DNA from: Terriglobia bacterium
Lineage (GTDB): Bacteria > Acidobacteriota > Terriglobia > Bryobacterales > Bryobacteraceae
Length of the DNA: 64,000 nucleotides
NCBI GenBank assembly: GCA_963768075.1
Contig: CAVYHD010000022.1
Coordinates: forward strand, 45,802-109,801
Reading direction: 5' to 3'
Shown: positions 1 through 64,000 of the stretch, piece after piece
Layout: each line of letters opens with the position of its first letter
Position numbering within the stretch: position 1 is the first letter of the stretch
Position numbers and translations under genes: made by a program
The notes under the pieces: generated by a model
Databases searched by the model: none
Seen by the model: the letters and a program-made list of their open reading frames with translations, nothing else
What the model was told of the DNA's origin: nothing

Positions 1-342
1 AACAACAACACAAAAGCAGTCCGGCTGATGCTGGAGGCGGGTTGGCCGGTGGATACGCCGGGAGAGATGGGCGCGACGGCGCTGCACTGGGCTGGGTTCA
101 ACGGCAATGCGGAGATGACCCGCGAGATTCTGCGGTTCCATCCGGCGCTGGAATTGAAATCGCGGGAGTATGACGGGGACGCGCGCTCGGTTGGGCCATA
201 TTCGGATCCGGGAAACGGTTGGCATCGGGACACAGGAGATTTTGTCGGAACCGTCCAGGCGCTGCTGGAGGCCGGGGCGGTGGTACCGCCGAATGCGGAG
301 GAGCTGGAGCCCAGCGACGCGGTGCTGGAGGTGCTGCGATGA
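1..342 (+). CDS. Ankyrin-repeat protein, C-terminal part (5' end outside window)
   Basis: Frame 1 is open from nt 1 (NNNTKAVRLMLEAGW...). 'GATALHWAGFNGNAEMTREILRFHP' fits the ankyrin repeat consensus. Confidence 0.75.
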   Translation, partial: NNNTKAVRLMLEAGWPVDTPGEMGATALHWAGFNGNAEMTREILRFHPALELKSREYDGDARSVGPYSDPGNGWHRDTGDFVGTVQALLEAGAVVPPNAEELEPSDAVLEVLR

Positions 343-544
343 CGCCAGCAACACTGTAAGCCAAACCATTGTCGAAGATGATAAACGCGGCCGAATTTAA
401 TTCAGTCTGGGGCGCGCCATCACTATTTCTCGTGTGACAACCCGAGCATCGCGAAGTTTATGGCAGCTCGACCGAACATCAGTCGCGTCATACTAGTGGT
501 TTGTCCGAAACCCTCATCAAACGGCCCCGCGACGCCTGGGCTCA

Positions 545-1648
545 ATGGATTTCGCCGGAGACTCTTATCGCGCAGGTCCGGAGCACCGCCCCATTCCTAG
601 AGGCGCGGCTCCCGTAACCGAACCTGGCCGCCTGATCGAACTGGGCAACTCGTCCGATGGCTTTCTGCGAATGCTCGCCAACTGGCAGAACATTCTGCGC
701 GCCAGTCTTACGCGCGAGGAGCAACTTCAGGATTATTTCGCACTTTGTCTGGCTTGTCATCACGCGACCGTCGCCACGTTCGTACCCACAGATGTCGATA
801 CCAAGATCCGTGGCATCGCTGTGGCGCGAATCGCGAGAGCCTGATGTTCTGCGACCCATGCTGCGCCTTGCCCTCGCGGCGCGCGCCTGGACAGAGGACG
901 GCATCTCGGTCCGCTCCGTTCGCGGTGTCAGTGGTCACAACGGCGAGCATTGGAGTGCGATCGCGGGTGGTCTCGGACGCCTGCTGGAGCTCGGCGACAC
1001 GGCGTCCGCGGAAGAGGCGCAGGCCGCCATCGAAGCGGAAATCGATCGCGAACAGGCGATTTTCGATGCAGGTGGCCGCCGAAGCGCGACGCTGAACTCG
1101 ACCTGCTGCGCCTCTCCATGACTTTGGCGCACAATCGAGGCGATCTCACAGCAAGGCATGGGCTTCTGGAAGAAGACTCCGCTCACCGCGCCGCTGATGG
1201 AGCATTTCGCAGCGCGGGGCCGCTTCGCGCTTGCGGTTCGCATCTATCAACACACTGGTCTTTCGAGCGAAGGCCACCGGCATTATCCGCTGCGTCCGAT
1301 GAAGGCGTTGCGCCGCTCGCCCCTACGCTGTTGCCGCTATGCCCGTTCCTGGATGAGTGGGGAAGCGTGGTGGCGCAACTGGAAGAGAGCCATGAGGTGC
1401 TGGCCGCTCTAGTGATGGGCTGCAAGAAAGTGCAGGGCCAGCAAGGCTATTATCGCGCCATCGCAGGCATGCTCGCCGCATCTTCGGGCGCTTTCGAACG
1501 CGCGGCTGCCCGGATGCCCAATGGCGCCCAGCGCCTGCTGCGAGGCGCCGAAATGCGCAAACTCATCGACGTGCCGCGCATATCCTTCGAATCGATGATG
1601 CGGAAACGCGCGCGAACAGCCCTGGCGATGTTCGGGGCAACGAGTTGA
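545..1648 (+). pseudogene. Hypothetical protein, no family recognised; reading frame broken about 4 times
   Basis: Protein-like translation hops between ORFs 545-844, 657-1121, 950-1648 and 1158-1412. Examples: 'EEAQAAIEAEIDREQAIFDAGG', 'LMEHFAARGRFALAVRIYQHTGL', 'LDEWGSVVAQLEESHEVLAALVMGCKKVQGQQGYYRAIAGMLA'. Confidence 0.35.
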
Positions 1649-1764
1649 CGCGGAGGCGCCGCGCATTCGGTGGTATACTAAAGGAAGATTTGATCTCCCG
1701 CCAATCGTGTTGTTTTCGCCTGCTCTCGATTAGCTGCCCTTCAAACGTAACGTAAGGATCGTAA

Positions 1765-2097
1765 ATGAAAAATATATACGTCGGAAACCTCAGCTTTTCA
1801 ACCACGGAACAAACCGTCCGTTCGCTGTTTGAACCTTTCGGAACCGTTGGGCGCGTCAACGTCGTGACGGATCGGGAAACGGGGCAACCCAGAGGTTTGG
1901 CTTTTGTCGAAATGGCTAATGACGCTGAAGCCGCCAAAGCTATGGCCGCTCTAAATGGAAAGGATGTTGACGGAAAAACGCTGGCGGTCAACGAAGCCCG
2001 TCCGAAGAAAACTGGTGGAGGCCCTCGTCCGAACAATCGCGATCGCTTCAGCCGTGACGCTCCCCCTCGTCCTGATAACCGACAAATATTGACATAG
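1765..2097 (+). CDS. RRM-type RNA-binding protein
   Basis: RNP-2 'IYVGNL' and RNP-1 'RGLAFVEM' at canonical spacing. R/P/G-rich C-terminal tail. About 85 nt AT-richer leader upstream. Confidence 0.95.
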   Translation: MKNIYVGNLSFSTTEQTVRSLFEPFGTVGRVNVVTDRETGQPRGLAFVEMANDAEAAKAMAALNGKDVDGKTLAVNEARPKKTGGGPRPNNRDRFSRDAPPRPDNRQILT

Positions 2098-2126
2098 AGG
2101 AAAGCGCCGATCCCGCTAAGGCCGTC

Positions 2127-2165
2127 GCTATCCGGCTGGATAGTTCAGCTATCCAGTCGGATAGC
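2127..2165. repeat. Twin palindrome GCTATCC-ggct-GGATAG-ttcag-CTATCC-agtc-GGATAGC, 30 nt after the RRM gene stop
   Basis: Read directly. There are two consecutive 6-bp-stem hairpins, or one GGATAG-N5-CTATCC operator-like palindrome. A short T-run (cctttttg) follows about 30 nt downstream. It could be a terminator or a protein-binding site. Confidence 0.4.
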
Positions 2166-2327
2166 TATTGAGCGGGACCGGCGAGTTTCTCCTTTTTGAT
2201 CTGCCTATTCTTAGCAGCAGCTCTACATTCCCTAACTCGCGTAGTTTCACGTAGAAAGCTCCGGAAGCTGATTTCCTCGTTCGGATTTGGAATTCAGATT
2301 GCCCTTAAGGCAACCCGAGAAGGGCGT

Positions 2328-4027
2328 ATGAAACTAAAACTGAGACCGGAGCTGGTGCTTCTGATGATGGCGATGCTATCCGCGGCCGTCCAATCCGCGC
2401 AGGCGGCATCCCTCGGGAGCATCAACGCGCTTTGGGTATACAAGGCGGGTTCGCTTCCGAACGCAGTCACCGACCAGGCGACCCGGAATACACTCATCCA
2501 AAACGGCTCCGCCAGCGGCGTCAATATGCTCTATGTTGCCGTCTATGGTTCTACGCCGAACAGCGCCGGACGCTACATGTATGACGACGGCGATGTCGCG
2601 GCTTTCATCACAGCCGCGCACGGAAAGGGAATGCAGGTGTATGCCGCCCTCGGTGACGCTGACTGGCCGTCGTCCGGCTGCGCCGTCTCCGGCAACCCCT
2701 ACAAACGTTTTACGGATCTTGCCGGATACGACTCGTCTAACCCGAACGCTACTTTCGATGGCGTCATGCTCGACGTCGAACCCGGCAGCAATCCCGATTT
2801 GCCAGCCCTACTCGGGCTCTATCAATGTTTTCAGCAGATGGCCAGCGCAAACGGCCTGGGCCTTTCGGCAGCCGCCAGCGCCTTCTGGAATACGACGGTC
2901 ACGTTCAACCAGGTCACAGAAGAAGCCTACAAACAGATTGTGGATCTGGGCATGAACAACGTGGTGGTGATGGGTTACCGAAACGTCGCGGGCTCGCTCG
3001 ATTGCAGCCAGGGCGATGGAATCATTTGCCTGGATGAAAACTACATCGCTTATGCCAACAGCCTCTCCCAAAGCAAAATGATTCTGGTTGGTTTGAACAC
3101 GGATAACCCGGCGACTTCCGGCGCTCCGGCCGAGGAAACATTCTACGCCATGGGCCAGACGGCGATGAATAACGCGGCACAATCCGTTTACAGCCAATTC
3201 ACGGCCGCCAGCCAAACCTTCGGCGGCTTTGCGATCCACAATTACCGGGATTCGTACTTGAACGGGGAGTTATCAGGCTGGCCAGCTACGAACACGGTTT
3301 TGGCGGCTCCAGCGCCTCATTTTTCCCAGGCCGGCATCGAAAACGCAGCCAGTCTTCAGGGAGGGAGCATCGCGCCGGGAGAGTTGATCACTATCTTCGG
3401 GGAGAATTTAGGCCCTGGCTTGCCGCTTGGCATGCAGGTTGTCAAAGGAACGGTGGCCACAAGCCTGGGAGGCGTCCGGGTCCTGTTCAACGGGATTCCG
3501 GGACCTGTGGTATTCGCGTTTTCCAATCAGGTGAGCGCCATCGTGCCCTTCGAAATTGAAGGTCAGTCGGCCGCCGTGCAAGTCGAGTACTCGGGCGTTG
3601 TATCCGCTCCTGTAAACGTGCCGGTTGCCCAGGCGGCGCCGGGCATCTTCACAGCAGACGGCTCCGGCACAGGTCCTCTTGCTGCATGGAATCAGGATGG
3701 TTCAGTCAACAGCGTGGCCCATCCGGCCACTCCCGGCTCCGCGGTGACGCTGTTGCTGACCGGCGCGGGCCAGACCACACCCACCGGGGTCGACGGATGG
3801 GTGAGTATGGATACCGCCAGGTTAGCTTCACTCGCGCTTCCATCAGGGCGCTTATCGGCGGCGAAGCTGCAACAGTGGCATACGCGGGGAACACTGTAAG
3901 CGTTGTCTCCGGAGTCGTACAAGTGAATCTGGTCGTGCCGGGCGGCCTATCACGCGGCGCGCATCTGGTCCGGGTATACATCGGCCCGGCGGAAACTCAG
4001 GCCGCCGTCTCGATCGCGGTTCGATGA
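2328..4027 (+). pseudogene. Secreted protein: signal peptide, glycosidase-like TIM-barrel-like region, Solibacter-type C-terminal domain (TIGR03437-like); one frame break near 3810-3830
   Basis: ATG at 2328 gives 'MKLKLRPELVLLMMAMLSAAVQSAQA'. The C-terminal 'GIFTADGSGTGPLAAWNQDGSVNS...PGSAVTLLLTGAGQTTP' continues in ORF 3686-4027 as 'IGGEAATVAYAGNTVSVVSGVVQVNLVVPGGL...VSIAVR'. This is the pattern I recall for the acidobacterial C-terminal domain. Confidence 0.6.
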
Positions 4028-4230
4028 GGCCGGAGATCGCGGCTAGCGCTAATGCCGCCACCAAATTGCTTTCTTGGTCACCGCAAGTTGTGATCGCAGA
4101 GTGCAGTAGGATCAGTGGAGCCAGATGCAGGTACTTCAGAAGCTCATCGGATTCGCGCGAAAATCCCTTCGCGAACAATTGCGGGCAGTCGAGAACATTT
4201 GCAGGTACCCGAGCGACCGTCCGCTACCAT

Positions 4231-5009
4231 TTGTTGGAAAGGGGTTGGAATGTCCCTCGTCTGGGGAACGACAGAACAGCTTATATTATTGGACTGTTCG
4301 GCACCGGACGTTGGTATATCAATGAACTGATACTGCAGAACATTGGAGAAAGGGCGAAATATTTTAGGGATAGGATCCGCTTCCATCCAGGTCCGACATC
4401 TATGATCTACAGCGGCCATGCCACAATGAAGCATGTTTCTCGCGTTCAGGCATTGCCAGCGGTAACGAGCCGTATATTGGAAGCGGTCAGATCGGGATTT
4501 GCCGATTTGATTTTTGTCTATCGTCATCCCCTCGATTCGTTGCTGACAAATTGGATTTGGTGGCGGACATACATTCGCGACAACACGGGTGATTGCTGGT
4601 ATTTCGCAGGTTTATAAGAACACAGACGATCTATGTGCCGATTTGGAGCAGAATTTTCTGGAATTCAAGGCCTTTGCCGAAGGCGACCCTGATTTTTTCG
4701 CGGCCGTACCAGGCCCGCGCATTTTTGTCTTTCCCGGAATTTGTTGAGGAAACTGAGCTTTATCTCCAATCCGCCACGCTCCCGTTGCGGCTTGAGGACT
4801 TCATGATCGATCCGTTCAAGGAGTTTTCTAAGATCGTTGAAGTCATGTCGGTTGATCTTGATTTGAGCCGTTTACGTGTAGCCCCTCCGAGAACCAAGCC
4901 TTATGGCTATTTGGCGGTTAAAGAAAAAGTTCCTCGATTCAGAGACTTTATCAATGGGCTGGATGCGGAGACAAAAAGACGGATTGAGAAAATCGGCTAT
5001 ATGATGTAG
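4231..5009 (+). pseudogene. Sulfotransferase-fold protein; two frame breaks (about 4588 and 4721); start uncertain (TTG 4231)
   Basis: P-loop-like 5'-PSB 'YIIGLFGTGRWY' and 3'-PB-like 'FVYRHPLDSLLTNW'. The middle frame reads 'VIAGISQVYKNTDDLCADLEQNFLEFKAFAEGDPDFF'. The last frame reads 'RLEDFMIDPFKEFSKIVEVM...'. Confidence 0.5.
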
Positions 5010-5032
5010 GGTCTGGACTGGCCTATCCGCGC

Positions 5033-5049
5033 CGCGCCGCCCAGGCGCG
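5033..5049. terminator. Short GC hairpin between convergent genes
   Basis: CGCGCC-gccca-GGCGCG-type stem (6 bp) between the stops at 5009 (+) and 5052 (-). No U-tract. Confidence 0.25.
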
Positions 5050-5051
5050 AG

Positions 5052-5792
5052 TCAATAGGTGGTCTCGATCGCCGTCAGACCCGCGATGCGCTTCTCTGTG
5101 AAATCCAGGAACTTCCGGAAAAGTTCCGGACCTAATTGCACCTGCAGATCGTTCACCGAGCGCCACGCGCCGATATACTGCGCTGGCGTTTGTTGCAGCG
5201 AATGCCTGCCTTCGAGGTAAAGCACCTCGGCGAATTGCGGCTTGGCGCTCAACATGTCGGTCAGCCGCTCGGTGATGCCAGACCGTCCGGACGATACGCG
5301 CCGGATGTCAGGTTTAAGCCGCGTGATCTGCGTCTCGATTTCTACGAGCAGCGGGTTCGCCTCGATGAGGCGCGGATTCCACAAGGCAACGAAGACGCCG
5401 CCAGGCCGCAGGATGCGGTGGAACTCGTCGCATGCCTTGTCAAAATCGGCCCAGTGGAATGACGAGGCCATGCTGACAAGATCGGCGGAGCGGTCCGGCA
5501 ATCCAGTGGCTTCGGCCGAACCTTTGTGCCAGACAATATCCGTGCCCCGCGAGGTTTCGATGCCTTGCCCGCGCATGTCGTCATTGGGTTCCACGGCGAC
5601 AACGGAACGCAGGCCGCGGTCCGCGAGCATGCGTGTCCAAATGCCAGTGCCGGCGCCGATGTCGGCGGCATCGATACTGGCCGCATCGCGTCCCACATAG
5701 CTTAAGATCGCGGTCGCGACCTGCGGCGCATAACCTGGCCGGAACCTGGCGTAGTCGTCAGCTAACCCCGTAAAATCTCCGTGTTTCATCAT
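5052..5792 (-). CDS. Class I SAM-dependent methyltransferase
   Basis: Motif I 'AADIGAGTGIWTRMLADRG' and post-I 'VVAVEPNDDM'. Start taken at 'MMKHGDF' (ATGATG at 5787-5792) rather than the ORF-track start at 5837. Confidence 0.9.
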   Translation of the reverse strand: MMKHGDFTGLADDYARFRPGYAPQVATAILSYVGRDAASIDAADIGAGTGIWTRMLADRGLRSVVAVEPNDDMRGQGIETSRGTDIVWHKGSAEATGLPDRSADLVSMASSFHWADFDKACDEFHRILRPGGVFVALWNPRLIEANPLLVEIETQITRLKPDIRRVSSGRSGITERLTDMLSAKPQFAEVLYLEGRHSLQQTPAQYIGAWRSVNDLQVQLGPELFRKFLDFTEKRIAGLTAIETTY

Positions 5793-5877
5793 GACTGCCA
5801 GCCCGCGGCGCTCCCATCGCCTTTTCGATACATGCAAAGTTCAGTTTGATCGCACCCGTCGCGCCGATCAATCGCCA

Positions 5878-6657
5878 TCATCCTGCCTTCAGCTCGCTGC
5901 CCGACAGCGGATCCTCGAGCAGGAGTTCCCCCTCCCTTACCATGGTCCGGTAGAGCTGCACATCCTCCGGATTGTCGATTTCGCCCCATTGGCCATCGGT
6001 ACCGAAAGTGCCGATCGGGAGTTCCTTTCCGGCTAGCAGCCGGCGCAGCAATCCGGTCATATCGAGGCGATCGCGGATTGGTGCGTCGAGTGTACTCGAG
6101 TAGCGTCTCGACGCGACTCCATGCCGGTGGCGTGAATTTGAAGAGGCCCATATATTGCCCCTCGATATCTTCGATCCGCGTGGTCTTGCCGCCGATCTCC
6201 AGCAATTGGCCCGCGGCATTGATCCGGAAGGTTTCGGCGTCGGCCAACGGATCGGCGAAACGCCGGGTCCACAGGCGGCGCCAGGCGCGGTCGTAACTGA
6301 TGACCAACTGGCCGGGCGCCAGGCCAGACCGCGTACCAACTCGCTGCGGTAGAAGATGTCGGCATAGCTGACGATGACCGGCCCCGAGCGCAGCCACGGA
6401 GCGGCCGCGGCGAGCGACATCACCATATTGGTTTCGGCCCATCGTTCGTTGGCGAAATAGGAGAGGCCGGGAAAATCGATCATCTCGGCACGATACCCGC
6501 GGACGACCCCGATCTCGTCCACCCCACCACGCCGGAGCGCCGCGATCTGGCGCTCGATCAGCGGCTTGCCTTCGAGTTCGACCAAGCATTTCGGACGGTC
6601 GTCGCCGAGATGCCCCATACGGCTGCCGCGACCGGCCGCGAGGATCACGGCGCGCAT
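5878..6657 (-). pseudogene. NTP-transferase (LicC / Cj1416-like cytidylyltransferase fold); two compensating frame breaks
   Basis: N-terminal 'MRAVILAAGRGSRMGHLGDDRPKCLVELEGKPLIERQI' (G-x-G-x-R signature). The middle part is only sensible in ORF 5789-6589 ('GQLVISYDRAWRRLWTRRFADPLADAETFRINAAGQLLEIGGKTTRIEDIEGQYMGLFKFTP'). The C-terminus 'GQWGEIDNPEDVQLY' returns to the first frame. Confidence 0.75.
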
Positions 6658-9592
6658 CACGCGATGACCAAGACCTTCTGGTTCGTGCAATCGAGGCACA
6701 GCTTGCGCGCCGTCTGCCATCGCTGGAACAGGGCTTCGCCCGGCGCCGATTACGGCGGGTATGCCGAGTTCGCCGGCGCGGATCGCCATGTGCGAATTGG
6801 CGCCGCCGAACTGGGTAACGAATCCGCTGATGCCACGAGTGAAGATCCAGTCGAAGCCGGGGTCCGCGCTTGGCACGAAAAGAATCCGTCCAGCGAAGCT
6901 CTCCGGCGGGTCGCCGACTAAGGCAACCGGTGCGGTGACGCTTTTTCGCGTAATGAAATTAGGCTGGCTCGGGGGAAGGTGAAATGCGAACACTTCGTCG
7001 GGCGACGCGATGATCGGCGGAAGCACCAGATTGCGCGTGAGCGCGTGACGCTCCCTGCCATGCGCGACACTCTCCAGCAACGCCTCGCGCACCGAACCGC
7101 TCTCGCTATAGAGCGTGCGGATGGCGTCGTAGTTCAGAAATGCGCAATCCTCCGCCGAAAGACCATGATCCTCGCCCAGCTGCCTGATCAGCGACAAAGC
7201 ATCGCTCAGGCTTCGCGTGAACACGAACTTCGCGTATTCGCGGCCCTCAATGCCGGCCTTGATGAACTCGATCAAACTCAGGACGTCGATGTCGAGCTCA
7301 TGTTCCTTGAGCAGTTGCTCGATGCGGCGCAACTGCTCGATCGAGAGCGCGAAGCGCGGCGGCGCGGGCGCCGCCGGCCGGGCGCTCGACCAGTCGAAAT
7401 AGAGATCGGGCGCCTCGTCGTAGCGCGGCGACAGGATGTCGTAGGTCCCCGGCCGCAGGTGGCCGTAGCGCGCGAGGAAGTCCGCCTTCGAAAGTTGCGC
7501 GAAATCCTGCCCGATGCGCGACCCGACGGTATCGACACTCGCCATGAATGTCGCGCCCTCTTCGGCGTTGAGAACGCCCACCTCGACGAAGGACTGCAGC
7601 ATCTGAACCGCTATGAAGCCCGCCCGCGCGAGACCGGCGAACGGCAGCGTGCCGTATCGCTTGCAGTCCTCGATCAGCCAGTAAATGCGGCTGATCTTGT
7701 CGATCTCCGCGTTGCAGATTGCCGGAAACCGCTCGCGCCAGCAGGTCGATCTTCGCGCGGTCGCGCCGCCACAGCGCGGTCTCGCCATGCATGATGCGAT
7801 TGGTGAGGCGCCGTAACGCGCCCGAAAGTTCGGCCAGGTCTTCCGGCGAAAATCCGTGCTCGGCGAGCCTGCCCATCCGCTTCGGCAAATCGAGCGTGTA
7901 GCAGGAGAAGATGATCTCAAATTCGACCTTGTCATGGAGATGCGGCTCGGAGAGGAGGCGATCGATGTAGTAATTCACGAGCCGCCCGGCGAGATCGTCG
8001 GGCACGTCGCGCGGTACGAAGGAGTTGAAGCTGACACGCACGTCGATGTAGGGCAGCCCGTGAAAGCTGACCAGCAGCGGAAAACTGCGCAGATTCTGGT
8101 ACCCGTAATTGTCCCGCTGATAGGCCCAGATCGCGTCGGTGATGAGTTCGCGATAGAGCGACAACGAGAGGGGCCAGGGCCGCACCCCGATGATTTCTGC
8201 CGGGTTCCAGTCCGGCATGACGCCGAATATCGCCCGGCTGCCGTGCAGGTAGGGATGCGGGCGGCTGAGCAGCTCGACCTTGCGCGCGATATCGGCGAGC
8301 GCGGCATCGACCTTCGCGTCCGCTGCCCGCACCTGGCGGTCGACGGCGAGCGGGCGGACTTGCAGAAGGTAGAGCTGCCCGTCGCCGCCGACGGCGAATT
8401 CCACGTCGATCGCATCACACGCCAGAAGGGTTTCGAGCTCGCTGACCAGAGCGATGACCGGCGCCAGCGACGGTGGGCAGGCATCCGGCCGCGATTTGAG
8501 GCAAAAAAAGTCTCGAGATTGTCGCCGGCGCCGGCGGTCACGCGATCGGTTAGGCCGGAACGGTCGTCGTAATTGATGATGAAATAGGGGCCGCCGCTCG
8601 GACTGCGCGAGAAGGCCACGCCGGCCATCGCCACGCGGTCAAGCATGGGCTGCACGAAGATCTGGTCGTCGTCGCTTCCGTCATCGGCGAACGAGTCAAT
8701 CACCCGGTCGATTGCCTGCGCCACCGCTGCGCTGCCGACAACACCGAGTACGGAATCGTACCTCCCGGCCTGGGAGTTCACGGCGCCGTCCTCGCCCCGC
8801 GCACTGCTACGCACGATGACCCGATCCGAACCCCAGGGCGCAGCGGCGACGGCGGCGAGCACCCGAGCGGCGTCCGAGCGCCAATCGCCAACCGAGAATC
8901 GGACCTGTGGCAGGACGCGCCCGTTGCGCAGCAGCGGCGCCAGCGCTTCCAGAGATTCCGCCTTCGTTTTGAAGGCGACGACGCGCGCCGGCTGCGCCGC
9001 GCCTGCGCCATCGCGCCTGGCGCATACCGCCAAGATGCGGTCGACCGCCGTGGCAACGTCGAGCGCCCCATAATTGTCGAGAACCAGGTCCGGCGCCTCG
9101 GGGGCCTCCGCCGGCACGTCAAGGCCAACGACGTTGCGCGCATCGCCGCGCTGAGCCCCCGCGTAGATGCCCTTGCTATCCCGGCGCCGTAGCTCGTCTA
9201 TCGGGACCCGAAGGTAGATCTCGCGATAACCGGGGATGTTCTCGCGGTTCCAACGCTGCACCTCGTGAAACAGCGAGATGGTCGCGCAGACGACATCGGC
9301 GCCCTGCTCGGCCAGCAACCGGCACAGCCGCGCATTGCGCATCGCCGATCGCCGCCGATCGCCTGCGCTGTGGCCAAGATCTTCGGCGATCGCGGAACGG
9401 AGCGCGTCGCCATCGAGGAAGGTGACCGGACGGCCGGCGGCACGCAGCCGGCTCGCACAATTCCCGCCCCAAGGTGGTCTTGCCGGCGCCGGATAACCCG
9501 GTAATCCAGAAGACGCGCCCCGGTGAAGCCTCCTCTTCAGCTTCAGTCTCGCGTTCCGCCTTTCTTATGTTTGTCAGCATATGAAGTTGCAT
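6657..9592 (-). pseudogene. Fusion protein: APS-kinase-like P-loop kinase + PPDK_N (PEP/pyruvate-binding ATP-grasp) + PEP-utiliser phosphohistidine swivel domain; about 4 frame breaks
   Basis: 'VFWITGLSGAGKTTLGREL' followed by 'CATISLFHEVQRWNRENIPGYREIYLRVPIDELRRRDSKGIY' indicates the APS-kinase fold. 'IVRSSARGEDGAVNSQAGRYDSVLGV' is PPDK_N. '[35 protein letters not shown]' is the swivel His domain. Frame breaks lie near 9445, 8505 (A7 run at 8503-8509), 7735 and 6745. After repair, the stop TGA overlaps the next ATG (TGATG at 6655-6659). Possible starts are 9616 (GTG), 9592 or 9580. Confidence 0.75.
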
Positions 9593-9646
9593 CGTGCCTG
9601 TAACAAACAGGCTCACCCGTTAGTAACATTTCCGTAACGAATTGGT

Positions 9647-9675
9647 AATATATATGAAACCATTCTGCCAGTAAA
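9647..9675 (-). promoter_or_regulatory. Possible sigma70-like promoter for the minus-strand operon (TTTACT-17 nt-TATATT)
   Basis: Read on the reverse strand: -35 at 9670-9675 and -10 at 9647-9652 with a 17-nt spacer, about 30-55 nt upstream of the candidate starts. The acidobacterial promoter consensus is poorly known. Confidence 0.25.
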
Positions 9676-9834
9676 TGGCAGGGGCAGATTGCCGCTAGAT
9701 ATTCCGGAGCAACAAGTGGGCCGGTGGATCAGTCTGCATTGACACCGCTGCGGCCAAGTCCGGAAGTGTCAAAGGGGCGAGTGCGCATCGGCATTCAACA
9801 ATGCGCGCATGATATCTTCTGAAAATCACGCTAC

Positions 9835-10605
9835 ATGCGTAAACTGAGATTACTTACGCTGCTGGCTTCCCTTGGTCTGAGCGCGCAGACGGGCGTTCTC
9901 AAAACGAAACCGCTCGCCAACCCGGGGGACATCGATCACGGCGCGCGTTTATTTACGGCCAATTGCGCTCTCTGTCACGGCCCTAAGGGCACCGGCGGCC
10001 GCGGCGCCGATCTAGCGCGCCCCCGGCTGACACGAGCCATTGACGACACAGCACTGTTTCAAATCATTCACGACGGCATCCCCGGTACGGAAATGCCTGC
10101 CAACCGTGCCATGACCGACCACGAGATGTGGCAAGTGATTGCCTACGTTCGAACCCTGGGCCGCGCCGCTGCCGAAAAAGTTTCGGGCGATCCTGCCAGT
10201 GGGGCAGCCGTTTTCCGCGCCAAAGGTTGTATGGGTTGCCACGCTATCGGAGCAGCCGGTGGGAATATGGGACCGTCCCTGGCAGAGGCCGGCGAGAGGC
10301 GCAGCGCCGCGTACCTCCGTGCCGCGCTGCTGGATCCCACGGCAAATCTGCCGGATGGCTTCACTATGGCCGAGATCACGACCACCGCGGGAAATCATGT
10401 GACCGGCATTGTTTTAAACGAAGACACTTACTCGATCCAGATACGCGATCTGGCTGGCAATCTGCACTCGTTCTGGAAAGCGGAATTAACGGCTCTTGAG
10501 GAGCACGATGACCGCACGCCCATGCCGAGTTTTCGCGGCCGGTTGAGCGATCGCGAATTGAATGATCTGGTGGCGTACCTGGTTTCCCTCCGAGGTATCC
10601 AATGA
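9835..10605 (+). CDS. Dihaem c-type cytochrome (signal peptide)
   Basis: Two CxxCH motifs ('CALCHG', 'CMGCHA'). Signal peptide 'MRKLRLLTLLASLGLSAQ'. The stop overlaps the next ATG (ATGA at 10602-10605). Confidence 0.85.
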   Translation: MRKLRLLTLLASLGLSAQTGVLKTKPLANPGDIDHGARLFTANCALCHGPKGTGGRGADLARPRLTRAIDDTALFQIIHDGIPGTEMPANRAMTDHEMWQVIAYVRTLGRAAAEKVSGDPASGAAVFRAKGCMGCHAIGAAGGNMGPSLAEAGERRSAAYLRAALLDPTANLPDGFTMAEITTTAGNHVTGIVLNEDTYSIQIRDLAGNLHSFWKAELTALEEHDDRTPMPSFRGRLSDRELNDLVAYLVSLRGIQ

Positions 10606-12179
10606 AGTCCGCAGCCTGGATTCTGGCCGCGTGCCTACAGCTTTCGGCGCAGGTGCCATTCGATCGCATCCGCAGCGCGGACCGCGAGCCCGGCAATTGG
10701 CTCACCTATTCGGGCAACTATAGCGCGCACCGGCATTCGTTGCTGAATCAGATCAACGCGGGCAATGTCGCGAAGCTGAAGCCGGTCTGGGTATATCAAG
10801 TGAGCACCCCCGGGCGAGTGGAAACCACGCCGTTGGTGGTCGATGGCGTCATGTACCTCACGGAGCCTCCGAGCAACGTCACGGCGCTCGATACCCGCAC
10901 CGGCAGACCGTTGTGGCGATTTCAGCGCCCCGTACCCGGGGACGTTCGCGTGTGCTGCGGGCAAGTGAATCGAGGTGTCGCGCTGCTGGATGAACTGGTC
11001 TTCGTCGGCACGGTCGACTCCCACTTGATCGCCCTCGACTCCAAGACCGGACAGGTGCGCTGGGATGTGACCGTCGCGGACTATAAAACCGGCTACTCTA
11101 TCACTGTCGCGCCCCTCGCCGTGAAGGACAAAGTCATCATTGGGATCGCTGGCGGCGAGTTCGGCGTTCGGGGGTTCCTCGACGCCTATAACGCGAAATC
11201 GGGCCAGCATGCCTGGCGCTTTTGGACGGTGCCTGATCCGGGTCAGCCCGGACACGACACCTGGGCCAGTGAAAGTTGGAAGACCGGGTCCGCTACTACC
11301 TGGCTGACCGGCTCTTACGATCCCGAATCGAACCTGCTCTATTGGGGCACGGGTAATCCTGGTCCGGACTGGAACGGTGATAGCCGCGCTGGTGACAATC
11401 TCTACACAGATTGCCTTCTGGCGGTCGATGCGGACACGGGCAAGCTGAAATGGTACTTCCAGTTCACACCTCACGACACGCACGATTGGGATGCAAACGA
11501 GATTCCGGTGCTAGCCAGCGCTGCCATCCGCGGCCAGGATCGCAAGGTGATTCTATTCGCGAACCGGAACGCCTTTTACTACGTCCTGGACCGCTCGAGC
11601 GGGGAGTTTCTTCACGGCCGTGCGTTCGCGCACCAAAGCTGGACGAAGGGACTCGACGACAAGGGCCGGGCGGCGCCGCTGCCGAACATCGAGCCGAGCG
11701 AAGAGGGCACAAAGGTCTACCCAAGCCTGAACGGCGCCACCAATTGGCAAAGCCCCGCATACAACCCAAAGACAGGCCTGTTTTATGTAGCGGTGCGCGA
11801 ACAGGGGGGCATTTATTACAAGGGCGAAGCTGATTACCAGCCCGGCAGCCTTTTCAATGGCGGCGGATTTTCCAGGATCCCGCACGAGCGCGGCTACGGA
11901 GCCATCCGCGCACTTCAGCCGGCATCGGGCGAGATGCAATGGGAGTTCAAGCTGTTCTCGCCGCCGTTTGCGGGTGTGCTCTCAACCGCGGGTGGTCTCG
12001 TTTTTGCCGGAACAGCCGAAGGCGATTTTCTGGCATTAGAAGCGACCACGGGGAAGTCTCTGTGGCACTTCGAGACGGGCGCAATGATTCGGGCAAATCC
12101 CATAAGCTACCTGAGCGACGGAAAGCAGCAGGTGGTGATCGCTTCGGGAAATGCTATCTTTGCGTTCACGGTTGAGTGA
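10602..12179 (+). CDS. PQQ-dependent dehydrogenase, methanol/ethanol family
   Basis: 'WLTYSGNYSAHRHSLLNQIN', the vicinal disulfide pair 'VRVCCGQVNRG', and repeated W-motif propeller blades. Confidence 0.9.
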   Translation: MKSAAWILAACLQLSAQVPFDRIRSADREPGNWLTYSGNYSAHRHSLLNQINAGNVAKLKPVWVYQVSTPGRVETTPLVVDGVMYLTEPPSNVTALDTRTGRPLWRFQRPVPGDVRVCCGQVNRGVALLDELVFVGTVDSHLIALDSKTGQVRWDVTVADYKTGYSITVAPLAVKDKVIIGIAGGEFGVRGFLDAYNAKSGQHAWRFWTVPDPGQPGHDTWASESWKTGSATTWLTGSYDPESNLLYWGTGNPGPDWNGDSRAGDNLYTDCLLAVDADTGKLKWYFQFTPHDTHDWDANEIPVLASAAIRGQDRKVILFANRNAFYYVLDRSSGEFLHGRAFAHQSWTKGLDDKGRAAPLPNIEPSEEGTKVYPSLNGATNWQSPAYNPKTGLFYVAVREQGGIYYKGEADYQPGSLFNGGGFSRIPHERGYGAIRALQPASGEMQWEFKLFSPPFAGVLSTAGGLVFAGTAEGDFLALEATTGKSLWHFETGAMIRANPISYLSDGKQQVVIASGNAIFAFTVE

Positions 12180-12198
12180 AGGCACGGTACCGGAGCGA

Positions 12199-12214
12199 GG
12201 CACACACCTGTGCC
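12199..12214. terminator. Small hairpin between convergent genes (GGCACA-cacc-TGTGCC)
   Basis: Read directly between the stops at 12179 (+) and 12232 (-). No U-tract. Confidence 0.3.
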
Positions 12215-12231
12215 GCCGAATACTGCCGGCC

Positions 12232-14160
12232 TTAAACGAGCACTTGATCCAATAACTGTCCAACCGCCCGGCTGGACTCAATAAAGGCATTGCGATGGTC
12301 CATTGCACCCGCAAGATCGGAATGCGAAAAGGCGATCCGTCCAAATGGAGCAACACGCAGAACATCCCGAGGAGCGGCCTGGCCATTCATTCCGAAAAAG
12401 AATCCCGGCTGAGGGTTGACAAAAGCATGCCCAAAGCGGTTGAGGACAATGCCCGCGATATCGCGCTTCGCATCAAAGCCGGATGCTCCGAACATGTCGG
12501 TCATCTGCTCACGGATTTGCCGTTCGTATTCCGCGTAAGTCGTCGAAAGGAGCTCCGCCCGCCCTTTGCTCCCCTGTTCGGCGGCCGGAAGTCCGGGCTT
12601 CGCGAAATCGACGAAGAAAGTTAGCACAGTAGGTAGATCCGGGCCGACCACGGGAGAGTCAACCCCAAACTTAGCCATTTTTCTAACTTCGACAAAACGT
12701 CCGAATCCGTCAAACCAATTGCCACCGGAGATACCCATTTTCGATAGGAAGTTCCAGTTTGTGACCGCGACGTTCGCCGTCATGTACGGTGAATAGTAAA
12801 ACTGCGAATATGCACGTTGACGATCTACGTCCAGATCGCGAACGACATGCTTTGTCATCCAGCCGCCGCCCGCCATTACCACAGTCTTGGCTTTCAAACG
12901 ATATAGCTTGCCGCCGGAGAGATAGGTGACCCAAACAAAGGTCGATTTATCCGGCTCGGCATCGTGTTCCACGCGGATCACGGTCGAGTTAAGCCGTAAG
13001 CGGGTCTGCTGACCCGGCCGGTCGAGCGCCGAAAAACGGATGGGCTGTTTCCAGACTGCTTCCATCGTGCGCGGACCTTCAATGGATTCAGGGATGAGCG
13101 TCTTCACGATCAGCCGGGTCATTCCCGAGTTTCCGCCGGGGAACATTTGCAATCCTGTCTCCATGGAGTCGTCGAGGGTGGGAATCTCCCTGGACCACAT
13201 GTACTCCAAATAGCCGGATAGCGCGTCCGGGCCTACTCCGAATCCGCCCGCAGTATCCGAAGCGAAGAATGTCCGGATGGTCTCGCGGCTCATTCCGTAA
13301 GTCCGTACCATCAAATCCTCGAGTGTCATGCCGTCCAACTGCCGCGAAACGGCATCGCCGGGATATTGGTAGACCAACCGAGGCGCAGCGAGATCACCGC
13401 GTTTCCAGGCCAGCATTTCCTGGCGGGTCTTTGCGGAAAATGGAGTGCCTTCCAGATTGCTGCTCCACGGATCTTTTACCCACATTCCCGGTTTGTGTCC
13501 GAACTTGGCTCCGAAGAACCATCCATACGTGCTCCGCTTTTCATACCCGGCCACTCGATAGGGGCTTCTCGGCAACGACAAATCGGGCGACGAGGCCTGC
13601 CAGGTCTGGTACTCCTTGAAGGCATTCCAGTCGAGCCCCATGGCATCATAGACGCTCTTCAAGAAGCTGTTTGGATACGGCGGCTGAAAATGAACGGAGG
13701 CCTGCGGGGCGTAGAGACGCTGGCCGTTAATGACGAAATCGTTTCGCTTAGCCACGCCGCCAAACACTCGAGCATTGTCGAGGATCAAACAGGTTCGGTC
13801 CGCGCTGGCCTTTTGTTTGAAGAACAAGCCAGCCGACAAACCGGCAAAACCCCCGCCCACAACGACACAATCGTGGAATTCGCCGGTGTCCGTTACGTTG
13901 GCAGGCGCCTTGTCCCAGGCCCCATCGCGCACTGAATGAGCATTGTGTACGACCTCTTCGGTGTTGCCCGCCGAGTTGCGATAGTCTCCTTCGCCCGTAT
14001 AACCGGTCCAGCCCTCGGCTTGGGCGAGCATCTGGACCGGAGCGCCGGCCGCCAGAAGGGCCGCGCCCGAAGCCAGCAGAGCGCCATCGAGAAAGTCGCG
14101 GCGGGATACTTCTTCATGGATACCGAGGAGCTTATCGAGGTGGGGGCAAGATCGAGACAT
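12232..14160 (-). CDS. Tat-exported NAD(P)/FAD-dependent oxidoreductase (amine-oxidase/spermidine-dehydrogenase-like size and layout)
   Basis: Twin-arginine signal 'SRRDFLDGALLASGAALLAAGAP' and Rossmann motif 'CVVVGGGFAGLSAGLFF'. Confidence 0.8.
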   Translation of the reverse strand: MSRSCPHLDKLLGIHEEVSRRDFLDGALLASGAALLAAGAPVQMLAQAEGWTGYTGEGDYRNSAGNTEEVVHNAHSVRDGAWDKAPANVTDTGEFHDCVVVGGGFAGLSAGLFFKQKASADRTCLILDNARVFGGVAKRNDFVINGQRLYAPQASVHFQPPYPNSFLKSVYDAMGLDWNAFKEYQTWQASSPDLSLPRSPYRVAGYEKRSTYGWFFGAKFGHKPGMWVKDPWSSNLEGTPFSAKTRQEMLAWKRGDLAAPRLVYQYPGDAVSRQLDGMTLEDLMVRTYGMSRETIRTFFASDTAGGFGVGPDALSGYLEYMWSREIPTLDDSMETGLQMFPGGNSGMTRLIVKTLIPESIEGPRTMEAVWKQPIRFSALDRPGQQTRLRLNSTVIRVEHDAEPDKSTFVWVTYLSGGKLYRLKAKTVVMAGGGWMTKHVVRDLDVDRQRAYSQFYYSPYMTANVAVTNWNFLSKMGISGGNWFDGFGRFVEVRKMAKFGVDSPVVGPDLPTVLTFFVDFAKPGLPAAEQGSKGRAELLSTTYAEYERQIREQMTDMFGASGFDAKRDIAGIVLNRFGHAFVNPQPGFFFGMNGQAAPRDVLRVAPFGRIAFSHSDLAGAMDHRNAFIESSRAVGQLLDQVLV

Positions 14161-14305
14161 GGGTTTTCCAAACGTTGCAGATTCGCACAGGAAATCACAT
14201 CAGATCCGCATCGTTACGTCAAGGGAGCCATATCAGGCCCAACCGGGCGTTGGGAGTCAAACCAAGTCGGGGGCCAGCGCTTGGCGTATATTAAACTTTG
14301 ATCCC

Positions 14306-15319
14306 ATGAAAGCCCTCGTATACACGGCGCCGCGCCAACTCCAGATACTCGACCTTCCCGACCCATCGCCCAAGACCGGCGAGGTCCTCGTGAGAATTCG
14401 CGCCGCCGGAGTCTGTGGATCGGACCTCCACGGCTTCCTGGGGCGCAGCAGGAAGCGGGTGCCGCCGCTGGTATTGGGTCACGAGTTCACCGGCGAAGTC
14501 GCGGATGGTGGGCAGGCCGCCGGATTCGGGACGGGAAATGAGGTAGCGGTTTACCCGATCATCAGTTGCGGCATCTGCGGATACTGCACAAGCGACCGTG
14601 AGAACCTCTGCCCTTCGAAGAGAGTATACGGGCTGGATTTGAACGGCGGCTTGGCGGAGTACGTTTGCGTGCCGGCGCGATGTCTCTTCCGTCTACCTGC
14701 CAGCTTGTCGTTCCTCGAAGGTTCGCTGATTGAGCCGCTGGCCAATGCGGTCCACGTGCTCAAACGTTTGCCGGATGTTCGCGGCCAGTCCGGACTGATC
14801 TACGGAGCCGGTCCTATCGGCATGCTTTGTGCGTTCGCCGCCGCGCAGTTGGGTGCGCGCCGAATCGCTGTAGTCGACCGCAATCCACGCCGCCTGGCCA
14901 GCATGAGCCAGCTCGGCGTCAGCCGGACGGTCGACGCAACGGCCGAGGACCCGGTGAGCAGCATCCTGGGGTGGACCGCGGGACACGGCGTGGATTTCTC
15001 GATTGATGCGGTGGGGAACACGGCGTGCCGCCGTAACACCATCGACTGCACGGCCGCGGGAGGCGCTGTGGTGTGCATCGGCCTGGAAGAAGAAGTGTGC
15101 GCTGTGGATACACGCCCGCTCGTCACGCGCGAGGTGGACCTCAAGGGATCATACGCTTACACCAGAGCTGACTTCGCAGAGGCGATCTCGTTGCTCGAGC
15201 GAAAGCTGCTGCCATGGAAGGACTTGGTAACGAAAGCACAACTCGTTCAAGGCCAAGCCATCTTCGACGACCTGGCCAGCGGCAGTTCCGGGATTATGAA
15301 GGCGGTCTTTGAAGTGTGA
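14306..15319 (+). CDS. Zn-dependent medium-chain alcohol/polyol dehydrogenase
   Basis: 'GVCGSDLHGF', 'GHEFTGEV', and the structural Zn cluster 'CGICGYCTSDRENLC'. ATG at 14306 ('MKALVYT'). Confidence 0.9.
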   Translation: MKALVYTAPRQLQILDLPDPSPKTGEVLVRIRAAGVCGSDLHGFLGRSRKRVPPLVLGHEFTGEVADGGQAAGFGTGNEVAVYPIISCGICGYCTSDRENLCPSKRVYGLDLNGGLAEYVCVPARCLFRLPASLSFLEGSLIEPLANAVHVLKRLPDVRGQSGLIYGAGPIGMLCAFAAAQLGARRIAVVDRNPRRLASMSQLGVSRTVDATAEDPVSSILGWTAGHGVDFSIDAVGNTACRRNTIDCTAAGGAVVCIGLEEEVCAVDTRPLVTREVDLKGSYAYTRADFAEAISLLERKLLPWKDLVTKAQLVQGQAIFDDLASGSSGIMKAVFEV

Positions 15320-15322
15320 CCG

Positions 15323-18300
15323 CTACCAGTTAAACTTCACTCCAAACTGCATGGCCCGCGGATCGGTCTGTACGTTCGTAATCTTTCCAAACTGACAGCC
15401 GAACTGGTGCAATAGATCCGTCGTCCCGTTGGCATTCGGCGGCAAGCAGTAATTCAAGTTGGGGATGCCGAGATTTTGGTGGTTAAGAGCGTTGTACACT
15501 TCCCAGCGGAACGTGAAGTACTTCACTTCGCCGACGCGAAATTGGCGGGAGAGCGACATATCGGTATTCCAGAAGCCGGGTGCCCGCACCTGTGGACTGC
15601 GCACACCCATGGTCCCGAAATTCCAGAAGGCGTCGTACGCAGTCGGATCGGAGGAGGTCGCGATTGCAGGATTGGAACCCCAGGCGGGCAGAAAAGCAGC
15701 CGGGTTGAACCATTGATTCTCCTGCTGCTGCTGTGTTCTTGACCCGCTGAACTGCATTGGATTGCCCACCAGATCGGGACGGCAGGTTATGGCGTCGCAA
15801 GGTCCGGTTATCGTAACCGGGACGCCACTCTGAAAATTCCAGTTTTGGGTGAGCTTCCATCCACCAGCTACTGCCCGGCCAACCTTGTTGTTCGCGAGGA
15901 ACTGTTTGCCCTTACCGAAGGGCAATTCGTATACGGTGGCCAAGTTCAGGATATTCGGGATGTCGTCAGGAGCAACGGCGACGTCAAGATCTCGATTGTC
16001 CGGATTTTGCGGACCAGCCCCGCCAGCCACGTTCCCGGAGCCTCCCGAGATCGCTCCGGGAACAAAGGCGGAGCGGCCCACCGTGCGTCCGAGCGTGGTC
16101 GGCGTCGCCGTGTTTCCGATAATACTGCCGAAATTTGGCGAAATGATATTTTTCGAGAAACTGTAAACGGCGGTAAAAGTCAAGCCGTGCGAATATCGCT
16201 TCTCGAATTTGGCCTGCAGCGAATTGTAGCGGTTGAAGCCGTCGGGACTGACGTTGACGCCCACCGCGGCATATTGAGGATACGGGACGCTGATCAGGCT
16301 CAGCGGAACTGTGGGGCCATAGAGGGACACCAGCCCAGGCGGAGTAGCCACGGTTTGGTTGATCTGGGTCTTGAGCTGCAGCCGCGTTGCGGTAGGTACG
16401 ATATCGTAATTCCTGAATTCATCTCCGTAGAGATGCAAACCGTGCGTGCCTACATATCCGACGCTCAGCATCATACTGGAAGGAAGCTCGCGCTGCACGT
16501 AGAAGCTCCATTGCTCCACATACGGAGCGTGATCACCATTCAGAAAGGCTCCCAGTCCGGTTCCCAGGAACTGGTCGTTTGTCGTTTTCACCAGGCTAAG
16601 CGGAGGCAGATTCAGGTTGGGCGCCCCTTGGCTGAGGATGAACGCGGGCCTCTCGCCGGTATGATCAGTGCCCTCCTCCCCATAGGTAAAGTAGTTGGCG
16701 TAAGCGGGAGCGCTGATGGCCCCGTTCTGATCGCCAAACGCCGAACTGATGGAGTTACTGTAAATGATGTCATAACCGCCGCGGATCACGGTTTTCCGGT
16801 CCGAGAACGGCGCCCACGAGAAATTCACGCGCGGTCCGAAGCTGTTCTTGTTTGCCGGAAAGACGTCGGCCGAGGGGTGGGCGGGAGTCCCAAAATAAAC
16901 CAAGCCGCCTGCATAGGGGACGTCCGGATTCTGAAGGTTGAAGTCAAAGTTGGCCAGCGCATTGGTCCGCTCACGGAACCAGCCGTAGAGGTCATAGCGC
17001 AGGCCGATGTTCAGCGTGAAATTCTTCGTAATCCGATAGTCGTCTTGAATGTAGAAGCCCCAATAGTCGTTGGTCTGATAGGGCGCGTGATACGTTCCGG
17101 TCCCGCTGCTTTGGTCCACCGCGCCTAACAGGAACTGAGCCAGGCCGTTTCCGCCCAATCCCGTCACCGGGTCGTTGGTCAGACCGCCGCCGAAGCTGAG
17201 GTTGTATCCCCAGCCCGCCAGGTTCCAATTGTCGTCGCGGCGCCACATGAAACCCGCTTTCAATGTGTGCTTTCCAACAATCTTCGTGAGGTTATCGAGC
17301 ACTGTGTATGCATCTTCGCCCTGAATCGCGTTTTGCCACTGCTGCGGCCCGAACGAGGGATATCCCCCGAGACCGATCGTCGGGACGGGAAAGAAGACTG
17401 GGTCCGAGATGAAGTTCAGACCCTGGACCTTCTGCTCGATGATGTTATTGTCCACCAGCGCGTTCGGATTTGGTGTCGCCTTCTGATTCTGACGGCTGTA
17501 GCTTGCCCGCACTTCATTGACGAACGTACCGCCAAAAGTCTGTGTGTGCCCGAGCGTGAAAATCTGGTTAAAGGTCCTGTAGGGCTGTGCGCCGGCCACG
17601 CCGGCGGTCTGCGCCGTCGGCCCGGTCCACGGCAGGCGGTAGTTCGTGTACCAGCTTGGATTCAGCAGATATTCGACGAAGAGTTTGCTGTTATCGTTGA
17701 TCTGGTGATCGACTTTCACGGACAGATTATTGGTGGTCTGGCTGCTGCCAACGTCGCCCAGAAAATTGTTGCACAGCACGCCGCAACCGCCCGACCCCTG
17801 CTGCAACGGGTCCACGAAATTGGGGTTCGGAAAACTGTTGACATAGTAGGCGGCCAAAGGGTCGATCTGGCTTTTGGGGATGATCGGTGTTGGATACGGA
17901 GTCCGATGAAATAGGCCATTGGCGTCGGGTCCTGTGGTCGTATACGGATTGTAAAGGCAGTTATTCACTCCAGCGGCCGGATCGCACACTGCGGCTAAAT
18001 TAGGCCGGTCCGTGAAGTTGCCCTGGCGTTCCTGCGCCGTCGGCACCGTATAAAGCTGGGGCTTGAGTTCATGTAGGAACGAAGTCTCCCAGGACGCGAA
18101 AAAGAACGTCTTGTTCTTGCGAATCGGCCCACCGATGGTTCCGCCGAAATCGTTGTAATTCACAGATGGAGACAAAAACTCGGTGCCAGCGGCGTCACGG
18201 CGCTGGAACGGGTTGCTGGCGCTGAAATAGGAGTTGCGGTTGAATCCGTATGCGTCTCCATGGAACTGGTTGGTGCCCGACTTCAACACGACGTTGATCA

Positions 18301-19054
18301 CCGCGCCGCTCGTCCGGCTCCACTCCGCCGCCAGACCGTTGTTCAGCATGGCAAATTCGGAAACGGCATCGGGCGCCGGATTCACCACCACGCTCTCCGG
18401 CCCCACAATGGCGTTCAAAGTGCCATCCAGGTACCAGGCGTTGGCGCCGCCCTGGCTGCCGTTCACGCTGATCCCCGATCCCACGATGTGGGTTGGATCC
18501 GGGAATCCACCGAACTGGCTGTTAAAGCCAAACACGGATCCCGATGGCCCTACCGATTGCGTGACCCCGGGGAGCAATTGAATCAGGGTCTGAATATCGC
18601 GCCCCACGATCGGAACTTCATCCAGAATCTGGCCCTGCACCTCGGTGCTGAAGTTGGAAGCCGTCTGTTCTACCAGAGGGGCCTCCGCCCTGACGTCGAC
18701 AGTCTCCGCGAGTTGTCCGATCTTCAACACTCCATCCACGCTCACGGTTGTGCCGGCCTTGACTTCAATGTTCGTGAATTCCAGGGTCGCGAATCCCTGG
18801 TTCTGGAAACGCACGGTGTAGGAGCCTGGCACCAATTCGGGGGCGGCGTAGTATCCGGAATCGTTGGTGACCTGGGTTGCGGTCACTCCGGTCGCCGTGT
18901 TGGTGATCTCGACACGGACCTTGGGGACGGACGCTCCCTGTGCGTCGGTCACGGTCCCTTGGACGGCTCCGCGATCCACGGAAGCGTGACAAATGCCCGC
19001 GAGAAACAAGGCAACAATGGCGAATGAACACGGAAAAGAGAAGCGCTTCTTCAA
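15323..19054 (-). CDS. TonB-dependent receptor with N-terminal carboxypeptidase-regulatory-like domain
   Basis: Signal peptide, then 'GAVQGTVTDAQGASVPKVRVEITNTATG...GSYTVRFQNQGF', a plug region, and C-terminal 'MQFGVKFNW' ending in an aromatic residue. Confidence 0.9.
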   Translation of the reverse strand: MKKRFSFPCSFAIVALFLAGICHASVDRGAVQGTVTDAQGASVPKVRVEITNTATGVTATQVTNDSGYYAAPELVPGSYTVRFQNQGFATLEFTNIEVKAGTTVSVDGVLKIGQLAETVDVRAEAPLVEQTASNFSTEVQGQILDEVPIVGRDIQTLIQLLPGVTQSVGPSGSVFGFNSQFGGFPDPTHIVGSGISVNGSQGGANAWYLDGTLNAIVGPESVVVNPAPDAVSEFAMLNNGLAAEWSRTSGAVINVVLKSGTNQFHGDAYGFNRNSYFSASNPFQRRDAAGTEFLSPSVNYNDFGGTIGGPIRKNKTFFFASWETSFLHELKPQLYTVPTAQERQGNFTDRPNLAAVCDPAAGVNNCLYNPYTTTGPDANGLFHRTPYPTPIIPKSQIDPLAAYYVNSFPNPNFVDPLQQGSGGCGVLCNNFLGDVGSSQTTNNLSVKVDHQINDNSKLFVEYLLNPSWYTNYRLPWTGPTAQTAGVAGAQPYRTFNQIFTLGHTQTFGGTFVNEVRASYSRQNQKATPNPNALVDNNIIEQKVQGLNFISDPVFFPVPTIGLGGYPSFGPQQWQNAIQGEDAYTVLDNLTKIVGKHTLKAGFMWRRDDNWNLAGWGYNLSFGGGLTNDPVTGLGGNGLAQFLLGAVDQSSGTGTYHAPYQTNDYWGFYIQDDYRITKNFTLNIGLRYDLYGWFRERTNALANFDFNLQNPDVPYAGGLVYFGTPAHPSADVFPANKNSFGPRVNFSWAPFSDRKTVIRGGYDIIYSNSISSAFGDQNGAISAPAYANYFTYGEEGTDHTGERPAFILSQGAPNLNLPPLSLVKTTNDQFLGTGLGAFLNGDHAPYVEQWSFYVQRELPSSMMLSVGYVGTHGLHLYGDEFRNYDIVPTATRLQLKTQINQTVATPPGLVSLYGPTVPLSLISVPYPQYAAVGVNVSPDGFNRYNSLQAKFEKRYSHGLTFTAVYSFSKNIISPNFGSIIGNTATPTTLGRTVGRSAFVPGAISGGSGNVAGGAGPQNPDNRDLDVAVAPDDIPNILNLATVYELPFGKGKQFLANNKVGRAVAGGWKLTQNWNFQSGVPVTITGPCDAITCRPDLVGNPMQFSGSRTQQQQENQWFNPAAFLPAWGSNPAIATSSDPTAYDAFWNFGTMGVRSPQVRAPGFWNTDMSLSRQFRVGEVKYFTFRWEVYNALNHQNLGIPNLNYCLPPNANGTTDLLHQFGCQFGKITNVQTDPRAMQFGVKFNW

Positions 19055-19210
19055 GTCGACACCCCCTGCGCACGGATTCGAACAACTGCGCGAAGCATGG
19101 ATTGGAAAGAATGGTAACCGACTAAAGGCTTAAAGTCAATGATCCGGAGTGTCTGAAAAGTACACCTTTCAGGCGCTTCGCAATCTTCTTGCGACATCTT
19201 CGCCTCGCGG

Positions 19211-20368
19211 CTAACGGTTGTCACCCAAACGCTGCCGTGCCTCGGCCAGCTTAGCGGAGATCTCCCGCGAACCGGGCTCGAGGGCCGCGGCCTTCTCGAG
19301 GAGGTCGGCGGCCTGCCGCCATTCCTTATTTTGGGCATGATGCTCAGCGGAGATGGACATCTCTTCGGCGAGCAAGCGGCGAACAGCGGGATCGTCGGGC
19401 TTCAATTCGTGGGCGCGGGTTAGCACCACCATCGCCTCACGGTCCTCGGCGCCCATGTAGAGAATCGTGCCATATAAGATATTTGCCTCAACGAAATCGG
19501 GCCTCAGGCGGACCGCCTCCGCCGCGTGCTCGCGGGCGCGGGCTATGTCCTTCAGGTGAAAACAGGTGAGTGCCAGGTTATATTGAATTTCGGAGGAATC
19601 GGGATCAAGGGCAACCGCCTTCTCCCACGCCGCACGCGCCTGCGGGTACTTTTCCGCTTCCCCAAAGAGCATGCCGATGGCGACGATCTTATCGACATCA
19701 TCGGTATCAGTCAGAGGTCCGCACAGTTCCCATGCCTGATCGGCCTGTCCCTGGCTCAACGATGTCCGGCAGCGGCCAATCGCGACCGATCCCTCCAGGT
19801 AATAACCGTGCAACCGTCTGGTTTGAGTGAACTCCTTCTCGGCCTGATCGCTTTGCCCCAGCTTCTGGTAGGCGCGCCCCAGTAATTGGTGCACGCGCGC
19901 GTCACGGGGGTTCCGCGCGGATTCCTGCTTCAGAACCTGAATGCTGAGCGGATACTTCGCCTGCTTGTAATAGGCCGAGCCGAGATAATAGAGCTCGTCG
20001 CGAACCGGATTTTCGCGCGAGAGGGAACGGAAGCGCCGAATGGCGGAATCGAGATTTCGATCGATGAGATCCATGCGGCCCAGATAGTATGTGGCGACGC
20101 CGGCGGAGTTCTTCCTGGCGAGCATCTGCTCCAGCAACGGACGGGCCCGGCCGTAGTCGCGGAGTTCAAAATAGCAAATGGCGAGTTGTTCGGCGGCTTG
20201 CGCCAAGGCAGGATCGTCGCGCAACGCCTGCTGGAACTCATCGGCTGCTTCGGCGAAGCGCTCTGCCTGCAAGAATTGATTCCCGCTCCCTAGATGAGCC
20301 TGGGCTGCGGACGCCGCACTCGCGGGAGCGCCGCCAGCGTTCCAGAGCATCAGAACCAGCAGCACCAT
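19211..20368 (-). CDS. TPR-repeat protein (secreted/membrane-anchored)
   Basis: Repeated A-x3-Y/F...A-x2-A-P TPR patterns. Start taken at 'MVLLVLMLWNAGGAPASA' (20368), not the ORF-track 20647. Confidence 0.75.
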   Translation of the reverse strand: MVLLVLMLWNAGGAPASAASAAQAHLGSGNQFLQAERFAEAADEFQQALRDDPALAQAAEQLAICYFELRDYGRARPLLEQMLARKNSAGVATYYLGRMDLIDRNLDSAIRRFRSLSRENPVRDELYYLGSAYYKQAKYPLSIQVLKQESARNPRDARVHQLLGRAYQKLGQSDQAEKEFTQTRRLHGYYLEGSVAIGRCRTSLSQGQADQAWELCGPLTDTDDVDKIVAIGMLFGEAEKYPQARAAWEKAVALDPDSSEIQYNLALTCFHLKDIARAREHAAEAVRLRPDFVEANILYGTILYMGAEDREAMVVLTRAHELKPDDPAVRRLLAEEMSISAEHHAQNKEWRQAADLLEKAAALEPGSREISAKLAEARQRLGDNR

Positions 20369-20456
20369 AGTCGACCAAGTGTAGCAGTGCCAACAGCGGC
20401 CGGCAGTTGACACCCCGCGGTTGCAGATCCGACTATTATGGATCGGGACAATAAGC

Positions 20457-21806
20457 GTGAGACTGGTGGCAGGAGGCTTGCTCATTCTGATTCTCGGTTT
20501 GAAAGGCCGAGCCCAAGCGCCGTCGGTGGAAGAACAGCAGTATCTCTTCTCTGTTTTACCGCTGATAGAAACGGGCGAGCTTTCGAACGCGGAAAAGCGG
20601 CTCCTCTCGGGCATCGAGCAGTACCCGCGCTCTGCCATCCTGTACAACGCACTGGGTATCGTTTACCACAAGCAGGCCAAGAGCGATAAAGCCGCTGCTT
20701 CGTTCCGCAAGGCGATCGAGATACTACCATCCTTCACTGCGGCGCAACTCCAGCTTGCTTCGATTGACCAGGAGCAAGGCAACCGAACAGAAGCGGCGCA
20801 GTTGTATCGCTCCGCCGGTGACAGTACCACAAATTTTGACGCTCTCGCGGCCGCCGGCCTAGGGCTGGCTGAGTGCGAGGACTACGCGGGCGCGGCTCGC
20901 GTGCTCGAGCGCGCTCACGCCCTGCGGCCGGACGCGGAGTCGGTCAAGTACAACCTGGCGCTGGCGCAATACAAGAGCGGCAATCCGGCATCTGCTCTGG
21001 AGTCGCTACAATCGATCGCCGCAGAACGCCAGCCAGACGTTCTTCATCTGCGCGGCAAGGTGCTAGAGGGTTTGGGTAAAGCCGAAGGTGCAGTTGACCT
21101 CACGACGGCGTGCCGCCTGGAACCGGGAAACGAAGTATTTTGCGCCGACGCGGCCCTGGCGGATATCCGGCAGGAGAGATTCCTGGATGCGATCGCGGTA
21201 TTGGAGCCGAGCCTCGAGAAATCAAAGGGATCATTGTCCATGTTGCCGTTGATGGGTCTGGCACAATTTCGTTTGGGTCGGTACCACGACGCGATGTCGA
21301 GTTACACTGCCGCCCTTCAAAAGGACCCGAGCGTCGATCCGTCGCGCGAGGGTCTGGGTTTTCTTTGTTACGTAACCGGGGACCTGGAAAAAGCGCGCGC
21401 CGTAATCGAGGAAGGCTTGAAGAATCCCAACGCCGATTTCTATCTCGCGCATCTTGATGCGATGGTGCTCTACCGCCTCTCACCGCAGTTACGATCCAAG
21501 GCGCTCGACGCCGTAGGGCGTGCGCTTCGGGCTAACGGTCAATTTGCGCCGTCTTACTTTTTGCGCGGAAAGATTCGCATGGACCAAAACGACTTTGCGG
21601 GCGCCCTCGGCGACTTCGAACACGCTGTCGAGTTGGACCCCAAGTATCCGCTCCCCTATTACAAGATGGCTCAGATCTATACGCGACAGGGGAGAACTAA
21701 AGAGGCAGAGGCCGCGCGGCGTAAATTCTCCGAGCTGGGAAATCTGAGGGAGGAAGAAATACTCCTGCGCCAGACGCAGAACATCCTCCTGCCGGGGCCG
21801 CGTTAA
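20457..21806 (+). CDS. TPR-repeat protein
   Basis: TPR repeats throughout. GTG at 20457 gives a signal-like 'VRLVAGGLLILILGLKGRAQA'. TTG at 20421 is an alternative start. Confidence 0.75.
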   Translation: MRLVAGGLLILILGLKGRAQAPSVEEQQYLFSVLPLIETGELSNAEKRLLSGIEQYPRSAILYNALGIVYHKQAKSDKAAASFRKAIEILPSFTAAQLQLASIDQEQGNRTEAAQLYRSAGDSTTNFDALAAAGLGLAECEDYAGAARVLERAHALRPDAESVKYNLALAQYKSGNPASALESLQSIAAERQPDVLHLRGKVLEGLGKAEGAVDLTTACRLEPGNEVFCADAALADIRQERFLDAIAVLEPSLEKSKGSLSMLPLMGLAQFRLGRYHDAMSSYTAALQKDPSVDPSREGLGFLCYVTGDLEKARAVIEEGLKNPNADFYLAHLDAMVLYRLSPQLRSKALDAVGRALRANGQFAPSYFLRGKIRMDQNDFAGALGDFEHAVELDPKYPLPYYKMAQIYTRQGRTKEAEAARRKFSELGNLREEEILLRQTQNILLPGPR

Positions 21807-21810
21807 GATT

Positions 21811-23517
21811 ATGCCCCGTGGCGTTCGCTGGCTGCCGCTCGTCCCGGTTGCCGGCTTGGTGTGCGCCATGATTACCAAAGACGCATGGCCGGTGAGATTC
21901 CTGGATATTGCGCGAAGAGCCGGTCTGATGACAGCTAATGTGTCTGGCGGCATCACAAGCAAGAAATACATCCTTGAGATGAACGGCAGTGGTGTGGCTT
22001 TCTTCGACTACAACCACGACGGTTATGTTGATTTGTTCGTGGTGAACGGAACGCAGCTCGACCGCAGTGCGAGCACGGAGGAACCGGTGAGCCATCTGTA
22101 TCGCAACAACGGCGACGGCACATTCACCGACGTGACGCGTGAGGCCGGCCTGGCTTATTCGGGGTGGGGCCAGGGAGCTTGTGTGGCTGACTTCGATAAT
22201 GATGGATATGACGATTTGTTCGTCACTTACTACGGCAAAAACCGGCTCTATCACAACAATGGCAACGGCACGTTCACCGAGATGGCGGAGCGCGCCGGCC
22301 TTGCCGGGACCGATGGGCGATGGAACTCGGGCTGTGCGTTTCTCGACTACGACCGTGATGGCAAGGTGGATCTGTTCGTCGCGAACTACGTCGACTTGGG
22401 TCCGAACTTCTCAAACGTACCCAAGCCGGGATCGGGCGAGTTCTGCCAGTACAAGGGCATTCCCATTGCATGCGGCCCTCGCGGCCTTCCCGCGGCGGTG
22501 AATTATCTCTACCACAATAATGGCGATGGCACGTTCTCCGACGTCAGTGCGCGGGCAGGCATCCGCAAAACCGAAGGCCATTACGCACTGGGCGTGTTGA
22601 CGTTCGATTACGATAACGATGGCTGGCCAGATATCTACGTGGCTTGCGATTCGGCGGCGAGCATTCTATATCACAACCAGCGCGACGGCACCTTCCACGA
22701 CTCCGGCGTGGCTTCGGGAGTGGCCTACAACGAGGATGGAGAAGCGCAGGCGGGCATGGGGGTGGCGGCGCTCGATTACGATCATGACGGTTTCTTCGAC
22801 ATAGTGAAGACAAACTTCTCCGACGACAGTCCCAACCTCTACCACAACAATGGCGACGGCACCTTTTCCGATCGCGTCTTTCAAGCGGGGCTCGGACGGC
22901 AGCGGAACTTTCTGGGCTGGGGGGTGGTTGCAGCCGACTTCGATAACGATGGTTGGAGCGACATTTTCATAGTGAACGGCCATTTAACCCCTGAAATCGA
23001 CACGGCAAAGAGCGACGCCACATATAGGCAGCGTAAACTGCTGTACCGCAACCTGCGGGATGGGCGCTTCGAAGATGTCACGCTGGCTTCCGGCCCGGAC
23101 ATCGCGGGCCTGCATTCCAGCCGGGGCGCGGCAGCGGCGGATCTATACAATGACGGCCGCCTCGCAGTCGTGGTAAATGAGCTGCACGAGAGGCCATCGC
23201 TGCTTGCGCCGGAAGCAGTGTCCCCGAACCACTGGATCGGCATACAACTGATTGGGACCAGGTCGAATCGGGATGGCCTTGGCGCGCGCGTTGAAATAGA
23301 GTCGGCCGGCCTTCGACAGATCGATGAGGTCCGGAGCGGCGGCAGCTATCTTTCGCAGAGCGATTTGCGGCTGCATTTTGGTCTGGGCACGGCAACGCGC
23401 GCTGAGCTTGTCACGGTGCATTGGCCGAGCGGCACAGTGGATACCGTGCACGGCATTCCGGCTGATCGCCCTGTCGTTATAGAGGAAGGCTCCGGGATGT
23501 GGCGGAAGCCGAAGTGA
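21811..23517 (+). CDS. CRTAC1-family protein (FG-GAP/VCBS repeats + ASPIC/UnbV domain)
   Basis: Repeated 'DYDxDGxxDLFV' and 'LYHNNGDGTF' blades. C-terminal 'NRDGLGARVEIESAG...SGGSYLSQSDLRLHFGLG'. Confidence 0.9.
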   Translation: MPRGVRWLPLVPVAGLVCAMITKDAWPVRFLDIARRAGLMTANVSGGITSKKYILEMNGSGVAFFDYNHDGYVDLFVVNGTQLDRSASTEEPVSHLYRNNGDGTFTDVTREAGLAYSGWGQGACVADFDNDGYDDLFVTYYGKNRLYHNNGNGTFTEMAERAGLAGTDGRWNSGCAFLDYDRDGKVDLFVANYVDLGPNFSNVPKPGSGEFCQYKGIPIACGPRGLPAAVNYLYHNNGDGTFSDVSARAGIRKTEGHYALGVLTFDYDNDGWPDIYVACDSAASILYHNQRDGTFHDSGVASGVAYNEDGEAQAGMGVAALDYDHDGFFDIVKTNFSDDSPNLYHNNGDGTFSDRVFQAGLGRQRNFLGWGVVAADFDNDGWSDIFIVNGHLTPEIDTAKSDATYRQRKLLYRNLRDGRFEDVTLASGPDIAGLHSSRGAAAADLYNDGRLAVVVNELHERPSLLAPEAVSPNHWIGIQLIGTRSNRDGLGARVEIESAGLRQIDEVRSGGSYLSQSDLRLHFGLGTATRAELVTVHWPSGTVDTVHGIPADRPVVIEEGSGMWRKPK

Positions 23518-23536
23518 GCCGGGAACGCGGCGCAGC

Positions 23537-25036
23537 TCAGGCGAGAATTTCTTTGACTATGCGGGCTTCGAAAACCGAGGTCAGCTTTTCTTTCAAGCCG
23601 CTCTGGTCGAAGACGAGCTTCTGGTAGTCGAGGCCTAGTAGGTGCAGGATGGTGGCGTGCCAGTCGGTCACACTGACTTTGTTCTCGACGGCCTCGTAGC
23701 CGATTTCATCCGTAGCGCCGTGAATGATTCCGGGTTTGACACCGCCGCCAGCCATCCATAGGCTGAAGCCTTTGGGATTGTGATCGCGGCCGGCGGAAGG
23801 GCCGGCATCGGTCTGGGCGATGGGTGAGCGGCCGAACTCGCCGCCCCAGATGACCAGCGTGTTGTCGAGCAAGCCGCGCTGTTTCAGGTCGGCCAGCAGG
23901 CCAGCGGTGGGCTTATCAGTGCGCAGGCTGGCATCTCTCATGCCGCTCTCCAGGCTGGTATGACTGTCCCAGATTTGCGAATTGATGTAAAGCTGCACGA
24001 AGCGCACGCCGCGCTCGACCAGGCGGCGCGCCATCAGGCAGCGGCGCCCATAGGAATCGGTGGGATCCTGACCGATGCCATACATCTCTTTGGTTGCCGC
24101 GCTTTCCTTGCCGATGTCCAGAGCGTCACTGGCTTCCAATTGCAGGCGGGCGGCGAGCTCATAACTGGAGATACGCGCGTCCAACTGGAGCTCGTTGGGA
24201 TGAGCCCGTTTGTGAATCCGATCCAGGCGCGAGATCAAGTCGCGCTCGGCATTGATGAGCTCCGCGGGTTTGTCGAAATCGGGCCGCAAGTCCAAAATCG
24301 GTGAGCCGACCGACCGCAGGCGCGTTCCCTGGTACAAGGGCGGCAGAAAACCGTTCTCCCAGTTCCAGGTTGCATTGATGGGCAGTCCCAGCGGATCATC
24401 CAACACCACATATGCGGGAAGGTTCTGATTCTCGGTGCCCAGCCCGAACACAACCCAGGAGCCCATGGACGGACGCCCGGGAATGGGCCGCCCCGAATGG
24501 ATCATGAATAGCGCCTGTTCGTGATTGAAGTGCACGGTGTACATGGAGCGAATCATGGCGATATCGTCGACATGCTGCGCCAAATTCGGCATCACCTCCG
24601 AAACCCAAGCGCCAGACTTGCCATATTGCTTAAACGCGAACGGGCTGCGCAGCAGCTTGCCGCTATGGTCGATATCCGCCTGGCCGCCTGCCGTCTCATA
24701 GTTTTCGCCGCTATGCTTATCCAACTTAGGCTTGGGGTCGAAAAGATCCACCTGGCTGGGACCGCCATTCATGTACAGATGGATCACTGCTTTTGCCTTG
24801 GGCGGAAAGTCAGTGGGGCGAGGTTTGAGATCGTAGATCCGCCGGTGACCATCGGGGAGGTCCGAATCGGTCCCGGCAGCCATCAGCGGGCCCAAGCTTC
24901 CATAAACCTCACCGCTTAAAATGGTGGCCAGCGCAGTGCCATAGATTCCATCACCGATGCGGTTGAAAAAACCGCGGCGAGTCGTTTTTCCATTCGAATT
25001 GTGCAGTGACATGCTTGACCTCATTGCCCTAATCAA
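23537..25036 (-). CDS. DUF1501 (sulfatase-fold) protein, Tat signal
   Basis: 'TRRGFFNRIGDG' and 'GRDHNPKGFSLWMAGGGVKPG'. Overlaps the upstream partner gene by 8 nt. Confidence 0.9.
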   Translation of the reverse strand: MIRAMRSSMSLHNSNGKTTRRGFFNRIGDGIYGTALATILSGEVYGSLGPLMAAGTDSDLPDGHRRIYDLKPRPTDFPPKAKAVIHLYMNGGPSQVDLFDPKPKLDKHSGENYETAGGQADIDHSGKLLRSPFAFKQYGKSGAWVSEVMPNLAQHVDDIAMIRSMYTVHFNHEQALFMIHSGRPIPGRPSMGSWVVFGLGTENQNLPAYVVLDDPLGLPINATWNWENGFLPPLYQGTRLRSVGSPILDLRPDFDKPAELINAERDLISRLDRIHKRAHPNELQLDARISSYELAARLQLEASDALDIGKESAATKEMYGIGQDPTDSYGRRCLMARRLVERGVRFVQLYINSQIWDSHTSLESGMRDASLRTDKPTAGLLADLKQRGLLDNTLVIWGGEFGRSPIAQTDAGPSAGRDHNPKGFSLWMAGGGVKPGIIHGATDEIGYEAVENKVSVTDWHATILHLLGLDYQKLVFDQSGLKEKLTSVFEARIVKEILA

Positions 25037-28010
25037 TATAAAGGAAAGCCGCAGAGTTCACTAGAGCGTGACAAAATGACGCGAGCGCTTTCTGATCCGC
25101 GGCAGCCGCCGATTGCGGTGATTTTTGCATGGACTCGAATCGGCCCAATGCCTGCAAACTTTCCACCTTCTCGTCCTCGTTGGGTGGCCGGCCGAGCGCA
25201 ATCCAGTAAGCTCTATCAATTTGTTTTTCCGGTGCTTCGCCAACTTCTTTTCTGACGCGTTGGGCGAAGGTCTCCGCCAGATTCTCGACCATGGAGTTAT
25301 TCAAGAGGTGCAGAGCCTGGATCGCGACCGTTGACGTGTTCCTCTCCAGACAGTTCGGACTCATCGGCGGCAGATCGAAGCTTTCAAGAAGCGTTGTGGG
25401 TTCGGTGCGCCGCTCGGCTAGGTAGACGCTGCGACGCCAGCCCTTGTCTGTGGCGATCGGCGTGACAAGACCGTCATCCCGCACTTGAACGGGTTCCGGG
25501 GGTCCGTAGCGCCCTTCATCTAACCGACCTGAGATCATCAAAAGCGAATCATACAGCGCTTCCGCATCCATACGCTTCAGCGGCATCCGTGAGAGCAGCA
25601 CGTTGTCCGGATCGGATTTCTCGAGTGCCGCGGTTACCGTAGAACCCTGGCGGTAAGTGCTCGACGTCATCATGAGCCGATGCAGGGTTTTGATGCTCCA
25701 ACCCTTCTGAACGAACTCCGTGGCAAGCCAATCAAGCAGTTCGGGATTGCTGGGAGGCGTACCCGTGCGCCCGAAATTACCCAGTGATTTCACGATGCCC
25801 GTGCCAAAATGGCGCGCCCACATCCGATTCACGAAAACGCGCGCCGTGAGGGGATGATCCGGCGTGACGAGCCATTTGGCAAAAGCCAGCCTGCGTCCGG
25901 TGGACGGCGATCCGGGGAACGGCGGCCGCGGCACGAAGGCGGTCTTACCATCTGTCAGCATGGAAGGGACACCGGGGCCGACCCGGGGTCCTGGATTGGC
26001 GGGGTCTCCCCGGCGCGAGATGTAGGTCGGGGACGGGTCGCCACGATCCCAAAGCGCCCGTATTTTCGGTTCCGGCAACTTTCGAAATTCGAGTAATTTG
26101 ATTTGGCGCTCGGTGTCGTCGGCGGCCTGGGCATAGGCGGGATCGGCGGCTCTCAGATCGCGTGGTTCGACTTTGAGAATTTTCCCGAATTTTTCAGCCA
26201 GATATTTCTGGATCGCATCTCGTCTGTCCGGGGGCGTATCCAGAACTTTGCGCAGATCTTCCTGCAAACCAGCCGGCTGTTGTGCCAGTCTTCGATCGAT
26301 CAGCGTTTTCCGAATCGGCGCGGCCTTTTGTTCCAACGCTTCCTTTAGCCCGGCGATCTTTAGATCCAATTGGCCATTGGCAAGGTCCAGCGCCTCCTGC
26401 TCTTTCAGCAACTGCATCGGACTCGCCCCGGGTGTTAGGTAGGGCAGGTACCGAATCGGCGTGACGAGTTTGGCCAAGGGATCTTTTTGCGGCATTTGCC
26501 AGTCATAATAGTCGAACGCCCCCTTGAAGACGTCGACCATGCGGTAGTAATCGCGCTGCGGCAGGGGATCGTATTTATGACTGTGGCACCGGGCACAGCG
26601 AATCGTAAGACCCAGGATGCCCGAGCCGATAACGTCCATCTCGTCGGCAATCACGTCCAAGCGATCCTCCACGGAATTTGTGGATCTGTCGTTGGTCGAG
26701 TCCGGACCCATGCGCAGGAACCCAGTGGCGATCAGGTTATCCATCATTTCCGCGGTGACGACGGGGGCGTGTTCGTAATCCATCAGCTCATCGCCGGCGA
26801 ACTGTTCCATCAGAAAACGATCATAAGGTTTGTCCGCATTGAACGAGCGGATGACGTAGTCGCGATAACGCCAGGCCTCGGGGCGGACGGGGTCGGACGC
26901 GAGCTTTCCGCCTTCTGAATCCGCGTAGCCGGCCAGGTCGAGCCAGTCGCGGCCCCAACGCTCACCATAGCGCGGCGAGGCGAGGAGGCTGTCAATCATC
27001 TTGTCATAAGCGTCGGGCGCGGAGTCGGCAAGGAAAGCCTGGACCTCAGCGGGAGTAGGCGGCAATCCAGTCAGATCAAAATACGCACGCCGGACGAGCG
27101 TGAGCTTGCTGGCTTCGGGCGCGAGCGAAAGCCCCTTGGCTTCGAGCTTGCTTAGCACGAACAGGTCGATGGGATTGCGGACACGATCGCGATTCTTAAC
27201 GGCAGGTTCGGCCGGCCGCGTGGGTGGCCGAAAAGACCAGAACTGGCGGTCCTTATCGGAAACCAGCGGATCGGCTTTTCCGTTTTGCGCATCGGCGGGT
27301 TTCCCTTCGGGGGCTCCCTGTGCGATCCAGGCCACTACCCGATCGATCTCGGGCTTTGTGATGCGCTTGGTGCTGATCTCGTCGAGACCCAGTTTGGGAG
27401 GCATCTCGCCGGAGCGAAGTTTCTGGACGATTAGACTGTCTTCGGGCTTGCCAGGCACCATCGCCCGACCCGACTGGCCTCCTTTGACGATTGCGGCCCG
27501 TGTATGGAGAGCCAACCCCCCTTCTTGACGGAGCGAACCGTGACATGGACTGCAGCGCAGGAGGAAGATAGGGAGGACATCATCCTCGGTCACGGGCCCG
27601 GCCGAAAGTTGGGGCGCTGCCGAACCGGATCGCGCGCCGGCTTCGATCCACTCGCGAATGGATGCGATCTGGCTCGGAGCGAGCGGCTTGCCGCCCTTTG
27701 GCATCGCGCCTTTCTCCACCATTTCGTAAAGCCGGCTTTCTTGAGGTTTCCCCGGAGTAAGCACTGGCCCATCGTCTCCGCCTTTTATGACGCCCGCGAA
27801 AGTGCTAAGGTCGAGTTCTCTCATCTTTAAGGCAGCGCTGTGACAAGGAACGCAGCTTGCCTGGAAGATAGGGAGCACGCTGGTTTCGAAAATTGCGGTT
27901 TTCTCCGGACCGGCGGGCGGGGATTGGGCCAAAAGCAATCGAGAGGGGAGAGCCAACATCAGACAGGCAACACGGCAGCGGGAAGTAAAGAAGCGCGTCA
28001 TACTCGCCAA
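25029..28010 (-). CDS. PSCyt1/PSCyt2(DUF1549)/PSD1(DUF1553) multidomain protein
   Basis: Planctomycete-type cytochrome motifs 'CVPCHSAA' and 'CSPCHGSLRQEGGLALH', plus the DUF1549 signature 'CARCHSHKYDP'. Confidence 0.9.
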   Translation of the reverse strand: MASMTRFFTSRCRVACLMLALPSRLLLAQSPPAGPEKTAIFETSVLPIFQASCVPCHSAALKMRELDLSTFAGVIKGGDDGPVLTPGKPQESRLYEMVEKGAMPKGGKPLAPSQIASIREWIEAGARSGSAAPQLSAGPVTEDDVLPIFLLRCSPCHGSLRQEGGLALHTRAAIVKGGQSGRAMVPGKPEDSLIVQKLRSGEMPPKLGLDEISTKRITKPEIDRVVAWIAQGAPEGKPADAQNGKADPLVSDKDRQFWSFRPPTRPAEPAVKNRDRVRNPIDLFVLSKLEAKGLSLAPEASKLTLVRRAYFDLTGLPPTPAEVQAFLADSAPDAYDKMIDSLLASPRYGERWGRDWLDLAGYADSEGGKLASDPVRPEAWRYRDYVIRSFNADKPYDRFLMEQFAGDELMDYEHAPVVTAEMMDNLIATGFLRMGPDSTNDRSTNSVEDRLDVIADEMDVIGSGILGLTIRCARCHSHKYDPLPQRDYYRMVDVFKGAFDYYDWQMPQKDPLAKLVTPIRYLPYLTPGASPMQLLKEQEALDLANGQLDLKIAGLKEALEQKAAPIRKTLIDRRLAQQPAGLQEDLRKVLDTPPDRRDAIQKYLAEKFGKILKVEPRDLRAADPAYAQAADDTERQIKLLEFRKLPEPKIRALWDRGDPSPTYISRRGDPANPGPRVGPGVPSMLTDGKTAFVPRPPFPGSPSTGRRLAFAKWLVTPDHPLTARVFVNRMWARHFGTGIVKSLGNFGRTGTPPSNPELLDWLATEFVQKGWSIKTLHRLMMTSSTYRQGSTVTAALEKSDPDNVLLSRMPLKRMDAEALYDSLLMISGRLDEGRYGPPEPVQVRDDGLVTPIATDKGWRRSVYLAERRTEPTTLLESFDLPPMSPNCLERNTSTVAIQALHLLNNSMVENLAETFAQRVRKEVGEAPEKQIDRAYWIALGRPPNEDEKVESLQALGRFESMQKSPQSAAAADQKALASFCHALVNSAAFLYID

Positions 28011-28152
28011 CTATGATAAGTCTGTCTCGTTGCTAGAGGTACGCTACTCCGTACCCTTCTATTGTACGGCAGCGCGAGCCGCAGAAAACAATCGGTAGTA
28101 TCTTAAATCAACACAGATTGACGACATTACCGGATAATCTGGACAAACGCTA

Positions 28153-29043
28153 ATGATCGAGGTAATCGCAAACTACGGAGATCTCTGCGGCGAATGCCCG
28201 GTTTGGGACGAGATGACAAGCACCCTCTATTGGGTGGACGCGGTGGGCCGGCGCCTCTACCGGTACCAGCCTCAAATTCGGCAGCATCAGATCGTCAGCG
28301 AGGGAGTTGAAATCTACGGTTTCAGGCGCAATCAAAATGGGGGCTTCATCATCACGAACCCTTCGGGAATCTGGATTTGGAGCGCCGGTGCGACACCGCG
28401 GCTAGCGGCCGCAGACGTGGGCGGTGTCAAATGTCAAATGAATGACTGCACGGCTGATTCGCATGGACGGCTTTACGCAGGCACCACATATTTCGATCCT
28501 GCTGCCGCGTACAAACCGGGTCACCTATTGCGGGTAGATAACAACGGAGCGGTAACCATTCTGGACGAGGGATTTCACCTGTCCAATGGAATCGCATTCT
28601 CGACAGACGAGCTGACGATGTATTTTACCGACTCGATCGGCCGGCGGATTTATGCTTACGATTACGATGCCGCGACGGGCGACGTCCGCAACCGGCGCGT
28701 CTTGATCGAGGTACCTAGAGACGAAGGCATCCCCGATGGGCTGACCGTAGACGCGGAAGGTTTTCTGTGGTCCGCTCAGTGGTATGGGTCGTCGGTGGTT
28801 CGCTACGATCCGGATGGCCGAGTGGAGCGGCGCATTGAGACGCCAGCCAAGCAAACATCCTGCTGTGCGTTTGGGGGCGATCAACTAGACGAACTCTATA
28901 TCACGTCAGCCGCTCGATCGGAGCCCACTTCAGAAATGCCGCACGGCTACGATCCGGAGACTGGTTATCTTGGTGGCGCGTTATACGTGGTTCGGCCTGG
29001 TGTGCAGGGAAGAGCGATGCCGGTGGCCAATATTTTGGTATAG
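28153..29043 (+). CDS. SMP-30/gluconolactonase/LRE-family lactonase
   Basis: 'GECPVWDEMTSTLYWVD', 'SNGIAFSTDELTMYFTDS', 'PDGLTVDAEGFLWSA'. Confidence 0.85.
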   Translation: MIEVIANYGDLCGECPVWDEMTSTLYWVDAVGRRLYRYQPQIRQHQIVSEGVEIYGFRRNQNGGFIITNPSGIWIWSAGATPRLAAADVGGVKCQMNDCTADSHGRLYAGTTYFDPAAAYKPGHLLRVDNNGAVTILDEGFHLSNGIAFSTDELTMYFTDSIGRRIYAYDYDAATGDVRNRRVLIEVPRDEGIPDGLTVDAEGFLWSAQWYGSSVVRYDPDGRVERRIETPAKQTSCCAFGGDQLDELYITSAARSEPTSEMPHGYDPETGYLGGALYVVRPGVQGRAMPVANILV

Positions 29044-29069
29044 TGACGCGGCGGACCAGACAGAGGATT

Positions 29070-30101
29070 ATGGGAAAGCTATTTCGAACTACCGTGACCG
29101 GGAGTTATCCCCGGCTTCAACAGCCTGGAAACACCCTGAAGAAGCCAACACTCTCCCGCGATGAAGCTGACGAGATGATCCGCTGGGCGGTAAAAGACCA
29201 GGTGGAAGCTGGGTTGGACATAATCACGGATGGTGAAGGCCGGCGCGAGAACATGTACTACTTCTTCCAGAAGCGTCTCGATGGAGTCAGCTTTGATAAC
29301 ATGGAGTATCGGAAATACGGGCCGCTTGGATTCGGCATCGAGATTGCAAAAGTCACCGGCCGCATCGAGAATCCAAGGTTCGAACTGGCGCGGGATTGGA
29401 AGGTCGCGCGCGACAGTGCGCCGCCTTCGGTCGAAGTCAAATTGACTTGCACCGGGCCGCACATGCTTTCCAAGTTTTCCGACAATGCCCGGCCGGACAT
29501 CTACCCCTCCGATCGCGCTCTGGCTGAAGCGTACGCCGCAGTGCTGCGCCCCGAACTGGAGGAACTGGTGAGCGCCGGTTGTGAGCTCATCCAGTTTGAT
29601 GAGCCCGCCTGGACCGCATTCCCGGAAGAGGCAGTCTGGGGCGCGAAGGTTTTGAACCAGCTGACCGATGGTCTCGGGGCGAGAATCGGTCTGCATGTCT
29701 GCTGTGGAAACGCATACCGAAAGCGGGCCTACACCACGACGTACAATGATCTAGCGGAAGCGTTTCGAACGGTTCGTGCCGATCAACTGGTGCTGGAGCA
29801 TTGCACGCTGCCGTACAACATGATGACGCTGTGGGATTCCTGGGACTTCCGAGGAGAGTTCGCGGTGGGTGTCATCGACCAGCGAAGTGACGACATTGAA
29901 AACATCGACCAGATTGCGGCCCGCACCGCGCCCGCCTTGGAACGCTTTTCCCCTGACCGGCTCCTGCTGACCTCCGAGTGCGGCTTCCAACACGTGCCTC
30001 TCGAGATCACCCGCGCCAAATTGCGGGCGCTGGTTTCCGGCGCCGCCTATTTGCGCAAGCGTGCATCGGGGGAATTGCAAGAGACAGCAGCAAAGCAATA
30101 A
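29070..30101 (+). CDS. Cobalamin-independent methionine-synthase-like (MetE C-terminal, Meth_synt_2) family protein
   Basis: 'TTVTGSYPR' and 'ITDGEGRRENMYYFF'. ATG at 29070 is preceded by AGAGGA. The ORF-track GTG at 29043 is less likely. Confidence 0.8.
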   Translation: MGKLFRTTVTGSYPRLQQPGNTLKKPTLSRDEADEMIRWAVKDQVEAGLDIITDGEGRRENMYYFFQKRLDGVSFDNMEYRKYGPLGFGIEIAKVTGRIENPRFELARDWKVARDSAPPSVEVKLTCTGPHMLSKFSDNARPDIYPSDRALAEAYAAVLRPELEELVSAGCELIQFDEPAWTAFPEEAVWGAKVLNQLTDGLGARIGLHVCCGNAYRKRAYTTTYNDLAEAFRTVRADQLVLEHCTLPYNMMTLWDSWDFRGEFAVGVIDQRSDDIENIDQIAARTAPALERFSPDRLLLTSECGFQHVPLEITRAKLRALVSGAAYLRKRASGELQETAAKQ

Positions 30102-30115
30102 CCCCCGCGACTGAA

Positions 30116-31381
30116 ATGCTTCCCGGCAAATTGGCAGACCAGCACGGATATCTTCCGTTAGTCCTATTGATGATTGCATTGAGCGCCGTAAGCTACTTCG
30201 ACCGCATCATCATGTCCATAGCAGCTCCGCAAATTCTGAACGATTTCGCGCTTTCCGAAACACAAATGGGGTGGATCTATTCCGCTTTTATTCTGACGTA
30301 CGCCGTTTTCATGGCGCCGGGCGGAGCTCTTGCCGACCGCTTCGGGGCGGATCGCGTATTGCTGTTGGTTGGCATCGGGTCGGCGTTATTCACCGCGTTG
30401 ACGGCGTTGGCCGGAAAACCCGGAATAAGCGCATGGCTTGGCGCTTTGCCGTCCTTTCTGATAGTCCGCCTCGCGTTAGGGGCCTGTACGGCGCCGCTCT
30501 ATCCTTCTTGCGCAAGGATCAACGCCACTATCATTCCGGCGCAATGGCGCGGGCGTGTTTGGGGAGGCGTGGCGGGGGGATGCGGAATCGGCGGGGCGTG
30601 CGCGCCTGCGCTGTTCACGTTTATGCAGGTGCGCTGGGGATGGCGTGCTGGATTCTGCCTTTCCGCCGCGGGTACCGCTGCCCTTGCCCTGGCGTGGTTT
30701 TGGGCGCGCGGCAATGCATTTCGGACCAATAGCGCAACTCAACCAGGTGCTGCCGATTCGATTAGCCGAGGCCGCCGGCAACTGCTGAATCCGAATCTTG
30801 GCCTGCTAACGGTTGCGTATGCCGCAACAAATTACTTCGAGTACATTTTCTTTTACTGGCTGTTCTATTACTTCGGCCAAGTCCGCCACATTGCCGCCCA
30901 ACAGAGCGCCTTGTATACGACACTTATCTGGCTGTCATGGGCGGCGATGACGCCTGTGGGCGGGTGGATTTCGGATCGCGCTGTAGCTGCCTATGGCCGG
31001 CGGAATGGCCGTCGTGTGGTGCCTATCTTCGCATTGACACTCAGTGCCCTACTGCTCTATGTGGCGACCTCCTCGCAGAATCCTATTGCCATGGTGTCGC
31101 TCTTGTGCGCCGCCCTCGGCTGTGCGGCTGCCACAGAAGGCCCGTTTTGGGTAGCCGCGTCCGAAATCGGTAGCGCGCACCCGGCGGCCGCCGCGGGAGT
31201 CATGAACACCGGCGGCAGCGTCGGCGGTTTTCTCGCGCCGGTCATCACCCCTTTCATCGCCAACAGAGGTGGCTGGCCTACCGCTCTTTACACCGGCAGC
31301 GCTGTTGTTCTCGGGGCCGTGGTGCTTTGGTTTTTCGTGGATGCTGGCCAGGCAGACGCTGAACGGCGGTATGCAGCTTAG
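30116..31381 (+). CDS. MFS transporter
   Basis: About 12 hydrophobic spans and the 'GGALADRFGADRVLL' loop 2-3 motif. ATG at 30116. Confidence 0.85.
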   Translation: MLPGKLADQHGYLPLVLLMIALSAVSYFDRIIMSIAAPQILNDFALSETQMGWIYSAFILTYAVFMAPGGALADRFGADRVLLLVGIGSALFTALTALAGKPGISAWLGALPSFLIVRLALGACTAPLYPSCARINATIIPAQWRGRVWGGVAGGCGIGGACAPALFTFMQVRWGWRAGFCLSAAGTAALALAWFWARGNAFRTNSATQPGAADSISRGRRQLLNPNLGLLTVAYAATNYFEYIFFYWLFYYFGQVRHIAAQQSALYTTLIWLSWAAMTPVGGWISDRAVAAYGRRNGRRVVPIFALTLSALLLYVATSSQNPIAMVSLLCAALGCAAATEGPFWVAASEIGSAHPAAAAGVMNTGGSVGGFLAPVITPFIANRGGWPTALYTGSAVVLGAVVLWFFVDAGQADAERRYAA

Positions 31382-31534
31382 CCAAGCCCTCGCTTCGGAT
31401 CTTGTCAAGGCAAATCGACGTGATAAAAACACAGGTCTCCCGCATTCCCTTGGAGAGTTATGAAACAAACCTGTTTCTTTAGCTTTTCGAATCCAACCTC
31501 CGTGATGATTCCCGACAGTCTATATCAAATCTGA

Positions 31535-31563
31535 TTGACTTAGCAGCGGCCTTGGAGTACTCT
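31535..31563 (+). promoter_or_regulatory. Possible promoter TTGACT-17 nt-TACTCT upstream of the transporter/dehydratase operon
   Basis: Read directly: -35 at 31535-31540, -10 at 31558-31563, about 65 nt before ATG 31628. Confidence 0.25.
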
Positions 31564-31627
31564 CACCGTCTGTGACCGCAACCGTGCTCGCGCACTTCGC
31601 TGATGTGCACGCTCGGCCTACCCGTCC

Positions 31628-32104
31628 ATGAGCGATACTGAGGCTGCTCTCTCACCGGGTCAGCCGGCAAACAGGCGTTCTTTCCGGCCGAGCGCGTGGA
31701 TGAGTTTGTCGGTTCTAACGGTATTCCTGTGGGGGCTATGGGGCCTGGAATCGAAGTTCATCGTCGAGCGCATTTCGCCTCTCATGAACCAGGTGATCTT
31801 TCCCCTAGGCTTTCTACCGGCGCTGATTTTTGTCTTGTTTTCAAAAAATGTTCGCAAGGCATCCGACCACTTACGCGGTGGCTTCTGGGCACTTCTTACG
31901 GGTATTCTCGGCGGAACCGGAAACATCGCTTTTTGTATTTCGCTTGCTTCCGGAGGAAAGGCTGCCGTGGTAGTGCCGTTGGTTGGTCTGGCGCCGCTGG
32001 TCACGGTGATTCTGGCTGCATTGTGGTTGAAAGAATCGGTCACGCGGATACAAATCATCGGCCTCGTTCTCGCGCTGCTCTCGATTTACCTATTGAGTAT
32101 CTGA
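31628..32104 (+). CDS. Half-size DMT/EamA-like transporter subunit
   Basis: Single EamA-like domain. 'GGKAAVVVPLVGLAPLVTVILAALWLKE'. Confidence 0.75.
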   Translation: MSDTEAALSPGQPANRRSFRPSAWMSLSVLTVFLWGLWGLESKFIVERISPLMNQVIFPLGFLPALIFVLFSKNVRKASDHLRGGFWALLTGILGGTGNIAFCISLASGGKAAVVVPLVGLAPLVTVILAALWLKESVTRIQIIGLVLALLSIYLLSI

Positions 32105-32105
32105 T

Positions 32106-32552
32106 ATGCAGCACTGGTTTCTGCTCGCATCCATCGCCCTGGTTTTCTTCGGTATTACCGGCATCACTCAAAAATTGAGCACGAACAGCATTTCGTTTGA
32201 GCTTTCGTTCGTCTGGTTCACCGTGGCATTCGTGGTGATCTCCGTCGTGATCGCCGCGACAATGACTTTGGACTGGCGTATTTCGCCCGCGCTGGTGGCG
32301 CTAGCGGCCCTAGGAGGGCTGCTCAACGGACTCGGTGCGCTTACCAGTTTCGCTGCCCTCAAGCAGGGTGGCAAAGCATCGGTCGTAATACCAATCATTA
32401 ACCTGTACCCATTGGTGACTATTGCCGGTGCACGGATATTCTTCGGCGAGCGCCTTACGGTCCCACAAATTGCCGGTATCATTTGTGCGCTGCTCGCTGT
32501 GGTTCTCCTCGCGCAAGAACCGAAACCGCAATCTGGAGTGAACATTACATGA
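32106..32552 (+). CDS. Half-size DMT/EamA-like transporter subunit (partner)
   Basis: Starts 1 nt after the previous stop. 'GGKASVVIPIINLYPLVTIAGARIFFGE'. Confidence 0.75.
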   Translation: MQHWFLLASIALVFFGITGITQKLSTNSISFELSFVWFTVAFVVISVVIAATMTLDWRISPALVALAALGGLLNGLGALTSFAALKQGGKASVVIPIINLYPLVTIAGARIFFGERLTVPQIAGIICALLAVVLLAQEPKPQSGVNIT

Positions 32553-32582
32553 AGCTGTCGATTAAGCCGTGGAATTCCAACC

Positions 32583-33722
32583 ATGAAGATAACTGATATC
32601 GAAGCAACTCACCTGCGGTGTGAAGACCCCAACATTGGTCTGTTCGACGGCTCCTACGATGATTGCGTCATTCGAGTGACCACGGACGAAGGAATTACCG
32701 GGATTGCCGAAGTGGAGTCTCTGGCCCCCGCGATCCAGGCCATTATCAATGCCGAGCCCGCTCATTGTCACGCCTACGGTCTACGAAAGCTGCTCCGCGG
32801 CCGGGATCCCACCGAAATCGGGGAACTGTGGCAACTCATGTATGAGGCCACCGACTACATCGGACGCCGCGGAATTGTGATGCACGCGATCGGCGGTATC
32901 GATATCGCGTTGTGGGACATTTTGGGGCAGGCCGAGCGGAAACCCATCGCGGAACTTCTGGGCGGAATCAAGCGGGACCGCATCGAGGCATACGGCACCA
33001 TTTATCCGATGGCCCGAACTCCGGAAGCCGTGGCATGTCAAGTTGGGGATGCCATGAGCCGGTTGCGGTTGCGCAACATCAAATTTGCAGCGGACCCCTG
33101 GTGGATGGAAGATCTGGACCTCACGGCGCGGCTGCTCGAGTCCGCGCGCTCAACGCTGGGCCGGGAAGGCAAAATGATCATCGATGCGGCACTGGCGTAT
33201 CACACCGCTGAAGAAGGCCTGCGGCTGATTCCCATTTTTCGCGCCGTGAATGTCGCCTTTCTCGAAGCGCCGCTGCCGCTAGACGATATCGAGGGGCACG
33301 CTCGAATGGCGGAAGCCGGCCTTCCGCTTGGCGTGGGAGACCTCGGGTTCACCCATGTGAACGAATTCATTGATGCCATGGATCGTGGCTGCGCGTCGAT
33401 TTGCCAGCCCGACATCACCATGGTCGGCGGATTCACAGGCATGATACGTATTGCTGACGCCGCCCGGAAGCGGAACAAGCGTGTCGTGCCGCATGGCTAT
33501 AAGTCAAACATTGAGATCGCGGCTAATCTGCAGTTTCTAGCCAACCACTGGACTGCGGAATTGCTCGAGTATTCCACCAGCAAGTCGCCCTTACGCTGGG
33601 AGATGTGTGAAGAGGCGATTCCGGTGTGCCCGGACGGTCTGGTAGAGGTTCCGCGCCGTCCTGGTCTCGGCGTCCGTCTCAACCAGGCGACTGTGGAGCG
33701 CTACCGCGTGCCGGGACGATAG
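32583..33722 (+). CDS. Enolase-superfamily enzyme (mandelate racemase / sugar-acid dehydratase type)
   Basis: 'MKITDIEA...VIRVTTDEGITGIAE' and 'GGIDIALWDILGQAERKPIAELLGG'. Confidence 0.9.
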   Translation: MKITDIEATHLRCEDPNIGLFDGSYDDCVIRVTTDEGITGIAEVESLAPAIQAIINAEPAHCHAYGLRKLLRGRDPTEIGELWQLMYEATDYIGRRGIVMHAIGGIDIALWDILGQAERKPIAELLGGIKRDRIEAYGTIYPMARTPEAVACQVGDAMSRLRLRNIKFAADPWWMEDLDLTARLLESARSTLGREGKMIIDAALAYHTAEEGLRLIPIFRAVNVAFLEAPLPLDDIEGHARMAEAGLPLGVGDLGFTHVNEFIDAMDRGCASICQPDITMVGGFTGMIRIADAARKRNKRVVPHGYKSNIEIAANLQFLANHWTAELLEYSTSKSPLRWEMCEEAIPVCPDGLVEVPRRPGLGVRLNQATVERYRVPGR

Positions 33723-33724
33723 AA

Positions 33725-34489
33725 ATGATTCCCTTCGACCAGAAAGTCGCCCTCATTACTGGTGCCGCGCAGGGCATAGGTCGCGGTATTGCTGAGGCTT
33801 TTGCCGAGGCGGGCGCCAGCGTTGCCCTTTTTGATGTGAACGGGGCAGGCGCAATCGAGGCAGCCAGCCGCATTTCCGTGCGTGGGAAGGCGCTGGCCAT
33901 CTCCGGAGACGTGGCTCGCGAAGAGGACGTCGGCGCCGCCTGCGAACAGGTTTTTAGGCAATTCGGTTCCCTCGACGTCGTCGTGAATAATGCCGGCATC
34001 GAAACCGGGGGGAATGCTGTGAATCTGGCTCTGTCGGATTGGGACCGTCTTATGGCGGTCAATCTCCGTGGAGCCTTTCTATTCGCGAAGCATTCCATTC
34101 CGTTCATGCGTGGCAAGGGCGGAGCCATTGTGAACATCTCCTCCGTGCATGCCTTAGTGTCCTATCCGGAAGACGCGGCCTACGACGCGTCCAAAGCTGG
34201 TCTTATTGGATTGACGCGGGCGCTGGCACTAGATCACGGCAAAGACGGTGTTCGCGTCAACGCCATCTGTCCCGGGTACATTGAGACGCCCCTGCACCAT
34301 AAGTGGCTGGACGCGCTGCCCAATCCGGAGGAGGCTATGAAGGAGGTATTGAAATTCCATCCTGCCGGCCGCATCGGTACGCCGTGGGATGTAGCGCAGG
34401 CTGTGTTGTTTCTGGCGTCCGACGCCGCAAGCTTTATCACCGGCACGTATTTAGTGGTGGACGGCGGAATGACGGCAGGTGGCCACTGA
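33725..34489 (+). CDS. SDR-family oxidoreductase
   Basis: 'ALITGAAQGIGRG', 'NNAGI', and the 'Y-x3-K' motif in 'AAYDASKAG'. Confidence 0.9.
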   Translation: MIPFDQKVALITGAAQGIGRGIAEAFAEAGASVALFDVNGAGAIEAASRISVRGKALAISGDVAREEDVGAACEQVFRQFGSLDVVVNNAGIETGGNAVNLALSDWDRLMAVNLRGAFLFAKHSIPFMRGKGGAIVNISSVHALVSYPEDAAYDASKAGLIGLTRALALDHGKDGVRVNAICPGYIETPLHHKWLDALPNPEEAMKEVLKFHPAGRIGTPWDVAQAVLFLASDAASFITGTYLVVDGGMTAGGH

Positions 34490-34552
34490 GCCAAGCTGGT
34501 AGCGCCGGTCCAGAGGACGTATGATAGGTTAGCGCAACAGAAAGACGACCTT

Positions 34553-35449
34553 ATGGTGCCCTCGTCGACGCTGCTCAGCCTTGTTTGGTTTACCCCAGAG
34601 CACGAAATGACGCTCCATAGCTTCGGCTATGGTTCAGACAATTACGATGGATTACCGCACACGCATTGCGAATACTGCATCGTGATCTGCCTCAGGGGTT
34701 CCATGGAAGTCATCCGTTCGCACGAGCGGCAGCTGATCCATCCTGGCGAGTTAGTGGTCGTAAACCCCGGGGAATTGCATCGTTGCCGATTTGGGGTGCA
34801 GGAGCCGCGGTCGGAAGGACTCACGCTCATCCTTACTCGCAGAATGATGCATCACTTGATGCAATTCATGGCGTGGCCGGATTGCGGCCTCGACAGCGAC
34901 TTCTTGTTTGGCGGGAAGTACTCTCACCCGGAAGCCGCGAGCATCGCTACCAAACTGGTTGGCGAGTTGCAGGAACAAGGCCGCGGTTACAGTCTGATGA
35001 TGGAGTCTCTGGCGCGGGAGATCCTGGTTCACGTCCTGAGGTCATGGCCCGGTCACCTCGTGGTGCCCACACACCTGAACCTTAGTCCCCAATTGCGGTG
35101 GCTGCACATGCATAAAGCAATGGAGTACATGAACAGAGATGGAAAGGGAGCTTTCCGGCTATCCGCTCTGTGCACAAAACTCGGAGTAAGCCCGTCTCGT
35201 TTTACACCGCTGTTCAAGAACTCCGCGGGCGTGAGCCCGCATCTTTATTACAACTCTTTGCTGGTCTACAAGGCTCGCCGGTTGCTTCAAGAGGAGAGTT
35301 GCGCGACCAAAGAAGTGGCTCTCAAACTGGGATTCAAGTCCGTTAGTCACTTTTGCGCTCTGTTTCATCAGATCACCGGAGTCACGCCGCAATCCGAGTC
35401 CCCGTTGAGAAAAATGAGCTTGGACGGAATTCCATCGGGTTGGGACTGA
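34553..35449 (+). CDS. AraC-family transcriptional regulator (cupin + HTH)
   Basis: C-terminal 'LSALCTKLGVSPSRFTPLFKNSAGVSPHLYYNSLLVYKARRLL...LGFKSVSHFCALFHQITGVTP'. Confidence 0.85.
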   Translation: MVPSSTLLSLVWFTPEHEMTLHSFGYGSDNYDGLPHTHCEYCIVICLRGSMEVIRSHERQLIHPGELVVVNPGELHRCRFGVQEPRSEGLTLILTRRMMHHLMQFMAWPDCGLDSDFLFGGKYSHPEAASIATKLVGELQEQGRGYSLMMESLAREILVHVLRSWPGHLVVPTHLNLSPQLRWLHMHKAMEYMNRDGKGAFRLSALCTKLGVSPSRFTPLFKNSAGVSPHLYYNSLLVYKARRLLQEESCATKEVALKLGFKSVSHFCALFHQITGVTPQSESPLRKMSLDGIPSGWD

Positions 35450-35673
35450 TCGCGACGCCTCGACATCTGGCGCCAAGCGGCCATCGACGGATTGACGGCG
35501 GAGTCGATCGATTGCGGTGAAGGCCAAAACTTCTTGTATGAGCTGGTAAACGCCCTGGCGGCGTCTGGCGCTTCTATCGTACGCTGATTCTGGTCCTGCT
35601 AGATGGTACTCACACTCGGTTCACCAAACGGAGGTCGTACCTGAAGGCATAGACCTCAATAAGGGAGGCACCA

Positions 35674-37242
35674 ATGCACACTCGTTCCAGCCAGTCTTTC
35701 GCAGGCGTGAGCCGGCGCGATCTGTTCCGAACCGGAAGTTTAGTTGCGGCTGGCTTCGTCGGCGCCGAAACAGCTCAGGGCGCCAATGCAAAAATTCCCG
35801 ATCCGGAAGTGTACACTCGTATCGGCGTTCGCCCTTTTATCAACTGCACCGCGACGTACACCATTAACGGCGGCTCGCAGATGCTGCCGGAGGTGATCTC
35901 CACGATCGCGCAGGCCTCCTACCACCACGTGAACCTCGACGAGTTGATGGAGAAAGTCGGTGATCGACTCGCTGAATTGCTCCAGGCCGGATGGGGTATC
36001 GTGACGGCTGGGACAGCAGCGGCCCTGACCCACGCCACTGCTGGCTGCTTAGCGGGAACAGATCCGGAAAAAATTCAGCGGCTACCGAACCTGGAGGGAT
36101 TGAAGAATGAAGTCATCATGCCGCGTGAATCCCGCAACGTGTACGATCACGCCATCCGCACGCTAGGCGTGAGAATCATAGAGGTGAATTCACCCGCGGA
36201 GTTGCGCGCGGCGATCAGCCCGCACACCGCCATGATCGCCATGCTCGGCAGTTATTTCGGGCCGGTGAAATTCGATCTCAAGGACATAGCTCCCGTCGCC
36301 CGCGAGCAGAACATTCCCATCCTGGTGGACGCCGCCGCGGATTACCTGATCGTGCCCAATCCATACATCGCCTTGGGCGCCGATCTGGTAGCGTACAGTG
36401 GCGGCAAAATCATTCGTGGGCCGCAAAATGCCGGGCTGCTGATCGGCCGGCGAGACCTGGTTCGCGCGGCCTGGGCCAACAGTTCGCCCCATCACGCCTT
36501 TGGGCGCGCCCTGAAGGTGAGTAAGGAAGAAATCATGGGCATGCTGCGCGCGGTCGAGATCTGGCGCACGGAACGCGACATTCAGGCCGACTTTCGTGAG
36601 TGGGAATCCTGGTACGCCGACATTTCCGGGGTTATCACCCGCGTGCCAGGCGTTGGGGCGGAGGTTCGAGGACCCGTACGCGGCGGGCCATTTCCGGTGC
36701 TGAACGTGTCTTGGGATCCCGAAAAGATCGGCCTGACAGCCGGCCAGATCGGGCGGATGCTGCTTGAGGGCGAACCGAGAATCATGACGCACGCGGAAGG
36801 CGAAGGCCATTCATTTTTGATCCGCCCGGTCGCCATGAAGTCCGGCGAACATAAAATCGTTGCGCAGCGGCTTTTCGAGGTACTCGGCTCAGCGCCGGCG
36901 CGTAAAGAAGCGACGCAACAGAACCCGCCTTCCGTGGATATTTCTGGCAGCTGGGACGTGGAGATCGAGTATGAGGTCGGTTCCGCGCGTCACAAGCTTT
37001 TTCTTGCCGCCCAGGGAAACCACGTCACCGGGTTCCATGACGGCTGGGCATATCGGGGCGACCTTACGGGTGAAATTGACGGACATCGGGTGAAGTTGCG
37101 GAGCTCTCTTCCCGCGGATGGGAACCATCTGTCCTACGTGTTCACCGGTTCGGCCTCTGGCGAGGGAATCTCCGGCGACGTCGAGATTGGAGAATACGGC
37201 CGCGCCCACTGGCGCGCCCGGCGGCAGGCCGCCTCCACCTAA
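35674..37242 (+). CDS. SelA-fold PLP enzyme (DgaE-like) with Tat signal and a beta-rich C-terminal extension
   Basis: 'SRRDLFRTGSLVAAGFVGA' (Tat signal) and the PLP-lysine motif 'YSGGKIIRGPQNAGLL' (SelA 'SGDKLLGGPQAG'). RBS AAGGGAGG upstream. Confidence 0.8.
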   Translation: MHTRSSQSFAGVSRRDLFRTGSLVAAGFVGAETAQGANAKIPDPEVYTRIGVRPFINCTATYTINGGSQMLPEVISTIAQASYHHVNLDELMEKVGDRLAELLQAGWGIVTAGTAAALTHATAGCLAGTDPEKIQRLPNLEGLKNEVIMPRESRNVYDHAIRTLGVRIIEVNSPAELRAAISPHTAMIAMLGSYFGPVKFDLKDIAPVAREQNIPILVDAAADYLIVPNPYIALGADLVAYSGGKIIRGPQNAGLLIGRRDLVRAAWANSSPHHAFGRALKVSKEEIMGMLRAVEIWRTERDIQADFREWESWYADISGVITRVPGVGAEVRGPVRGGPFPVLNVSWDPEKIGLTAGQIGRMLLEGEPRIMTHAEGEGHSFLIRPVAMKSGEHKIVAQRLFEVLGSAPARKEATQQNPPSVDISGSWDVEIEYEVGSARHKLFLAAQGNHVTGFHDGWAYRGDLTGEIDGHRVKLRSSLPADGNHLSYVFTGSASGEGISGDVEIGEYGRAHWRARRQAAST

Positions 37243-37725
37243 CCGGAAAACGGCATCGGGCTGTTCTTGCCTGATCTTTGCCTTCATGCACGGCTGCCTT
37301 CCAGCGATCCTCCCGTGGACACGGCGGCCAATGCTCTCGAAATCCATTTTGCCGCCGGTTCCGTATTACCCAATGAAAGGCGCCTCACCTGAGAAGGCGC
37401 AAACCAAGGGGATAAACGTGCGGAAATACATTTTGCCGGCGCTGTTGACCGCTTGTTTTCGCTCAAGCCCTTCGTCAATGAAACGCTTACATTGTGGCCG
37501 CGGTGGATGATTTCGACGCTCTAGTACAAGTTTGCCGGTGTCGTTGCACACGTTCATGGTCAGCGATCGCTGGACCTATTTCTCGGGCCGTTCCCTTCGG
37601 CGTGTGGGGCCGCGCGAGCAGCCGTCCTCTGGTCCGTGCGCTTATTTTTTGATAAAACTTATGATCATTGGTCGGACGTAGAGCCGAATGCAAGGCAAGC
37701 TCCAACATCGGTGCGTGGCGGAATA

Positions 37726-38310
37726 ATGCTCCCGCTAATACTCGCCATTCAAGCTGGCGCTGGGGATGGTGAGCTGATCGAGCGCCTGAAGCGCCGGGAT
37801 CCGCAGGCTCTCGCCGAGCTGTACGATCGCTATGGCCGCATGGCCTACTCGCTCGTTCTGCGGGTGGTGCGCGACCGGGCCATAGCCGAGGATGTAGTGC
37901 AGGAAACATTCCTGCGCGTGTGGAATCGAGCGCACTCGATCGACTCCGACAGAGGGACAATTGGACCATGGTTGCTGGCCGTAGCCCGCAATCGGGCGAT
38001 CGACTATTTGCGCTCATCGGCGGGGCGCGATCGGCACGCGGCGGTGGAGCTGGATGAAACCGATCTCGCGCCGTTGTACCGCGAGATGGAAGCCGGTATT
38101 CTCGTCTCCGATCGGGTTCGCCGCGTTAAGGCGGCCATGGAGAAGCTTGCGCCCAATCACCGGACCGTAGTGGAGCTGGCATATTTCGAGGGCCTGTCGC
38201 AGCCGGAAATGTCGGCCAAAATGGGACAGCCTCTGGGCACGATCAAAACCTGGGTGCGGACAGCGTTGCAAAGTCTGCGCGATGAGCTGGGCGTGGCGGT
38301 GTCATCATGA
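37726..38310 (+). CDS. ECF (group 4) sigma-70 factor
   Basis: Region 2 'DVVQETFLRVW' and region 4 'ELAYFEGLSQPEMSAKMGQPLGTIKTWVRTAL'. ATG at 37726. Confidence 0.85.
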   Translation: MLPLILAIQAGAGDGELIERLKRRDPQALAELYDRYGRMAYSLVLRVVRDRAIAEDVVQETFLRVWNRAHSIDSDRGTIGPWLLAVARNRAIDYLRSSAGRDRHAAVELDETDLAPLYREMEAGILVSDRVRRVKAAMEKLAPNHRTVVELAYFEGLSQPEMSAKMGQPLGTIKTWVRTALQSLRDELGVAVSS

Positions 38311-39056
38311 ACTGCGACCAACTCCGCGAGCACTATGAACTGTACACGTTGGGCATTGCCGAAGAACCGGAGCGCGGCGAAATCCGCGATCATCTCAACC
38401 GCGGATGCGAGGTCTGTGGGGCGGGCGTGAAGCGCGCGGTGGAAACCACGGTGCTTGTGGGCGCCTCGGTGCCTTCGGCGCAGCCCTCCGCGCAGCTTCG
38501 CCGCCGGATTTTGGCTTCGGTTGGGTCGGAGCAAGGCCGCTTCGGCCTAGCTTGGACGCCTGTCGTGGCAATGGCAGCGCTGCTGCTGGTGGTGGCAGCG
38601 TACTTCGCCGTCAATAACCGCCGCAACGCGAACGACGCGGCCCGCCTGCGAGATCAGATTAGCGCGCAGACCGTCGAAATCGTCCGCCTCACCGAGGCTT
38701 TTGCGATTCTCTCCGGTCCCAGCACGACGGAGGCTTCTTTTGGAGGCCAGCAGCCCCGGCCGCCCCACGGTAAGGTGTTCGTAAGTCCCTCTCGCGGTGT
38801 TCTGCTGATAGCATCCAACCTTCCGCGCACACCCGCCGACAAGATATACGAGATGTGGATTATCCCCAAAGGCGCCAAGCCCGTTCCGGCTGGCCTGTTC
38901 CAGTCACAGGACGACGGCAGTGCGATGCACGTCCGGGCTGGAATTGTGGACCTGGCGTCCACTGCCGCGGTGGCTGTCACCGTGGAGAACGAAGCCGGCG
39001 CCGATCAGCCCAGTGTGCAGCCGCTGATTGTCGCACCGCTCCCGAGCGTAAACTGA
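38307..39056 (+). CDS. Anti-sigma factor (zf-HC2 N-terminus, one TM segment, RskA-like C-terminus)
   Basis: ATGA overlap with the sigma gene. 'H-x3-C-x2-C' motif in 'DHLNRGCEVCG'. 'YEMWIIPKGAKPVPAGLF' is RskA-like. Confidence 0.8.
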   Translation: MNCDQLREHYELYTLGIAEEPERGEIRDHLNRGCEVCGAGVKRAVETTVLVGASVPSAQPSAQLRRRILASVGSEQGRFGLAWTPVVAMAALLLVVAAYFAVNNRRNANDAARLRDQISAQTVEIVRLTEAFAILSGPSTTEASFGGQQPRPPHGKVFVSPSRGVLLIASNLPRTPADKIYEMWIIPKGAKPVPAGLFQSQDDGSAMHVRAGIVDLASTAAVAVTVENEAGADQPSVQPLIVAPLPSVN

Positions 39057-39122
39057 TGAACCTGAGTTTCCGGGCGCCCTGGAAATGCTCGCTGACGAGG
39101 GTACGGTTGCGCAGCACTCGAT

Positions 39123-40403
39123 CTACCCGGCCAAGCGTCTGGCAACGATCAGCGTGATGTCGTCGTGCTGCTCTCCCGGGCTGAACGCCGGACTTCGTCA
39201 ACAATCGCCGCGAGCAAGTCTGAGGAAGACGTTCCCGATGCCGCCGCAGCGCTCCGATCAGCCGCCGTTCGCCGAATTCCTCTTCCGCATCGTTGAACGA
39301 TTCAGTGACGCCATCGGTGTAGAGTGGCGAGGGTGTCACCGGAGAGCAGCCGCCGCTCGCCAATCGAACAATTCCATTCCTGGAACAGTCCCAACACCGT
39401 GGCCGTGGAATCGAGCCGTTCGAGCATGTTATCGCTCCGCAGAAGAAGAGCGCAAAGATGCCCGCAATTGGCGTACCGCAAGCGGCCTGATTGATCGTCA
39501 TACTCGGCGAAAAAGAGCGTTGCGTACGCGTTCTCAGCCGTATTTTCGAAAAAGAGCTGATTCACCGAACGCAGGAAGCGCTGCGGCTGATCCAGAGCGA
39601 TAGCGCACTGGCTGCGCAGATTCGCCTGCAAGATTGGCCATCAGCAGACGCGGCGGCGATTCCTTTTCCGGCGATATCGCCGACCACTAACCCGAGCCGC
39701 CCTCGCCCAGATCCAGGAAATCGTAGTAATCGCCCCCAACCTGGCGTGCCTGGATGCAAATGCCGGCGTACTCAAGTGTGGGGAGTGGCGGTAGCGTCTG
39801 GGGAAAAAGCCTGGCCTGCACTTGTTTCGCGATTGCCAGTTCATGGGCGGTGCGGCGTTCGGATTCCAGCTTTTCAGCCGCGGCGCGACGTTGTGCCTCG
39901 ACGGCCCGGCTCACTTCGTCGAAGCTCACCAGCGCAAAGGAATTCCGATCCACATCTTCGAACCGGGTGAAACTCCGCCCCAAAGCGGAGCCTGTTCCGC
40001 GCGCTGCATGGATGGTTCGCCGGAACCCCGCTCTGGCCGTTCATATTTCATGCGCCGCAAGCGTGGTGTATGACGAAAGCGAACTCCGCGCCTGCTCCAT
40101 TCACGAAACTTCGCGGTGACATCTTCCGTAACAAAGACAACCTGCGTGGCGCGGCCGATGAGCTTGTGCTCAGGCGTTCCGGGATGAGGTGCGATCAATG
40201 CGAGCACCGCGGTCCCATCCGGAGGCGCGACGGCTACCCAGCGCTGGCCGGTTGGAAGGCGGGCGTCGAAAGCCAGAGTTAAATCCGAGCTGGTCCAGAT
40301 AGAATCGCAGGCTGCGATCCTGATCGCGAACGAAAACATTGACTGCGTGAATGCCGAGGTAGGGAGACTCGCGCTCGAGGTCAGACGTAGGAGAACTGCC
40401 CAT
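39123..40403 (-). pseudogene. VOC (glyoxalase-fold) domain fused to a SpoIIE/PP2C serine phosphatase; about 7 frame breaks
   Basis: The pieces read 'IHAVNVFVRDQDRSLRFYLDQLGF', 'LAFDARLPTGQRWVAVAPPDGTAVLALI', 'WGG'+'FTRFEDVDRNSFALV', 'AKQVQARLFPQ', 'GGDYYDF', 'LGLVVGDIAGKGIAAA', 'YANCGH', 'LYTDGVTESFN' and 'HDDITLIVARRLAG'. Breaks lie near 40285, 39990, 39695, 39640, 39305, 39215 and 39180. Confidence 0.7.
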
Positions 40404-40413
40404 CGCGCGCTGG

Positions 40414-41301
40414 CTATTCGGGAGGCTGCAAAATGCCGCTGTCCGCCAGCCAGTCAGCAAGCCGCTGCGGCCAGCCCTTCAGCGTCGCAAGTTTCGACCG
40501 GTATCCCATATTGAAGCCGTGGCCGCCGCGCGCGAAGATATGGGCCTCCATGGGAACCTTGGCTGCGCGGTACGCTTCAATGAGTTTCACTATTGGAGCG
40601 GAACAGCATTCATCATCATCCGCTGCGAGCAAGAAGGCAGGCGGCGCATCCGGAGGGACGGCGGTAGGAATCCCAAGCGGCCCTGGATAAATCTGGATGA
40701 TGAAGTTCGGACGCGCGCTTTGCCGGTCGATGGGATCAGCCGCATTCGGATCGCCATCGGTTGGAGTGAACGTAACCCAGGAGACGACTTCGCCGCCCGC
40801 CGAGAATCCCATGATGCCGATCCGCTTTGGATCGAGCCCCCATTCTTGCGCGCGGCTGCGCACCAGGCGCATGGCGCGCTGCCCGTCTTGGCGCGGATGT
40901 ATTTCAAGCGAGTACGGCGAGCCTTCCTCTCGAGGCAGGCGATACTTGAGCGCGAAAGCGGCAATGCCAAGACTCTTCAGGTATCGCGCGGGCTCATCGC
41001 CCTCCGCTTTGAAGACCAAGAGCCGGTGCCCGCCGCCCGGACAGATGACGACCGCCGCGCCCGTCGCCTTCTCCTTCGGAGGCAGGTACACCGTGATGGA
41101 CGGGTTGTTGATGTTGCGAATCCAGTAGTCTTTCGCAAGTTCGGGCTCATTGCGCCGGCTTTCGAACCCGGGCGCTCCGTTCGGCCAAAGCGGGACCTGC
41201 TGAGGTTGCTCCTGCGCCCGCACCGGCGCAATGGCGATACCCGCGAGCGGCCAGAGAATGAGCACGAATGACTTCCTGGTCCGGGAAACCCGAGCGGCCA
41301 T
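40414..41301 (-). CDS. Secreted alpha/beta hydrolase (esterase)
   Basis: Signal peptide and nucleophile elbow 'IMGFSAGG'. 'HGFN' lies near the C-terminus. Confidence 0.85.
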   Translation of the reverse strand: MAARVSRTRKSFVLILWPLAGIAIAPVRAQEQPQQVPLWPNGAPGFESRRNEPELAKDYWIRNINNPSITVYLPPKEKATGAAVVICPGGGHRLLVFKAEGDEPARYLKSLGIAAFALKYRLPREEGSPYSLEIHPRQDGQRAMRLVRSRAQEWGLDPKRIGIMGFSAGGEVVSWVTFTPTDGDPNAADPIDRQSARPNFIIQIYPGPLGIPTAVPPDAPPAFLLAADDDECCSAPIVKLIEAYRAAKVPMEAHIFARGGHGFNMGYRSKLATLKGWPQRLADWLADSGILQPPE

Positions 41302-41388
41302 GTCTGAACCTCGACTCCGAATTATAGTCGTTGGCGGTGCGAGTTAGCATCCTCCGGTCAGCGCTCTCCACCATAACCCAGGCGCGCG

Positions 41389-42561
41389 CTACTTCAGCTC
41401 CCGTTTGAGCTGTGGGTCGAGGAAGCTCTCGCCGCTCACATCGCGCTCGAGCCGGTCTGTTTGCGCCCGCAGCATGCGCGCGGCGGCCGCCAATTCTTTG
41501 CGTCCTTCCTCTTTGCGGCCCACACGCACCAGGATTTGTCCTCTCAGGTAGTGCACACTGGCGCTCGCCTGATCGAGCCTGCCTGCGGTATCGAGGGCGG
41601 CGAGCGCTTGCGGATACTTTTCCTCTTTCCGGTAGAAACGGGCCAGCCCGAATGCGGAGCTCGCGATGTGCGAGTCGCGTCGCAGCGCTTCGCGGTAGTA
41701 CCGGGCGGCCTCGGCGTACTGCTCCAGATCCCACGAGACCCCACCCAACTGATCGTAGTTAAATGCCACTGCCGGCTCCAACGCCACATCTGCCAGGAAT
41801 TCCTTCTTGGCTCGCTCCAATTCGTGGCGCCGCCGGTAGGCCACGCCGAGAAAATAGTGGACGAATGGACGCTTCCCATCCATGGCGGCCGCGCGTTCGA
41901 GTGCGGCAACTGCGCGATCATTGTCCAACCGATGGAGATATGCCTTACCCATCACCATGTGAAACTCGGCGGAATCATTGCCGATCTCGAGCATGCGCTT
42001 GAGCGCGCGCTCCTCCACATCGCCGCGGCCCGCGTTGCCCGCCGCAATCGAGAGCACGTACAGGTATTGGAAATTTGCCTCTTCCTGGTCCCATAACGGC
42101 TCAAGAACACGAACCGCGTCGGCGTGCCGTTCCTGGAATAGGTAGCAGAGTCCCAGCAGATAGCCCGCCTGCGTCGAGCCAGGCATATCCCGCACGACCG
42201 ATTCGAACGGCGGTATTGCCGCCCTGAACTCGTTTTGCCGGTAGTAGACCAGCCCGATGTTCAGGCGAACTCCCGCCACAGACGGCGCCAGCTTCTCCGC
42301 TATCTCGAGTTCCACGAGAGCGTCCTTCCACCGCTTGCGTCGCATGTGGATGACCCCCAGATTCGCGTGGGCTCCCGGATCGTTCGCCTGAACGGCCAGC
42401 ACCTGCCGGAAAGCGGCCTCGGCCTGGACCAGATCGCCCTTCGCCAGAGCCCGCTCGCCGCGCTGGTAGGTCTCCCGGATGTCACTGTCGGCGCCGGCAA
42501 GACCCGCGGCCAGAAATAGCGCCAGGGTCCGACTCCTCCAGCGAAGCCCGAGGCGTGTCAC
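41389..42561 (-). CDS. TPR-repeat protein with signal peptide
   Basis: Repeated TPR consensus ('AEAAFRQVLAVQANDPGAHANLGVIHM' and similar). Confidence 0.8.
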   Translation of the reverse strand: MTRLGLRWRSRTLALFLAAGLAGADSDIRETYQRGERALAKGDLVQAEAAFRQVLAVQANDPGAHANLGVIHMRRKRWKDALVELEIAEKLAPSVAGVRLNIGLVYYRQNEFRAAIPPFESVVRDMPGSTQAGYLLGLCYLFQERHADAVRVLEPLWDQEEANFQYLYVLSIAAGNAGRGDVEERALKRMLEIGNDSAEFHMVMGKAYLHRLDNDRAVAALERAAAMDGKRPFVHYFLGVAYRRRHELERAKKEFLADVALEPAVAFNYDQLGGVSWDLEQYAEAARYYREALRRDSHIASSAFGLARFYRKEEKYPQALAALDTAGRLDQASASVHYLRGQILVRVGRKEEGRKELAAAARMLRAQTDRLERDVSGESFLDPQLKRELK

Positions 42562-42866
42562 TTGAACAGTTTACCCGAAAAATCCAGGTCGACCTCAAGC
42601 GCAGGTTAAGACGTAACTCATTGTGCAAGTGTCATTTGATGCTTGAATCTATGCGAAACGGGAGACGTCGCTCCCAAGAATTGGATCGCCAGGATTCTAG
42701 TGGAAAGCGATTAGCTTATGTTTCAATCGTTTGAAACTGGACAGTGTCCGTTTTCGGACGTGGCACAACGCGTGCTGATGCCAGGCCTGACCAAAACCGC
42801 TGACCGGAGTTGGGTGGTCCGGCCCCGCGGGAAGGCGGATATTTCCAGGTGCAAGGAGCTAAACGA

Positions 42867-45800
42867 ATGAAAAGCCTCCGGTACAGCGCATGTTTGCTGT
42901 TCCTGATTTTCACTGCCGTCGGCCTGTATGGACAGGAGAGCGGCTCGATCACCGGTACCGTCAGAGACAATACGGGCGCTGTGGTTCCTGGGGCTGAAGT
43001 CAACATTACGAGCCAGGCCCAAGGGGGGATCCAAAAGGTCACCACCAACTCGAATGGCGACTTCCTGGTGGCGGGACTTTCAGCGGGGACCTACGACATC
43101 ACGATCACCGCCAACGGCTTCAAGAAGTACGCGGCTACAGGGTGTGGTGCTGCGCGTCGGGCAGAAGGCGCGTGCCGACGCTACGCTGCAAGTCGGCGAG
43201 ATCACGACGGAGGTGACCATAGCGGGGGAAGCCGTGGCCGTAGGTGGAAACGCAATCCGCGGAGATATCGGGAATTGTCACCGGCAAGGAGATCAGCCAG
43301 ATCGTCCTGAACGGCCGCAATTTCTCGCAGCTTGTGACCCTGACGCCGGGCGTGAGCAATCAGACCGGTGAGGATGAAGGCACGGTCGGCATCATGGGCA
43401 ACGTCGCGATGAGCATCAACGGCGGCCGCACCGAATACAACAACTGGGAGATGGATGGCGGCGACAACATGGATAACGGCAGCAACAACGGGCTGAACGT
43501 CTATCCCAACGTGGATGCCATCGCCGAAGTCAAGGTGCTGACCTCGAACTACGGCGCGCAGTACGGCCGCAACGCGTCGGGCACGATTGAGACGGTAACC
43601 AAGTCCGGCACCAAGGGGTTCCACGGCGATCTGTTTGAGTTCGTCCGCAATGACGACTTTAACGCGCGAAATTTCTTCCAGGCGACGGTTCCCGAGTACA
43701 GGAAGAACGACTTCGGCTTACACCCTTGGGGGGCCGCTTTATATTCCCGGCTTTTACAACACGAAGAAAGAAAAAACATTCTTCTTCTGGTCCGAGGACT
43801 GGCGCCGGGAGATTATCCCCGGGCAAACCTTCGATCTTCAGGTTCCCTCGGCTGCCGAGCGGGCCGGAAACTTCTCTGATGTCTGCCCTGGGGCGGGTTC
43901 TATGGTAAACAAGACCGGATTCCCGGATTGCCCGGTGAATCCGAAGACCGGCTCCTATTTCCCGAACAACACGGTTCCCGTCGATCCTAACGCCGCGGCG
44001 CTGCTGACGCTGATGCCGGCGGCCAACGCGCCCAATAGCTACTACGATGCGGCTCCGGCCCAGCCCACGCATTGGCGCGAAGAGTTGGTTCGTATTGATC
44101 ACAATTTCAGCGACAACTTCCGGATTTTCGGTCACTTCATCCACGATTCCTGGAACACCGTTACGCCCGACTCCGCTTTGGGGCAACGGCGCGTCTTTCC
44201 CGACCATACAAACGGCGTTCAACGGCCCTGGCGTCAGGCCGTGTTGCCATGGCGGCCAACATTTCGCCCACGCTGTTGAATGAGTTCACTTTCAGCTACA
44301 CCACCGATCACATTTTCCTGAATGCGCTCGGCCCCGCACAGCGGCCGTCGACAATGACCATGACCGGCCTGTACAACAACGGTTTCGGCGGTCTGTTGCC
44401 GGCGGTCAGCGTAAGCGGCGGGATCAACTACGATACCGGCGGATTCCAACTCGACACCGGATACTTCCCCTGGAACAACGCCAACCCCACCTACACGTAC
44501 AAGGACCAGATCACCAAGATCATCGGCGGTCACAATCTTATATTTCGGCGCTTACCTGGTTCTGGCGGAGAAGAACGAGCAGAACAGCCCCTATGTTCAG
44601 GGCATCCTGAACTTCGACAACACGTCGCCGGTAACCACCGGCAATGCGTTTGCCGACATGCTGAATGGCGACATCCAGTCTTACACGCAGACCAATCTGA
44701 AAACGAAGTACTACAACCGCTACAAGATTGTCGAGCCTTACTTCCAGGACGACTGGCACATCACCAAGCGGCTCACGCTGAATCTGGGCGTGCGCTTGAG
44801 TCTGTTCGGAACCTACCGCGAGATACAACATCAAGCGTATAACTTCGATCCGGCAGCGTACCAACTTTCCGCCGCGCCACAGATCGATGCCACGGGCTCG
44901 GTAACGGGCCAAGCGGGCGCCATTATTCCCAACTCCGGCAATCCGTATACGGGACTGGTGCAATGCGGCGTCAACGGCGTGCCCGCGGGCTGCGCGAAAG
45001 GCCATTTGTTCAACCCGGCTCCACGCCTGGGCTTTGCTTTCGATCCGTTCGGGGACGGTAAATCCTCCATTCGCGGTGGCTACGGCGTATTTTTCGAGCA
45101 CACCAACGGCAACGAAGGCAACACCGAATCGCTCGAAGGGAGCCCTCCGCTGGTGCTCACGGGAACGCAGTACGATATCGTCGGCTATACCAAAATCGGC
45201 GGAGGTGGCGTGCAATTTCCGCTGAACGTCAATGCCATTCCGACGGTAGCTCGCTGGCCCTACGTGCAGCAGTGGAACCTGAGCGTGCAGCGTGAGTTGG
45301 CCAAGGGCACGATTCTCACCGTGGCGTACGTGGGCAGCAAGGGCACGCACCTTTCGCTCCAGACCGACATCAACCAGCTATACCCGATTTCGGCGGCGCA
45401 GAATCCATATCCAGCCGGGCAGGCTATGACGCAGGCGGACTGCAACAACGGTACTGTCAATGGCGTGGCTCCGACCGGGGCGGCTGCTATACAGTTTGGC
45501 ACCGCGTGTGGCAATAGCCCCGCCCCCTTCGTCCCGTACCGCGGCTACGGCACCATCACCGGGCTGTTTCCGCAAGCCAACTCGAACTACAACTCGATGC
45601 AGGTGTCCGTACACCGGCACATCGGCGCCCTGAGCTTCGATCTGGCGTACACGTGGAGCCACTCGCTCGATGACTCCTCTGACCGTTATGATGGCGGCTT
45701 CGTCAATTCCTACAACTGGGCGCAAACGTACGCCAGCTCGAATTTCGACCAGCGCCAGATTCTGAATATCGGCTACGTCTACGACCTTCCGTTCTTCACC

Positions 45801-46337
45801 GAGGCGGGTCTAAGCCACAAGCTGCTGGGTGGGTGGCAGGTTTCCGGGCTCACCACCTTCCAGTCCGGCGAACCTTTCAGTGTCAGCGACGGCCTCTTCA
45901 ACTCCGGTGTGGGCAACGGGACGGGCACTGGATCGTTTCTAGATCAGATTGGGAACCCCAATTCCGTCACGCAGCAAAATGTTGCGGGTGTTGTCGGCCC
46001 ACTGCTGTTCAATCCGTCCGCCTTTGCTGCGCCACAAGGGCTGACTTTCGGCACCGCGCAGCGCAATGCTTTGAACATCCCTCATCGAACGCAATTTGAC
46101 CTGGGCCTGTTCAAGTATTTCCAGGTCCGGGAGAGCAAGAGCTTTGAATTCCGTGCCGAGGGTTTCAACATCTTCAATCACACGCAGTTCAACGGCGTTA
46201 ACGGCGGCACGAGCTGCTTCGCTGGATCGGACTTCTCCGCCGGGGACGCGAGCTGCCTCGCCAACAACAACTTCCTGCGCCCGAGCGGGGCGCACAACCC
46301 GCGCATCCTGCAATTGGGCGCGAAGTTCATTTTCTAA
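42867..46337 (+). pseudogene. TonB-dependent receptor (CarboxypepD_reg + plug + barrel); about 6 frame breaks in the first half
   Basis: AAGGAG RBS followed by 'MKSLRYSACLLFLIFTAVGLYGQESGSITGTVRDNTGAVVPGAEV'. Breaks lie near 43140, 43245, 43718, 44165, 44232 and 44540. The gene reads cleanly from about 44540 to the C-terminal 'LQLGAKFIF'. Confidence 0.85.
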
Positions 46338-46355
46338 TCCCGGCGTTCCGCTATT

Positions 46356-46385
46356 CAGGCCAGTATCATCAGTGATGCTGGCCTG
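46356..46385. terminator. Strong 13-bp hairpin between convergent genes (probable bidirectional terminator)
   Basis: CAGGCCAGTATCA-tcag-TGATGCTGGCCTG (one G-T wobble pair), read directly. No U-tract on either side. Confidence 0.5.
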
Positions 46386-46420
46386 GTCAAAATACTCGCG
46401 GCATGGGTCGGGTGACCGGT

Positions 46421-49156
46421 TCACCGTTCTTGACTGACATTCCATCCGTCCAACTGGAGATCCGCCTTGACGGGCGCGGAGCCAGGGAGCGTGTACTTGG
46501 CCCTCAGGCTTCGCCGCTCTCCGGGCAACAGAGAGATAAAGTTGTCGTCCCATTTCACCGGCAGAAGTTCCTTGCTGTCACTGCCGTTCACAACTTGTGC
46601 ATGGATGAAGAACGCCAGGTGCGGACTCGGATTTTCAATCGTAACCGAGACAACGCCATCGGTTCCTTGGCTCGTATACAGCACTGAGGCTTTGAGCTTA
46701 ACTGGGGGCAGGTTTTTCAGATCGCTGAAGTCTGCAAACGATTTCTCCGGCGTATAGTATCCGTCTCCCTTTTCCCAATCCATCACATCGGGCTTTTGGG
46801 AGAGCCAGTAGAAATTCGAACTGATTTCCTTCCCGGACGTGTCTTCTAAGTCAAGCCGGACGAAATAGGTGCCAGTCAATGACGGCATCGCCGGAATGGT
46901 AAAGACTCTGGCCACACTGTCTGAATTGGCCGTGACGATAGCGCTGTTTGAGTATTTTTCCTGCATGTTCAAATCGTATACTCGGGCGCGAGCTGTCAAC
47001 CGCTCGAAATTCTCGTAATAGGCGTTGACCACAACGACAGAGTGATCATCGTATGAATACTGGATGTGCAGAGGCTCGCAGGCCTTCTTTGTTCCGAAGT
47101 ACCCGCCGCCGGGACGAAGATAATAGTCGTAAAGATGCCAGATCACGGAAGGCCAGGCGTTGTTCAACATCCATTGAATTACACCTGTCGCATTGTACTT
47201 ATTGGCGGAATACGCCTCAAACATGGCACGTTCGCCTTCATAAGCGCTAACGTCCGACTTGAGTACAAAGTCCTCAATCTTCGTCGACGGCCCATATCGA
47301 GACCCGAGCACATGATCGTAAACGTCAAGATTCCGTGGCACGTCGCGGCCCGCATGGAAGGTCCAGTAATCGTCCAGCGGCCAAAGATGTTCCGGCGGCA
47401 GAAACTTCCGCAGACTGTCGAGAGATGGAATCGCAGCGCCCGGGCTCGTTTCTGTGTTGAAGCCAAACGCTCCGCCGCGAGTATGGTCGGTCGACCAGTA
47501 GACCGGGGGCACATACTCGTAGGGACCGGTCATCTTAAGACCCGTCGCACCGGTGACCGATGACGGCGCCTGCGATGCTGAGGACTGAAAAGGATTCGGC
47601 CAGTCGAGTTCCTTAAGGATCCGGACGTAGGTCGCCTCAACGTTGGGTGGAGGAGGATAATCGCTGCCGTTGAGCCAGTCGAAAACGGATGGATGGATGC
47701 GCAGACGGCGAACCTGGTCGCGCAGAGATTCTGCCGAAATGCGGAAATCCTCCGGCTTCCAATTGTTCCACTTTTCCCAGTGATCGCAGCAGGACCAGCC
47801 CGCCATGACCAGAACTCCCCGGCGGTCACAAAGGTTCAGGAAATTTTCATCCTCCAGCTTTCCTTCGAGCCGAATCGCGTTCAGGTTCATGTCGACGACG
47901 TATGCGATCTCGGCTTCCTGCCGTTCCGGAGACACGCGAAGTAACATGTCCGGAGCCCATCCGGCGCCTCGAATCAGAATCCGCTTGCCGTTAATCTTGA
48001 AAATTCGTGATCCGTTTTCGTTCAGCTCCGAGCTAACTTCGCGAATCCCAAAATGCGCTGTCTCGGCGTCGGAGACGCTTCCATTGATCTCGAACCATAG
48101 CTTGATCTCGTAGAGGTGCTGCGGACCCAGCTTCGCAGGCCACCAAAGGCGCGGATGCTGCACGGCCAGTTGTGGATACTCATCGGCGGAAAATCCTGCC
48201 ACCCTGGTTTCCTTGGCGCCGAGTTCCACCTGCCTGGAAAACTTCGTATCTCCGATCTGGCCATGAAGCACTCCCCGCACGGAATTATCGGTTGCGTTAG
48301 ACAATTCCGCCGTTACCGTGAGGCGTGCCGAGTCGAGCGAAGGCGACGGAAAGCGGCTGACGACGTGAGGCCAGCGAATCGCGACGGGCCCCGTGGTTGT
48401 AAGATAGACATCGCGCCAGAGGCCCGTATTTTTGTCCGGCGGCGCAGGGTTCCAGTCGACCCAGGTAATCGAAAGGTCGTTCGGTTGAGGGGGGTATACC
48501 TGCACGGCAAGAACATTTCGTTTGCGGCGCAGGACGGTGTCGGTCACGTCAAACTCGAAGAACCGCCAAGCGCCCGCGGTTGTTGTGGAGGCCGCGATGG
48601 CGCGTCCGTTCAGCCACACATTCGCTCGGAAGTTGATGCCGTCGAAGTGCAGCCACACTCTCCGCCCCAGCGACTGATCGGATAAGTAAAAGTCCTTTCG
48701 GAACCACCACGAAGACCGGAACGGACTATCGGGTGGCATAGAAACATTCGAGAAATTGTGTTCGGGATAACTCATGCCGGCACGCGTGGAGTAACCCGCG
48801 CCAGGCAGTGAAGCCAGGTTCGTCCCGAAGTAAGGATCGGGATAGACCTTGTTGTCAACGAGCGCCGCCAGCACCGTTGTGGGCACCGAAGTCGCATACC
48901 ATCCCTCAGGCGTGAACGCCGTAGTGGAGATCAGAGCGCCACTTTCGGTAACTTTATCCGAGGATTGGAGAAGCCATCTCTCGTGTAGCAGGGTGCGAGA
49001 AAACGCGCCTAAATCGCCTAATTGTCCCGCCATCGTGAACGGACAAGTCAGTGCCCATAAGACTAACGTTCCGACTGTCATCTGAGGCCGAGCTGCCGAA
49101 ACTGGCATTACACCATGATAACGGTCAGGGGTTGCAGCCGTTACGAAGCGGGCCAA
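46421..49156 (-). CDS. Glycoside hydrolase family 2 (beta-mannosidase / exo-beta-D-glucosaminidase subgroup)
   Basis: 'LWWPAKLGPQHLYEIKLWF', 'ILIRGAGWAPDMLLR' and 'NLNAIRLEGKLEDENFLNLCDRRGVLVMAGWSCCDHWEKW'. The true start may be 49081 ('MTVGTLVLWALTCPFTMA'). Confidence 0.85.
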   Translation of the reverse strand: MARFVTAATPDRYHGVMPVSAARPQMTVGTLVLWALTCPFTMAGQLGDLGAFSRTLLHERWLLQSSDKVTESGALISTTAFTPEGWYATSVPTTVLAALVDNKVYPDPYFGTNLASLPGAGYSTRAGMSYPEHNFSNVSMPPDSPFRSSWWFRKDFYLSDQSLGRRVWLHFDGINFRANVWLNGRAIAASTTTAGAWRFFEFDVTDTVLRRKRNVLAVQVYPPQPNDLSITWVDWNPAPPDKNTGLWRDVYLTTTGPVAIRWPHVVSRFPSPSLDSARLTVTAELSNATDNSVRGVLHGQIGDTKFSRQVELGAKETRVAGFSADEYPQLAVQHPRLWWPAKLGPQHLYEIKLWFEINGSVSDAETAHFGIREVSSELNENGSRIFKINGKRILIRGAGWAPDMLLRVSPERQEAEIAYVVDMNLNAIRLEGKLEDENFLNLCDRRGVLVMAGWSCCDHWEKWNNWKPEDFRISAESLRDQVRRLRIHPSVFDWLNGSDYPPPPNVEATYVRILKELDWPNPFQSSASQAPSSVTGATGLKMTGPYEYVPPVYWSTDHTRGGAFGFNTETSPGAAIPSLDSLRKFLPPEHLWPLDDYWTFHAGRDVPRNLDVYDHVLGSRYGPSTKIEDFVLKSDVSAYEGERAMFEAYSANKYNATGVIQWMLNNAWPSVIWHLYDYYLRPGGGYFGTKKACEPLHIQYSYDDHSVVVVNAYYENFERLTARARVYDLNMQEKYSNSAIVTANSDSVARVFTIPAMPSLTGTYFVRLDLEDTSGKEISSNFYWLSQKPDVMDWEKGDGYYTPEKSFADFSDLKNLPPVKLKASVLYTSQGTDGVVSVTIENPSPHLAFFIHAQVVNGSDSKELLPVKWDDNFISLLPGERRSLRAKYTLPGSAPVKADLQLDGWNVSQER

Positions 49157-49229
49157 ACTTGGCGCTCGTGATGTCGCCTCGACTGCCCCCGGTCTGTCAA
49201 AGCCGTCGTATAAGTAAACAACCCGGTCA

Positions 49230-52200
49230 TTAGAAATGAAACTTGACCGCGGCCTGAATCAACCGTGGCGCAGCCGCACTCACTACACTACCGAAATTCG
49301 GGTCGTTGATTTCGCCGTCAACCGCGGATGGGCCGTAGAACTGGGCGTGGTTGAACACATTGAATGCTTCGACGCGAATATCCAACGATTTCGATTCCGT
49401 GATTGGCACCGTTTTGCTGATCTGCATGTCGAAGTTCTCGATACCCGGGCCATAGAAGAAGCGGCGCGCCGCGTTCCCTAACTGTCCGAGCGTCTCCGGC
49501 GCAAACAGACTGGTATTGAATTCAGGCCGGCCGTTGCGCGGATTGGTATTGATTTCGAGCGGTCCCGACATCATCTGCGGCGTGTCGAGCAGTTCATTGT
49601 TGACGCCGTTGCCAAGTGTTCCCAGCAGAGACCGGTCAGAATCGTCGGCAAGCGTCACCGGGAATCCCGTACTGAACCGGGTTGTTCCAGAAAGGCTCCA
49701 GCCCTCCGTCAAGCCGGTTGCGACGGAATAACTGATCGAATGGTAAGGCATAGGTATAGGTCGCCACGAAGTTCTGCGTCATGTCCCACGAGGAAATTAC
49801 GCGGGTGAGGCGCGCATTGAACGGATTGGTTTGCTCGCCCAGATTCGACGCCTCATCGATCGATTTCGAATACGTATAACCGACCAAAACCGTGGTTCGG
49901 TTGCTGGTGGCTAATCGCAGATTGACTTCGAGAGCGTTGTAATCCGAATTGCCGACGGACTTTTGCGCCGTCGTCGATCCGAAGCTAGGACCTAGCCCAA
50001 CCCGAGTTCCCTGGTACATTCTTCCCGATGCGGATGTGTAGGCGGCATCTTCGCCGAAGGGGCCGCAGGTGGAGCTTCCCGGCGCTACTTCGCTCGGCTG
50101 GCTGAGGCTGAGACACAAGCGCCGGATTGCCCAAGTTCGCCGGAACCAGGACCAGGAGATGATGGCCCTCATTGCCCGCATAGCTAACCGTCAACAGAGC
50201 GCTTTTGCGTAATTGTCGCTGAATTGAAAACATGTAGTTTTCGGTATAAGGCACACTGTTCCGGTAGTAGAAGTAAGGGTCTGCGCTGATCGGAGTGACG
50301 GCAGCGAAATCGAACCCCGTGTACGGATTTTTTGCAGAGACATTATGCGGCGGGAAGTTCAACGGGAATGGATCGGTATTCTCGGCGCCATTAGCCGAGT
50401 TGATATACGGCGTAGCAAACAGCGGCGGTTCCGGACTCAGATAGTTGTATCCGTAGGGAGGCACGCCATACATGATCCCTGCCGTTAATCCAGGAAATGC
50501 CGTGTAGAAAATGCCATAGCTTGCGCGAATGCTGCTCTTTCCCGGCTCGCCAACGAGAGTCTTTAGAAATCCATTGTCGAAGTTGGGAGAGTATGCGACG
50601 CCGACTCTGGGAGCGAAGTTGTGTAACTGCGAAGGCGACAACGTTGGCGGAATGCCGGGATCGCCCGGCACAACCAATCCATTCATTGCGTTGGGATAAA
50701 GCACCGATTGCTCGCCCGGAACCATGGTCTGGATCTGATTGTACTTTTCCCACCATGGCATGATGAGGTCCCAGCGCACGCCGAGGTTCAGGGTAAGATT
50801 GCTTCTCGCCCGCCAGCTATCTTCCGCGAAAGCTGCGCCGTATCGATTCCGCAAATAGAAGTGTGCGCCCGAGGTCTGCGTAAAGTTACTCGGAAACCCC
50901 AGTAGAAAATCAGCGAAGGCTGAGCCTGTTTCGGTTCCGTCGATATTGAACGTTCCATTGAACGTGGCATTCGGATCTTCATTGACTTGATCGTAGTGAA
51001 ACTGGCCGCCGAATTTGAGCGTATGGGCGCCGACAACCTTCGATACCGTGTTACTCAGATAAATCGTGTTGTTCCACTGATCTACGTTTGTGATCGGAAC
51101 CCCCATGACGAAAGACGGAAATACAATGTTCTCGACACCCTCAAACTGCGGCGCCTGGACGATTATGCCCGGTGTGCCGACGCCCGTCACGAAGCCTTGC
51201 GACTGAAGGGTTACTCCCAGACCGCCGTGCGGCTGGCCGATATTGTTCACATTTCGAAGTAAGCCGATGTGAAACTCGTTCACGGTCGTAGCGCCAAGGA
51301 CCTTGGTGTCGCCGATGGTAAGCATCTGCGCCTGGCCGATGGTTAAGGCATCGAATCCGGGTATGCTCGCTCCGCCCTGGCCGCCGGGATACGGATTATC
51401 CAGCCGGTAATTGTCGACGAAATAGTAACCAAAAAGCTGACCGAAACGTGTATTCGCATCGAGACGGACGCCGCCCTTGTCATCCCGCACAGTCTCCGGG
51501 TACGCGGAGGTGGCGAACAGATTCGTCCCTATGTTGGGCTGCGGGATATATTTCAGAAGATTCACTGCCGGCGACGACCACGCCCTGGTTGGGATCACGG
51601 CGTTTGGAAATACGCAGTTCGATGTGCTGGAACAGCCGGGCGCGTAGTAGGGCTCGCCTTGGGAAACGCCGTAGCCCGAGCTCTTGCGTGAGCAGCTTGG
51701 CCGTATAGGTCCCGCTCACAGTTCCCGTCAACGTACTCGCCATATCGCTCAGGTTTCCGGCACGATCCTGCAGGGAGGGCACGGACGTTTCTGGCGAATT
51801 GATGCCCTCCACCGTGCGCGTTCCCTGATAGTCGACAAAGAAAAAGAGCTTGTTCTTTATAATCGGACCGCCGACCACGCCGCCAAATTGATTCTGCCGG
51901 AAGGCGCCTCGTGTACTGTCGAAGAAATTTCGGGCGTCCAAGTCTGTATTTCGCAGAAACTCGAATGCATCGCCATGAAACGCGTTGCTGCCGGACTTCG
52001 TCACCACGTTAATCATCCCGCCGTTATAATTTCCGTATTCGGGATCGAAGTTGTTCGTCAGAACGCGGAACTGCTGGATCGAGTCCAGGTTCGGGATGAT
52101 CGATGTTCCCCCATTCATGTGCTCCTGCACGTCGATGGAATTCATCATGAATCCGTTCGACGATTCCCGTTGGCCATCGATCGAGACATCGCCCGGATTC

Positions 52201-52789
52201 AGATCGCCGGATGGGTTGATCGTTCCCGTCACGCCCGCCATGATCACCGAGGTTGGCGTCAGTGTCGTCACCGGGGTTACACCGGGTTGAATCGCGAGGA
52301 GGTCCGTGTAGCTGCGCCCGTTCAGCGGTAATGCCTCGATCTGCCGGTCGGATACAACCTCGCCGAGATGCGTCGCCACCGTGTCGACCTGCGTCTGCAT
52401 TGCCTCTTCGGATTCGTTAACCGTGACCGCCTCAGATCGTTGACCTACCTGCATTACGGTGTCAATGCGGAGAGCAGCATCAGTATCGACGGTGAGATTC
52501 GTTTTTTGCTGCTTCTGGAATTCGGTTGCCTCAATCGTCAAATCGTAATGGCCAACGGGAAGCGCTGGGAAGGAATAGAAGCCCTGCGCGTCGGAGGTCA
52601 CTTTAAACGTCGGTCTTAAGGGTAGTGTTGATCAGCGTGAGTTTGGCGCCAGGAATCGCGGCGCCGCTCGGATCCTTGACCACGCCCGGAGAGGCTCCCT
52701 GCGGCGAATGCCCAGACCCAGGCGGCCGGAACGACAACAAGTGCCGTGAGCTTCGTCAATCGTCTCGTTTTACGAAATCTTTCCCTCAT
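49230..52789 (-). pseudogene. TonB-dependent receptor (CarboxypepD_reg type); about 5 frame breaks
   Basis: The ATG at 52789 gives 'MRERFRKTRRLTKLTALVVVPAAWVWA'. Next come 'VKDPSGAAIPGAKLTLINT', 'TSDAQGFYSFPALPVGHYDLTIEATEF', the plug 'LPLNGRSYTDLLAIQPGV', and the C-terminal 'IQAAVKFHF'. Breaks lie near 52685, 52608, 51680, 50120 and 49725. Confidence 0.85.
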
Positions 52790-52983
52790 GAGAAAACCCT
52801 TCTACGAGCGCTATCCTTTGGTGCTACGAACGGATATTTCGTGATACTATCATGCGGTAGTACGAATGTTCAAGATGTATTACGACTTGAGAGGCCATTT
52901 TGGATTTGTGTTTGTGCGAATGGAGTTTGGCCGAAGGCGCTGGGATTGCCCAAGCCATTGCTTCACGCGGCGCGGGCTGATGA

Positions 52984-53150
52984 GTGATACCGCGCGGCGC
53001 CGGCGTGGCTGCAGCCCTAAACCGGCGTGGCCCTTACGAGATTATCTGGTTGATTGGTGCTGAAGGAATGGTGAGGTGTACCGCGCGCGACGCATGTCTA
53101 GATCGCACCGTCGCCATCAAAGTCCTGCTGCCTCATCTCTCCTGTGGCCC
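52984..53150 (+). pseudogene. Remnant of a Ser/Thr protein kinase N-terminus (first ~45 codons only)
   Basis: 'GPYEIIWLIGAEGM...LDRTVAIKVLLPHLS' resembles the glycine loop plus VAIK lysine of Hanks kinases. The loop itself is out of frame or mutated. No kinase sequence follows after about 53150. Confidence 0.5.
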
Positions 53151-53512
53151 TAGGGGGGCTCGGGCTTGGGCAGAACGTCGGCAGCCAGAAGGACCACCGA
53201 TGTAACCACCGGCCCGCCCACAATTCTTCGCAAAAGCAAACTCTGTTCCGAATGCCCAGCAACAACCGCCGGGCCGGAGTCTCCACCAGTTAACAAGCCG
53301 TTGCGGTCATCTACCCGCAATTCACCGTGAGGCTGGGTGTCCGCTGAGTGGCAGGTGTAGCAGCGGTTGATGAGGACGGGGCGAACCTTCTTCTCGAAAA
53401 ACTCTATCTGCTCCGGCGTTGCCTTCGGCTCGGCAGCTGCGGCGATTTCTGGGCCCAGGGCTACTGCCAAGATCAACCATCCCGCACTGCCTCTTCTCGA
53501 AACGATGTTCAT
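53150..53512 (-). pseudogene. N-terminal fragment (signal peptide + PSCyt1 haem-like motif) of a DUF1549/DUF1553-type protein
   Basis: '[32 protein letters not shown]...[22 protein letters not shown]', then a stop after 120 codons. Full-length relatives, such as 25029-28010, are about 1000 aa. Confidence 0.65.
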
Positions 53513-53970
53513 GACGACGTCCTCTTAATCTCGTGAATGGCGGCGACACTGAGAAAATTGGACTGTGTCGCGGGGTTATGATCCTGAGCCCCCAAGACCT
53601 CCTGGGCAAGTTCTGCCAGAGGAATGCGCCGTCTCCGGCTGGCGCCTCGCATGTACTCGTAGGCTTCTTGCTCGCTCAGCCCCCGCTCGACCTGGAGAAC
53701 ACCTTTGGCGCGCTCCACTAACTTTCTCGACGTGAGCCGCCCGTTCACGGTCTTGAGCTCTGCGTGTAGCCGCTCAATCTTTTTGACCGACCACGTCGCT
53801 AATCCGAACAGGCTCAGATTTTCCGCGAGCGCCTCGGGCACTCGATGATAAGGAGACGCTGGCGCCGCGAAGGCGAACACCACGGTGACCACACGCCGCC
53901 GAGCTCGCCAGGGAAACAGCAGAAAGGATCGGGAATCTGGCGAGATCGAATCACACAGAAGCTGAGCCAA
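53509..53970 (-). CDS. ANTAR-domain RNA-binding regulator, probably 5'-truncated
   Basis: '[48 protein letters not shown]' is a clear ANTAR domain. Only about 45 residues of a possible GAF end precede it. The frame closes 13 codons upstream of the TTG at 53970 (stop at about 54010-54012). Confidence 0.7.
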
Positions 53971-54750
53971 CGGGCTCCCGGACTCTACCGCTCCCGAAGT
54001 CTCACCAAATCAGCCGGGGCCACGCGCACCGCCGCTCTCGTCCGCCGGCGTATTGAGCGCGGCGGCGAACGGGTGTGGCGTCTTGAAGACTTTCGCGATC
54101 TGTCTTTCGAAGCTGTCGCGCAGGCGCTTTCACGCCTCGCACGCGACGGAACCCTTCAACGTCTGAGCAAAGGCGTTTACTATCGCACGCGCATGACTGC
54201 GTTCGGCAAGAGTCGTCCTAATCCTGCCACGATCCAGAAACTCGCATCCAAAAGTAAAGCGGTTTTCCCGGCAGGGATCGCCGCCGCCAATCTCTTGGGG
54301 TTCACAACGCAGACTACACAGCGCAACGAGGTGGCCACCAGCGCTCTCAGTCTACCGAGGAAGCTTGTCGGCAGCGAGACCGTCATCCACGCCCGCAGAC
54401 CGGAGACATGGGCGGGTCTCTCCCAGGAGGACGCAGCCATGCTCGACTTTCTGAGGCAAGCGGGGCGAACGAGCGAACTCTCTGCGCGCGACACCATCCG
54501 CCGAACGCTAACGCTTCTGTCAGACAAAGGCCGCTTCGAGCGTTTGCTTAGAGTCGCCGACTCGGAACCACCACGCGTGCGCGCTATCCTCGGAGCGATC
54601 GGCGACCAGCTCGGCAAAAATCAACCGGCGCTCAAGCATCTCCGAGAATCCCTGAATCCATTCTCGAAATTCGACTTTGGCGTCCTGTCAGGATTGCGCC
54701 ACGCAAGCAACTGGCAGGCCAGGGAGCCTCACGCGCATGAGACTGTTTGA
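53845..54750 (+). CDS. AbiEi-type antitoxin/regulator (DUF6088-like subtype); start uncertain
   Basis: wHTH '[26 protein letters not shown]'. The gene overlaps the following AbiEii gene by 14 nt. No ATG/GTG/TTG lies between 53845 and the conserved N-terminus near 53990, and the first 125 nt overlap the ANTAR ORF. Confidence 0.65.
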
Positions 54751-55756
54751 GCACCGCGATTTCGAGCAGGCGATTCTGGGGGCGGCGGAACACTTTCGCG
54801 ATCAGGGATTGCGGCCAGCGATCATCGAGAAAGACTACTACGTCACCGAAGCGCTGCGTGTTATCGCCGCCACCAGGCACAACAACAGCATCACCAACGA
54901 CAACAGCATCATCAACCGCAACATCGTCACCAACAGCAGCATCATCTTCAAGGGCGGCACCAGCTTATCCAAGGGATGGAACCTTATTCAAAGGTTTTCG
55001 GAGGACATCGACATCTTCCTTGACCCGCAGGCCTTTCAACCTCCTCTCGTGAAAAAGGGCCATCGACCGAGAACTTAAGAAACTTCGCGACACCGTCGGT
55101 GCGCACCCGGCGCTAAGGTTTGTCGAAGGGGAAAGTCAGACCATCGGCGGATTCGGGCGCAATGACCGGTTTGCCTACGAGCAGCGTTTCGGCGGTCCCG
55201 GCGAAGTCACGCCCCCGTGTGCTGCTCGAAGCCGGCACCGCCAGCGGACGTGAGCCTACGAGCGTCGTTGAGCTGCACTCGTACTTGGGACAGTTCTTAC
55301 GGGACAAGGGCCCGTCTCTTGGCGCAGAAGACGAAGGATCGTTTCCGATGCGCCTGCTCCACTTCCGGCGTACGTTTGTGGAGAAGATGTTCGCGATACA
55401 CAGCAAGGTGGAACTGCTCAAGCGCGATGGACAGCCACTCGGCTCTTACGCGCGTCATTACTACGACCTGTTTCAATTGGCTAGCGCACCGGGAAGTCAT
55501 CGCGATGCTGAACTCCGCCGAATACGCGGCTATCAAAGAGGACTACGACCGCATCAGCCGCGCTTATTTCCCCAAGAGCTATTTTCATCCCGACGAGATG
55601 AGCTTCTCCAAGAGCGACGCGCTATTTCCGCCCCCGGATTTGGCGGCGAGCATCGGTGCCGCGTATGAAGCCCAGTGCAGGATGCTTTGTTACGGTCCGC
55701 ACCCGTCATGGAACGACATTCAGGCCCGCTTTCTGCAACTTCGAGAGCTGCTGTAA
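54737..55756 (+). pseudogene. AbiEii/AbiGii-family nucleotidyltransferase toxin; 3 frame breaks and an internal repeat insertion
   Basis: '[25 protein letters not shown]' (NTase motif), 'LLEAGTASGREP', and 'RHYYDLFQLA'. Breaks lie near 55055 (A5G3 run), 55212 (C5 run) and 55485. Confidence 0.8.
54881..54946 (+). repeat. Imperfect 15-18-nt tandem repeat (AAC..AACAGCATCAYC x4) inside the AbiEii gene
   Basis: aacaacagcatcacc / aacgacaacagcatcatc / aaccgcaacatcgtcacc / aacagcagcatcatc, encoding '[22 protein letters not shown]'. It is A/C-rich, unlike the surrounding DNA. Confidence 0.6.
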
Positions 55757-55779
55757 GGCGACTTTCTTTGAAGCCTGAA

Positions 55780-55905
55780 CCCCCTTTCCCGTTTCCCCCA
55801 GGGCAAGCCGGGGCGGGCGGGTTCCCCCCACGCCGCCGAAACAGCGGCTCCCCCCACAAGAGGGATTTCAAACCACTCGGCTGAAATCCCCCTTCCGCAT
55901 CCCCC
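55780..55905. other. Non-coding C-tract region (six C5-C6 runs) with an embedded 9-bp-stem hairpin at 55862-55890
   Basis: C runs at 55780, 55795, 55824, 55850, 55888 and 55901. A G-rich block 'GGGGCGGGCGGG' lies at 55810-55821. The hairpin is GGGATTTCA-11 nt-TGAAATCCC. No credible ORF on either strand. Confidence 0.4.
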
Positions 55906-56231
55906 TGGTTGGCCCTCGAAGATTCGCCTGTCCAGCTCCAGGAGCGGGGAAGACGGGTGCCTGCGCGGGTCGTACCTAGTGTGCCTGGGAACATGCGACG
56001 AGATCGTATCTGTCTGTCGGCTCAGCACATTGGTCCCCTTCGTTTCACCCATTTTTTTTCGCTACGATTCAATTTCCAAGAGCAAGCCGATGGAGCCGAC
56101 GTATTTTGGGCACGTACTAGAAACGAATCCCGCACGCGAGCGCTCAGAGGCCCTCGGCGAGACTTGCTGGGCCTATCCCTCAACGCCAGATAGTGCTAGC
56201 CATCCGGGGTCCATACAATGGGAGAGCGCCA

Positions 56232-57166
56232 GTGCCCCTGATGGCCGACCGAATGCCGAAACTTCCGATTGCAATCGGCAGCTACGCTGAACAGAAGCGC
56301 TTCATCGAGCGAAACGATAGCTTTCTGCGCGAGTACCCTCGGCTCAATGACTTGTGCAAGAAAATATTTCTACGTGCTCTTAAAGGCCCGGACCGGCGAG
56401 AAGTCGAGAGGCTTCGCAAGCTTCCCGAGGCCGACCCGGCAGCCATTGCCTTCGAGGACAAGATGACGGCAGACCGTATCATCTTCTACCTGGGTAGAAT
56501 GGCCGTCGATGACTTTGGCGAGATCCTTACTCTCGCAGGAAACGGCCGCGGATTCGGTGCCTACAAGATCGTGCGGGGCATGTACGAGCGTATTGTTACG
56601 GCGCTCTACATGGAGAAGAATCCCGCCGAAGCGCGCAGCTTCGCCGAATCGTCCGCGATTATGAAGCTGAACTACCTGAAGCGCACGTTCGAGGCGAGCC
56701 CCGAATCAGGAACCGGTTCAGCGACAAGTTCATGGCGACGATTGAGCGTAATGCGGCAGCGGCGCAGGCCAAACGGAAACAATCGATATGCTCTAAATGC
56801 CGCCAGCCCATCACGCAGGAGGCGTGGACTCGGGTGAGCCTCGATGTGATGGCAAAAACCGTCGAGCCCGCGCTGGAAGTCTTCTACCCGCAGTTTTACC
56901 TTGAGGGAACCGCGCAGTCACACGCCAACATGTTCGGTGTCGAGCGTCGTCTGATCCGAAAAAAAAGCGGGGGAGTCACCTACAAGGAAACCTCTGAAGC
57001 GGAGGCGCGCTTCGCCGTGCATCTCGGTCATCACCTCATCGTCAGGTTGCTCGCAATGCAGAACCGGTATTTCGCTCTCGGCCTCGACGACGAAGTCCAA
57101 GAGCGCATTGATGCTTTTGTTGGGGTATGGAGGACCGGCCCGGCTAACCCGCCGCAATCCGAGTAG
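56232..57166 (+). pseudogene. Hypothetical helical protein (possibly DUF5677/AbiV-like; uncertain); one frame break near 56705
   Basis: GGGAGA RBS followed by a GTG at 56232 (or the ATG at 56241). 'GNGRGFGAYKIVRGMYERIVTALYMEKNPAEARSFAE' continues in the second frame as 'IRNRFSDKFMATIERNAAAAQAKRKQSICSKCRQ...'. An A8 run lies at about 56961-56968. Confidence 0.5.
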
Positions 57167-57444
57167 GCCGTCAAAAAGAGGCACGGTGCTTCGCGCCGAC
57201 TGAAGGGGTGACACGCCACCCCAGAATGGGTTGCTCAGTCTCACGGGAATCGAAACCGTTGCGCGGTGTCTGAACGCATCCGATCTTCTCGTATCTATTT
57301 GATTCTATTTACAGGGGCACCGATCCATTTGGCCATAATCGCTACGGGAATTCTCCGCGTGCGAGCAATGTGTGAGCAAAGCCCGAACGGGTTCGTCAAA
57401 TGGTCTGGCTGCCATCCTGGACGGGATCAATCGAAGATGGACGT

Positions 57445-59025
57445 ATGATAATCACGCAGGAGATCTTCGAAGCATTTCTGCACTGTCCGACCAAGTCGTA
57501 CTTGTCCTCCCACTCCGGCGCTGGGGCCGCCACCGCGCTGGTCCGAGCGCGGCAGCAGTGGGAAGAACTCTTTCGGCACACTGGTTCTTCCACCGTGAGT
57601 ACCCGTGTCCCTGACAATCAGGTGTACGTGGGGACACCTATCGCAGAGGCCATCCGACAGCAGCAGTACCGCGTGATACTCGACTGCACGCTCCAGGCAT
57701 CGGACTTGCGCGCGCACACCCACGGTTTGGAACTCGTCCGATCGCCCGGGGCCAAAGGCCGGAGCGCCTACGCACCGTTCCGCTTCGTGTCGACGGAAAG
57801 GATCTCGACGGCTGACAAACTCCTGCTGGCGTTCGATGCTTTTGTGTTTTCGCAGACCTACGGCACCACGCGGCCGCGCCTCGGTAAAGTTATTCACGGC
57901 CGGGACTACTCGGCAACCACGGTGCCGCTAGCGCCGCTCTATGCCAAAGTTCAATCCGTCGTCACTGCTATTGCTTCTCAACATATCAGCGCCACGCCAC
58001 CGCCACTCGTGCTGAACAAGCATTGCGCCGAGTGCCAATATGCAGCCCGATGTCGAGAATTCGCGATAAAGGCGGACGATCTGAGCCTTCTCGCCAAGAT
58101 GAGCGAGAAGGACCGCCAAAAGTATCACGAGAAAGGCATTTTCACGGTCACCCAACTGTCGTTCACGTTCCGACCGCGGCGGCGCATTGGCGACCACAGA
58201 AAGCATGAGCACGCCTTGCAAGCCCTGGCCGTTCGAAAAAATCAGGTTCATGTCATCGGCCCACTCATATATGCTACGGCGGGCACCGCAGTCTATATCG
58301 ACGTCGAAGGCGATCCCGATCGTGATTTCTATTACTGCATCGGTCTTCGGTTTGAAGCCGACGGAGTGATTGTTCAGCGCTCGTACTGGGCCGATAGCCC
58401 CTCGGACGAAGTAATGATGTGGGCCGATTGCCTATCTGCGCTGGGCACGATCGATGACCCACGCCTGGTGCACTACGGAAGCTACGAGACTACGTTCCTT
58501 CGCCAAATGAGAAAGCGATACCCCAATGCCGAACGGGCCGCTCTGCTCGACCAGCTCATCGCGTCGGCCGTCAACCTGCTCTCAACGATCTACTCTCACG
58601 TGTACTTTCCCACGTATTCCAATGGCCTTAAAGACGTGGCGGGCCATCTCGGCTTTCGCTGGTCAGATGCCACGCCGTCGGGCCTGGTCGCTCTTGCTCG
58701 GCGTCGAGAGTGGGAATGCACGCGGGCGCCCGAGCTCAAACACATGCTAGTGACGTACAACGCGGAGGATTGTGCCGCTGCCCAAACAGTTGCCGAAACG
58801 CTCGCCGCACTCTCGCGATCCTCACCTACGTGTAACGGCAATATTGTGGACGTGATTAAGCTGAAGCGCGAATATCCCCAGCGGTTCGGGAAAATCGATT
58901 TCGCGCTCCCAGAGTTTCAACAGATTAATGATGCGGCTTACTGGGACCACCAGCGCGAGAAAGTGTACGTGCGTTCCAGCAAGCGCCTAGAAAAAACAGC
59001 GCGGAAGCTTCTGGAGAGAGTCTAA
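57445..59025 (+). CDS. RecB/Cas4-like nuclease + RNase-H-fold 3'-5' exonuclease (TM0106-family layout)
   Basis: The Cas4-type Cys pattern has an N-terminal 'FLHCP' plus 'KHCAECQYAARC' (C-x2-C-x5-C). The exonuclease motifs are 'AVYIDVEGDP' (ExoI), 'HYGSYETTFL' and 'TYNAEDC' (Y-x3-D). I could not pick out the PD-(D/E)xK catalytic residues confidently by eye. Confidence 0.8.
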   Translation: MIITQEIFEAFLHCPTKSYLSSHSGAGAATALVRARQQWEELFRHTGSSTVSTRVPDNQVYVGTPIAEAIRQQQYRVILDCTLQASDLRAHTHGLELVRSPGAKGRSAYAPFRFVSTERISTADKLLLAFDAFVFSQTYGTTRPRLGKVIHGRDYSATTVPLAPLYAKVQSVVTAIASQHISATPPPLVLNKHCAECQYAARCREFAIKADDLSLLAKMSEKDRQKYHEKGIFTVTQLSFTFRPRRRIGDHRKHEHALQALAVRKNQVHVIGPLIYATAGTAVYIDVEGDPDRDFYYCIGLRFEADGVIVQRSYWADSPSDEVMMWADCLSALGTIDDPRLVHYGSYETTFLRQMRKRYPNAERAALLDQLIASAVNLLSTIYSHVYFPTYSNGLKDVAGHLGFRWSDATPSGLVALARRREWECTRAPELKHMLVTYNAEDCAAAQTVAETLAALSRSSPTCNGNIVDVIKLKREYPQRFGKIDFALPEFQQINDAAYWDHQREKVYVRSSKRLEKTARKLLERV

Positions 59026-60217
59026 CGTTCCGGTAACGAAGGTCGTAGAGTGCGAGGAGCGACGGCCCCATCGCTGCGCTGAATGTGGTGCGACGACAAT
59101 CTATCGATGGGGGCGACTTAGCCGAGTCGTCTACGACCTCAAATTGTCCGGGGCTGGCATCAAACGGCTGGTTATACGGTATTCCTTCCCCCGTTACATC
59201 TGCTGGTGCTGCAAGACCACCTTTCATCAGTATGCAAGCCAAGCCAAGTACGGCAACACCCTCTGCGCCTATATCGTCTATCAAATCGTTGAACTGCAAC
59301 TGCCACAACACGCTGTGGCAAAGAGCATGTGTCAGTTATTCAACATCCCGACGTCTTCCGGCATGATCAATCATCGCAAAGCCGGCATGGCCGAGCGTTA
59401 CGAGAACACATACCAATGCATCCTCGAAAGGATTGCGGGCGGCACGCTTGTGCATGCGGATGAGACGCGGGCTACCGTCGCTGGAAAGGCGGCATACGTC
59501 TGGGTGTTTACAAGCCTGGAGGATGTGGCGTTCGTTTACAGTGAGAGTCGCGAGGGAAGCACCGCACAAAAGGTGCTGCAGCAGTTCCGCGGCGTGCTGG
59601 TTTCCGATTTCTACGCTGGCTACGATTCCATCGCCTGCGCGCAGCAAAAGTGCCTGATTCATTTGATGAGGGATATCAACGATGATCTCTTTAAGCAGCC
59701 GTTCAATGACGAGATGAAGGAGATCGGGAGGCGGTTCGCGGAGCTGCTGCGACCCATCATCGACTCCGTGGACCGCTTTGGCCTTAAGACTCGCTACCTG
59801 CGTAAGCACGGGCGAGCCGTTGAGCGGTTTTATCAGACGCTCTCAAGGCGGGAGTACCAAACCGAAGTGGTGGCTGGCTACGTACGGCGCTTCGAAAAGA
59901 ATCGGGACCGCTTGTTTACGTTCCTGGATCATGACGGCGTCCCCTGGAACAACAATAACGCCGAACACGCGATCAAGGCATTTGTGCGACTACGGAACAT
60001 CATCGGGGGCGCGAGCACGGCAAAGGGCCTGCGAGAGTACCTCGTCCTTCTGAGCATCAGTGAAACCTGCAAATGCAAGGGGGTTCGTTTTCTTGATTTC
60101 CTGTTGTCACAGGAGTCTGACGTGGACAAATTCGCCAGCCACGGGCGACTTCGGCGCGGGATTTCAGACGGCAAATCATTGGTTGGCCTCGCGGCCGGGA
60201 TGACACTGGCGGATTGA
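58991..60217 (+). mobile_element. IS66-family-type DDE transposase ORF (zinc finger + HTH + DDE) without its own start codon
   Basis: zf-IS66-like 'CAECGATTIYRW...RYSFPRYICWCCKTTF'. DDE residues lie in 'LVHADETRA', 'VLVSDFYAGY' and 'WNNNNAEHAIKAF', with 'QKCLIHLMRDI' between them. The frame opens at 58991 right after a TAG. The first ATG/GTG/TTG is TTG 59144, which would remove half of the zinc finger. No inverted repeats or tnpA/tnpB found. Confidence 0.8.
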
Positions 60218-60286
60218 TCGGCGCTGGAAGTGATCCTGCCCGGATTTGCGCGCCGCGCCACGCATTCTGCCGAAAAACAAGGCGTT

Positions 60287-60299
60287 TGATGTAACATCA
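60287..60299. promoter_or_regulatory. Palindrome TGATGT-a-ACATCA 22 nt upstream of the AbiEi start (candidate operator)
   Basis: Read directly. AbiEi proteins are known to autoregulate through inverted repeats in their promoter, but this one is short. Confidence 0.25.
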
Positions 60300-60320
60300 A
60301 GAAAGTTGTAGTATTGTGTT

Positions 60321-60932
60321 ATGGCCCAGTCTCACCGTGAAGCGTCGCGGCGGCTCTTTGAGTTCGCCGAGCAGCAGCAGGGCTTCTTCACCACGAAGCA
60401 GGCCAAGGCAGCCGGATTCGCCGAAAACACGCATCCCTATCATGTGCAGGTCGGGAACTGGATCCGCGAGCACCGCGGTATCTACCGGCTCGCTCTGTTT
60501 CCGACGGCTGATCGGCCCGACCTCGTCCTTTGGGCGCTGTGGTCGCGGAACCGGAACGAGGAAGTCGAGGGTGTATACAGCCACCACACGGCGCTCAGCC
60601 TCTACGATCTGTCGGATCTGAATCCGGCGAAGCTCCACATGACGGTTCCGACGGATTTCCGGCGCAACAGCGATATTCCCGGCATCCTCGTACTTCATTA
60701 TGCCGACCTGCCCGAGAGCGACGTACAGACGGCGCAGGGCTTCAAGTTTACTCGCCCTCTGCGGACGATTCTTGACCTGATCGAGGCTGGCACGGTCGAA
60801 CGGAACTTCATCCGCCAGGCGCTAAGGCAGGCTGTTGACCGTGGTCTGATCACTCGCCAACAGATTCGGAACGCGCGAATGAGCGGACCTGCGCGCAAGA
60901 TCGTTGAGGAAGTGCTGCGGCGAGCTGCATAA
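60321..60932 (+). CDS. AbiEi-family antitoxin / transcriptional regulator
   Basis: 'FFTTKQAKAAGF...HRGIYRL' N-terminal wHTH pattern. TAATG stop/start overlap with the next gene. Confidence 0.85.
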   Translation: MAQSHREASRRLFEFAEQQQGFFTTKQAKAAGFAENTHPYHVQVGNWIREHRGIYRLALFPTADRPDLVLWALWSRNRNEEVEGVYSHHTALSLYDLSDLNPAKLHMTVPTDFRRNSDIPGILVLHYADLPESDVQTAQGFKFTRPLRTILDLIEAGTVERNFIRQALRQAVDRGLITRQQIRNARMSGPARKIVEEVLRRAA

Positions 60933-61816
60933 TGCCGTCACCCAGGACATATTCGACGGCGGGGGCATTCCGAAGGGCGCTTGAAGAACGCCTGAAGAGG
61001 GCATCTCTGACTGATCAGATCGACCTCAATCGCCTCCGGCGGCAAGTATCATTCGACCGTCTGCTGGCAAGGCTGTTCCGTGAAGAACCAGCACCCTGGG
61101 TTTTGAAGGGCGGTTACGCGTTGGAGCTACGCTTCAAGGCTGCTCGATCAACGGTGGACATCGACCTGACGTTGCAGCGAGTGGTCGCCGCAACATCAGC
61201 GGGCGATGACACAAACCAGGTAGTACGGCAGATGCTGCAGAGTGTGGCTGACATCCCTCTCGGTGATTGGTTCGAGTATGCGATCGGACCGCCCGTCATG
61301 GATTTGACCGCCGCGCCTTACGGCGGTGCCCGCTATCCCGTCGAAGCTCGAATGGACGAACGGATCTTTGCCCGATTCCACCTGGACGCCGGCGTTGGTG
61401 ACGTGGTTATGCAGCCGCTGGAAACGATCGAGTGCCGGGACTGGCTGGGATTCGCCGGCATCGAATCGTCGCAGGTCCTGATGATCGCTCGCGAACAGCA
61501 GTTCGCCGAAAAGATTCATGCCTACACGCTCCCGCGGAACACTGCGAACAGCAGAGTGAAGGACTTGGTGGACCTGGCTCTCCTGATCGGATCGGGTGGG
61601 CTGGATAAACAGCGGATTCTGGACGCTTTGCGTCTGACCTTTGAGAGAAGAGGAACGCACGATTTGCCGACGGGTTTGGTTCCGCCGCCAGCGGATTGGC
61701 AGATCCCGTTTCAGGCCCTGGCGGAAGAATGCGGGCTCCCGACAGATGTCGCCGCGGTGTTTGCGGGGGTACAGGAGTTCCTCGAAGAAGTGCTGGCACA
61801 GCGCACGGAGCGGTGA
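60932..61816 (+). CDS. AbiEii/AbiGii-family nucleotidyltransferase toxin (intact)
   Basis: 'WVLKGGYALELRFKAARSTVDIDLTL' (NTase G-G...D-x-D) and 'SRVKDLVDLALL'. Confidence 0.85.
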   Translation: MPSPRTYSTAGAFRRALEERLKRASLTDQIDLNRLRRQVSFDRLLARLFREEPAPWVLKGGYALELRFKAARSTVDIDLTLQRVVAATSAGDDTNQVVRQMLQSVADIPLGDWFEYAIGPPVMDLTAAPYGGARYPVEARMDERIFARFHLDAGVGDVVMQPLETIECRDWLGFAGIESSQVLMIAREQQFAEKIHAYTLPRNTANSRVKDLVDLALLIGSGGLDKQRILDALRLTFERRGTHDLPTGLVPPPADWQIPFQALAEECGLPTDVAAVFAGVQEFLEEVLAQRTER

Positions 61817-61823
61817 ACGCCGT

Positions 61824-64000
61824 ATGACTGAGAACGGTTCAGAATCTCTTCCATTCGAACCTCCAGAGCAGGAAAATATTCGCCTCCGTGAGGAAAATGC
61901 TCGCCTGCGGCGGCTTCTGGCGGTTCACAGCATTCCGATTCCGCAACTTGCGCCAGAGAATCCGCCTCCAGCCAAAACCGTCGAGACGGCGCCACCGGTG
62001 GACAAGGAGGAGCGTGCCAGAAAGAGAATCGCGCTGTTTCGAAGCCTGTTTCGCGGGAGAGAAGATGTCTACGCACGGCGATGGGAGAATGACGACGGCC
62101 GGTCGCGGATATATGCCGGCGGCCGTGAAGGATTGGAAGGCTATCAACAAAAGCCGCCCGGAGGAGCGGAAGAAAGTCGACCAGAAGACACGGAAGTTCC
62201 TCCCAATGACCGACGCCGTCATCGAGAACCACCTCTTGGGCAAGGAGACCGTTGGCGTGTATCCGCTCCTGCCCGACGAAACGTGCTGGTTTCTCGCGGC
62301 AGACTTCGACAAGAAGACGTGGGAGTATGACTCCCAGGCTTTCCTTGAGACCTGCCAGGAGTTGAGTGTGCCCGCTGCCCTGGAGCGTTCTCGTTCCGGG
62401 AAGGGCGGCCACATTTGGATCTTCTTTGATCGTGCGCTGCCGGCGATTACCGCGCGCAAACTGGGATGCGTGATTCTCACGCGAACCATGGAGCGCAGGC
62501 ATCAGCTCGGTCTCGATTCCTACGATCGCTTTTTCCCCAACCAGGACACGATGCCCAAGGGAGGGTTCGGGAACCTGATTGCGCTCCCCTTGCAGTTTGC
62601 GCCGCGCAAGTCGGGTAACAGCGTGTTCATTGACTCCGACTTCCACCCTTATCCCGACCAATGGCAGTTTCTTTCGACGATTCGACGAATGCCGGCCGAC
62701 GCCGCGGAGGAGATCGTTGCGGAAGCTCAGCGCAAAGGCGACCTGATCGGAGTCCGGATGAGCATCGCCGATGACGAGGGTGCACAGGACCCGTGGACTT
62801 TGCCGCCTTCCCGCAAGCGAAGGGAGCGGCCAATCGAAGGGCCGCTGCCAAAGAGTGTTCAGATCGTTCGCGCGAATCTTGTTTACGTGGAAAAGAAGGA
62901 TCTACCACCAGCCATGCTGAATCGGCTACTCCGGCTGGCAGCATTTCAGAACCCCGAGTTTTACAAGGCTCAGGCGATGCGGCTTTCGACGTACGACAAG
63001 CCGCGCGTGATCGCGTGCGGCCAGGAATTCGCCCAGCACATCGCGGTGCCTCGTGGATGTCTGACGGAGACGTTGGCTCTCCTTGAGGCGCACAAGATTC
63101 GGCCAGAAGTTCGCGACGAACGGTACTCAGGCACAGCGATTGAAGCGGAGTTCCAAGGTCAGCTTCGACCGTTCCAGGAGGAAGCGGTCGCGAAGATCAC
63201 TGCACATGACGAAGGTATCCTCTGTGCTCCGACCGCATTCGGGAAAACCGCCGTTGCGGCGTGGCTGATTGCGAAACGCAAGGTCAACACTCTGGTCGTC
63301 GTTCACCGGCAGCAGTTGCTCGATCAGTGGCAGGAGCGCCTGGGGATGTTCTTGGATCTGCCAGCCAAATCGATCGGGCACATCGGTGGAGGGAAAACGG
63401 AACGGACCGGGTGCGTGGACGTCGCCGTCATCCAAAGCCTGTATCGAAAAGACGAAGTGAAGGACTTCGTTGCTGAATACGGCCAGGTGATCGTCGACGA
63501 ATGCCACCACATATCTGCTTTTACGTTCGAACAGGTGATGAGGCAGGTGAAGGCCAAATATGTTGTCGGCCTGACCGCAACGCCTACACGGAAAGACGGG
63601 CACCATCCGATCATTTACATGCAGTGTGGCCCCGTGCGGTTCAGCATGAGCGCCCGGACGATGACCGAAACGACGCCTTTCGAGCACAAGGTGACTCCCC
63701 GCCATACGGAGTTCCGGATGGCGCCCGACCTTACCGAGGTCACGATTCAGGACATCTACGCCGCGCTCGTCGATGATGCCTCGCGCAACGAGATGATCGC
63801 CAACGATATCGTAGCGCGCCATAGAATCGGGACGTTGCCCGCTGCTTCTGACCGGCCGGACAGAGCATCTTCAGTATTTCGCATCCAAACTTGCAGGTGT
63901 TGCCAAGCACGTCTTCGTTTTGAAGGGTGGCATGGGGAAGAAGCAGCGCCGGGCAACCGCGGCGGCGCTGGCATCAGTGCCGGAAGATGAATCGCGGGTT
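61824..64000 (+). pseudogene. Archaeo-eukaryotic-primase (AEP/PrimPol)-like domain fused to an SF2 (DEAH/type III restriction-like) helicase; 3' end outside window; 2 frame breaks
   Basis: N-terminal coiled coil 'ENIRLREENARLRRLL' and 'LFRSLFRGREDVYARRWE'. AEP motif I is 'WFLAADFDKK' and motif II is 'ERSRSGKGGHIWIFF', followed by 'GGFGNLIALPLQ'. Helicase motifs are Walker A 'APTAFGKTAVA', 'VIVDECHHI' and 'GLTATPTR'. Breaks lie near 62105 and 63815. After the second break the frame continues 'AIESGRCPLLLTGRTEHLQYFASKL...' to the window end. Confidence 0.8.

Follow-up and report, generated by a model that had tools for sequence, protein, structure and literature searches.

A compact acidobacterial gene cassette homologous to the Campylobacter jejuni MeOPN pathway, with a predicted PAPS-like phosphoramidate donor

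Gene content of the locus

The window considered here is a stretch of 64,000 nucleotides (64 kb) from a soil acidobacterium with a GC content of about 59%. Pfam matches to the raw open reading frame (ORF) pieces at the locus (APS_kinase, PPDK_N, PEP-utilizers, NTP_transf_3 and Methyltransf_11) outline the gene set, which after repair of the reading frames comprises the following features.

9592-4125: cassette of four genes
9647..9675, minus strand: promoter-like site TTTACT-17-TATATT 5′ of the fusion gene, with a score at chance level
6657..9592, minus strand: fusion gene, about 977 aa once its four 1-nt indels are corrected; start ATG 9592 or ATG 9580, stop TGA 6659-6657
9010..9525, minus strand: Cj1415-like (APS-kinase-fold) P-loop kinase domain
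9514-9473, minus strand: VFWITGLSGAGKTT, containing the Walker A motif GLSGAGKTT
6807-6751, minus strand: phosphohistidine swivel motif
6790..6792, minus strand: predicted catalytic histidine codon, aligning with His737 of C. jejuni Cj1418
6655..6659, minus strand: TGATG stop/start overlap, the final A of the repaired fusion TGA (6659-6657) being also the first base of the NTP-transferase ATG
5878..6657, minus strand: Cj1416-like nucleotidyltransferase of 260 aa, with two 1-nt indels (6319, 6097) corrected
5052..5792, minus strand: SAM-dependent methyltransferase, Cj1420 orthologue, with a 1-nt deletion at 5054
4125..5009, plus strand: convergent orphan gene, encoding about 288 aa once three 1-nt indels are corrected, with a predicted divergent sulfotransferase-like fold; candidate group transferase

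The MRAVILAAGRGSRMG of the NTP-transferase begins at 6657 on the minus strand. An earlier note, made from the DNA letters, had described the three-domain fusion with its motifs, the TGATG junction, the NTP-transferase and the methyltransferase, and all of these are present by Pfam matches, coordinates and repaired frames. It also described a convergent gene of sulfotransferase fold starting at 4231; the fold is recovered in the predicted structure, to which Pfam and NCBIfam are blind, and the true start lies at 4125.

Frame breaks and gene integrity

Frame breaks were placed by DNA alignment against intact relatives that are 93-96% identical. Those in the fusion gene (9455, 8505, 7733 and 6741) and in the NTP-transferase gene (6319 and 6097), each a single-base indel, lie very close to the positions that the earlier note had estimated. 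The convergent gene has three breaks, at about 4208, 4584 and 4720, and the deletion in the methyltransferase gene produces a stop about 10 codons early, so that the claim that every gene but the methyltransferase is broken holds for the other genes and fails for the methyltransferase itself.

Nine frameshifts and one truncating indel within 5.5 kb, together with the loss of one pathway gene, could be taken to mean that the roughly ten breaks are real and the cluster is a decaying set of pseudogenes, which we consider very improbable. Every break is of 1 nt, and after correction no in-frame stops are left in the cassette genes. Unrelated window genes carry breaks that match these in kind and density, two TonB-receptor genes being split likewise, and sister nanopore-style assemblies are also broken (for example, Carbam_trans is split in L003). 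The dN/dS values of the cassette genes are 0.12-0.24 against L001 and L003, and 0.10-0.14 for all four genes against the hydrolase-less L178, an Illumina contig that shares the architecture and has intact ORFs. Because unrelated window genes are broken too and dN/dS lies at 0.10-0.24, the breaks are sequencing or assembly errors, found assembly-wide as single-base indels, and not the decay that the earlier note had allowed for; the cassette genes, judged by the selection acting on them, are functional.

The kinase-kinase fusion

O-methyl-phosphoramidate (MeOPN) is a rare phosphorus-nitrogen decoration of sugars. In its donor pathway in C. jejuni, described by the Raushel and Holden groups, Cj1418 is an L-glutamine kinase, Cj1416 a CTP:phosphoglutamine cytidylyltransferase, Cj1417 a gamma-glutamyl-CDP-amidate hydrolase and Cj1415 a CDP-amidate 3′-kinase (PMC11800397). 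By homology, the fusion protein consists of an N-terminal Cj1415-like 3′-kinase domain and a full-length Cj1418-like L-glutamine kinase, the latter composed of an ATP-grasp and a phosphohistidine swivel domain. Intact homologues of the fusion are 967-1018 aa long and 88-96% identical to it; one of these, P0002 (94% identical), was used for scoring against curated models, and C. jejuni strain GP013 supplied the reference proteins for the identity figures.

Residues 205-976 of the fusion are 40.4% identical to Cj1418 over 784 aa in a direct comparison; at about 40% identity substrate specificity is no certainty. On NF004508 (cut-off 501), P0002 reaches 942.8 bits and Cj1418 itself 1173, and no PEP-synthase or rifampicin-phosphotransferase model rises above 63 bits or attains its cut-off. 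These scores support placing the PPDK-like part with the glutamine kinases and not in the PEP-synthase or rifampicin-phosphotransferase grouping that the earlier note had named as the outcome speaking against its reading. Taylor, Chamberlain and Raushel reportedly identified His737 of Cj1418 as the catalytic histidine in 2018, and the 10-residue motif around the predicted catalytic histidine here is identical to that at His737.

Residues 27-173 are 41.3% identical to Cj1415 (E 3.5e-35). A plain sulfation role, in which this domain is an APS kinase making PAPS for the convergent protein and the PPDK-like part is unrelated, draws on the APS_kinase label given by Pfam, on APS kinases being the best PDB matches of the domain, on the name ‘adenylyl-sulfate kinase’ that NCBI gives to homologues and on the sulfotransferase fold of the partner. 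P0002 nevertheless passes NF004041, the best-matching model of Cj1415, with 170.8 bits (cut-off 127; Cj1415 reaches 290.6), and reaches the cut-off of neither TIGR00455 nor any other APS-kinase model tried. The domain carries the Cj1415-type motifs LDGDxLR and TIS(L/M)F...WNR, whereas true APS kinases have LDGDNxR and FISP, and in a tree of 40 cassette-linked kinases and 3 true APS kinases it groups with the former, apart from the latter, in 191 of 200 bootstraps. Sulfate adenylyltransferase (CysD/CysN) is found neither in the window nor in related loci, and the domain forms one polypeptide with a glutamine-kinase orthologue, encoded in an operon together with Cj1416- and Cj1420-like genes. 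Plain sulfation is accordingly a very doubtful reading, and the evidence supports a domain of the Cj1415 branch and not an orthodox CysC, as the earlier note had anticipated.

The cytidylyltransferase, the methyltransferase and the missing hydrolase

Over 252 residues the NTP-transferase and Cj1416 share 36.5% identity (E 6e-55). The methyltransferase is 38.6% identical to Cj1420 (E 2e-62) and 34.6% to Cj1419, and is on these figures assigned as the Cj1420 orthologue. The homologues of Cj1418, Cj1416, Cj1415 and Cj1420 are thus full length, at 36-41% identity, and the kinase parts pass NCBIfam cut-offs, in agreement with the proposal that the locus encodes Cj1415 and Cj1418 as one polypeptide plus Cj1416-like and methyltransferase functions.

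As the earlier note had stated, a Cj1417-like amidohydrolase is absent from the window (tblastn of the whole 64 kb), and the canonical route is therefore incomplete as encoded here. Almost all relatives carry a 597-bp Cj1417-like hydrolase gene exactly at the TGATG point, flanked by two ATGA overlaps, with NF045546 (gamma-glutamyl-CDP-amidate hydrolase) as its best model. The hydrolase-less layout, which recurs in an independent 324-kb contig, is under purifying selection: the gene is absent from the window, L178 and L149, with purifying selection maintained on the other genes. Loss of the Cj1417 step is genuine and selected in this lineage, and goes beyond a gap in the window.

This loss under continued selection raises a different product: 3′-phosphorylated CDP-L-glutamine could be formed and a phospho-glutamine group transferred, or the kinase could have drifted to another amide or amine, and specificity may well vary in a family as large and diverse as this one (1868 clusters at E<1e-30). 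The window enzymes are, however, 85-96% identical to those of hydrolase-carrying relatives, Class-I amidotransferase-like hydrolases are common enough that one could act in trans, and a phospho-glutamine glycan has no positive evidence; we consider a different product unlikely.

The sulfotransferase-fold partner

The predicted structure of the convergent protein has a pLDDT of 90.4, and PAPS sulfotransferases make up all of the best 50 PDB matches in a structure search with this model (best E 4.5e-6, probability 1.0), with TM-scores against solved sulfotransferases of only 0.36-0.41. The protein falls below every sulfotransferase threshold of Pfam; its best PDB profile matches, Teg12 and Teg14, are not significant (E 0.2-0.4), aligning weakly at the RxPxDxxxS and YEDL regions. 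Its homologues number more than 1000, all of them unnamed and lacking Pfam domains, and the family shares invariant strand-loop-helix GxxGTGR and strand-RHPxD-helix elements. In our own reading of sequence and model, these elements appear to occupy the places of the motifs that bind 5′-phosphosulfate and 3′-phosphate.

About 27 related loci, in differing genomic contexts, have this gene linked to the cassette, and between the window and L178 gene and cassette co-evolve under purifying selection. CysQ-like Inositol_P genes adjoin the cassette in L003, L126, L131, L132, L137 and L206, an assignment that lies below the curated cut-off (125-127 against 228.8 bits) and nearly ties with HisN; the window itself contains no CysQ-like gene. 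In Sulfuricurvum, a Flavobacteriaceae MAG and a Nomurabacteria MAG, genuine Pfam sulfotransferase genes adjoin Cj1418/Cj1415-type cassettes; a Coxiellaceae MAG shows this weakly. Given the fold, the cassette linkage, the CysQ-like neighbours and the sulfotransferase genes beside cassettes in these four unrelated taxa, the protein is the strongest candidate for a transferase acting on a PAPS-like 3′-phospho-CDP-amidate donor, and the same idea in the earlier note gains circumstantial support.

The donor pathway could also stand with the neighbour being an ordinary PAPS sulfotransferase or an unrelated enzyme and the true transferase lying elsewhere, which seems to us improbable, if the least so of the alternatives weighed here. 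The convergent protein has no detectable homology to Cj1421/1422 (blastp; hhalign probability 0.1), one family member comes from a polysaccharide (EPS) cluster that lacks the cassette within 8 kb, and the gene is missing in several close cassette relatives with 8-kb flanks (for example, L125, L150, L167 and L176). Against this stand the tight and repeated linkage and the shared selection described above, the absence of PAPS-synthesis genes nearby, the lack of any other transferase candidate in the cassette, and the recurrence of sulfotransferase-family genes beside the cassettes of unrelated taxa.

Proposed pathway

The locus is probably a compact cassette that makes, and likely also uses, a PAPS-like phosphoramidate donor by a route homologous to the C. 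jejuni MeOPN pathway. The Cj1418-like part of the fusion would form phosphoglutamine, which the Cj1416-like enzyme would join with CTP to give CDP-L-glutamine. In a third step glutamate would be removed to yield CDP-amidate, either by a Cj1417-like enzyme from an unlinked gene or with the step being bypassed. The N-terminal domain of the fusion would then phosphorylate the 3′-OH of the cytidine nucleotide, producing 3′-phospho-CDP-amidate, an analogue of PAPS; the Cj1420-like methyltransferase would add an O-methyl group at some stage of the route. Finally, the sulfotransferase-fold protein may move the (methyl)phosphoramidate group onto a hydroxyl on a glycan of the cell envelope, releasing cytidine 3′,5′-bisphosphate. 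Homology to Campylobacter enzymes underlies the first, second, fourth and fifth steps, whose chemistry is predicted from it; the third and sixth steps and the acceptor are our suggestions. Genes for polysaccharide synthesis, which could point to an acceptor, do not adjoin the cassette in the window, and we know of no P-N glycan in Acidobacteria.

Relationship to known systems

Besides the four homologues, the locus shares with the C. jejuni MeOPN genes the same curated NCBIfam models, the same catalytic-His motif and a co-operonic arrangement. It differs in having Cj1415 and Cj1418 as a single polypeptide, no Cj1417 in this lineage, one methyltransferase (of the Cj1420 type) where C. jejuni has two, no Cj1421/1422-type transferase and no flanking capsule locus in the window. 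Relatives of the cassette carry the fusion, the Cj1417-like hydrolase, the NTP-transferase and the methyltransferase together and occur in polysaccharide clusters; the closest relative has it embedded in an exopolysaccharide cluster that also encodes Wzy, Wza and glycosyltransferases.

The genetically defined Cj1421 and Cj1422 transferases (NF058596, DUF2972) have the same presumed role as the partner, transfer of a phosphoramidate from a nucleotide donor to a sugar, and in our own reading the two families have in common a strand-GxxG(T/H)G loop and a strand-R(D/H)P-helix motif separated by about 70-75 residues. The Campylobacter proteins are, in contrast, about 600 aa long with a DUF2972 C-terminus. 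Transferases of this type occur in 12 of 120 diverse loci, only in Campylobacter/Helicobacter-type genomes, and their profile matches heparan-sulfate 3-O-sulfotransferase non-significantly (E about 2).

With the PAPS sulfotransferases (SULT1/2, plant SOT, Teg12/14 and heparan-sulfate 3-OST) the partner shares its predicted fold and the positions of the nucleotide-binding motifs; unlike theirs, its gene lies beside a CDP-amidate-type pathway and not beside PAPS synthesis. The parallel with PAPS synthesis and recycling (CysC, CysQ) would comprise a 3′-phosphorylated nucleotide-activated group, a sulfotransferase-fold user, a bisphosphate nucleotide by-product and the CysQ-like genes of several relatives, whereas the kinase here is of the Cj1415 branch and ATP sulfurylase is lacking.

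For the Borg elements of Methanoperedens, a structure-based prediction has placed Cj1418/1417/1416-like genes outside Campylobacter (bioRxiv 10.1101/2024.11.05.622173), and our genome scan likewise matched Methanoperedens and Methanosarcinales contigs. Hosts and gene architecture differ, and the passages of that report consulted here mention neither a fused pair of kinases nor a partner with a sulfotransferase fold. The occurrence of phosphoramidate-type genes outside Campylobacter, put forward in the earlier note, is upheld but more ordinary than it suggested, Cj1418-like cassettes being found in many phyla; their spread is not recognised in the searchable literature. What the present locus appears to add is a variant of a known pathway in which two kinases are fused, the hydrolase is missing and a sulfotransferase-shaped candidate takes the transferase role, with its chemistry predicted. 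Annotation pipelines already label such fusions ‘glutamine kinase’.

Gene organization and frame breaks

The gene set described in the earlier note is present in the window: a three-domain fusion gene, a stop codon that overlaps the start of a nucleotidyltransferase gene (TGATG), a methyltransferase gene and a convergent gene. The latter does converge on the cluster, with its start at 4125 rather than at 4231. A fusion protein of 977 amino acids is obtained by stitching three minus-strand reading frames (9592-6657), and the NTP-transferase gene, whose start codon overlaps the stop of the fusion, lies in one operon with the glutamine kinase.

Features of the cassette, single-base indels located by DNA alignment, and split genes elsewhere in the window
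9514-9473, minus: N-terminal P-loop kinase motif VFWITGLSGAGKTT of the fusion gene
Within the fusion gene, minus: PPDK_N ATP-grasp domain (Pfam)
6807-6751, minus: PEP-utilizers swivel-domain motif (Pfam) of the fusion gene, 19 residues
6659-6657, minus: TGA stop of the fusion, one base in common with the ATG of the NTP_transf_3 gene
6657-5878, minus: NTP_transf_3 gene, 260 amino acids
5792-5052, minus: class-I SAM methyltransferase gene, after the NTP-transferase gene
4125-5009, plus: convergent gene, about 288 amino acids, converging on the methyltransferase gene
9455, 8505, 7733 and 6741, minus: indels in the fusion gene
6319 and 6097, minus: indels in the NTP-transferase gene
4720 and 4584, plus: indels in the convergent gene
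42810-46337, plus: TonB-dependent-receptor-type gene (CarboxypepD_reg, Plug and OMP_b-brl_4) in five ORF pieces
49230-52601, minus: TonB-dependent-receptor-type gene (CarboxypepD_reg, Plug and OMP_b-brl_4) in four ORF pieces

The positions of the breaks were taken from alignment to intact relatives on other contigs that are 93-96% identical at the DNA level, and each break is a single-base insertion or deletion. The methyltransferase gene, previously held to be free of breaks, carries a one-nucleotide deletion at 5054 that takes away its last 10 or so codons. The density of breaks across the window was judged from the two split TonB-receptor genes, in both of which the pieces follow one another along a single Pfam model; the assembly thus has roughly one indel that shifts the frame in every kb throughout, and every gene call in the window needs frame repair. 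Splitting of the same kind is found in sister assemblies ('contig_N' records, ENA). Once the indels are taken out, zero in-frame stops are left, and dN/dS is 0.12-0.24 between the window and two related loci on other contigs (L003 and L001). The earlier note had considered that the breaks might be real; since all of them are of one nucleotide, unrelated genes are split too, no stops remain after repair and dN/dS is low, sequence comparison leads to the conclusion that the breaks in the cassette are in all probability assembly errors and the genes functional. A 567-amino-acid ORF at 2196-4027 (plus strand), with a signal-peptide-like N-terminus and no match in a Pfam scan, apparently continues in another frame (3686-4027), probably through another one-nucleotide indel.

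Identity of the two kinases

O-methyl-phosphoramidate (MeOPN) is a serum-resistance factor and phage receptor, and its donor pathway in Campylobacter jejuni consists of Cj1418, Cj1416, Cj1417 (the hydrolase) and Cj1415. The reference locus (L022, strain GP013) was obtained by scanning for the conserved DWNPAE motif with a DNA pattern of biased codon choice; the best 120 proteins of a search seeded with an AT-rich family member came from other taxa, with Campylobacter not among them. The order of genes in L022 is the C-terminus of a Cj1421/22-type transferase, followed by Cj1420, Cj1419, Cj1418, Cj1417, Cj1416 and Cj1415. The comparison with these proteins that had been proposed earlier established homology throughout, at 36.5-41.3% identity to Cj1415, Cj1416, Cj1418 and Cj1420.

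BLASTP comparisons of proteins from the window or its relatives with C. jejuni
Fusion 205-976 and Cj1418 4-779: 40.4% identity over 784 amino acids, 634 bits
Fusion 27-173 and Cj1415: 41.3% identity, E 3.5e-35
NTP-transferase and Cj1416: 36.5% identity over 252/260 amino acids, E 6e-55
Methyltransferase and Cj1420: 38.6% identity, E 2e-62
Methyltransferase and Cj1419: 34.6% identity, E 7e-40

Family models were applied to P0002, an intact fusion homologue that is 94% identical to the window protein. It scores 942.8 bits on NF004508 (L-glutamine kinase, EC 2.7.3.13; cut-off 501, Cj1418 itself 1173) and at most 63 bits on models of PEP synthase and rifampicin phosphotransferase, so that the PPDK-like part is of the glutamine-kinase type rather than of either of these. 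A 10-residue motif of the swivel domain is identical to that of Cj1418, and its histidine aligns with residue 737, which we take to be the catalytic His737; Taylor and colleagues are said to have reported in 2018 that His737 of Cj1418 is catalytic.

An orthodox CysC serving plain sulfation was the alternative for the N-terminal domain. P0002 passes the Cj1415-type model NF004041 (170.8 bits, cut-off 127; Cj1415 290.6) and stays under the cut-offs, here in parentheses, of all true APS-kinase models: TIGR00455 109.7 (138.7), NF002059 117.4 (244) and NF003013 95.8 (163) bits. Where true APS kinases show LDGDNxR and FISP, the window kinase domain, like Cj1415 and a further 34 kinases linked to cassettes, has LDGDxLR and TIS(L/M)F...WNR. 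A neighbour-joining tree splits the cassette kinases from a small outgroup of true APS kinases (n=3) in 191/200 bootstraps, and homologues of CysD or CysN are absent from the window and the related loci. The domain is thus not an orthodox CysC, and on each of the three points that the earlier note had named as decisive (the type of the PPDK-like part, the nature of the kinase domain and the origin of the frame breaks) the findings favour its interpretation. No solved structure of Cj1415, Cj1416 or Cj1418 came up when the fusion protein and the NTP-transferase were used as queries in sequence searches.

That Cj1415 and Cj1418 are fused here is evidence of the Rosetta-stone kind for a link between the two kinase steps, and as such it supports the known pathway. 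Among 8000 candidates scored, 2393 homologous proteins were found at E<=1e-5, and the best 120 of these are all intact fusions (967-1018 amino acids) from Acidobacteriota MAGs (Terriglobales, Sulfotelmatobacter, Korobacteraceae, Bryobacteraceae) and soil or peat metagenomes; many fusion homologues already carry the label 'glutamine kinase' at JGI. A second type of Rosetta-stone fusion is seen in P0323, in which an N-terminal NTP_transf_3 (Cj1416-like) domain is joined to the glutamine kinase. About 40 further representatives of 1000-1050 amino acids were recovered by the HMMER search, and a Pfam scan of other long forms (P0320, P0352 and P0349) gave no N-terminal domain. The fusion may have arisen more than once, because the APS-kinase-like fusions are not monophyletic in a small tree. 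An apparent methyltransferase-kinase-kinase triple fusion in L187-L202 was rejected: it came from the joining of tblastn pieces, and these loci have the genes apart.

Nucleotidyltransferase and methyltransferase

For the Cj1416-type family there is no curated model, and the nearest solved structure is LicC. The window methyltransferase (Methyltransf_11/25 domains) is nearer to Cj1420 than to the paralogue Cj1419. Whereas Campylobacter has both, the window has the Cj1420 type, as do L001 and L003; among other relatives the Cj1419 type is found on the opposite strand in L002 (14472-15242, minus), L128, L131 and L132. Judged by sequence, four enzymes or domains thus have orthology-level similarity to the MeOPN donor pathway, with the two kinases fused, and they would be expected to carry out its chemistry. 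The locus is a variant of the known pathway, with fused kinases, no hydrolase gene and another candidate for the transferase.

Loss of the hydrolase gene

L001, L002, L003, L206 and nearly all of the 80 metagenome loci whose flanks are long enough share a uniform layout: the fusion is followed by an ATGA overlap, a 200-amino-acid Peptidase_C26/GATase gene, a second ATGA overlap and the NTP-transferase gene, which starts 602 nt downstream. The hydrolase of these relatives is 27.7% identical to Cj1417 and has NF045546 (gamma-glutamyl-CDP-amidate hydrolase) as its best NCBIfam model, with a score of 115 bits that does not reach the cut-off (250). With Cj1417 and the hydrolases of L001, L002 and L003 as tblastn queries there is no match in the 64-kb window, which bears out the earlier statement that no Cj1417-like gene lies there. 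Alignment of the window with L003 skips from 12994 to 13591 of L003 at the TGATG junction, and what is missing is exactly the hydrolase gene.

The same junction of fusion and NTP-transferase is found in L178, a 324-kb JGI metagenome contig whose ORFs are intact and whose DNA is 85% identical to that of the window, and L149 likewise has no hydrolase gene, with a 157-nt spacer instead; because both lack the gene and the ORFs of L178 are intact, its absence is not due to faulty assembly. In the comparison of the window with L178, the fusion and the NTP-transferase, methyltransferase and convergent genes all give dS of 0.5-0.9 and dN/dS of 0.10-0.14, which argues that the hydrolase-less cassette is kept by selection. 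The loss of the hydrolase gene in the window lineage is a selected one, and it poses a biochemical question: either another enzyme, acting in trans, removes the glutamate, or the glutamate stays and the product differs.

The linked sulfotransferase-fold protein

The family of the convergent gene has more than 1000 members, all annotated as 'hypothetical', and neither the protein nor the family has a Pfam match even at E<=10 (Sulfotransfer_1/3 included) or an NCBIfam match. A structure model from 26 sequences was too weak (pLDDT 68.8), and one from a 120-sequence alignment was used instead (pLDDT 90.4, pTM 0.85). Foldseek against the PDB returned 58 matches at E<=1e-3, with PAPS-dependent sulfotransferases making up the whole of the top 50 (best E 4.5e-6, probability 1.0), but the TM-scores to solved sulfotransferases are only 0.36-0.41, and the protein is accordingly modelled as a divergent member of the sulfotransferase fold. 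A profile search of PDB sequences placed Teg12/Teg14 first at a non-significant E of 0.2-0.4, aligned at RxPxDxxxS-like and YEDL-like segments. Invariant residues G53, G56, G58 and R59 follow strand 48-53 in a strand-loop-helix element (GLFGTGR), and R130, H131, P132 and D134 follow strand 123-129 (strand-RHPLD-helix); these elements can be read as putative 5′-phosphosulfate (PSB) and 3′-phosphate (3′-PB) sites, an equivalence proposed from reading the sequence and the model.

Homologues of the genetically defined Campylobacter transferases Cj1421/Cj1422 (NF058596/DUF2972) are absent from the window and the acidobacterial loci, and among the 120 diverse matches listed they occur only in Campylobacter/Helicobacter-type genomes (12 loci). 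Homology of the convergent protein to Cj1421/1422 was rejected, as blastp, hhalign and profile comparison (probability 0.1) were all negative; the likeness is at the motif level only. By its modelled fold and linkage, the convergent protein appears to stand in the place of the Campylobacter transferase. With the profile of the Campylobacter/Helicobacter transferases, the only enzyme-like PDB matches were heparan-sulfate 3-O-sulfotransferases (E about 2), and these transferases may also be sulfotransferase-like. The MeOPN transferase of L022 (93-1235) and its homologues in L057, L075, L116, L056, L032, L078 and L021 have an invariant LVRDPI motif about 70 residues away from a strand-GxSG(H/T)G loop.

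In surroundings that differ between loci, a sulfotransferase-fold gene lies beside the cassette in the window itself, in L001, L003 and L206, in L002 (as two tandem copies) and in some 20 metagenome loci; in one O-antigen/EPS cluster a member of the family occurs with no cassette. Inositol_P genes, with CysQ as the best model at scores below its cut-off, accompany the cassette in six relatives, and such neighbours would fit a need to dispose of a 3′,5′-bisphosphate nucleotide. Regular expressions for the canonical PSB and 3′-PB motifs gave nothing usable in cassette neighbours, which were then screened with looser expressions and Pfam scans. Four of the 86 neighbour ORFs from 37 unrelated cassette loci have Pfam sulfotransferase domains and two have Inositol_P; the sulfotransferase domains were confirmed by direct scans in Sulfuricurvum and in one MAG each of Flavobacteriaceae and Nomurabacteria, and more weakly in one of Coxiellaceae.

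Other arrangements were noted among these loci. In L178 (12469-15261, minus) the sulfotransferase-fold domain forms the C-terminal 270 or so residues of a 930-amino-acid ORF whose N-terminal 650 residues have a Walker-A P-loop and only sub-threshold DUF6079/NACHT/AAA_16 matches; this may represent a gene chimera, a true fusion or a join made in assembly. On a 1.66-Mb contig (L204), a 121-amino-acid APS_kinase fragment (7616-7981) and several short ORFs precede a sulfotransferase-fold member, and the fragment may stem from a kinase gene that is degraded or frameshifted, and not from a full cassette. Formyl_trans_N matched 10 of the 86 neighbour ORFs by Pfam count. Fifteen related neighbour ORFs lie beside cassettes in marine and other taxa (L015, L018, L020, L059, L062, L066, L072, L073, L099, L102, L113), and in two of them the Formyl_trans_N match was confirmed.

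The compound 3′-phospho-CDP-amidate is likened to PAPS (partly after PMC11800397). It may be tentatively proposed, with somewhat more doubt than conviction, that proteins of the sulfotransferase fold form a second class of phosphoramidate transferases, so far unrecognised, that use 3′-phospho-CDP-amidate exactly as sulfotransferases use PAPS. In that case P-N (MeOPN-like) decorations of glycans, at present regarded as a speciality of Campylobacter, would be produced by soil Acidobacteria, which are abundant, and by many other lineages (SAR11, Prochlorococcus, Helicobacter, Nitrosopumilus and CPR bacteria), and the chemistry of the hydrolase-less clade may differ further. No in-vitro reconstitution of the final transfer, even for Campylobacter, was found in the open literature searched, and a small, soluble candidate protein, predicted to have the sulfotransferase fold and linked to donor genes, offers a directly testable hypothesis for this step.

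Distribution and genomic surroundings

In reviews the kinase has been called 'C. jejuni-specific' (PMC9561416, 2022) and the modification is said to be known only from Campylobacter (PMC6429109, 2019); the single exception in the literature searched is a structure-based prediction for Borg elements (10.1101/2024.11.05.622173). No paper tying MeOPN to Acidobacteria, or Cj1421 to sulfotransferases, was found in the literature searched. Donor-pathway genes do occur outside Campylobacter, as the earlier note had suggested, and they are present in a dominant soil phylum and many other taxa; this implies that the envelopes of environmental bacteria have a class of P-N-containing glycans that has been overlooked. 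An exhaustive HMMER search gave 1868 clusters at 50% identity (E<1e-30); most are unfused at about 780 amino acids, few have the APS-kinase-like fusion, and many forms are of about 1020 amino acids. A genome scan with the DWNPAE codon-biased pattern gave at least 120 matches, and the taxa among the matches listed include Campylobacter, Helicobacter, Pelagibacteraceae, Prochlorococcus, SAR86, Nitrosopumilus, Methanoperedens, Vibrio, Shewanella, Aeromonas, Clostridium, Lachnospiraceae, CPR bacteria and others. Among the 120 matches listed (loci of 8 kb), Cj1417-like genes are found in 90, Cj1416-like in 82, Cj1415-like in 40 and methyltransferases in 36.

The flanks of the cassette in the window hold genes for cytochrome c, PQQ-dehydrogenase-like proteins, TonB receptors and other typical acidobacterial products, and give no clue to the acceptor; in the closest relative the cassette lies inside an exopolysaccharide cluster. 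Across the surroundings compared (L001 9477-9875 and 20348-21073, L003 1-9240, L206 1-7407 and the window flanks), the four or five cassette genes and the sulfotransferase-fold gene are set among transposase genes, an EPS cluster, a PKS/NRPS gene or respiratory and TonB genes. The 4-6 kb stretch with the sulfotransferase-fold gene has a GC content of 0.555 versus 0.63 in the kinase region, and this lower value together with the differing surroundings suggests that the module moves between sites. At the edge of the window, a 700-amino-acid ORF (61888-63990, plus) encodes, ahead of a ResIII/DEAD helicase, an archaeo-eukaryotic primase domain of the TOTE conflict-system type (PF22548, E 1.2e-80) and is a candidate defence-system gene; the ORFs before it (57400-61816) include an RNase_H_2-superfamily protein.

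Follow-up and report, generated by a model that had tools for sequence, protein, structure and literature searches.

Positions 57445 to 60217 of the window, i.e., the whole stretch of 64,000 nt of a Terriglobia bacterium that was analysed, very probably represent a single gene, which is interrupted by a net 2-nt deletion at linker codon ~518 of ~925 and which encodes a three-module protein. The first module is of the TM0106 type and comprises a Cas4-like domain and a predicted exonuclease, the second consists of a family-specific connector and a zinc ribbon, and the third is an IS66-type DDE transposase core. The uninterrupted homologs form a fusion family that unites three nucleic-acid-enzyme modules in one chain and that is widespread and annotated in databases, yet unstudied, as we found no characterisation of it. 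For the window itself the result is mostly housekeeping; the wider interest lies in the family.

All features described here are located on the forward (+) strand, and inspection of the sequence bore out the reading frames of the original prediction. The first ORF starts at 57400 or 57445 (541 or 526 aa) and ends with the TAA at 59023-59025, and the family alignment places its true start at the ATG at 57445. The second frame is related to it by +1, overlaps it at an A6 run (58991-58996), is open from 58991 directly after a TAG (58988-58990), and stops at the TGA at 60215-60217. This transposase frame is indeed start-less. Its earliest ATG, GTG or TTG is a TTG at 59144, which is located between the two CxxC motifs of the zinc ribbon, 3' of the first ("CAECG", Cys codons 59075 and 59084) and 5' of the second (59201 and 59210), so that an internal start would cost the DDE half one half of its zinc ribbon. 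Because the copy is split, the normal start can yield only the N-terminal 526 aa, including the out-of-frame tail of the first ORF (58997-59025, TARKLLERV up to the TAA). The gene belongs to a unit of ~3 kb with a 5' leader at 57172-57444; relatives that lie in different genomic contexts are homologous from 57172 (L092), 57206 (L001) or 57243 (L091) onward.

The four closest relatives (L001, L091, L092, and L090; 94-98% nucleotide identity) are uninterrupted and have GAAAAACTGCAG where the window has GAAAAAACAG. The lesion, a change from AAAAACTGCAG to AAAAAACAG, combines the deletion of 2 nt with a substitution (net -2 nt). It created the A6 run and sits in a disordered, low-confidence linker of the protein model. 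Of the three options that had been offered for the junction, the first was a fusion of ~930 aa hidden by a one-base indel in the A run. The fusion stood, as fused homologs are abundant and the nearest relatives at the same locus are uninterrupted, but the one-base indel did not. Across the break, a Logan contig that was assembled independently (L095) shows 100% identity to the window. However, the window contains at least eight further frameshifts, some of them within housekeeping-type outer-membrane genes. No exact match to the window sequence near the break was present in the genome or metagenome collections scanned, and look-ups of two ORF products of the window, the one of 541 aa and a 559-aa outer-membrane fragment, retrieved no record. 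A recent inactivating mutation and an assembly indel have roughly even odds as the origin of the break, and a dead transposase, another of the three options, is a possible alternative reading of the same 2-nt lesion.

The remaining option was programmed +1 frameshifting or transcriptional slippage on the A run. In such a scheme, the full-length fusion would arise from the two frames by a +1/-2 ribosomal frameshift or by slippage, as in the regulation of IS1/IS3-type transposases. The overlap of the frames at the A6 run, the start-less downstream frame, and the otherwise intact halves are in agreement with recoding, as is the low number of window-specific substitutions (three synonymous, seven non-synonymous). 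However, no relative has two frames at this site: the close relatives are all single ORFs, and the same is true for essentially all of the best 120 of the 3,250 matches in the homolog search. The ancestral sequence is A5 followed by CTG and, therefore, the slippery site is not conserved. In addition, an A6 run is short for efficient slippage, and the heptamer phase (GAA AAA ACA) would favour -1, not the transposase frame. Recoding is thus very improbable. Even less credible, to the point that it can practically be dismissed, is the explanation that two independent genes lie side by side, namely, a separate TM0106 nuclease gene and, inserted next to it, the truncated remnant of an IS66 transposase. 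It is true that TM0106 modules exist without transposases, being fused to helicases instead, and that no IS ends are visible. Yet the junction region, comprising connector, linker, and zinc ribbon, is collinear and conserved across hundreds of single-ORF homologs, in tblastn every fused homolog matches both window frames back-to-back, and the same-locus relative is uninterrupted. Both ORFs should consequently be annotated as one frameshifted gene (a pseudogene or an assembly error), and there is no recoding signal to claim.

The first ORF matches the profile TIGR03491 ("TM0106 family RecB-like putative nuclease") with 151.1 bits (cut-off 97.45), and the match extends over the nuclease-like as well as the RNase H-like part (residues 4-451, model positions 2-460 of 462). 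The N-terminal domain (57445-58053) is Cas4/Dna2-like, has a PD-(D/E)XK fold, and contains a 4-Cys cluster of the Fe-S type (Cys codons 57484, 58024, 58033, and 58051), as deduced from an AF2 model, Foldseek, the alignment, and family conservation. A sequence profile search of this domain against the PDB yielded a chance match, a WhiB-like protein over the Cys motif, and therefore a fold comparison was needed. With the AF2 model, Foldseek retrieved Cas4 (8d3l) as the best match (E 1e-7, TM 0.56-0.66), and also Dna2 and AdnAB. The alignment of the catalytic D/E/K residues, which the original prediction had proposed as a check, revealed that the canonical residues have been lost in the fusion family. 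Canonical TM0106-helicase proteins retain the motifs GHADFL, YEV(I/V)DTK, and QLxxY. The window has His (57721), Arg (57781), and Val (57787) at the positions of the catalytic D, D/E, and K. Among the 188 members over which family conservation was scored, the GHADFL position is occupied by His in 133 and by Asp in 35, the D/E position of YEVIDTK by Arg in 179, and the K position by Val, Ile or Leu; the Arg and the Val/Ile/Leu replacements are found in at least 95% of the 188. The positions aligned to QLxxY are Leu and Asp. Judged by its sequence, the Cas4-like domain of the fusion family is catalytically degenerate and has apparently been converted from a nuclease to a binding domain. The conserved residues K32, D146, E133, and D139 could form a rearranged nuclease site, and the loss of D/ExK is no strict proof of inactivity.

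The Cas4-like domain is followed by a helical linker (58054-58290) with a helix-hairpin-helix-like motif, DDLSLLAKMSEKDRQKYHEKGIFTVTQL, which is common to canonical TM0106 proteins. The next domain (58291-58803) is RNase H-fold and exonuclease-like, and was identified as PF13482 (RNase_H_2) in the first ORF with an E value of 1.4e-15. Its DEDDy-type motif is complete in the window (D 58300, E 58306, E 58486, Y 58756, and D 58768), and the respective ExoI D-x-E, ExoII acidic, and ExoIII Y-x3-D residues (D301, E303, E363, Y453, and D457) are shared with canonical TM0106 proteins. The module is predicted to be an intact-looking 3'-5' exonuclease of the DEDDy type. A connector with the sequence ...EFQQINDAAYWDHQREKVYVRSSKRLE (58804-58990) is specific to the family, i.e., it is kept in the fusion proteins and missing from the helicase-linked TM0106 proteins. 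The leucine-zipper N-terminus that is usual for IS66 transposases is missing, as had been claimed, and everything before the zinc ribbon is filled by the TM0106 module and this connector.

The transposase half contains the zinc ribbon (CxxC...CxxC, 59075-59212), which is followed by the IS66-type DDE catalytic domain (59249-60031) with the triad D 59459, D 59606, and E 59963 and a C-x2-H-x2-R-D signature from 59651, and by C-terminal helices and a tail (60032-60217). It matches PF03050 (DDE_Tnp_IS66; E 1.3e-35, 123.6 bits, cut-off 23.1) and NF033517 (IS66 family transposase; 202 bits, cut-off 180, model positions 16-380 of 387). C752/H755/R758, the DDE triad, and the four zinc-binding Cys are all present in the window copy and are 98-100% conserved or invariant in the 188 members. 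In a fold comparison of the zinc ribbon plus DDE part, the best match in the PDB was the transposase of ISCth4 (6xgx, IS256 family; E 9e-9). ISCth4 is a copy-out/paste-in enzyme and does not need a second-strand nuclease.

These features bear on the suggested analogy to TnsA+TnsB of Tn7. A genuine Cas4/Dna2-type PD-(D/E)XK fold that is covalently joined to a DDE core whose triad is intact would be in accordance with a Tn7-like single chain of two nucleases, in which the 5' strands would be cut by the restriction-fold domain and the 3' strands by the DDE domain, resulting in cut-and-paste transposition. However, the canonical Asp/Glu/Lys residues that helicase-linked TM0106 proteins keep are replaced, the inverted repeats and target duplications expected for such an element were not found around the loci analysed, and the closest solved fold of the DDE part is ISCth4. 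The analogy was therefore not upheld, and a Tn7-like mechanism is unlikely.

Full-length fused homologs in other genomes, for which the original prediction had advised a BLAST search, turned out to be abundant. The homolog search resulted in 3,250 matches, and the best 120 of these are nearly all single ORFs of 840-940 aa with PF13482 and PF03050. Over the family as a whole, more than 3,000 database proteins combine both parts in a single ORF of about 900-950 aa, and at least 552 fusion loci are present in species-representative genomes. They are distributed over more than 10 phyla, including Acidobacteriota, Verrucomicrobiota, Planctomycetota, Proteobacteria, Nitrospirota, and Bacteroidota, and the fusion gene is also present on cyanobacterial plasmids. 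Both halves are under purifying selection (dN/dS 0.2-0.4), and the four Cys of the Cas4-like domain, D301/E303/E363/Y453/D457, the Cys of the zinc ribbon, and D688/D737/E856 are 98-100% conserved in the 188 members. That this architecture had not been described is essentially right. A search of the literature on IS66 together with RecB, Cas4 or exonuclease, on TM0106, and on COG2251 yielded no characterisation of the family. The sole trace found is a table entry that notes pfam03050+COG2251 genes, four in number, in Solibacter usitatus (PMC3469429).

The unit that is shared by family members has a size of about 2.8-3.1 kb and is essentially the ORF with a short leader. Its right edge is at ~60196 in the window; the final ~20 nt of the ORF and the TGA (60215-60217) are also found before AbiEi in contigs without the fusion gene. 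In agreement with the original prediction, neither tnpA/tnpB nor terminal inverted repeats are present beside the window gene. No inverted repeats above shuffle level were detected around this gene, in 70 related loci, at the ends of a 7.15-kb conserved block or in short contigs, and no direct repeats indicative of 8-bp target duplications were seen at the homology break points, as far as these could be placed, i.e., to about 10 bp. Given this precision, short imperfect inverted repeats could have been missed. Three candidate signatures were rejected. A 31-bp repeat pair in one locus (L057), considered as element ends, is a genome-wide REP-like repeat that is scattered through verrucomicrobial loci. 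For a T-arm-like sequence at the left boundary, GGGAATCGAAACC, ARAGORN and Rfam detected neither a tRNA nor another RNA. The clustering of homolog contigs at 3.0-3.3 kb is not a repeat signature, but an ascertainment effect, because a contig must be longer than 2.75 kb to contain the whole gene.

The window contains one copy of the fusion gene. Leaving aside Solibacter usitatus with its four reported genes, genomes with two to three copies carry paralogs of 64-77% nucleotide identity, and no recent intragenomic copies were found among the genomes examined. The contexts of the fusion genes are unrelated and are often integrative elements, plasmids or the neighbourhood of toxin-antitoxin genes; integrase, relaxase, ArdC, AbiE, PIN or HipA genes are frequent neighbors. 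A recurrent neighbor was not detected in 64 loci, an all-against-all BLAST of 126 neighbors gave no cluster larger than two, and a Pfam census of 96 neighbors was heterogeneous. No family relatives were found in IMG/VR viral contigs. The PADLOC v2 defence models gave no match for two members (P0001 and P0102), and a member from Acaryochloris matched generic Cas4 models only, via its N-terminal domain.

It is a quite realistic possibility, although not the probable one, that the protein is a domesticated transposase-derived enzyme that travels as cargo of integrative elements and plasmids, e.g., with a function in defence, anti-defence or DNA processing, and that is not a transposon. The gene is single-copy, two exact proteins (P0102 and P0121) occur in one stable context each across many samples, all modules are under purifying selection, and the lack of detected inverted repeats and target duplications as well as the frequent mobility and toxin-antitoxin genes nearby are in line with domestication. 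However, the family has no conserved partner gene in the loci compared, and the negative results with PADLOC and IMG/VR also speak against this explanation. Moreover, near-identical genes (89-94% nucleotide identity) of different species have wholly unrelated flanks, with homology that stops at the ORF edges, and this looks like self-mobility.

In the reading that we favour, and judging from motifs and folds, the DDE core would cleave DNA strands and transfer them, and the exonuclease would trim or resect 3' ends of the donor or the target. The Cas4-like domain would bind DNA ends or single strands and would not act as a second-strand nuclease. Taken as a whole, the protein may be an autonomous mobile element of a single gene and of low activity, or else a transposase that has been recruited by mobile elements. 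A further possibility, which we put forward tentatively and with some doubt, is that the fusion family represents an uncharacterised type of DNA-rearranging enzyme. In this enzyme, a DEDDy exonuclease and a Cas4-like Fe-S domain that is nuclease-dead and binds DNA would have taken the place of the N-terminus and the helper proteins that usually accompany an IS66-type DDE core, and the enzyme would move, or act on DNA, without inverted repeats or target duplications. If true, this would represent a mechanism of transposition or DNA processing that differs from every IS66, IS256, and Tn7 pathway described, in a family for which the hallmarks of DDE insertion sequences, i.e., inverted repeats, target duplications, and copy-number bursts, were not detected. 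To our knowledge, little is known about the chemistry by which IS66-type enzymes transpose. The natural fusion with an exonuclease suggests that the IS66-type reaction includes the processing of 3' ends, and the fusion protein offers a compact single-protein system to study this chemistry.

Among known systems, the C-terminal ~400 aa with zinc ribbon, DDE triad, and C-x2-H-x2-R resemble the IS66 family, in particular its ISBst12/ISH10-like single-ORF group, and the ISBst12 group likewise lacks tnpA/tnpB. However, the identity to the transposases of ISH10, ISNpe24, and ISAs21 is only ~25%, a TM0106 module of 520 aa replaces the usual N-terminal coiled-coil, and the inverted repeats, target duplications, and multi-copy behaviour of IS66 elements were not detected. 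ISCth4 is the best match among solved structures for the zinc ribbon plus DDE part, but it has only 12-14% sequence identity, belongs to another IS family, has inverted repeats, and contains neither an exonuclease nor a Cas4-like module. With TM0106 proteins (TIGR03491/COG2251) the fusion family shares the N-terminal Cas4-like 4-Cys domain, the helix-hairpin-helix linker, and the PF13482 DEDDy exonuclease. In contrast, canonical members carry a Dna2/NAM7-type SF1 helicase and D...(D/E)xK...QxxxY, whereas the fusion family carries a DDE transposase and has lost these motifs. Tn7 also pairs a restriction-fold protein, TnsA, with a DDE transposase, TnsB. However, the nuclease TnsA is active and forms a polypeptide of its own, and the ends of Tn7 are defined and flanked by 5-bp duplications, whereas in the fusion family the active site of the restriction-fold domain is degenerate and no ends were found. 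Cas4-Cas1(-Cas2) adaptation complexes resemble the fusion family in the physical coupling between an Fe-S domain of the Cas4 fold and a DNA integrase, and in that end processing is joined to integration. However, Cas1 is not a DDE enzyme, Cas4 is catalytically active in these complexes, and the fusion gene has no CRISPR context.

In the window, the first ORF runs from ATG 57400 to TAA 59023-59025, and the family alignment places its real start at ATG 57445. It matches TIGR03491, the TM0106-family 'RecB-like putative nuclease' (151 bits, cut-off 97), and its residues 283-453 form the RNase H-fold domain PF13482. The +1 frame opens at 58991, directly after TAG 58988-58990, spans the AAAAAA run at 58991-58996, and stops at TGA 60215-60217; it encodes an IS66-family transposase (PF03050, E 1.3e-35; NF033517, 202 bits, cut-off 180). 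Its earliest possible start codon, TTG 59144, follows the first CxxC pair of the zinc ribbon (Cys codons 59075/59084) and precedes the second (59201/59210), and therefore an internally initiated product would lack half of the ribbon. When the window sequence was re-checked, everything that the original prediction states on the sequence and coordinates of the two frames proved correct.

The conceptual fusion of the two frames was compared with 5.8 billion proteins, which yielded 3,250 matches. Among the best 120 of these, almost all are single ORFs of 840-940 aa that contain both PF13482 and PF03050, with identities down to 51%. Full-length fused homologues, whose existence had been left to such a search, are thus abundant in other sequences. 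The top match, P0001, covers 100% of the query with 98% identity, and in an alignment of 30 sequences the junction is collinear and conserved throughout. The contig encoding P0001 (L001) comes from a related genome and represents the same locus; AbiEi/AbiEii lie downstream of the gene, and identity to the window is 97.6% over 4.6 kb. At the break site L001 reads …CTAGAAAAACTGCAGCGC…, versus …CTAGAAAAAACAGCGC… in the window, and AAAAACTGCA(G/A) is also present in the close relatives L091, L092, and L090 (94-96% nucleotide identity). The window has therefore lost 2 nt net, with a substitution (CTG to A), and this lesion produced the A6 run. The proposal of a single fusion gene hidden by a one-base indel thus holds for the fusion, in view of the fused homologues and uninterrupted relatives, but not for the type of lesion. 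The break maps to a linker that is disordered in the AlphaFold model (P0001 residues 515-543). Among the relatives dN/dS is 0.2-0.4 in both halves of the gene, while the private changes of the window lineage (three synonymous, seven non-synonymous) are too few to judge relaxed selection. Whether the break is a mutation or an artefact, the product of the locus is, or was until very recently, a single fused protein.

Programmed frameshifting, which had been offered as another way to join the two frames, is not supported, because the two-frame layout is found in no relative, the A6 run lacks conservation, and the phase of the codons would favour -1, whereas +1/-2 is required. The break may be a real mutation: a 1,443-bp Logan contig (L095), an independent build from run ERR10755941, is 100% identical to window positions 58884-60326, break included, and the change is more than a simple homopolymer miscount. 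It may equally be an assembly error, as frame breaks are unusually abundant in the window. The TOTE primase-helicase gene downstream of the fusion gene is distributed over three frames by 1-nt insertions at 62106 and 63815, compared to the intact gene in L091/L092 (820 aa). Downstream of a second AbiEi/DUF6088-like gene lies an AbiEii toxin gene (54677-55756; both genes together 53845-55756) that is split into two or more frames (54677-55078 and 55120-55668). Two genes for TonB-type outer-membrane beta-barrels (PF25183) are broken into four overlapping ORFs (43244-46334, plus strand) and at least two overlapping ORFs (49988-52601, minus strand), which suggests either a high indel error rate of the assembly or a decaying genome. 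Such a density of frame breaks is typical of indel-prone long-read assemblies. A DUF5677-like gene at 56193-57166 may represent another frameshift, as its two ORFs (56193-56837 and 56732-57166) overlap but differ in frame.

Conservation was analyzed with 188 family members of 41-98% identity. The exonuclease motifs D301-x-E303, H-Y-G-x-Y-E363, and Y453-x3-D457 are invariant and are shared with the canonical, helicase-linked TM0106 proteins. The Zn-ribbon cysteines, the DDE triad D688/D737/E856, and the C-x2-H-x2-R-D signature are invariant as well. The window copy has retained all of these residues, and these modules look intact. Among solved structures, the C-terminal part is matched best by the ISCth4 transposase (IS256 family) and next by Hermes and retroviral integrases, and the classical single-ORF IS66-group transposases ISH10, ISNpe24, and ISAs21 are only about 25% identical to the fusion family.

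The N-terminal approximately 200 residues adopt a Cas4/Dna2/AdnAB-type PD-(D/E)XK fold in an AF2 model (pLDDT 78), for which Foldseek retrieved Cas4 in 8d3l (E 1e-7) and also Dna2, SSO0001, and AdnAB. All four cysteines of the cluster are essentially invariant in the 188 members. While the canonical TM0106 proteins retain the nuclease motifs GHADFL, YEV(I/V)DTK, and QLxxY in the alignment with the fusion family, the latter has His (133 of 188) or Asp (35) instead of the first Asp, a nearly invariant Arg (179) at the second acidic position, Val/Ile/Leu (161) instead of Lys, and Leu…Asp instead of Q…Y. Scoring of the catalytic residues thus revealed that the canonical D, D/E, and K are replaced, and by standard criteria the domain is therefore a putative nuclease-dead, Fe-S-type DNA-binding module. 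Alternatively, the conserved K32, E133, D139, and D146 may build a rearranged nuclease site.

The canonical TM0106 proteins on the plasmids L086, L087, and L088 (hosts Pseudomonas luteola, Sphingomonas changnyeongensis, and Rhizobium etli) have about 1,110 aa, and their Cas4-like and exonuclease module is fused to a Dna2/NAM7-type helicase. The helicase part matches Mokosh MkoA models, and a divergent gene for a WYL-domain regulator adjoins in two of the three cases (L087 and L088, not L086). These loci may represent an undescribed defence-type system.

Pairs of fusion-gene relatives from different species (89-94% nucleotide identity) have in common only the ORF, the 10-345 bp before it, and about ±40 bp at the stop codon, resulting in a unit of 2.8-3.1 kb. 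In the clade of the window, the left edge is at 57172-57243 and the right edge at about 60196. A terminator-like GC hairpin with a T-run (minus strand, 57170-57197), between the DUF5677-like gene and the fusion unit, is inside a segment common to L092 only. The AbiEi-AbiEii-TOTE cassette is found without the fusion gene in more than 60 metagenome contigs (84-94% identity). Of these, L222 and L282 contain the cassette with just the last ~20 nt of the fusion ORF and the intergenic spacer; therefore, the C-terminal tail specific to this clade results from read-through into flanking DNA. The fusion-AbiE-TOTE block of 7.15 kb stands behind three different upstream contexts, one of them an integrase/excisionase/relaxase element, and this linkage is lineage-specific. 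The neighbours at 64 other fusion loci have no relation to one another and include PIN, AbiEii, HipA, Cas1, and other transposases, up to ordinary metabolic genes. The AbiEi-AbiEii-AEP/TOTE primase-helicase cassette (60296-64000, running on past the window end) has a left edge that is sharp and shared by these contigs, at about 60296 (TCAAGAAAGTTGTAGTATTG), and, in L091/L092, a right edge about 100 bp beyond the helicase stop. It recurs in different contexts (L220-L299 among the more than 60 contigs) and resembles an independent mobile defence cassette.

No inverted or direct repeats above chance were found around the window gene, at related loci, at the ends of the 7.15-kb block, or in short contigs. 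The one strong inverted-repeat candidate, in L057, was rejected as a REP-like genomic repeat. This palindrome (CGTAGCAGCCGAGGTAACGAGGCTC) occurs in both orientations in verrucomicrobial loci, including around the fusion gene, and mimics terminal inverted repeats (L057 3386-3416, 3773, 3843, 6425, and 6496; also L053, L066, L108, and L148). Two exact family proteins were traced: P0102 has one fixed context in 12 contigs, and P0121, listed in 245 blocks of the collection, has one context in 24 of 24 contigs read. Genomes with two or three members contain divergent paralogues (64-77% nucleotide identity), and neither 2.9 million viral contigs nor the PADLOC models include the family. The picture is that of a single-gene unit with a low copy number and a patchy distribution, which moves horizontally and often resides in integrative elements and plasmids. 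It could represent either a quiet autonomous element whose ends are unconventional or a transposase that other mobile elements have recruited. In a Shewanella MAG (L034 1-3549) a member is located between tandem tRNA-Glu genes, beside an apparent truncated tRNA 3' half, and the contig ends are mutual repeats over 44 bp. In the Sulfotelmatobacter lineage (L096-L101 2480-3007) the fusion gene is preceded by two small ORFs (48 and 115 aa), and the overlap of the second ORF with the fusion start codon suggests translational coupling; this locus has an integrase/ArdC pair on one side and a Ser/Thr kinase-TPR gene on the other.

PGAP and IMG label family members as 'IS66 family transposase', 'TM0106 family RecB-like putative nuclease', or 'predicted RecB family nuclease'. 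The sole trace of the fusion in the literature searched is a table line with four 'transposase IS66 (pfam03050, COG2251)' genes of Solibacter usitatus (PMC3469429), and no discussion of it was found. A survey of the RNase H superfamily assigned COG2251/PF13482 proteins to the predicted 3'-5' exonucleases and noted their linkage to a DUF83 nuclease domain (PMC3985635). The window copy is ordinary, a broken gene among many broken genes. Its family is real and widespread, an uncharacterised variant of the IS66-type transposases that deserves experimental attention.

With respect to mechanism, the DDE core would perform strand cleavage and transfer, the covalently attached DEDDy exonuclease with its intact motifs would most plausibly trim or resect 3' ends of donor or target, and the Cas4-like Fe-S domain together with the HhH linker would bind DNA ends or single strands. 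ISCth4 is a copy-out/paste-in enzyme. The original prediction had compared the fusion to TnsA-TnsB of Tn7, with the restriction-fold domain as second-strand nuclease. This role is disfavoured because the active site is degenerate and also because the DDE part is structurally akin to ISCth4. The logic of the fusion would rather resemble Cas4-Cas1, in which end recognition and processing are coupled to integration, than TnsA-TnsB.

Follow-up and report, generated by a model that had tools for sequence, protein, structure and literature searches.

An AbiE toxin-antitoxin pair and a primase-polymerase/helicase gene form a conserved operon-like unit that related Acidobacteriota carry on Tn7-like transposons

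Three co-directional genes are located at the right end of the 64-kb stretch of DNA that was analyzed, referred to here as the window (Table 1). The stop codon of abiEi and the start codon of abiEii overlap by 1 nt in a TAATG sequence at 60930-60934, and the third gene begins with the ATG at 61824 after a gap of 7 nt. This arrangement had been described in the initial annotation, and all of its coordinates were reproduced. AbiEi matched Pfam PF13338 (AbiEi_4) at residues 10-58 (1.2e-10) and the PADLOC AbiEi profile at residues 7-188 (6.9e-70). AbiEii matched PF08843 (3.6e-30) and the PADLOC AbiEii profile (8.6e-89), and its sequence includes the motifs LKGGYAL...STVDIDL and KDLVDL (GG...DID and KD..DL). 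A scan of the + strand found no terminator-like site between the three genes, including the junction between abiEii and the third gene, where the initial annotation had considered that a terminator would speak against a common module.

Table 1. Coordinates of the three genes and neighboring features in the window
Feature	Position	Strand	Remarks
IS66-family DDE transposase fused to an RNase_H_2 domain	57240-60285	+	Pfam PF13482, PF03050; context, outside the operon
Promoter-like region	60286-60314	+	-35 TTGATG 60286-60291, 17-nt spacer, -10 TAGTAT 60309-60314
Dyad TTGATGTAACATCAA	60286-60300		Candidate AbiEi operator, read from sequence
abiEi	60321-60932	+	203 aa, intact; antitoxin/transcriptional regulator, N-terminal winged-helix domain
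abiEii	60932-61816	+	294 aa, intact; DUF1814-type nucleotidyltransferase toxin
Spacer, abiEii stop codon to AEP-helicase ATG	61817-61823	+	7 nt
AEP primase-polymerase/XPB-like SF2 helicase gene	61824-64000, cut by window end	+	Codons 1-726 of ~820
AEP domain	~62025-62709	+	Inside the AEP-helicase gene
Helicase lobe 1	~63160-63591	+	Inside the AEP-helicase gene

The region that precedes abiEi may function as promoter and operator. The promoter-like site scored 8/12 in a consensus scan, a value under the scan threshold. As the -10 hexamer ends 6 nt before the abiEi ATG, a leaderless mRNA is suggested. The dyad, TTGA-N7-TCAA, overlaps the -35 hexamer in the window and is retained in only 16 of 48 loci, and 34 of the 48 share an unchanged TGTAGTATTGTGTT directly before the abiEi ATG. 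Homology between loci begins about 35 nt 5′ of the abiEi ATG.

The reading frame of the third gene contains two +1 disruptions when compared to ten homologues, an extra C at ~62106 and an extra base at ~63813. The repaired protein shares 95% identity with an 820-aa homologue (P0001), and profile searches matched it to PF22548 AEP-TOTE (1.3e-95), ResIII (6e-25) and DEAD (6e-12). The primase and helicase motifs that had been recognized before, LAADFD (D-x-D), SGKGGH, the Walker A GKT, DECHH and TATP, were all found in the window translation, and the profile search aligned the protein with a primase-polymerase family. The translation includes AEP motifs I (DxD), II (sGxGxH) and III (an acidic residue after a beta strand); the catalytic residues D160, D162, S191-G192-G194-H196 and Q240-D241 (P0001 numbering) are invariant among 42 sequences (alignment A1), down to 48% identity. 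Among the helicase residues, Walker A (GKT 473-475), DExH (DECHH 558-562), motif III (AT 585-586) and the arginine finger of motif VI (QYVGRLHR 759-766) are conserved in the alignment, motif VI lying past the window end. The matches to PDB sequences were archaeal XPB (6p4f, 7e-22) and chain 7nqd (1e-16), which was deposited as 'TPR_REGION domain-containing protein' and which we take to be the CRISPR-associated Prim-Pol (CAPP). The best PADLOC match was a CRISPR-associated PrimPol profile (1.1e-93), and NCBIfam PrimPol_Msp gave 7e-30, under the cut-off of the model. The third protein is predicted to be a primase-polymerase with primer synthesis or polymerase activity. Its description as the product of a 'giant ORF' had to be abandoned: homologues with 85-95% identity have 806-825 aa, and from their length of about 820 aa the gene should end about 285 bp beyond the window.

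A neighborhood survey, proposed in the initial annotation, showed AbiE or a remnant of it directly 5′ of the AEP gene in 54 of the 65 close AEP homologues with upstream sequence (40 intact AbiE pairs, 6 split pairs and 8 remnants). AbiE was missing next to 11 of 12 outgroup AEP homologues (66-71% identity). When metagenome loci were seeded with AbiEii, the AEP gene was found directly 3′ of abiEii in 66 of 72, with its start 10-38 nt downstream. The distance from the last sense codon to the AEP ATG is 11 nt in most related loci, and more than 100 independent contigs repeat the three-gene arrangement and its spacing. The abiEi-abiEii-AEP-helicase arrangement is far beyond chance. AbiEi homologues with 74-97% identity occupy the same position in related loci. 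The dN/dS values are 0.09-0.13 for the three genes (AbiEi 0.096, AbiEii 0.134), their median dS values are alike (1.06, 1.18 and 1.10), and pairwise distances are correlated between AbiEii and AEP (r = 0.82) and between AbiEi and AEP (r = 0.74). These comparisons support the view that the three genes constitute a conserved, co-inherited operon-like unit.

In Acidobacteriota, intact copies of the operon belong to a Tn7-like transposon of 10-12 kb, where they are immediately internal to its transposase-proximal end. The order of these elements is end, abiEi, abiEii and AEP-helicase and, separately, DUF6788, a TnsAB fusion, TniB, TniQ, cargo and the other end. TnsAB, TniB and TniQ domains were confirmed in several relatives (L002, L006, L013, L168 and others). 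Terminal inverted repeats of the form TGTGG...CCACA and repeated AAASCATAAYYYTGCC sites were found 5′ of abiEi in 17 related loci, perfect 5-bp target duplications in six related elements, and tandem insertions in two loci. The TnsAB of the relatives matched that of PmcCAST (PDB 9BW1) over nearly the whole length with an E value of 8e-281. As far as the relatives indicate, the operon makes up the portion of a Tn7-like transposon that adjoins one end, a point that had been overlooked. The expectation that the genes downstream of the window would belong to the same module was not supported: intact relatives next carry the separately promoted DUF6788-TnsAB-TniB-TniQ operon and the closest relative (L001) an IS21. 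Of 67 acidobacterial loci, only 15 have retained tns genes, yet the block has sharp boundaries in common, a pattern that simple decay fails to account for and that counts against the explanation favored below. With the operon at its end, the transposon circulates among soil Acidobacteria.

Each of the two components occurs in the absence of the other. Intact AEP-helicase genes that lack AbiE were found in four related loci (L003, L004, L012, L016) and in two TnsAB-seeded loci (L169, L172), and intact AbiE pairs that lack the AEP gene in three (L099, L148, L152). AbiE and AEP-helicase are therefore two separable entities, which the initial annotation did not recognize. The AEP-helicase family comprises at least 150 clusters at 50% identity with full-length alignment. 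Homologues with about 50% identity are present in 246 plasmid records, and AbiE was in none of the 11 contexts inspected. Alphaproteobacterial homologues at this level of identity are located directly 3′ of tniQ, with a 4-nt overlap of the two genes in Sphingobium pTB1. Sinorhizobium pMl1 shares this order, as does a Paracoccus-type element with a protein that occurs on 24 contigs. Within Acidobacteriota, a branch with only 59% TnsAB identity and no AbiE still has the AEP gene directly 5′ of DUF6788-tnsAB. Sister elements with 58-68% TnsAB identity do not include the AEP-helicase gene, and in sister transposons the site of the operon is occupied by Gabija or by a PIN toxin-antitoxin pair. Many other homologues, with no tni genes nearby, are found in plasmid ArdC/ParB/DUF736 regions, next to recombinase-in-trio elements or in integrase islands. 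A homologue from Aeromonas is part of a defense island, between an NYN-LOTUS gene and WYL and type I restriction-modification genes. The AEP/XPB-like helicase fusion was found in none of 50,697 phage records.

The initial annotation had associated the third protein with the TOTE conflict system. That attribution was accurate for the name, as RefSeq calls the homologues 'TOTE conflict system archaeo-eukaryotic primase domain-containing protein' and the TOTE name is used in NCBI and UniRef; the PF22548 match described above is the feature expected of the effector family. It did not extend to membership. TOTE stands for TPR, OB, TBP and Effector (Aravind, Iyer and Burroughs 2022, as cited in PMC12458937), and Pfam searches found no TPR, OB/cold-shock or TBP gene in the 50-64 kb portion of the window. 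Such partners were also missing from the called or annotated neighborhoods of related loci, a survey that covered 84 clustered AEP-seeded loci (recurrent clusters annotated), the loci with precomputed Pfam and 11 plasmid contexts. The Pfam domain name AEP-TOTE is no proof of membership in the system, and it is most improbable that the locus is a TOTE conflict system. The only cold-shock gene encountered, on a Bradyrhizobium plasmid at a distance of 6 kb and in the opposite orientation, was regarded as unrelated.

The window segment that includes the IS66-family element is collinear with positions 5421-12175 of L001 at 94.8% identity. An IS66-family element stands where the Tn7-like end precedes abiEi in the intact elements; its gene is broken into pieces at 57400-59025 and 59144-60217, and a sequence resembling the 3′ fragment of a tRNA (T-arm-like) is located at ~57240-57270. 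Within the 64-kb window, tblastn found no matches to TnsA/TnsB, TnsC/TniB or TniQ/TnsD, and the transposon-end and TnsB-site motifs had 0 matches. The window copy is a stranded, possibly broken remnant whose end was replaced by the IS66-family element. The module could even be dead in this genome, with the AEP-helicase gene as a true pseudogene in a decaying island where only AbiE may work. This is rated as less likely than not: two frameshifts within 2.2 kb, the missing end and tns genes, and the broken state of both the adjoining IS66-like gene and a second AbiEii-like gene are in its favor, whereas two ordinary TonB-dependent receptor genes of the window have three frameshifts each and AEP genes are split in related long-read MAG loci as well. 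As chromosomal genes of the window are likewise frameshifted, the disruptions of the AEP-helicase frame may be assembly errors, and assembly indels are an equally good explanation.

The reading that we favor, with a probability of about 0.5, is that of a self-promoted operon in which AbiE provides addiction or abortive infection as well as the promoter, and the AEP-helicase serves mobile elements as an accessory enzyme that can be separated from AbiE. AbiEi would repress the leaderless promoter and neutralize AbiEii. Depletion of AbiEi, through loss of the element or infection, would allow the AbiEii nucleotidyltransferase to arrest growth, resulting in addiction and/or abortive infection. The AEP-helicase gene, which has no space for a promoter of its own, would be co-transcribed and consequently come under AbiEi control. 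Its product would prime and translocate on DNA, in the element's own DNA transactions or in conflict with other elements, and would not be a step of the toxin mechanism. The initial annotation had offered a choice between composite defense and toxin-antitoxin addiction of the primase-helicase; the operon-like unit of three genes stands, and the evidence is somewhat more in favor of separable modules with a common promoter. A point against the favored reading is that a mechanistic partnership could account just as well for the persistence of the tight 7-nt junction across a median of about 1.1 synonymous substitutions per site.

Such a partnership would be expected if the three genes were one integrated abortive-infection or defense system. 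The AEP-helicase would then detect or process the DNA of invaders, or synthesize a nucleic acid that triggers AbiEii or is used by it. The tight reciprocal linkage and co-divergence of the genes agree with this proposal, as do the naming of the AEP family for a conflict system, the CRISPR-associated PrimPol profile as best PADLOC match, the Aeromonas defense island, the Gabija or PIN toxin-antitoxin genes at the same position in sister transposons, and the recruitment of AEP domains by defense reverse transcriptases (PMC9226505). Nevertheless, AbiE and AEP-helicase are each intact without the other, and the outgroup and proteobacterial homologues lack AbiE. Furthermore, AbiE functions as a two-gene system in Lactococcus and Streptococcus agalactiae, where it was studied. 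An integrated system is consequently considered unlikely. A further point against the favored reading is the association of the AEP-helicase with TniQ-type modules in two phyla, which suggests that the enzyme takes part in transposition and is no generic accessory. It could be an accessory factor of TniQ-type (Tn7-like) transposition that helps to fill gaps, to replicate the strand-transfer product or to choose the target, with AbiE as a neighboring addiction module. The gene is directly 5′ of DUF6788-tnsAB in Acidobacteriota, even in the AbiE-less 59% branch, and directly 3′ of tniQ in pTB1, pMl1 and the Paracoccus-type element; yet it is missing from the sister elements at 58-68% TnsAB identity, many homologues reside in plasmid or integrase settings with no tni genes nearby, and tns genes persist in only the 15 acidobacterial loci mentioned. 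We regard such a factor as doubtful. It is a similarly long shot that the AEP-helicase represents a previously unrecognized primase-translocase of Tn7-like elements, CAST relatives included, with a function in strand transfer, gap repair or target choice, and that its expression was placed in Acidobacteria under an AbiE switch that couples element maintenance to transposon DNA synthesis.

AbiE is treated as a two-gene system, and a whole clade keeps here a DNA primase-helicase as third gene across about 1.1 synonymous substitutions per site. The operon is then a concrete candidate for an extended AbiE system or, at least, a case where a toxin-antitoxin promoter would govern a DNA-synthesis enzyme. 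The AEP-helicase family is large, uncharacterized and labeled for a conflict system outside of which these members fall, and the TniQ-type modules to which it is tied include close relatives of the PmcCAST machinery used in genome engineering. As an aid to transposition, the AEP-helicase would be a transposon-encoded factor of a new kind; as defense cargo, it would add a new AEP-based gene to the defense repertoire.

The locus shares the AEP family (PF22548) with TOTE systems, but its neighbors are AbiE or Tn7-like transposition genes instead. It resembles the AbiE type IV toxin-antitoxin systems of Lactococcus and Streptococcus agalactiae, and their mycobacterial MenA-MenT relatives, in the winged-helix AbiEi, the DUF1814 motifs of AbiEii, the gene overlap, the antitoxin gene in first position, the candidate promoter dyad and, in relatives, the location of the pair on a mobile element. 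Among the cargo of Tn7-like elements, AbiE has already been listed 19 times (PMC8649781). Unlike the known AbiE systems, the pair is not a self-contained two-gene unit, as a third gene begins 7 nt after it and has been inherited with it across the whole clade; the hosts are Acidobacteriota, and the transcript is apparently leaderless. With Tn7-like elements that have a natural TnsA-TnsB fusion, especially the type I-B2 PmcCAST (9BW1), the relatives have in common TnsAB, TniB/TnsC, TniQ, TGT...ACA ends, repeated binding sites, 5-bp duplications, tandem insertions and defense cargo. They differ in that the delineated elements include no CRISPR-Cas module and that a 3.9-kb AbiE and AEP-helicase operon lies between the end and tnsAB; the 64-kb window itself is without transposon features. 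CAPP (PDB 7NQD/7NQF) and the AEPs of mobile elements share the DxD, sGxGxH and QD motifs of the AEP core, although the partner here is an XPB-like SF2 helicase rather than an SF3 helicase, MCM or reverse transcriptase and, unlike CAPP, the AEP-helicase is not beside cas1-cas2. Helicase lobe 1 of the AEP-helicase matches archaeal XPB/Rad25 (6p4f/5tnu) at ~7e-22, and its family has invariant residues in Walker A, DECH and motif VI; it differs from these translocases in residing on mobile elements, and no Bax1-like nuclease partner was seen.

The block at the end of the window consists of abiEi, abiEii and a gene for an AEP primase-polymerase joined to an XPB-like SF2 helicase (AEP-helicase). The three-gene layout described in the initial annotation was found again: the AbiE genes share one base, in TAATG, and the AEP-helicase ATG follows the abiEii stop codon after 7 nt. 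The frame of the third gene shifts twice within the window, and alignment with ten homologues identified both changes as single-base insertions. The repaired protein matched the Pfam family PF22548 'AEP-TOTE' (1.3e-95), followed by ResIII and DEAD, so that its assignment to the AEP family was upheld. In sequence matches to the PDB, the closest solved relative of the helicase part is the archaeal XPB 6p4f (7e-22), and that of the AEP domain is chain 7nqd (1e-16), deposited as a TPR_REGION domain protein, which is a CRISPR-associated Prim-Pol. The earlier description of a giant ORF had to be abandoned, since the homologues at 85-95% identity, which fill more than 100 database clusters, measure only 806-825 aa; with codons 1-726 inside the window, about 285 bp of the gene are missing.

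Positions of the features in the window and in related loci (L-numbers)
Feature	Sequence	Position	Remarks
TonB-dependent receptor gene	window	43244-46337 (+)	four consecutive ORFs, three frameshifts
TonB-dependent receptor gene	window	49230-52601 (-)	four consecutive ORFs, three frameshifts
AbiEi-like gene, second pair	window	53845-54750	DUF6088/AbiEi_4
AbiEii-like fragments, second pair	window	54677-55756	at least two frames
tRNA 3'-fragment-like T-arm	window	57183-57270 (T-arm ~57240-57270)	left edge of block shared with L001
tRNA 3'-fragment-like T-arm	L001	5415-5445	left edge of block shared with window
IS66-family DDE transposase fused to N-terminal RNase_H_2 (PF13482)	window	57400-60217	upstream of 60282; split, 541 + 357 aa
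IS66-like/RNase_H_2 gene	L001	5548-8394	intact, 948 aa
49-bp hairpin-containing sequence, inverted copy	L001	15761-15809	3.3 kb past AEP gene
Putative -35, TTGATG	window	60286-91	read from window sequence
Putative -10, TAGTAT	window	60309-14	17-nt spacer from -35; ATG 6 nt further
abiEi	window	60321-60932	203 aa, intact; PF13338 1.2e-10 (Pfam), PADLOC AbiEi 6.9e-70
abiEii	window	60932-61816	294 aa, intact; PF08843 3.6e-30 (Pfam), PADLOC AbiEii 8.6e-89
AEP-helicase	window	61824 to window end
First insertion in AEP-helicase	window	~62106	extra C (TCGCGG vs TCG-GG)
Second insertion in AEP-helicase	window	~63813	one extra base
tniQ and AEP-helicase, Sphingobium pTB1	L182	4932-9283	4-nt overlap
tni genes and AEP-helicase, Sinorhizobium pMl1	L180	5640-9277
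Recombinase-in-trio neighbours, Yoonia	L184	4125-14712
Recombinase-in-trio neighbours, pAMI8	L085
Recombinase-in-trio neighbours, Agrobacterium	L185
Recombinase-in-trio neighbours, R. etli	L187
CcbP-like gene downstream of AEP	L019, L024, L029, L030, L036, L039, L044, L080-L083
CcbP-like gene upstream of AEP	L003, L004, L012, L016		divergent
Gabija (OLD-like ATPase + UvrD helicase)	L171	3103-6712	upstream of DUF6788-tnsAB
PIN_3/RHH pair	L174	4647-5431	upstream of DUF6788-tnsAB

The frameshifts do not necessarily denote a pseudogene, because the TonB-dependent receptor genes of the window are broken too, and AEP genes are split in several related long-read MAG loci. The split receptors point to frequent indels in ordinary genes of the window as well, and since three ORFs of 2.7-3.7 kb are intact, these indels are unevenly spread. 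The disruptions of the AEP-helicase may represent either assembly error or decay; the window copy of the block is incomplete and possibly broken.

DNA homology between the loci begins about 35 nt upstream of the AbiEi ATG and stops close to the AEP stop codon, at most a few tens of nucleotides away. Directly before the AbiEi ATG, 34 of 48 loci have exactly the same sequence, TGTAGTATTGTGTT. A putative promoter read in this region scores 8/12 and is absent from the output of a consensus promoter scan. The short distance from its -10 to the ATG and the lack of a Shine-Dalgarno sequence before the ATG suggest a leaderless transcript. The dyad TTGATGTAACATCAA (TTGA-N7-TCAA) over the -35 may be an operator for AbiEi, but only 16 of 48 loci retain it. 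No terminator-like site was found on the + strand between the three genes, and the 7 nt before the AEP-helicase are too short for a promoter; co-transcription with abiEi-abiEii would therefore be the default expectation from the sequence.

Linkage of the genes was surveyed from both sides. A scan with P0001, an 820-aa AEP-helicase homologue, in one genome per species gave 80 loci, nearly all from Acidobacteriota MAGs, and metagenome look-ups added four. Of the close homologues (72% identity or more), 65 have sufficient sequence upstream: 40 of these have intact abiEi and abiEii directly upstream with unchanged spacing, six have both genes in split form, eight keep a remnant (mostly the abiEii 3' end) and 11 have no AbiE. 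An exact look-up of the window AbiEii gave no record, but a metagenome scan with it recovered 80 loci (81-94% identity), of which 72 have room for a downstream gene. In 66 of these the AEP start lies 10-38 nt 3' of abiEii, and AbiEi lies upstream in all loci with room; the six exceptions are deletions, such as a locus in which abiEii is joined to the tniQ end (L099). With AbiE or a remnant upstream in 54/65 loci from the AEP side and the pairing found in 66/72 from the other, the neighbourhood that the initial annotation had read from a single copy is clearly conserved, and not one that homologues essentially never share. AbiE is absent in 11 of 12 members of the outgroup clade (66-71% identity), and in a neighbour-joining tree the ingroup members without it appear as scattered losses. 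Median dS is similar for abiEi, abiEii and AEP-helicase (1.06, 1.18 and 1.10), dN/dS (0.096, 0.134 and 0.093) shows strong purifying selection, and pairwise distances are correlated (r = 0.82 for AbiEii-AEP, 0.74 for AbiEi-AEP and 0.87 for AbiEi-AbiEii). The two-way linkage, the similar dS and the correlated distances make the block an evolutionary unit, inherited as such under purifying selection. A Nitrospira MAG (L005) and a Verrucomicrobiota MAG (L041) also contain this block, their AEP proteins being 84-92% identical to P0001, either by transfer across phyla or by mis-binning; L005 carries a transposon-end-like sequence about 45 nt past the AEP stop codon.

In related loci of Acidobacteriota the block is part of a Tn7-like element of 10-12 kb, complete in L002, L006, L013, L020, L028, L061 and L070. 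The terminal inverted repeat of L002 (25 nt, TGTGGTTTAAAGCATAACTTTGCCG ... CACA) encloses 11.1 kb, and three 22-bp repeats lie between the transposon end and abiEi; the repeat motif is found upstream of abiEi in 17 loci. Perfect 5-bp target duplications flank six elements (L006 CACAG, L013 AACAG, L020 CATTT, L028 TAACG, L061 CCCAC and L070 CAGCG), and tandem elements lie 5 bp apart in L008 and L056. From one end, the order is abiEi, abiEii, AEP-helicase, about 75 nt with their own promoter-like palindrome, DUF6788, a TnsA-TnsB fusion, TniB, TniQ, two small genes and the other end. Carriage by these elements accounts for proteins that are 85-95% identical across different acidobacterial orders. 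The AEP 3' end was also considered as a Tn7 attachment site and rejected, as the block is enclosed by the terminal repeats, and the duplications lie on either side of the entire element. A second sampling, seeded with TnsAB and not with the AEP, gave mixed results: the AbiE-AEP block accompanied TnsAB at 70% identity, AEP-helicase without AbiE was present at 77% and 59%, neither was present at 68%, and upstream of tnsAB there were Gabija genes at 66% and a PIN/RHH pair with an SNF2 gene at 58%. The Gabija genes of L171 and the PIN_3/RHH pair of L174 take the position that AbiE-AEP has elsewhere; no element ends were found for the sister elements L171 and L169, whose Gabija or AEP genes may lie inside or outside the element, as may the pair of L174.

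The window copy is a stranded remnant. The window gave no match to the TnsB-site motif, and nothing in it resembled DUF6788, TnsAB, TniB, TniQ or the pair of small cargo genes. The exact position of the Tn7-like end in other loci is taken by the IS66-like gene, for which terminal repeats were not identified. Positions 57240-64000 are collinear with the closest relative, L001, at 94.8% identity. At the left edge of this shared block only a T-arm-like fragment was found and no complete tRNA, and a 49-bp hairpin-containing sequence beside it recurs inverted in L001. Behind the AEP gene of L001 come an IS21 and, after it, type I cas genes instead of tns genes. Further upstream in the window lies another AbiE-like pair, from a different subfamily, which is apparently degraded, its AbiEii-like part being in fragments. 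TnsAB is kept in only 15 of the 67 genome loci that extend 3 kb or more downstream, which makes orphan blocks the majority. Random decay does not explain the sharp boundaries that these blocks have in common, and no convincing inverted TGT...ACA ends of mini-elements were found directly beside them. The intact relatives L006, L013, L020 and L168 are better experimental objects than the window copy.

The AEP-helicase family is large and extends beyond Acidobacteriota. At least 150 clusters at 50% identity aligned with the fusion over its full length (E <=1e-145), and 3,638 clusters reached 1e-30. Matches were found on 246 plasmid records (96 conjugative, 34 mobilizable), 97 of them full length at about 50% identity, and the fusion was absent from 50,697 phage records. 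In Alphaproteobacteria the gene (about 50% identity) directly follows tniQ; in the acidobacterial elements it lies at the other end of the tni operon. Sphingobium pTB1 has the order X, TniA-like, TniB, TniQ, AEP-helicase, and the same order recurs in Sinorhizobium pMl1 and in a Paracoccus-type element (L176-L179) whose identical AEP-helicase protein is on 24 contigs. A tblastn search of the plasmids with one TniQ, meant for counting this adjacency, gave only 4 records, TniQ being too divergent. On four plasmids the gene lies in an ArdC/ParB/DUF736/strawberry-notch region and adjoins a recombinase-in-trio element, and in Yoonia the two appear to split the strawberry-notch gene, which suggests that the AEP-helicase travels with this element too. 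In Aeromonas it follows an NYN-LOTUS gene in a defence island. No AbiE was present in the 11 plasmid contexts inspected. From these varied contexts, the AEP-helicase is a gene of mobile elements separable from AbiE, with a striking and apparently unreported tendency, in two phyla, to adjoin TniQ-type transposition genes. A small CcbP-like (PF11535) gene recurs beside it, often 8-12 nt past its stop codon; a role of this neighbour as an acidic DNA mimic was rejected, as the protein is basic (pI 9.7).

The RefSeq label given in the initial annotation does exist, as NCBI and UniRef homologues are named 'TOTE conflict system archaeo-eukaryotic primase domain-containing protein', but the TOTE partners are absent from the locus. 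TOTE stands for TPR, OB, TBP and Effector (PMC12458937), and no TPR, cold-shock/OB or TBP gene was found in the final 14 kb of the window, nor in the related neighbourhoods examined. The Pfam name AEP-TOTE is that of a domain family and does not make this locus a member of the system.

AbiE biology is known from the systems of Lactococcus and Streptococcus agalactiae, and MenT nucleotidyltransferases act on tRNA acceptor ends. By analogy with AbiE, AbiEi would repress the promoter and neutralise AbiEii; upon depletion of AbiEi, AbiEii would arrest growth, resulting in addiction to the element, abortive infection or both. Lacking its own promoter, the AEP-helicase would also have its expression level set by AbiEi. 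We favour the view that the AEP-helicase is an accessory DNA-priming and translocating enzyme belonging to mobile elements and acts outside the toxin pathway, since AbiE and the AEP-helicase each survive intact without the other, and distant homologues lack AbiE in the plasmid contexts inspected. Two rival readings are less likely, each to about the same degree: that the three genes constitute one mechanistically integrated defence system, and that the AEP-helicase acts in transposition itself.

Literature searches combining TniQ, primase and helicase, or AbiEii and primase-polymerase, found no relevant paper, and as far as the literature was searched both the AbiE-AEP operon and the association of AEP-helicase with TniQ appear to be undescribed. 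The TnsAB fusion matches the TnsAB chain of PDB 9BW1 across nearly its full length (E 8e-281). This structure is that of PmcCAST TnsAB (bioRxiv 10.64898/2026.05.29.728539), and no CRISPR module was found inside the delineated transposon ends; the elements are thus CRISPR-less relatives of the type I-B2 CAST machinery. AbiE has been recorded before as Tn7-like cargo, in 19 cases, none from Acidobacteria (PMC8649781); here, a lineage of Tn7-like transposons bears an AbiE module together with a third, conserved gene.
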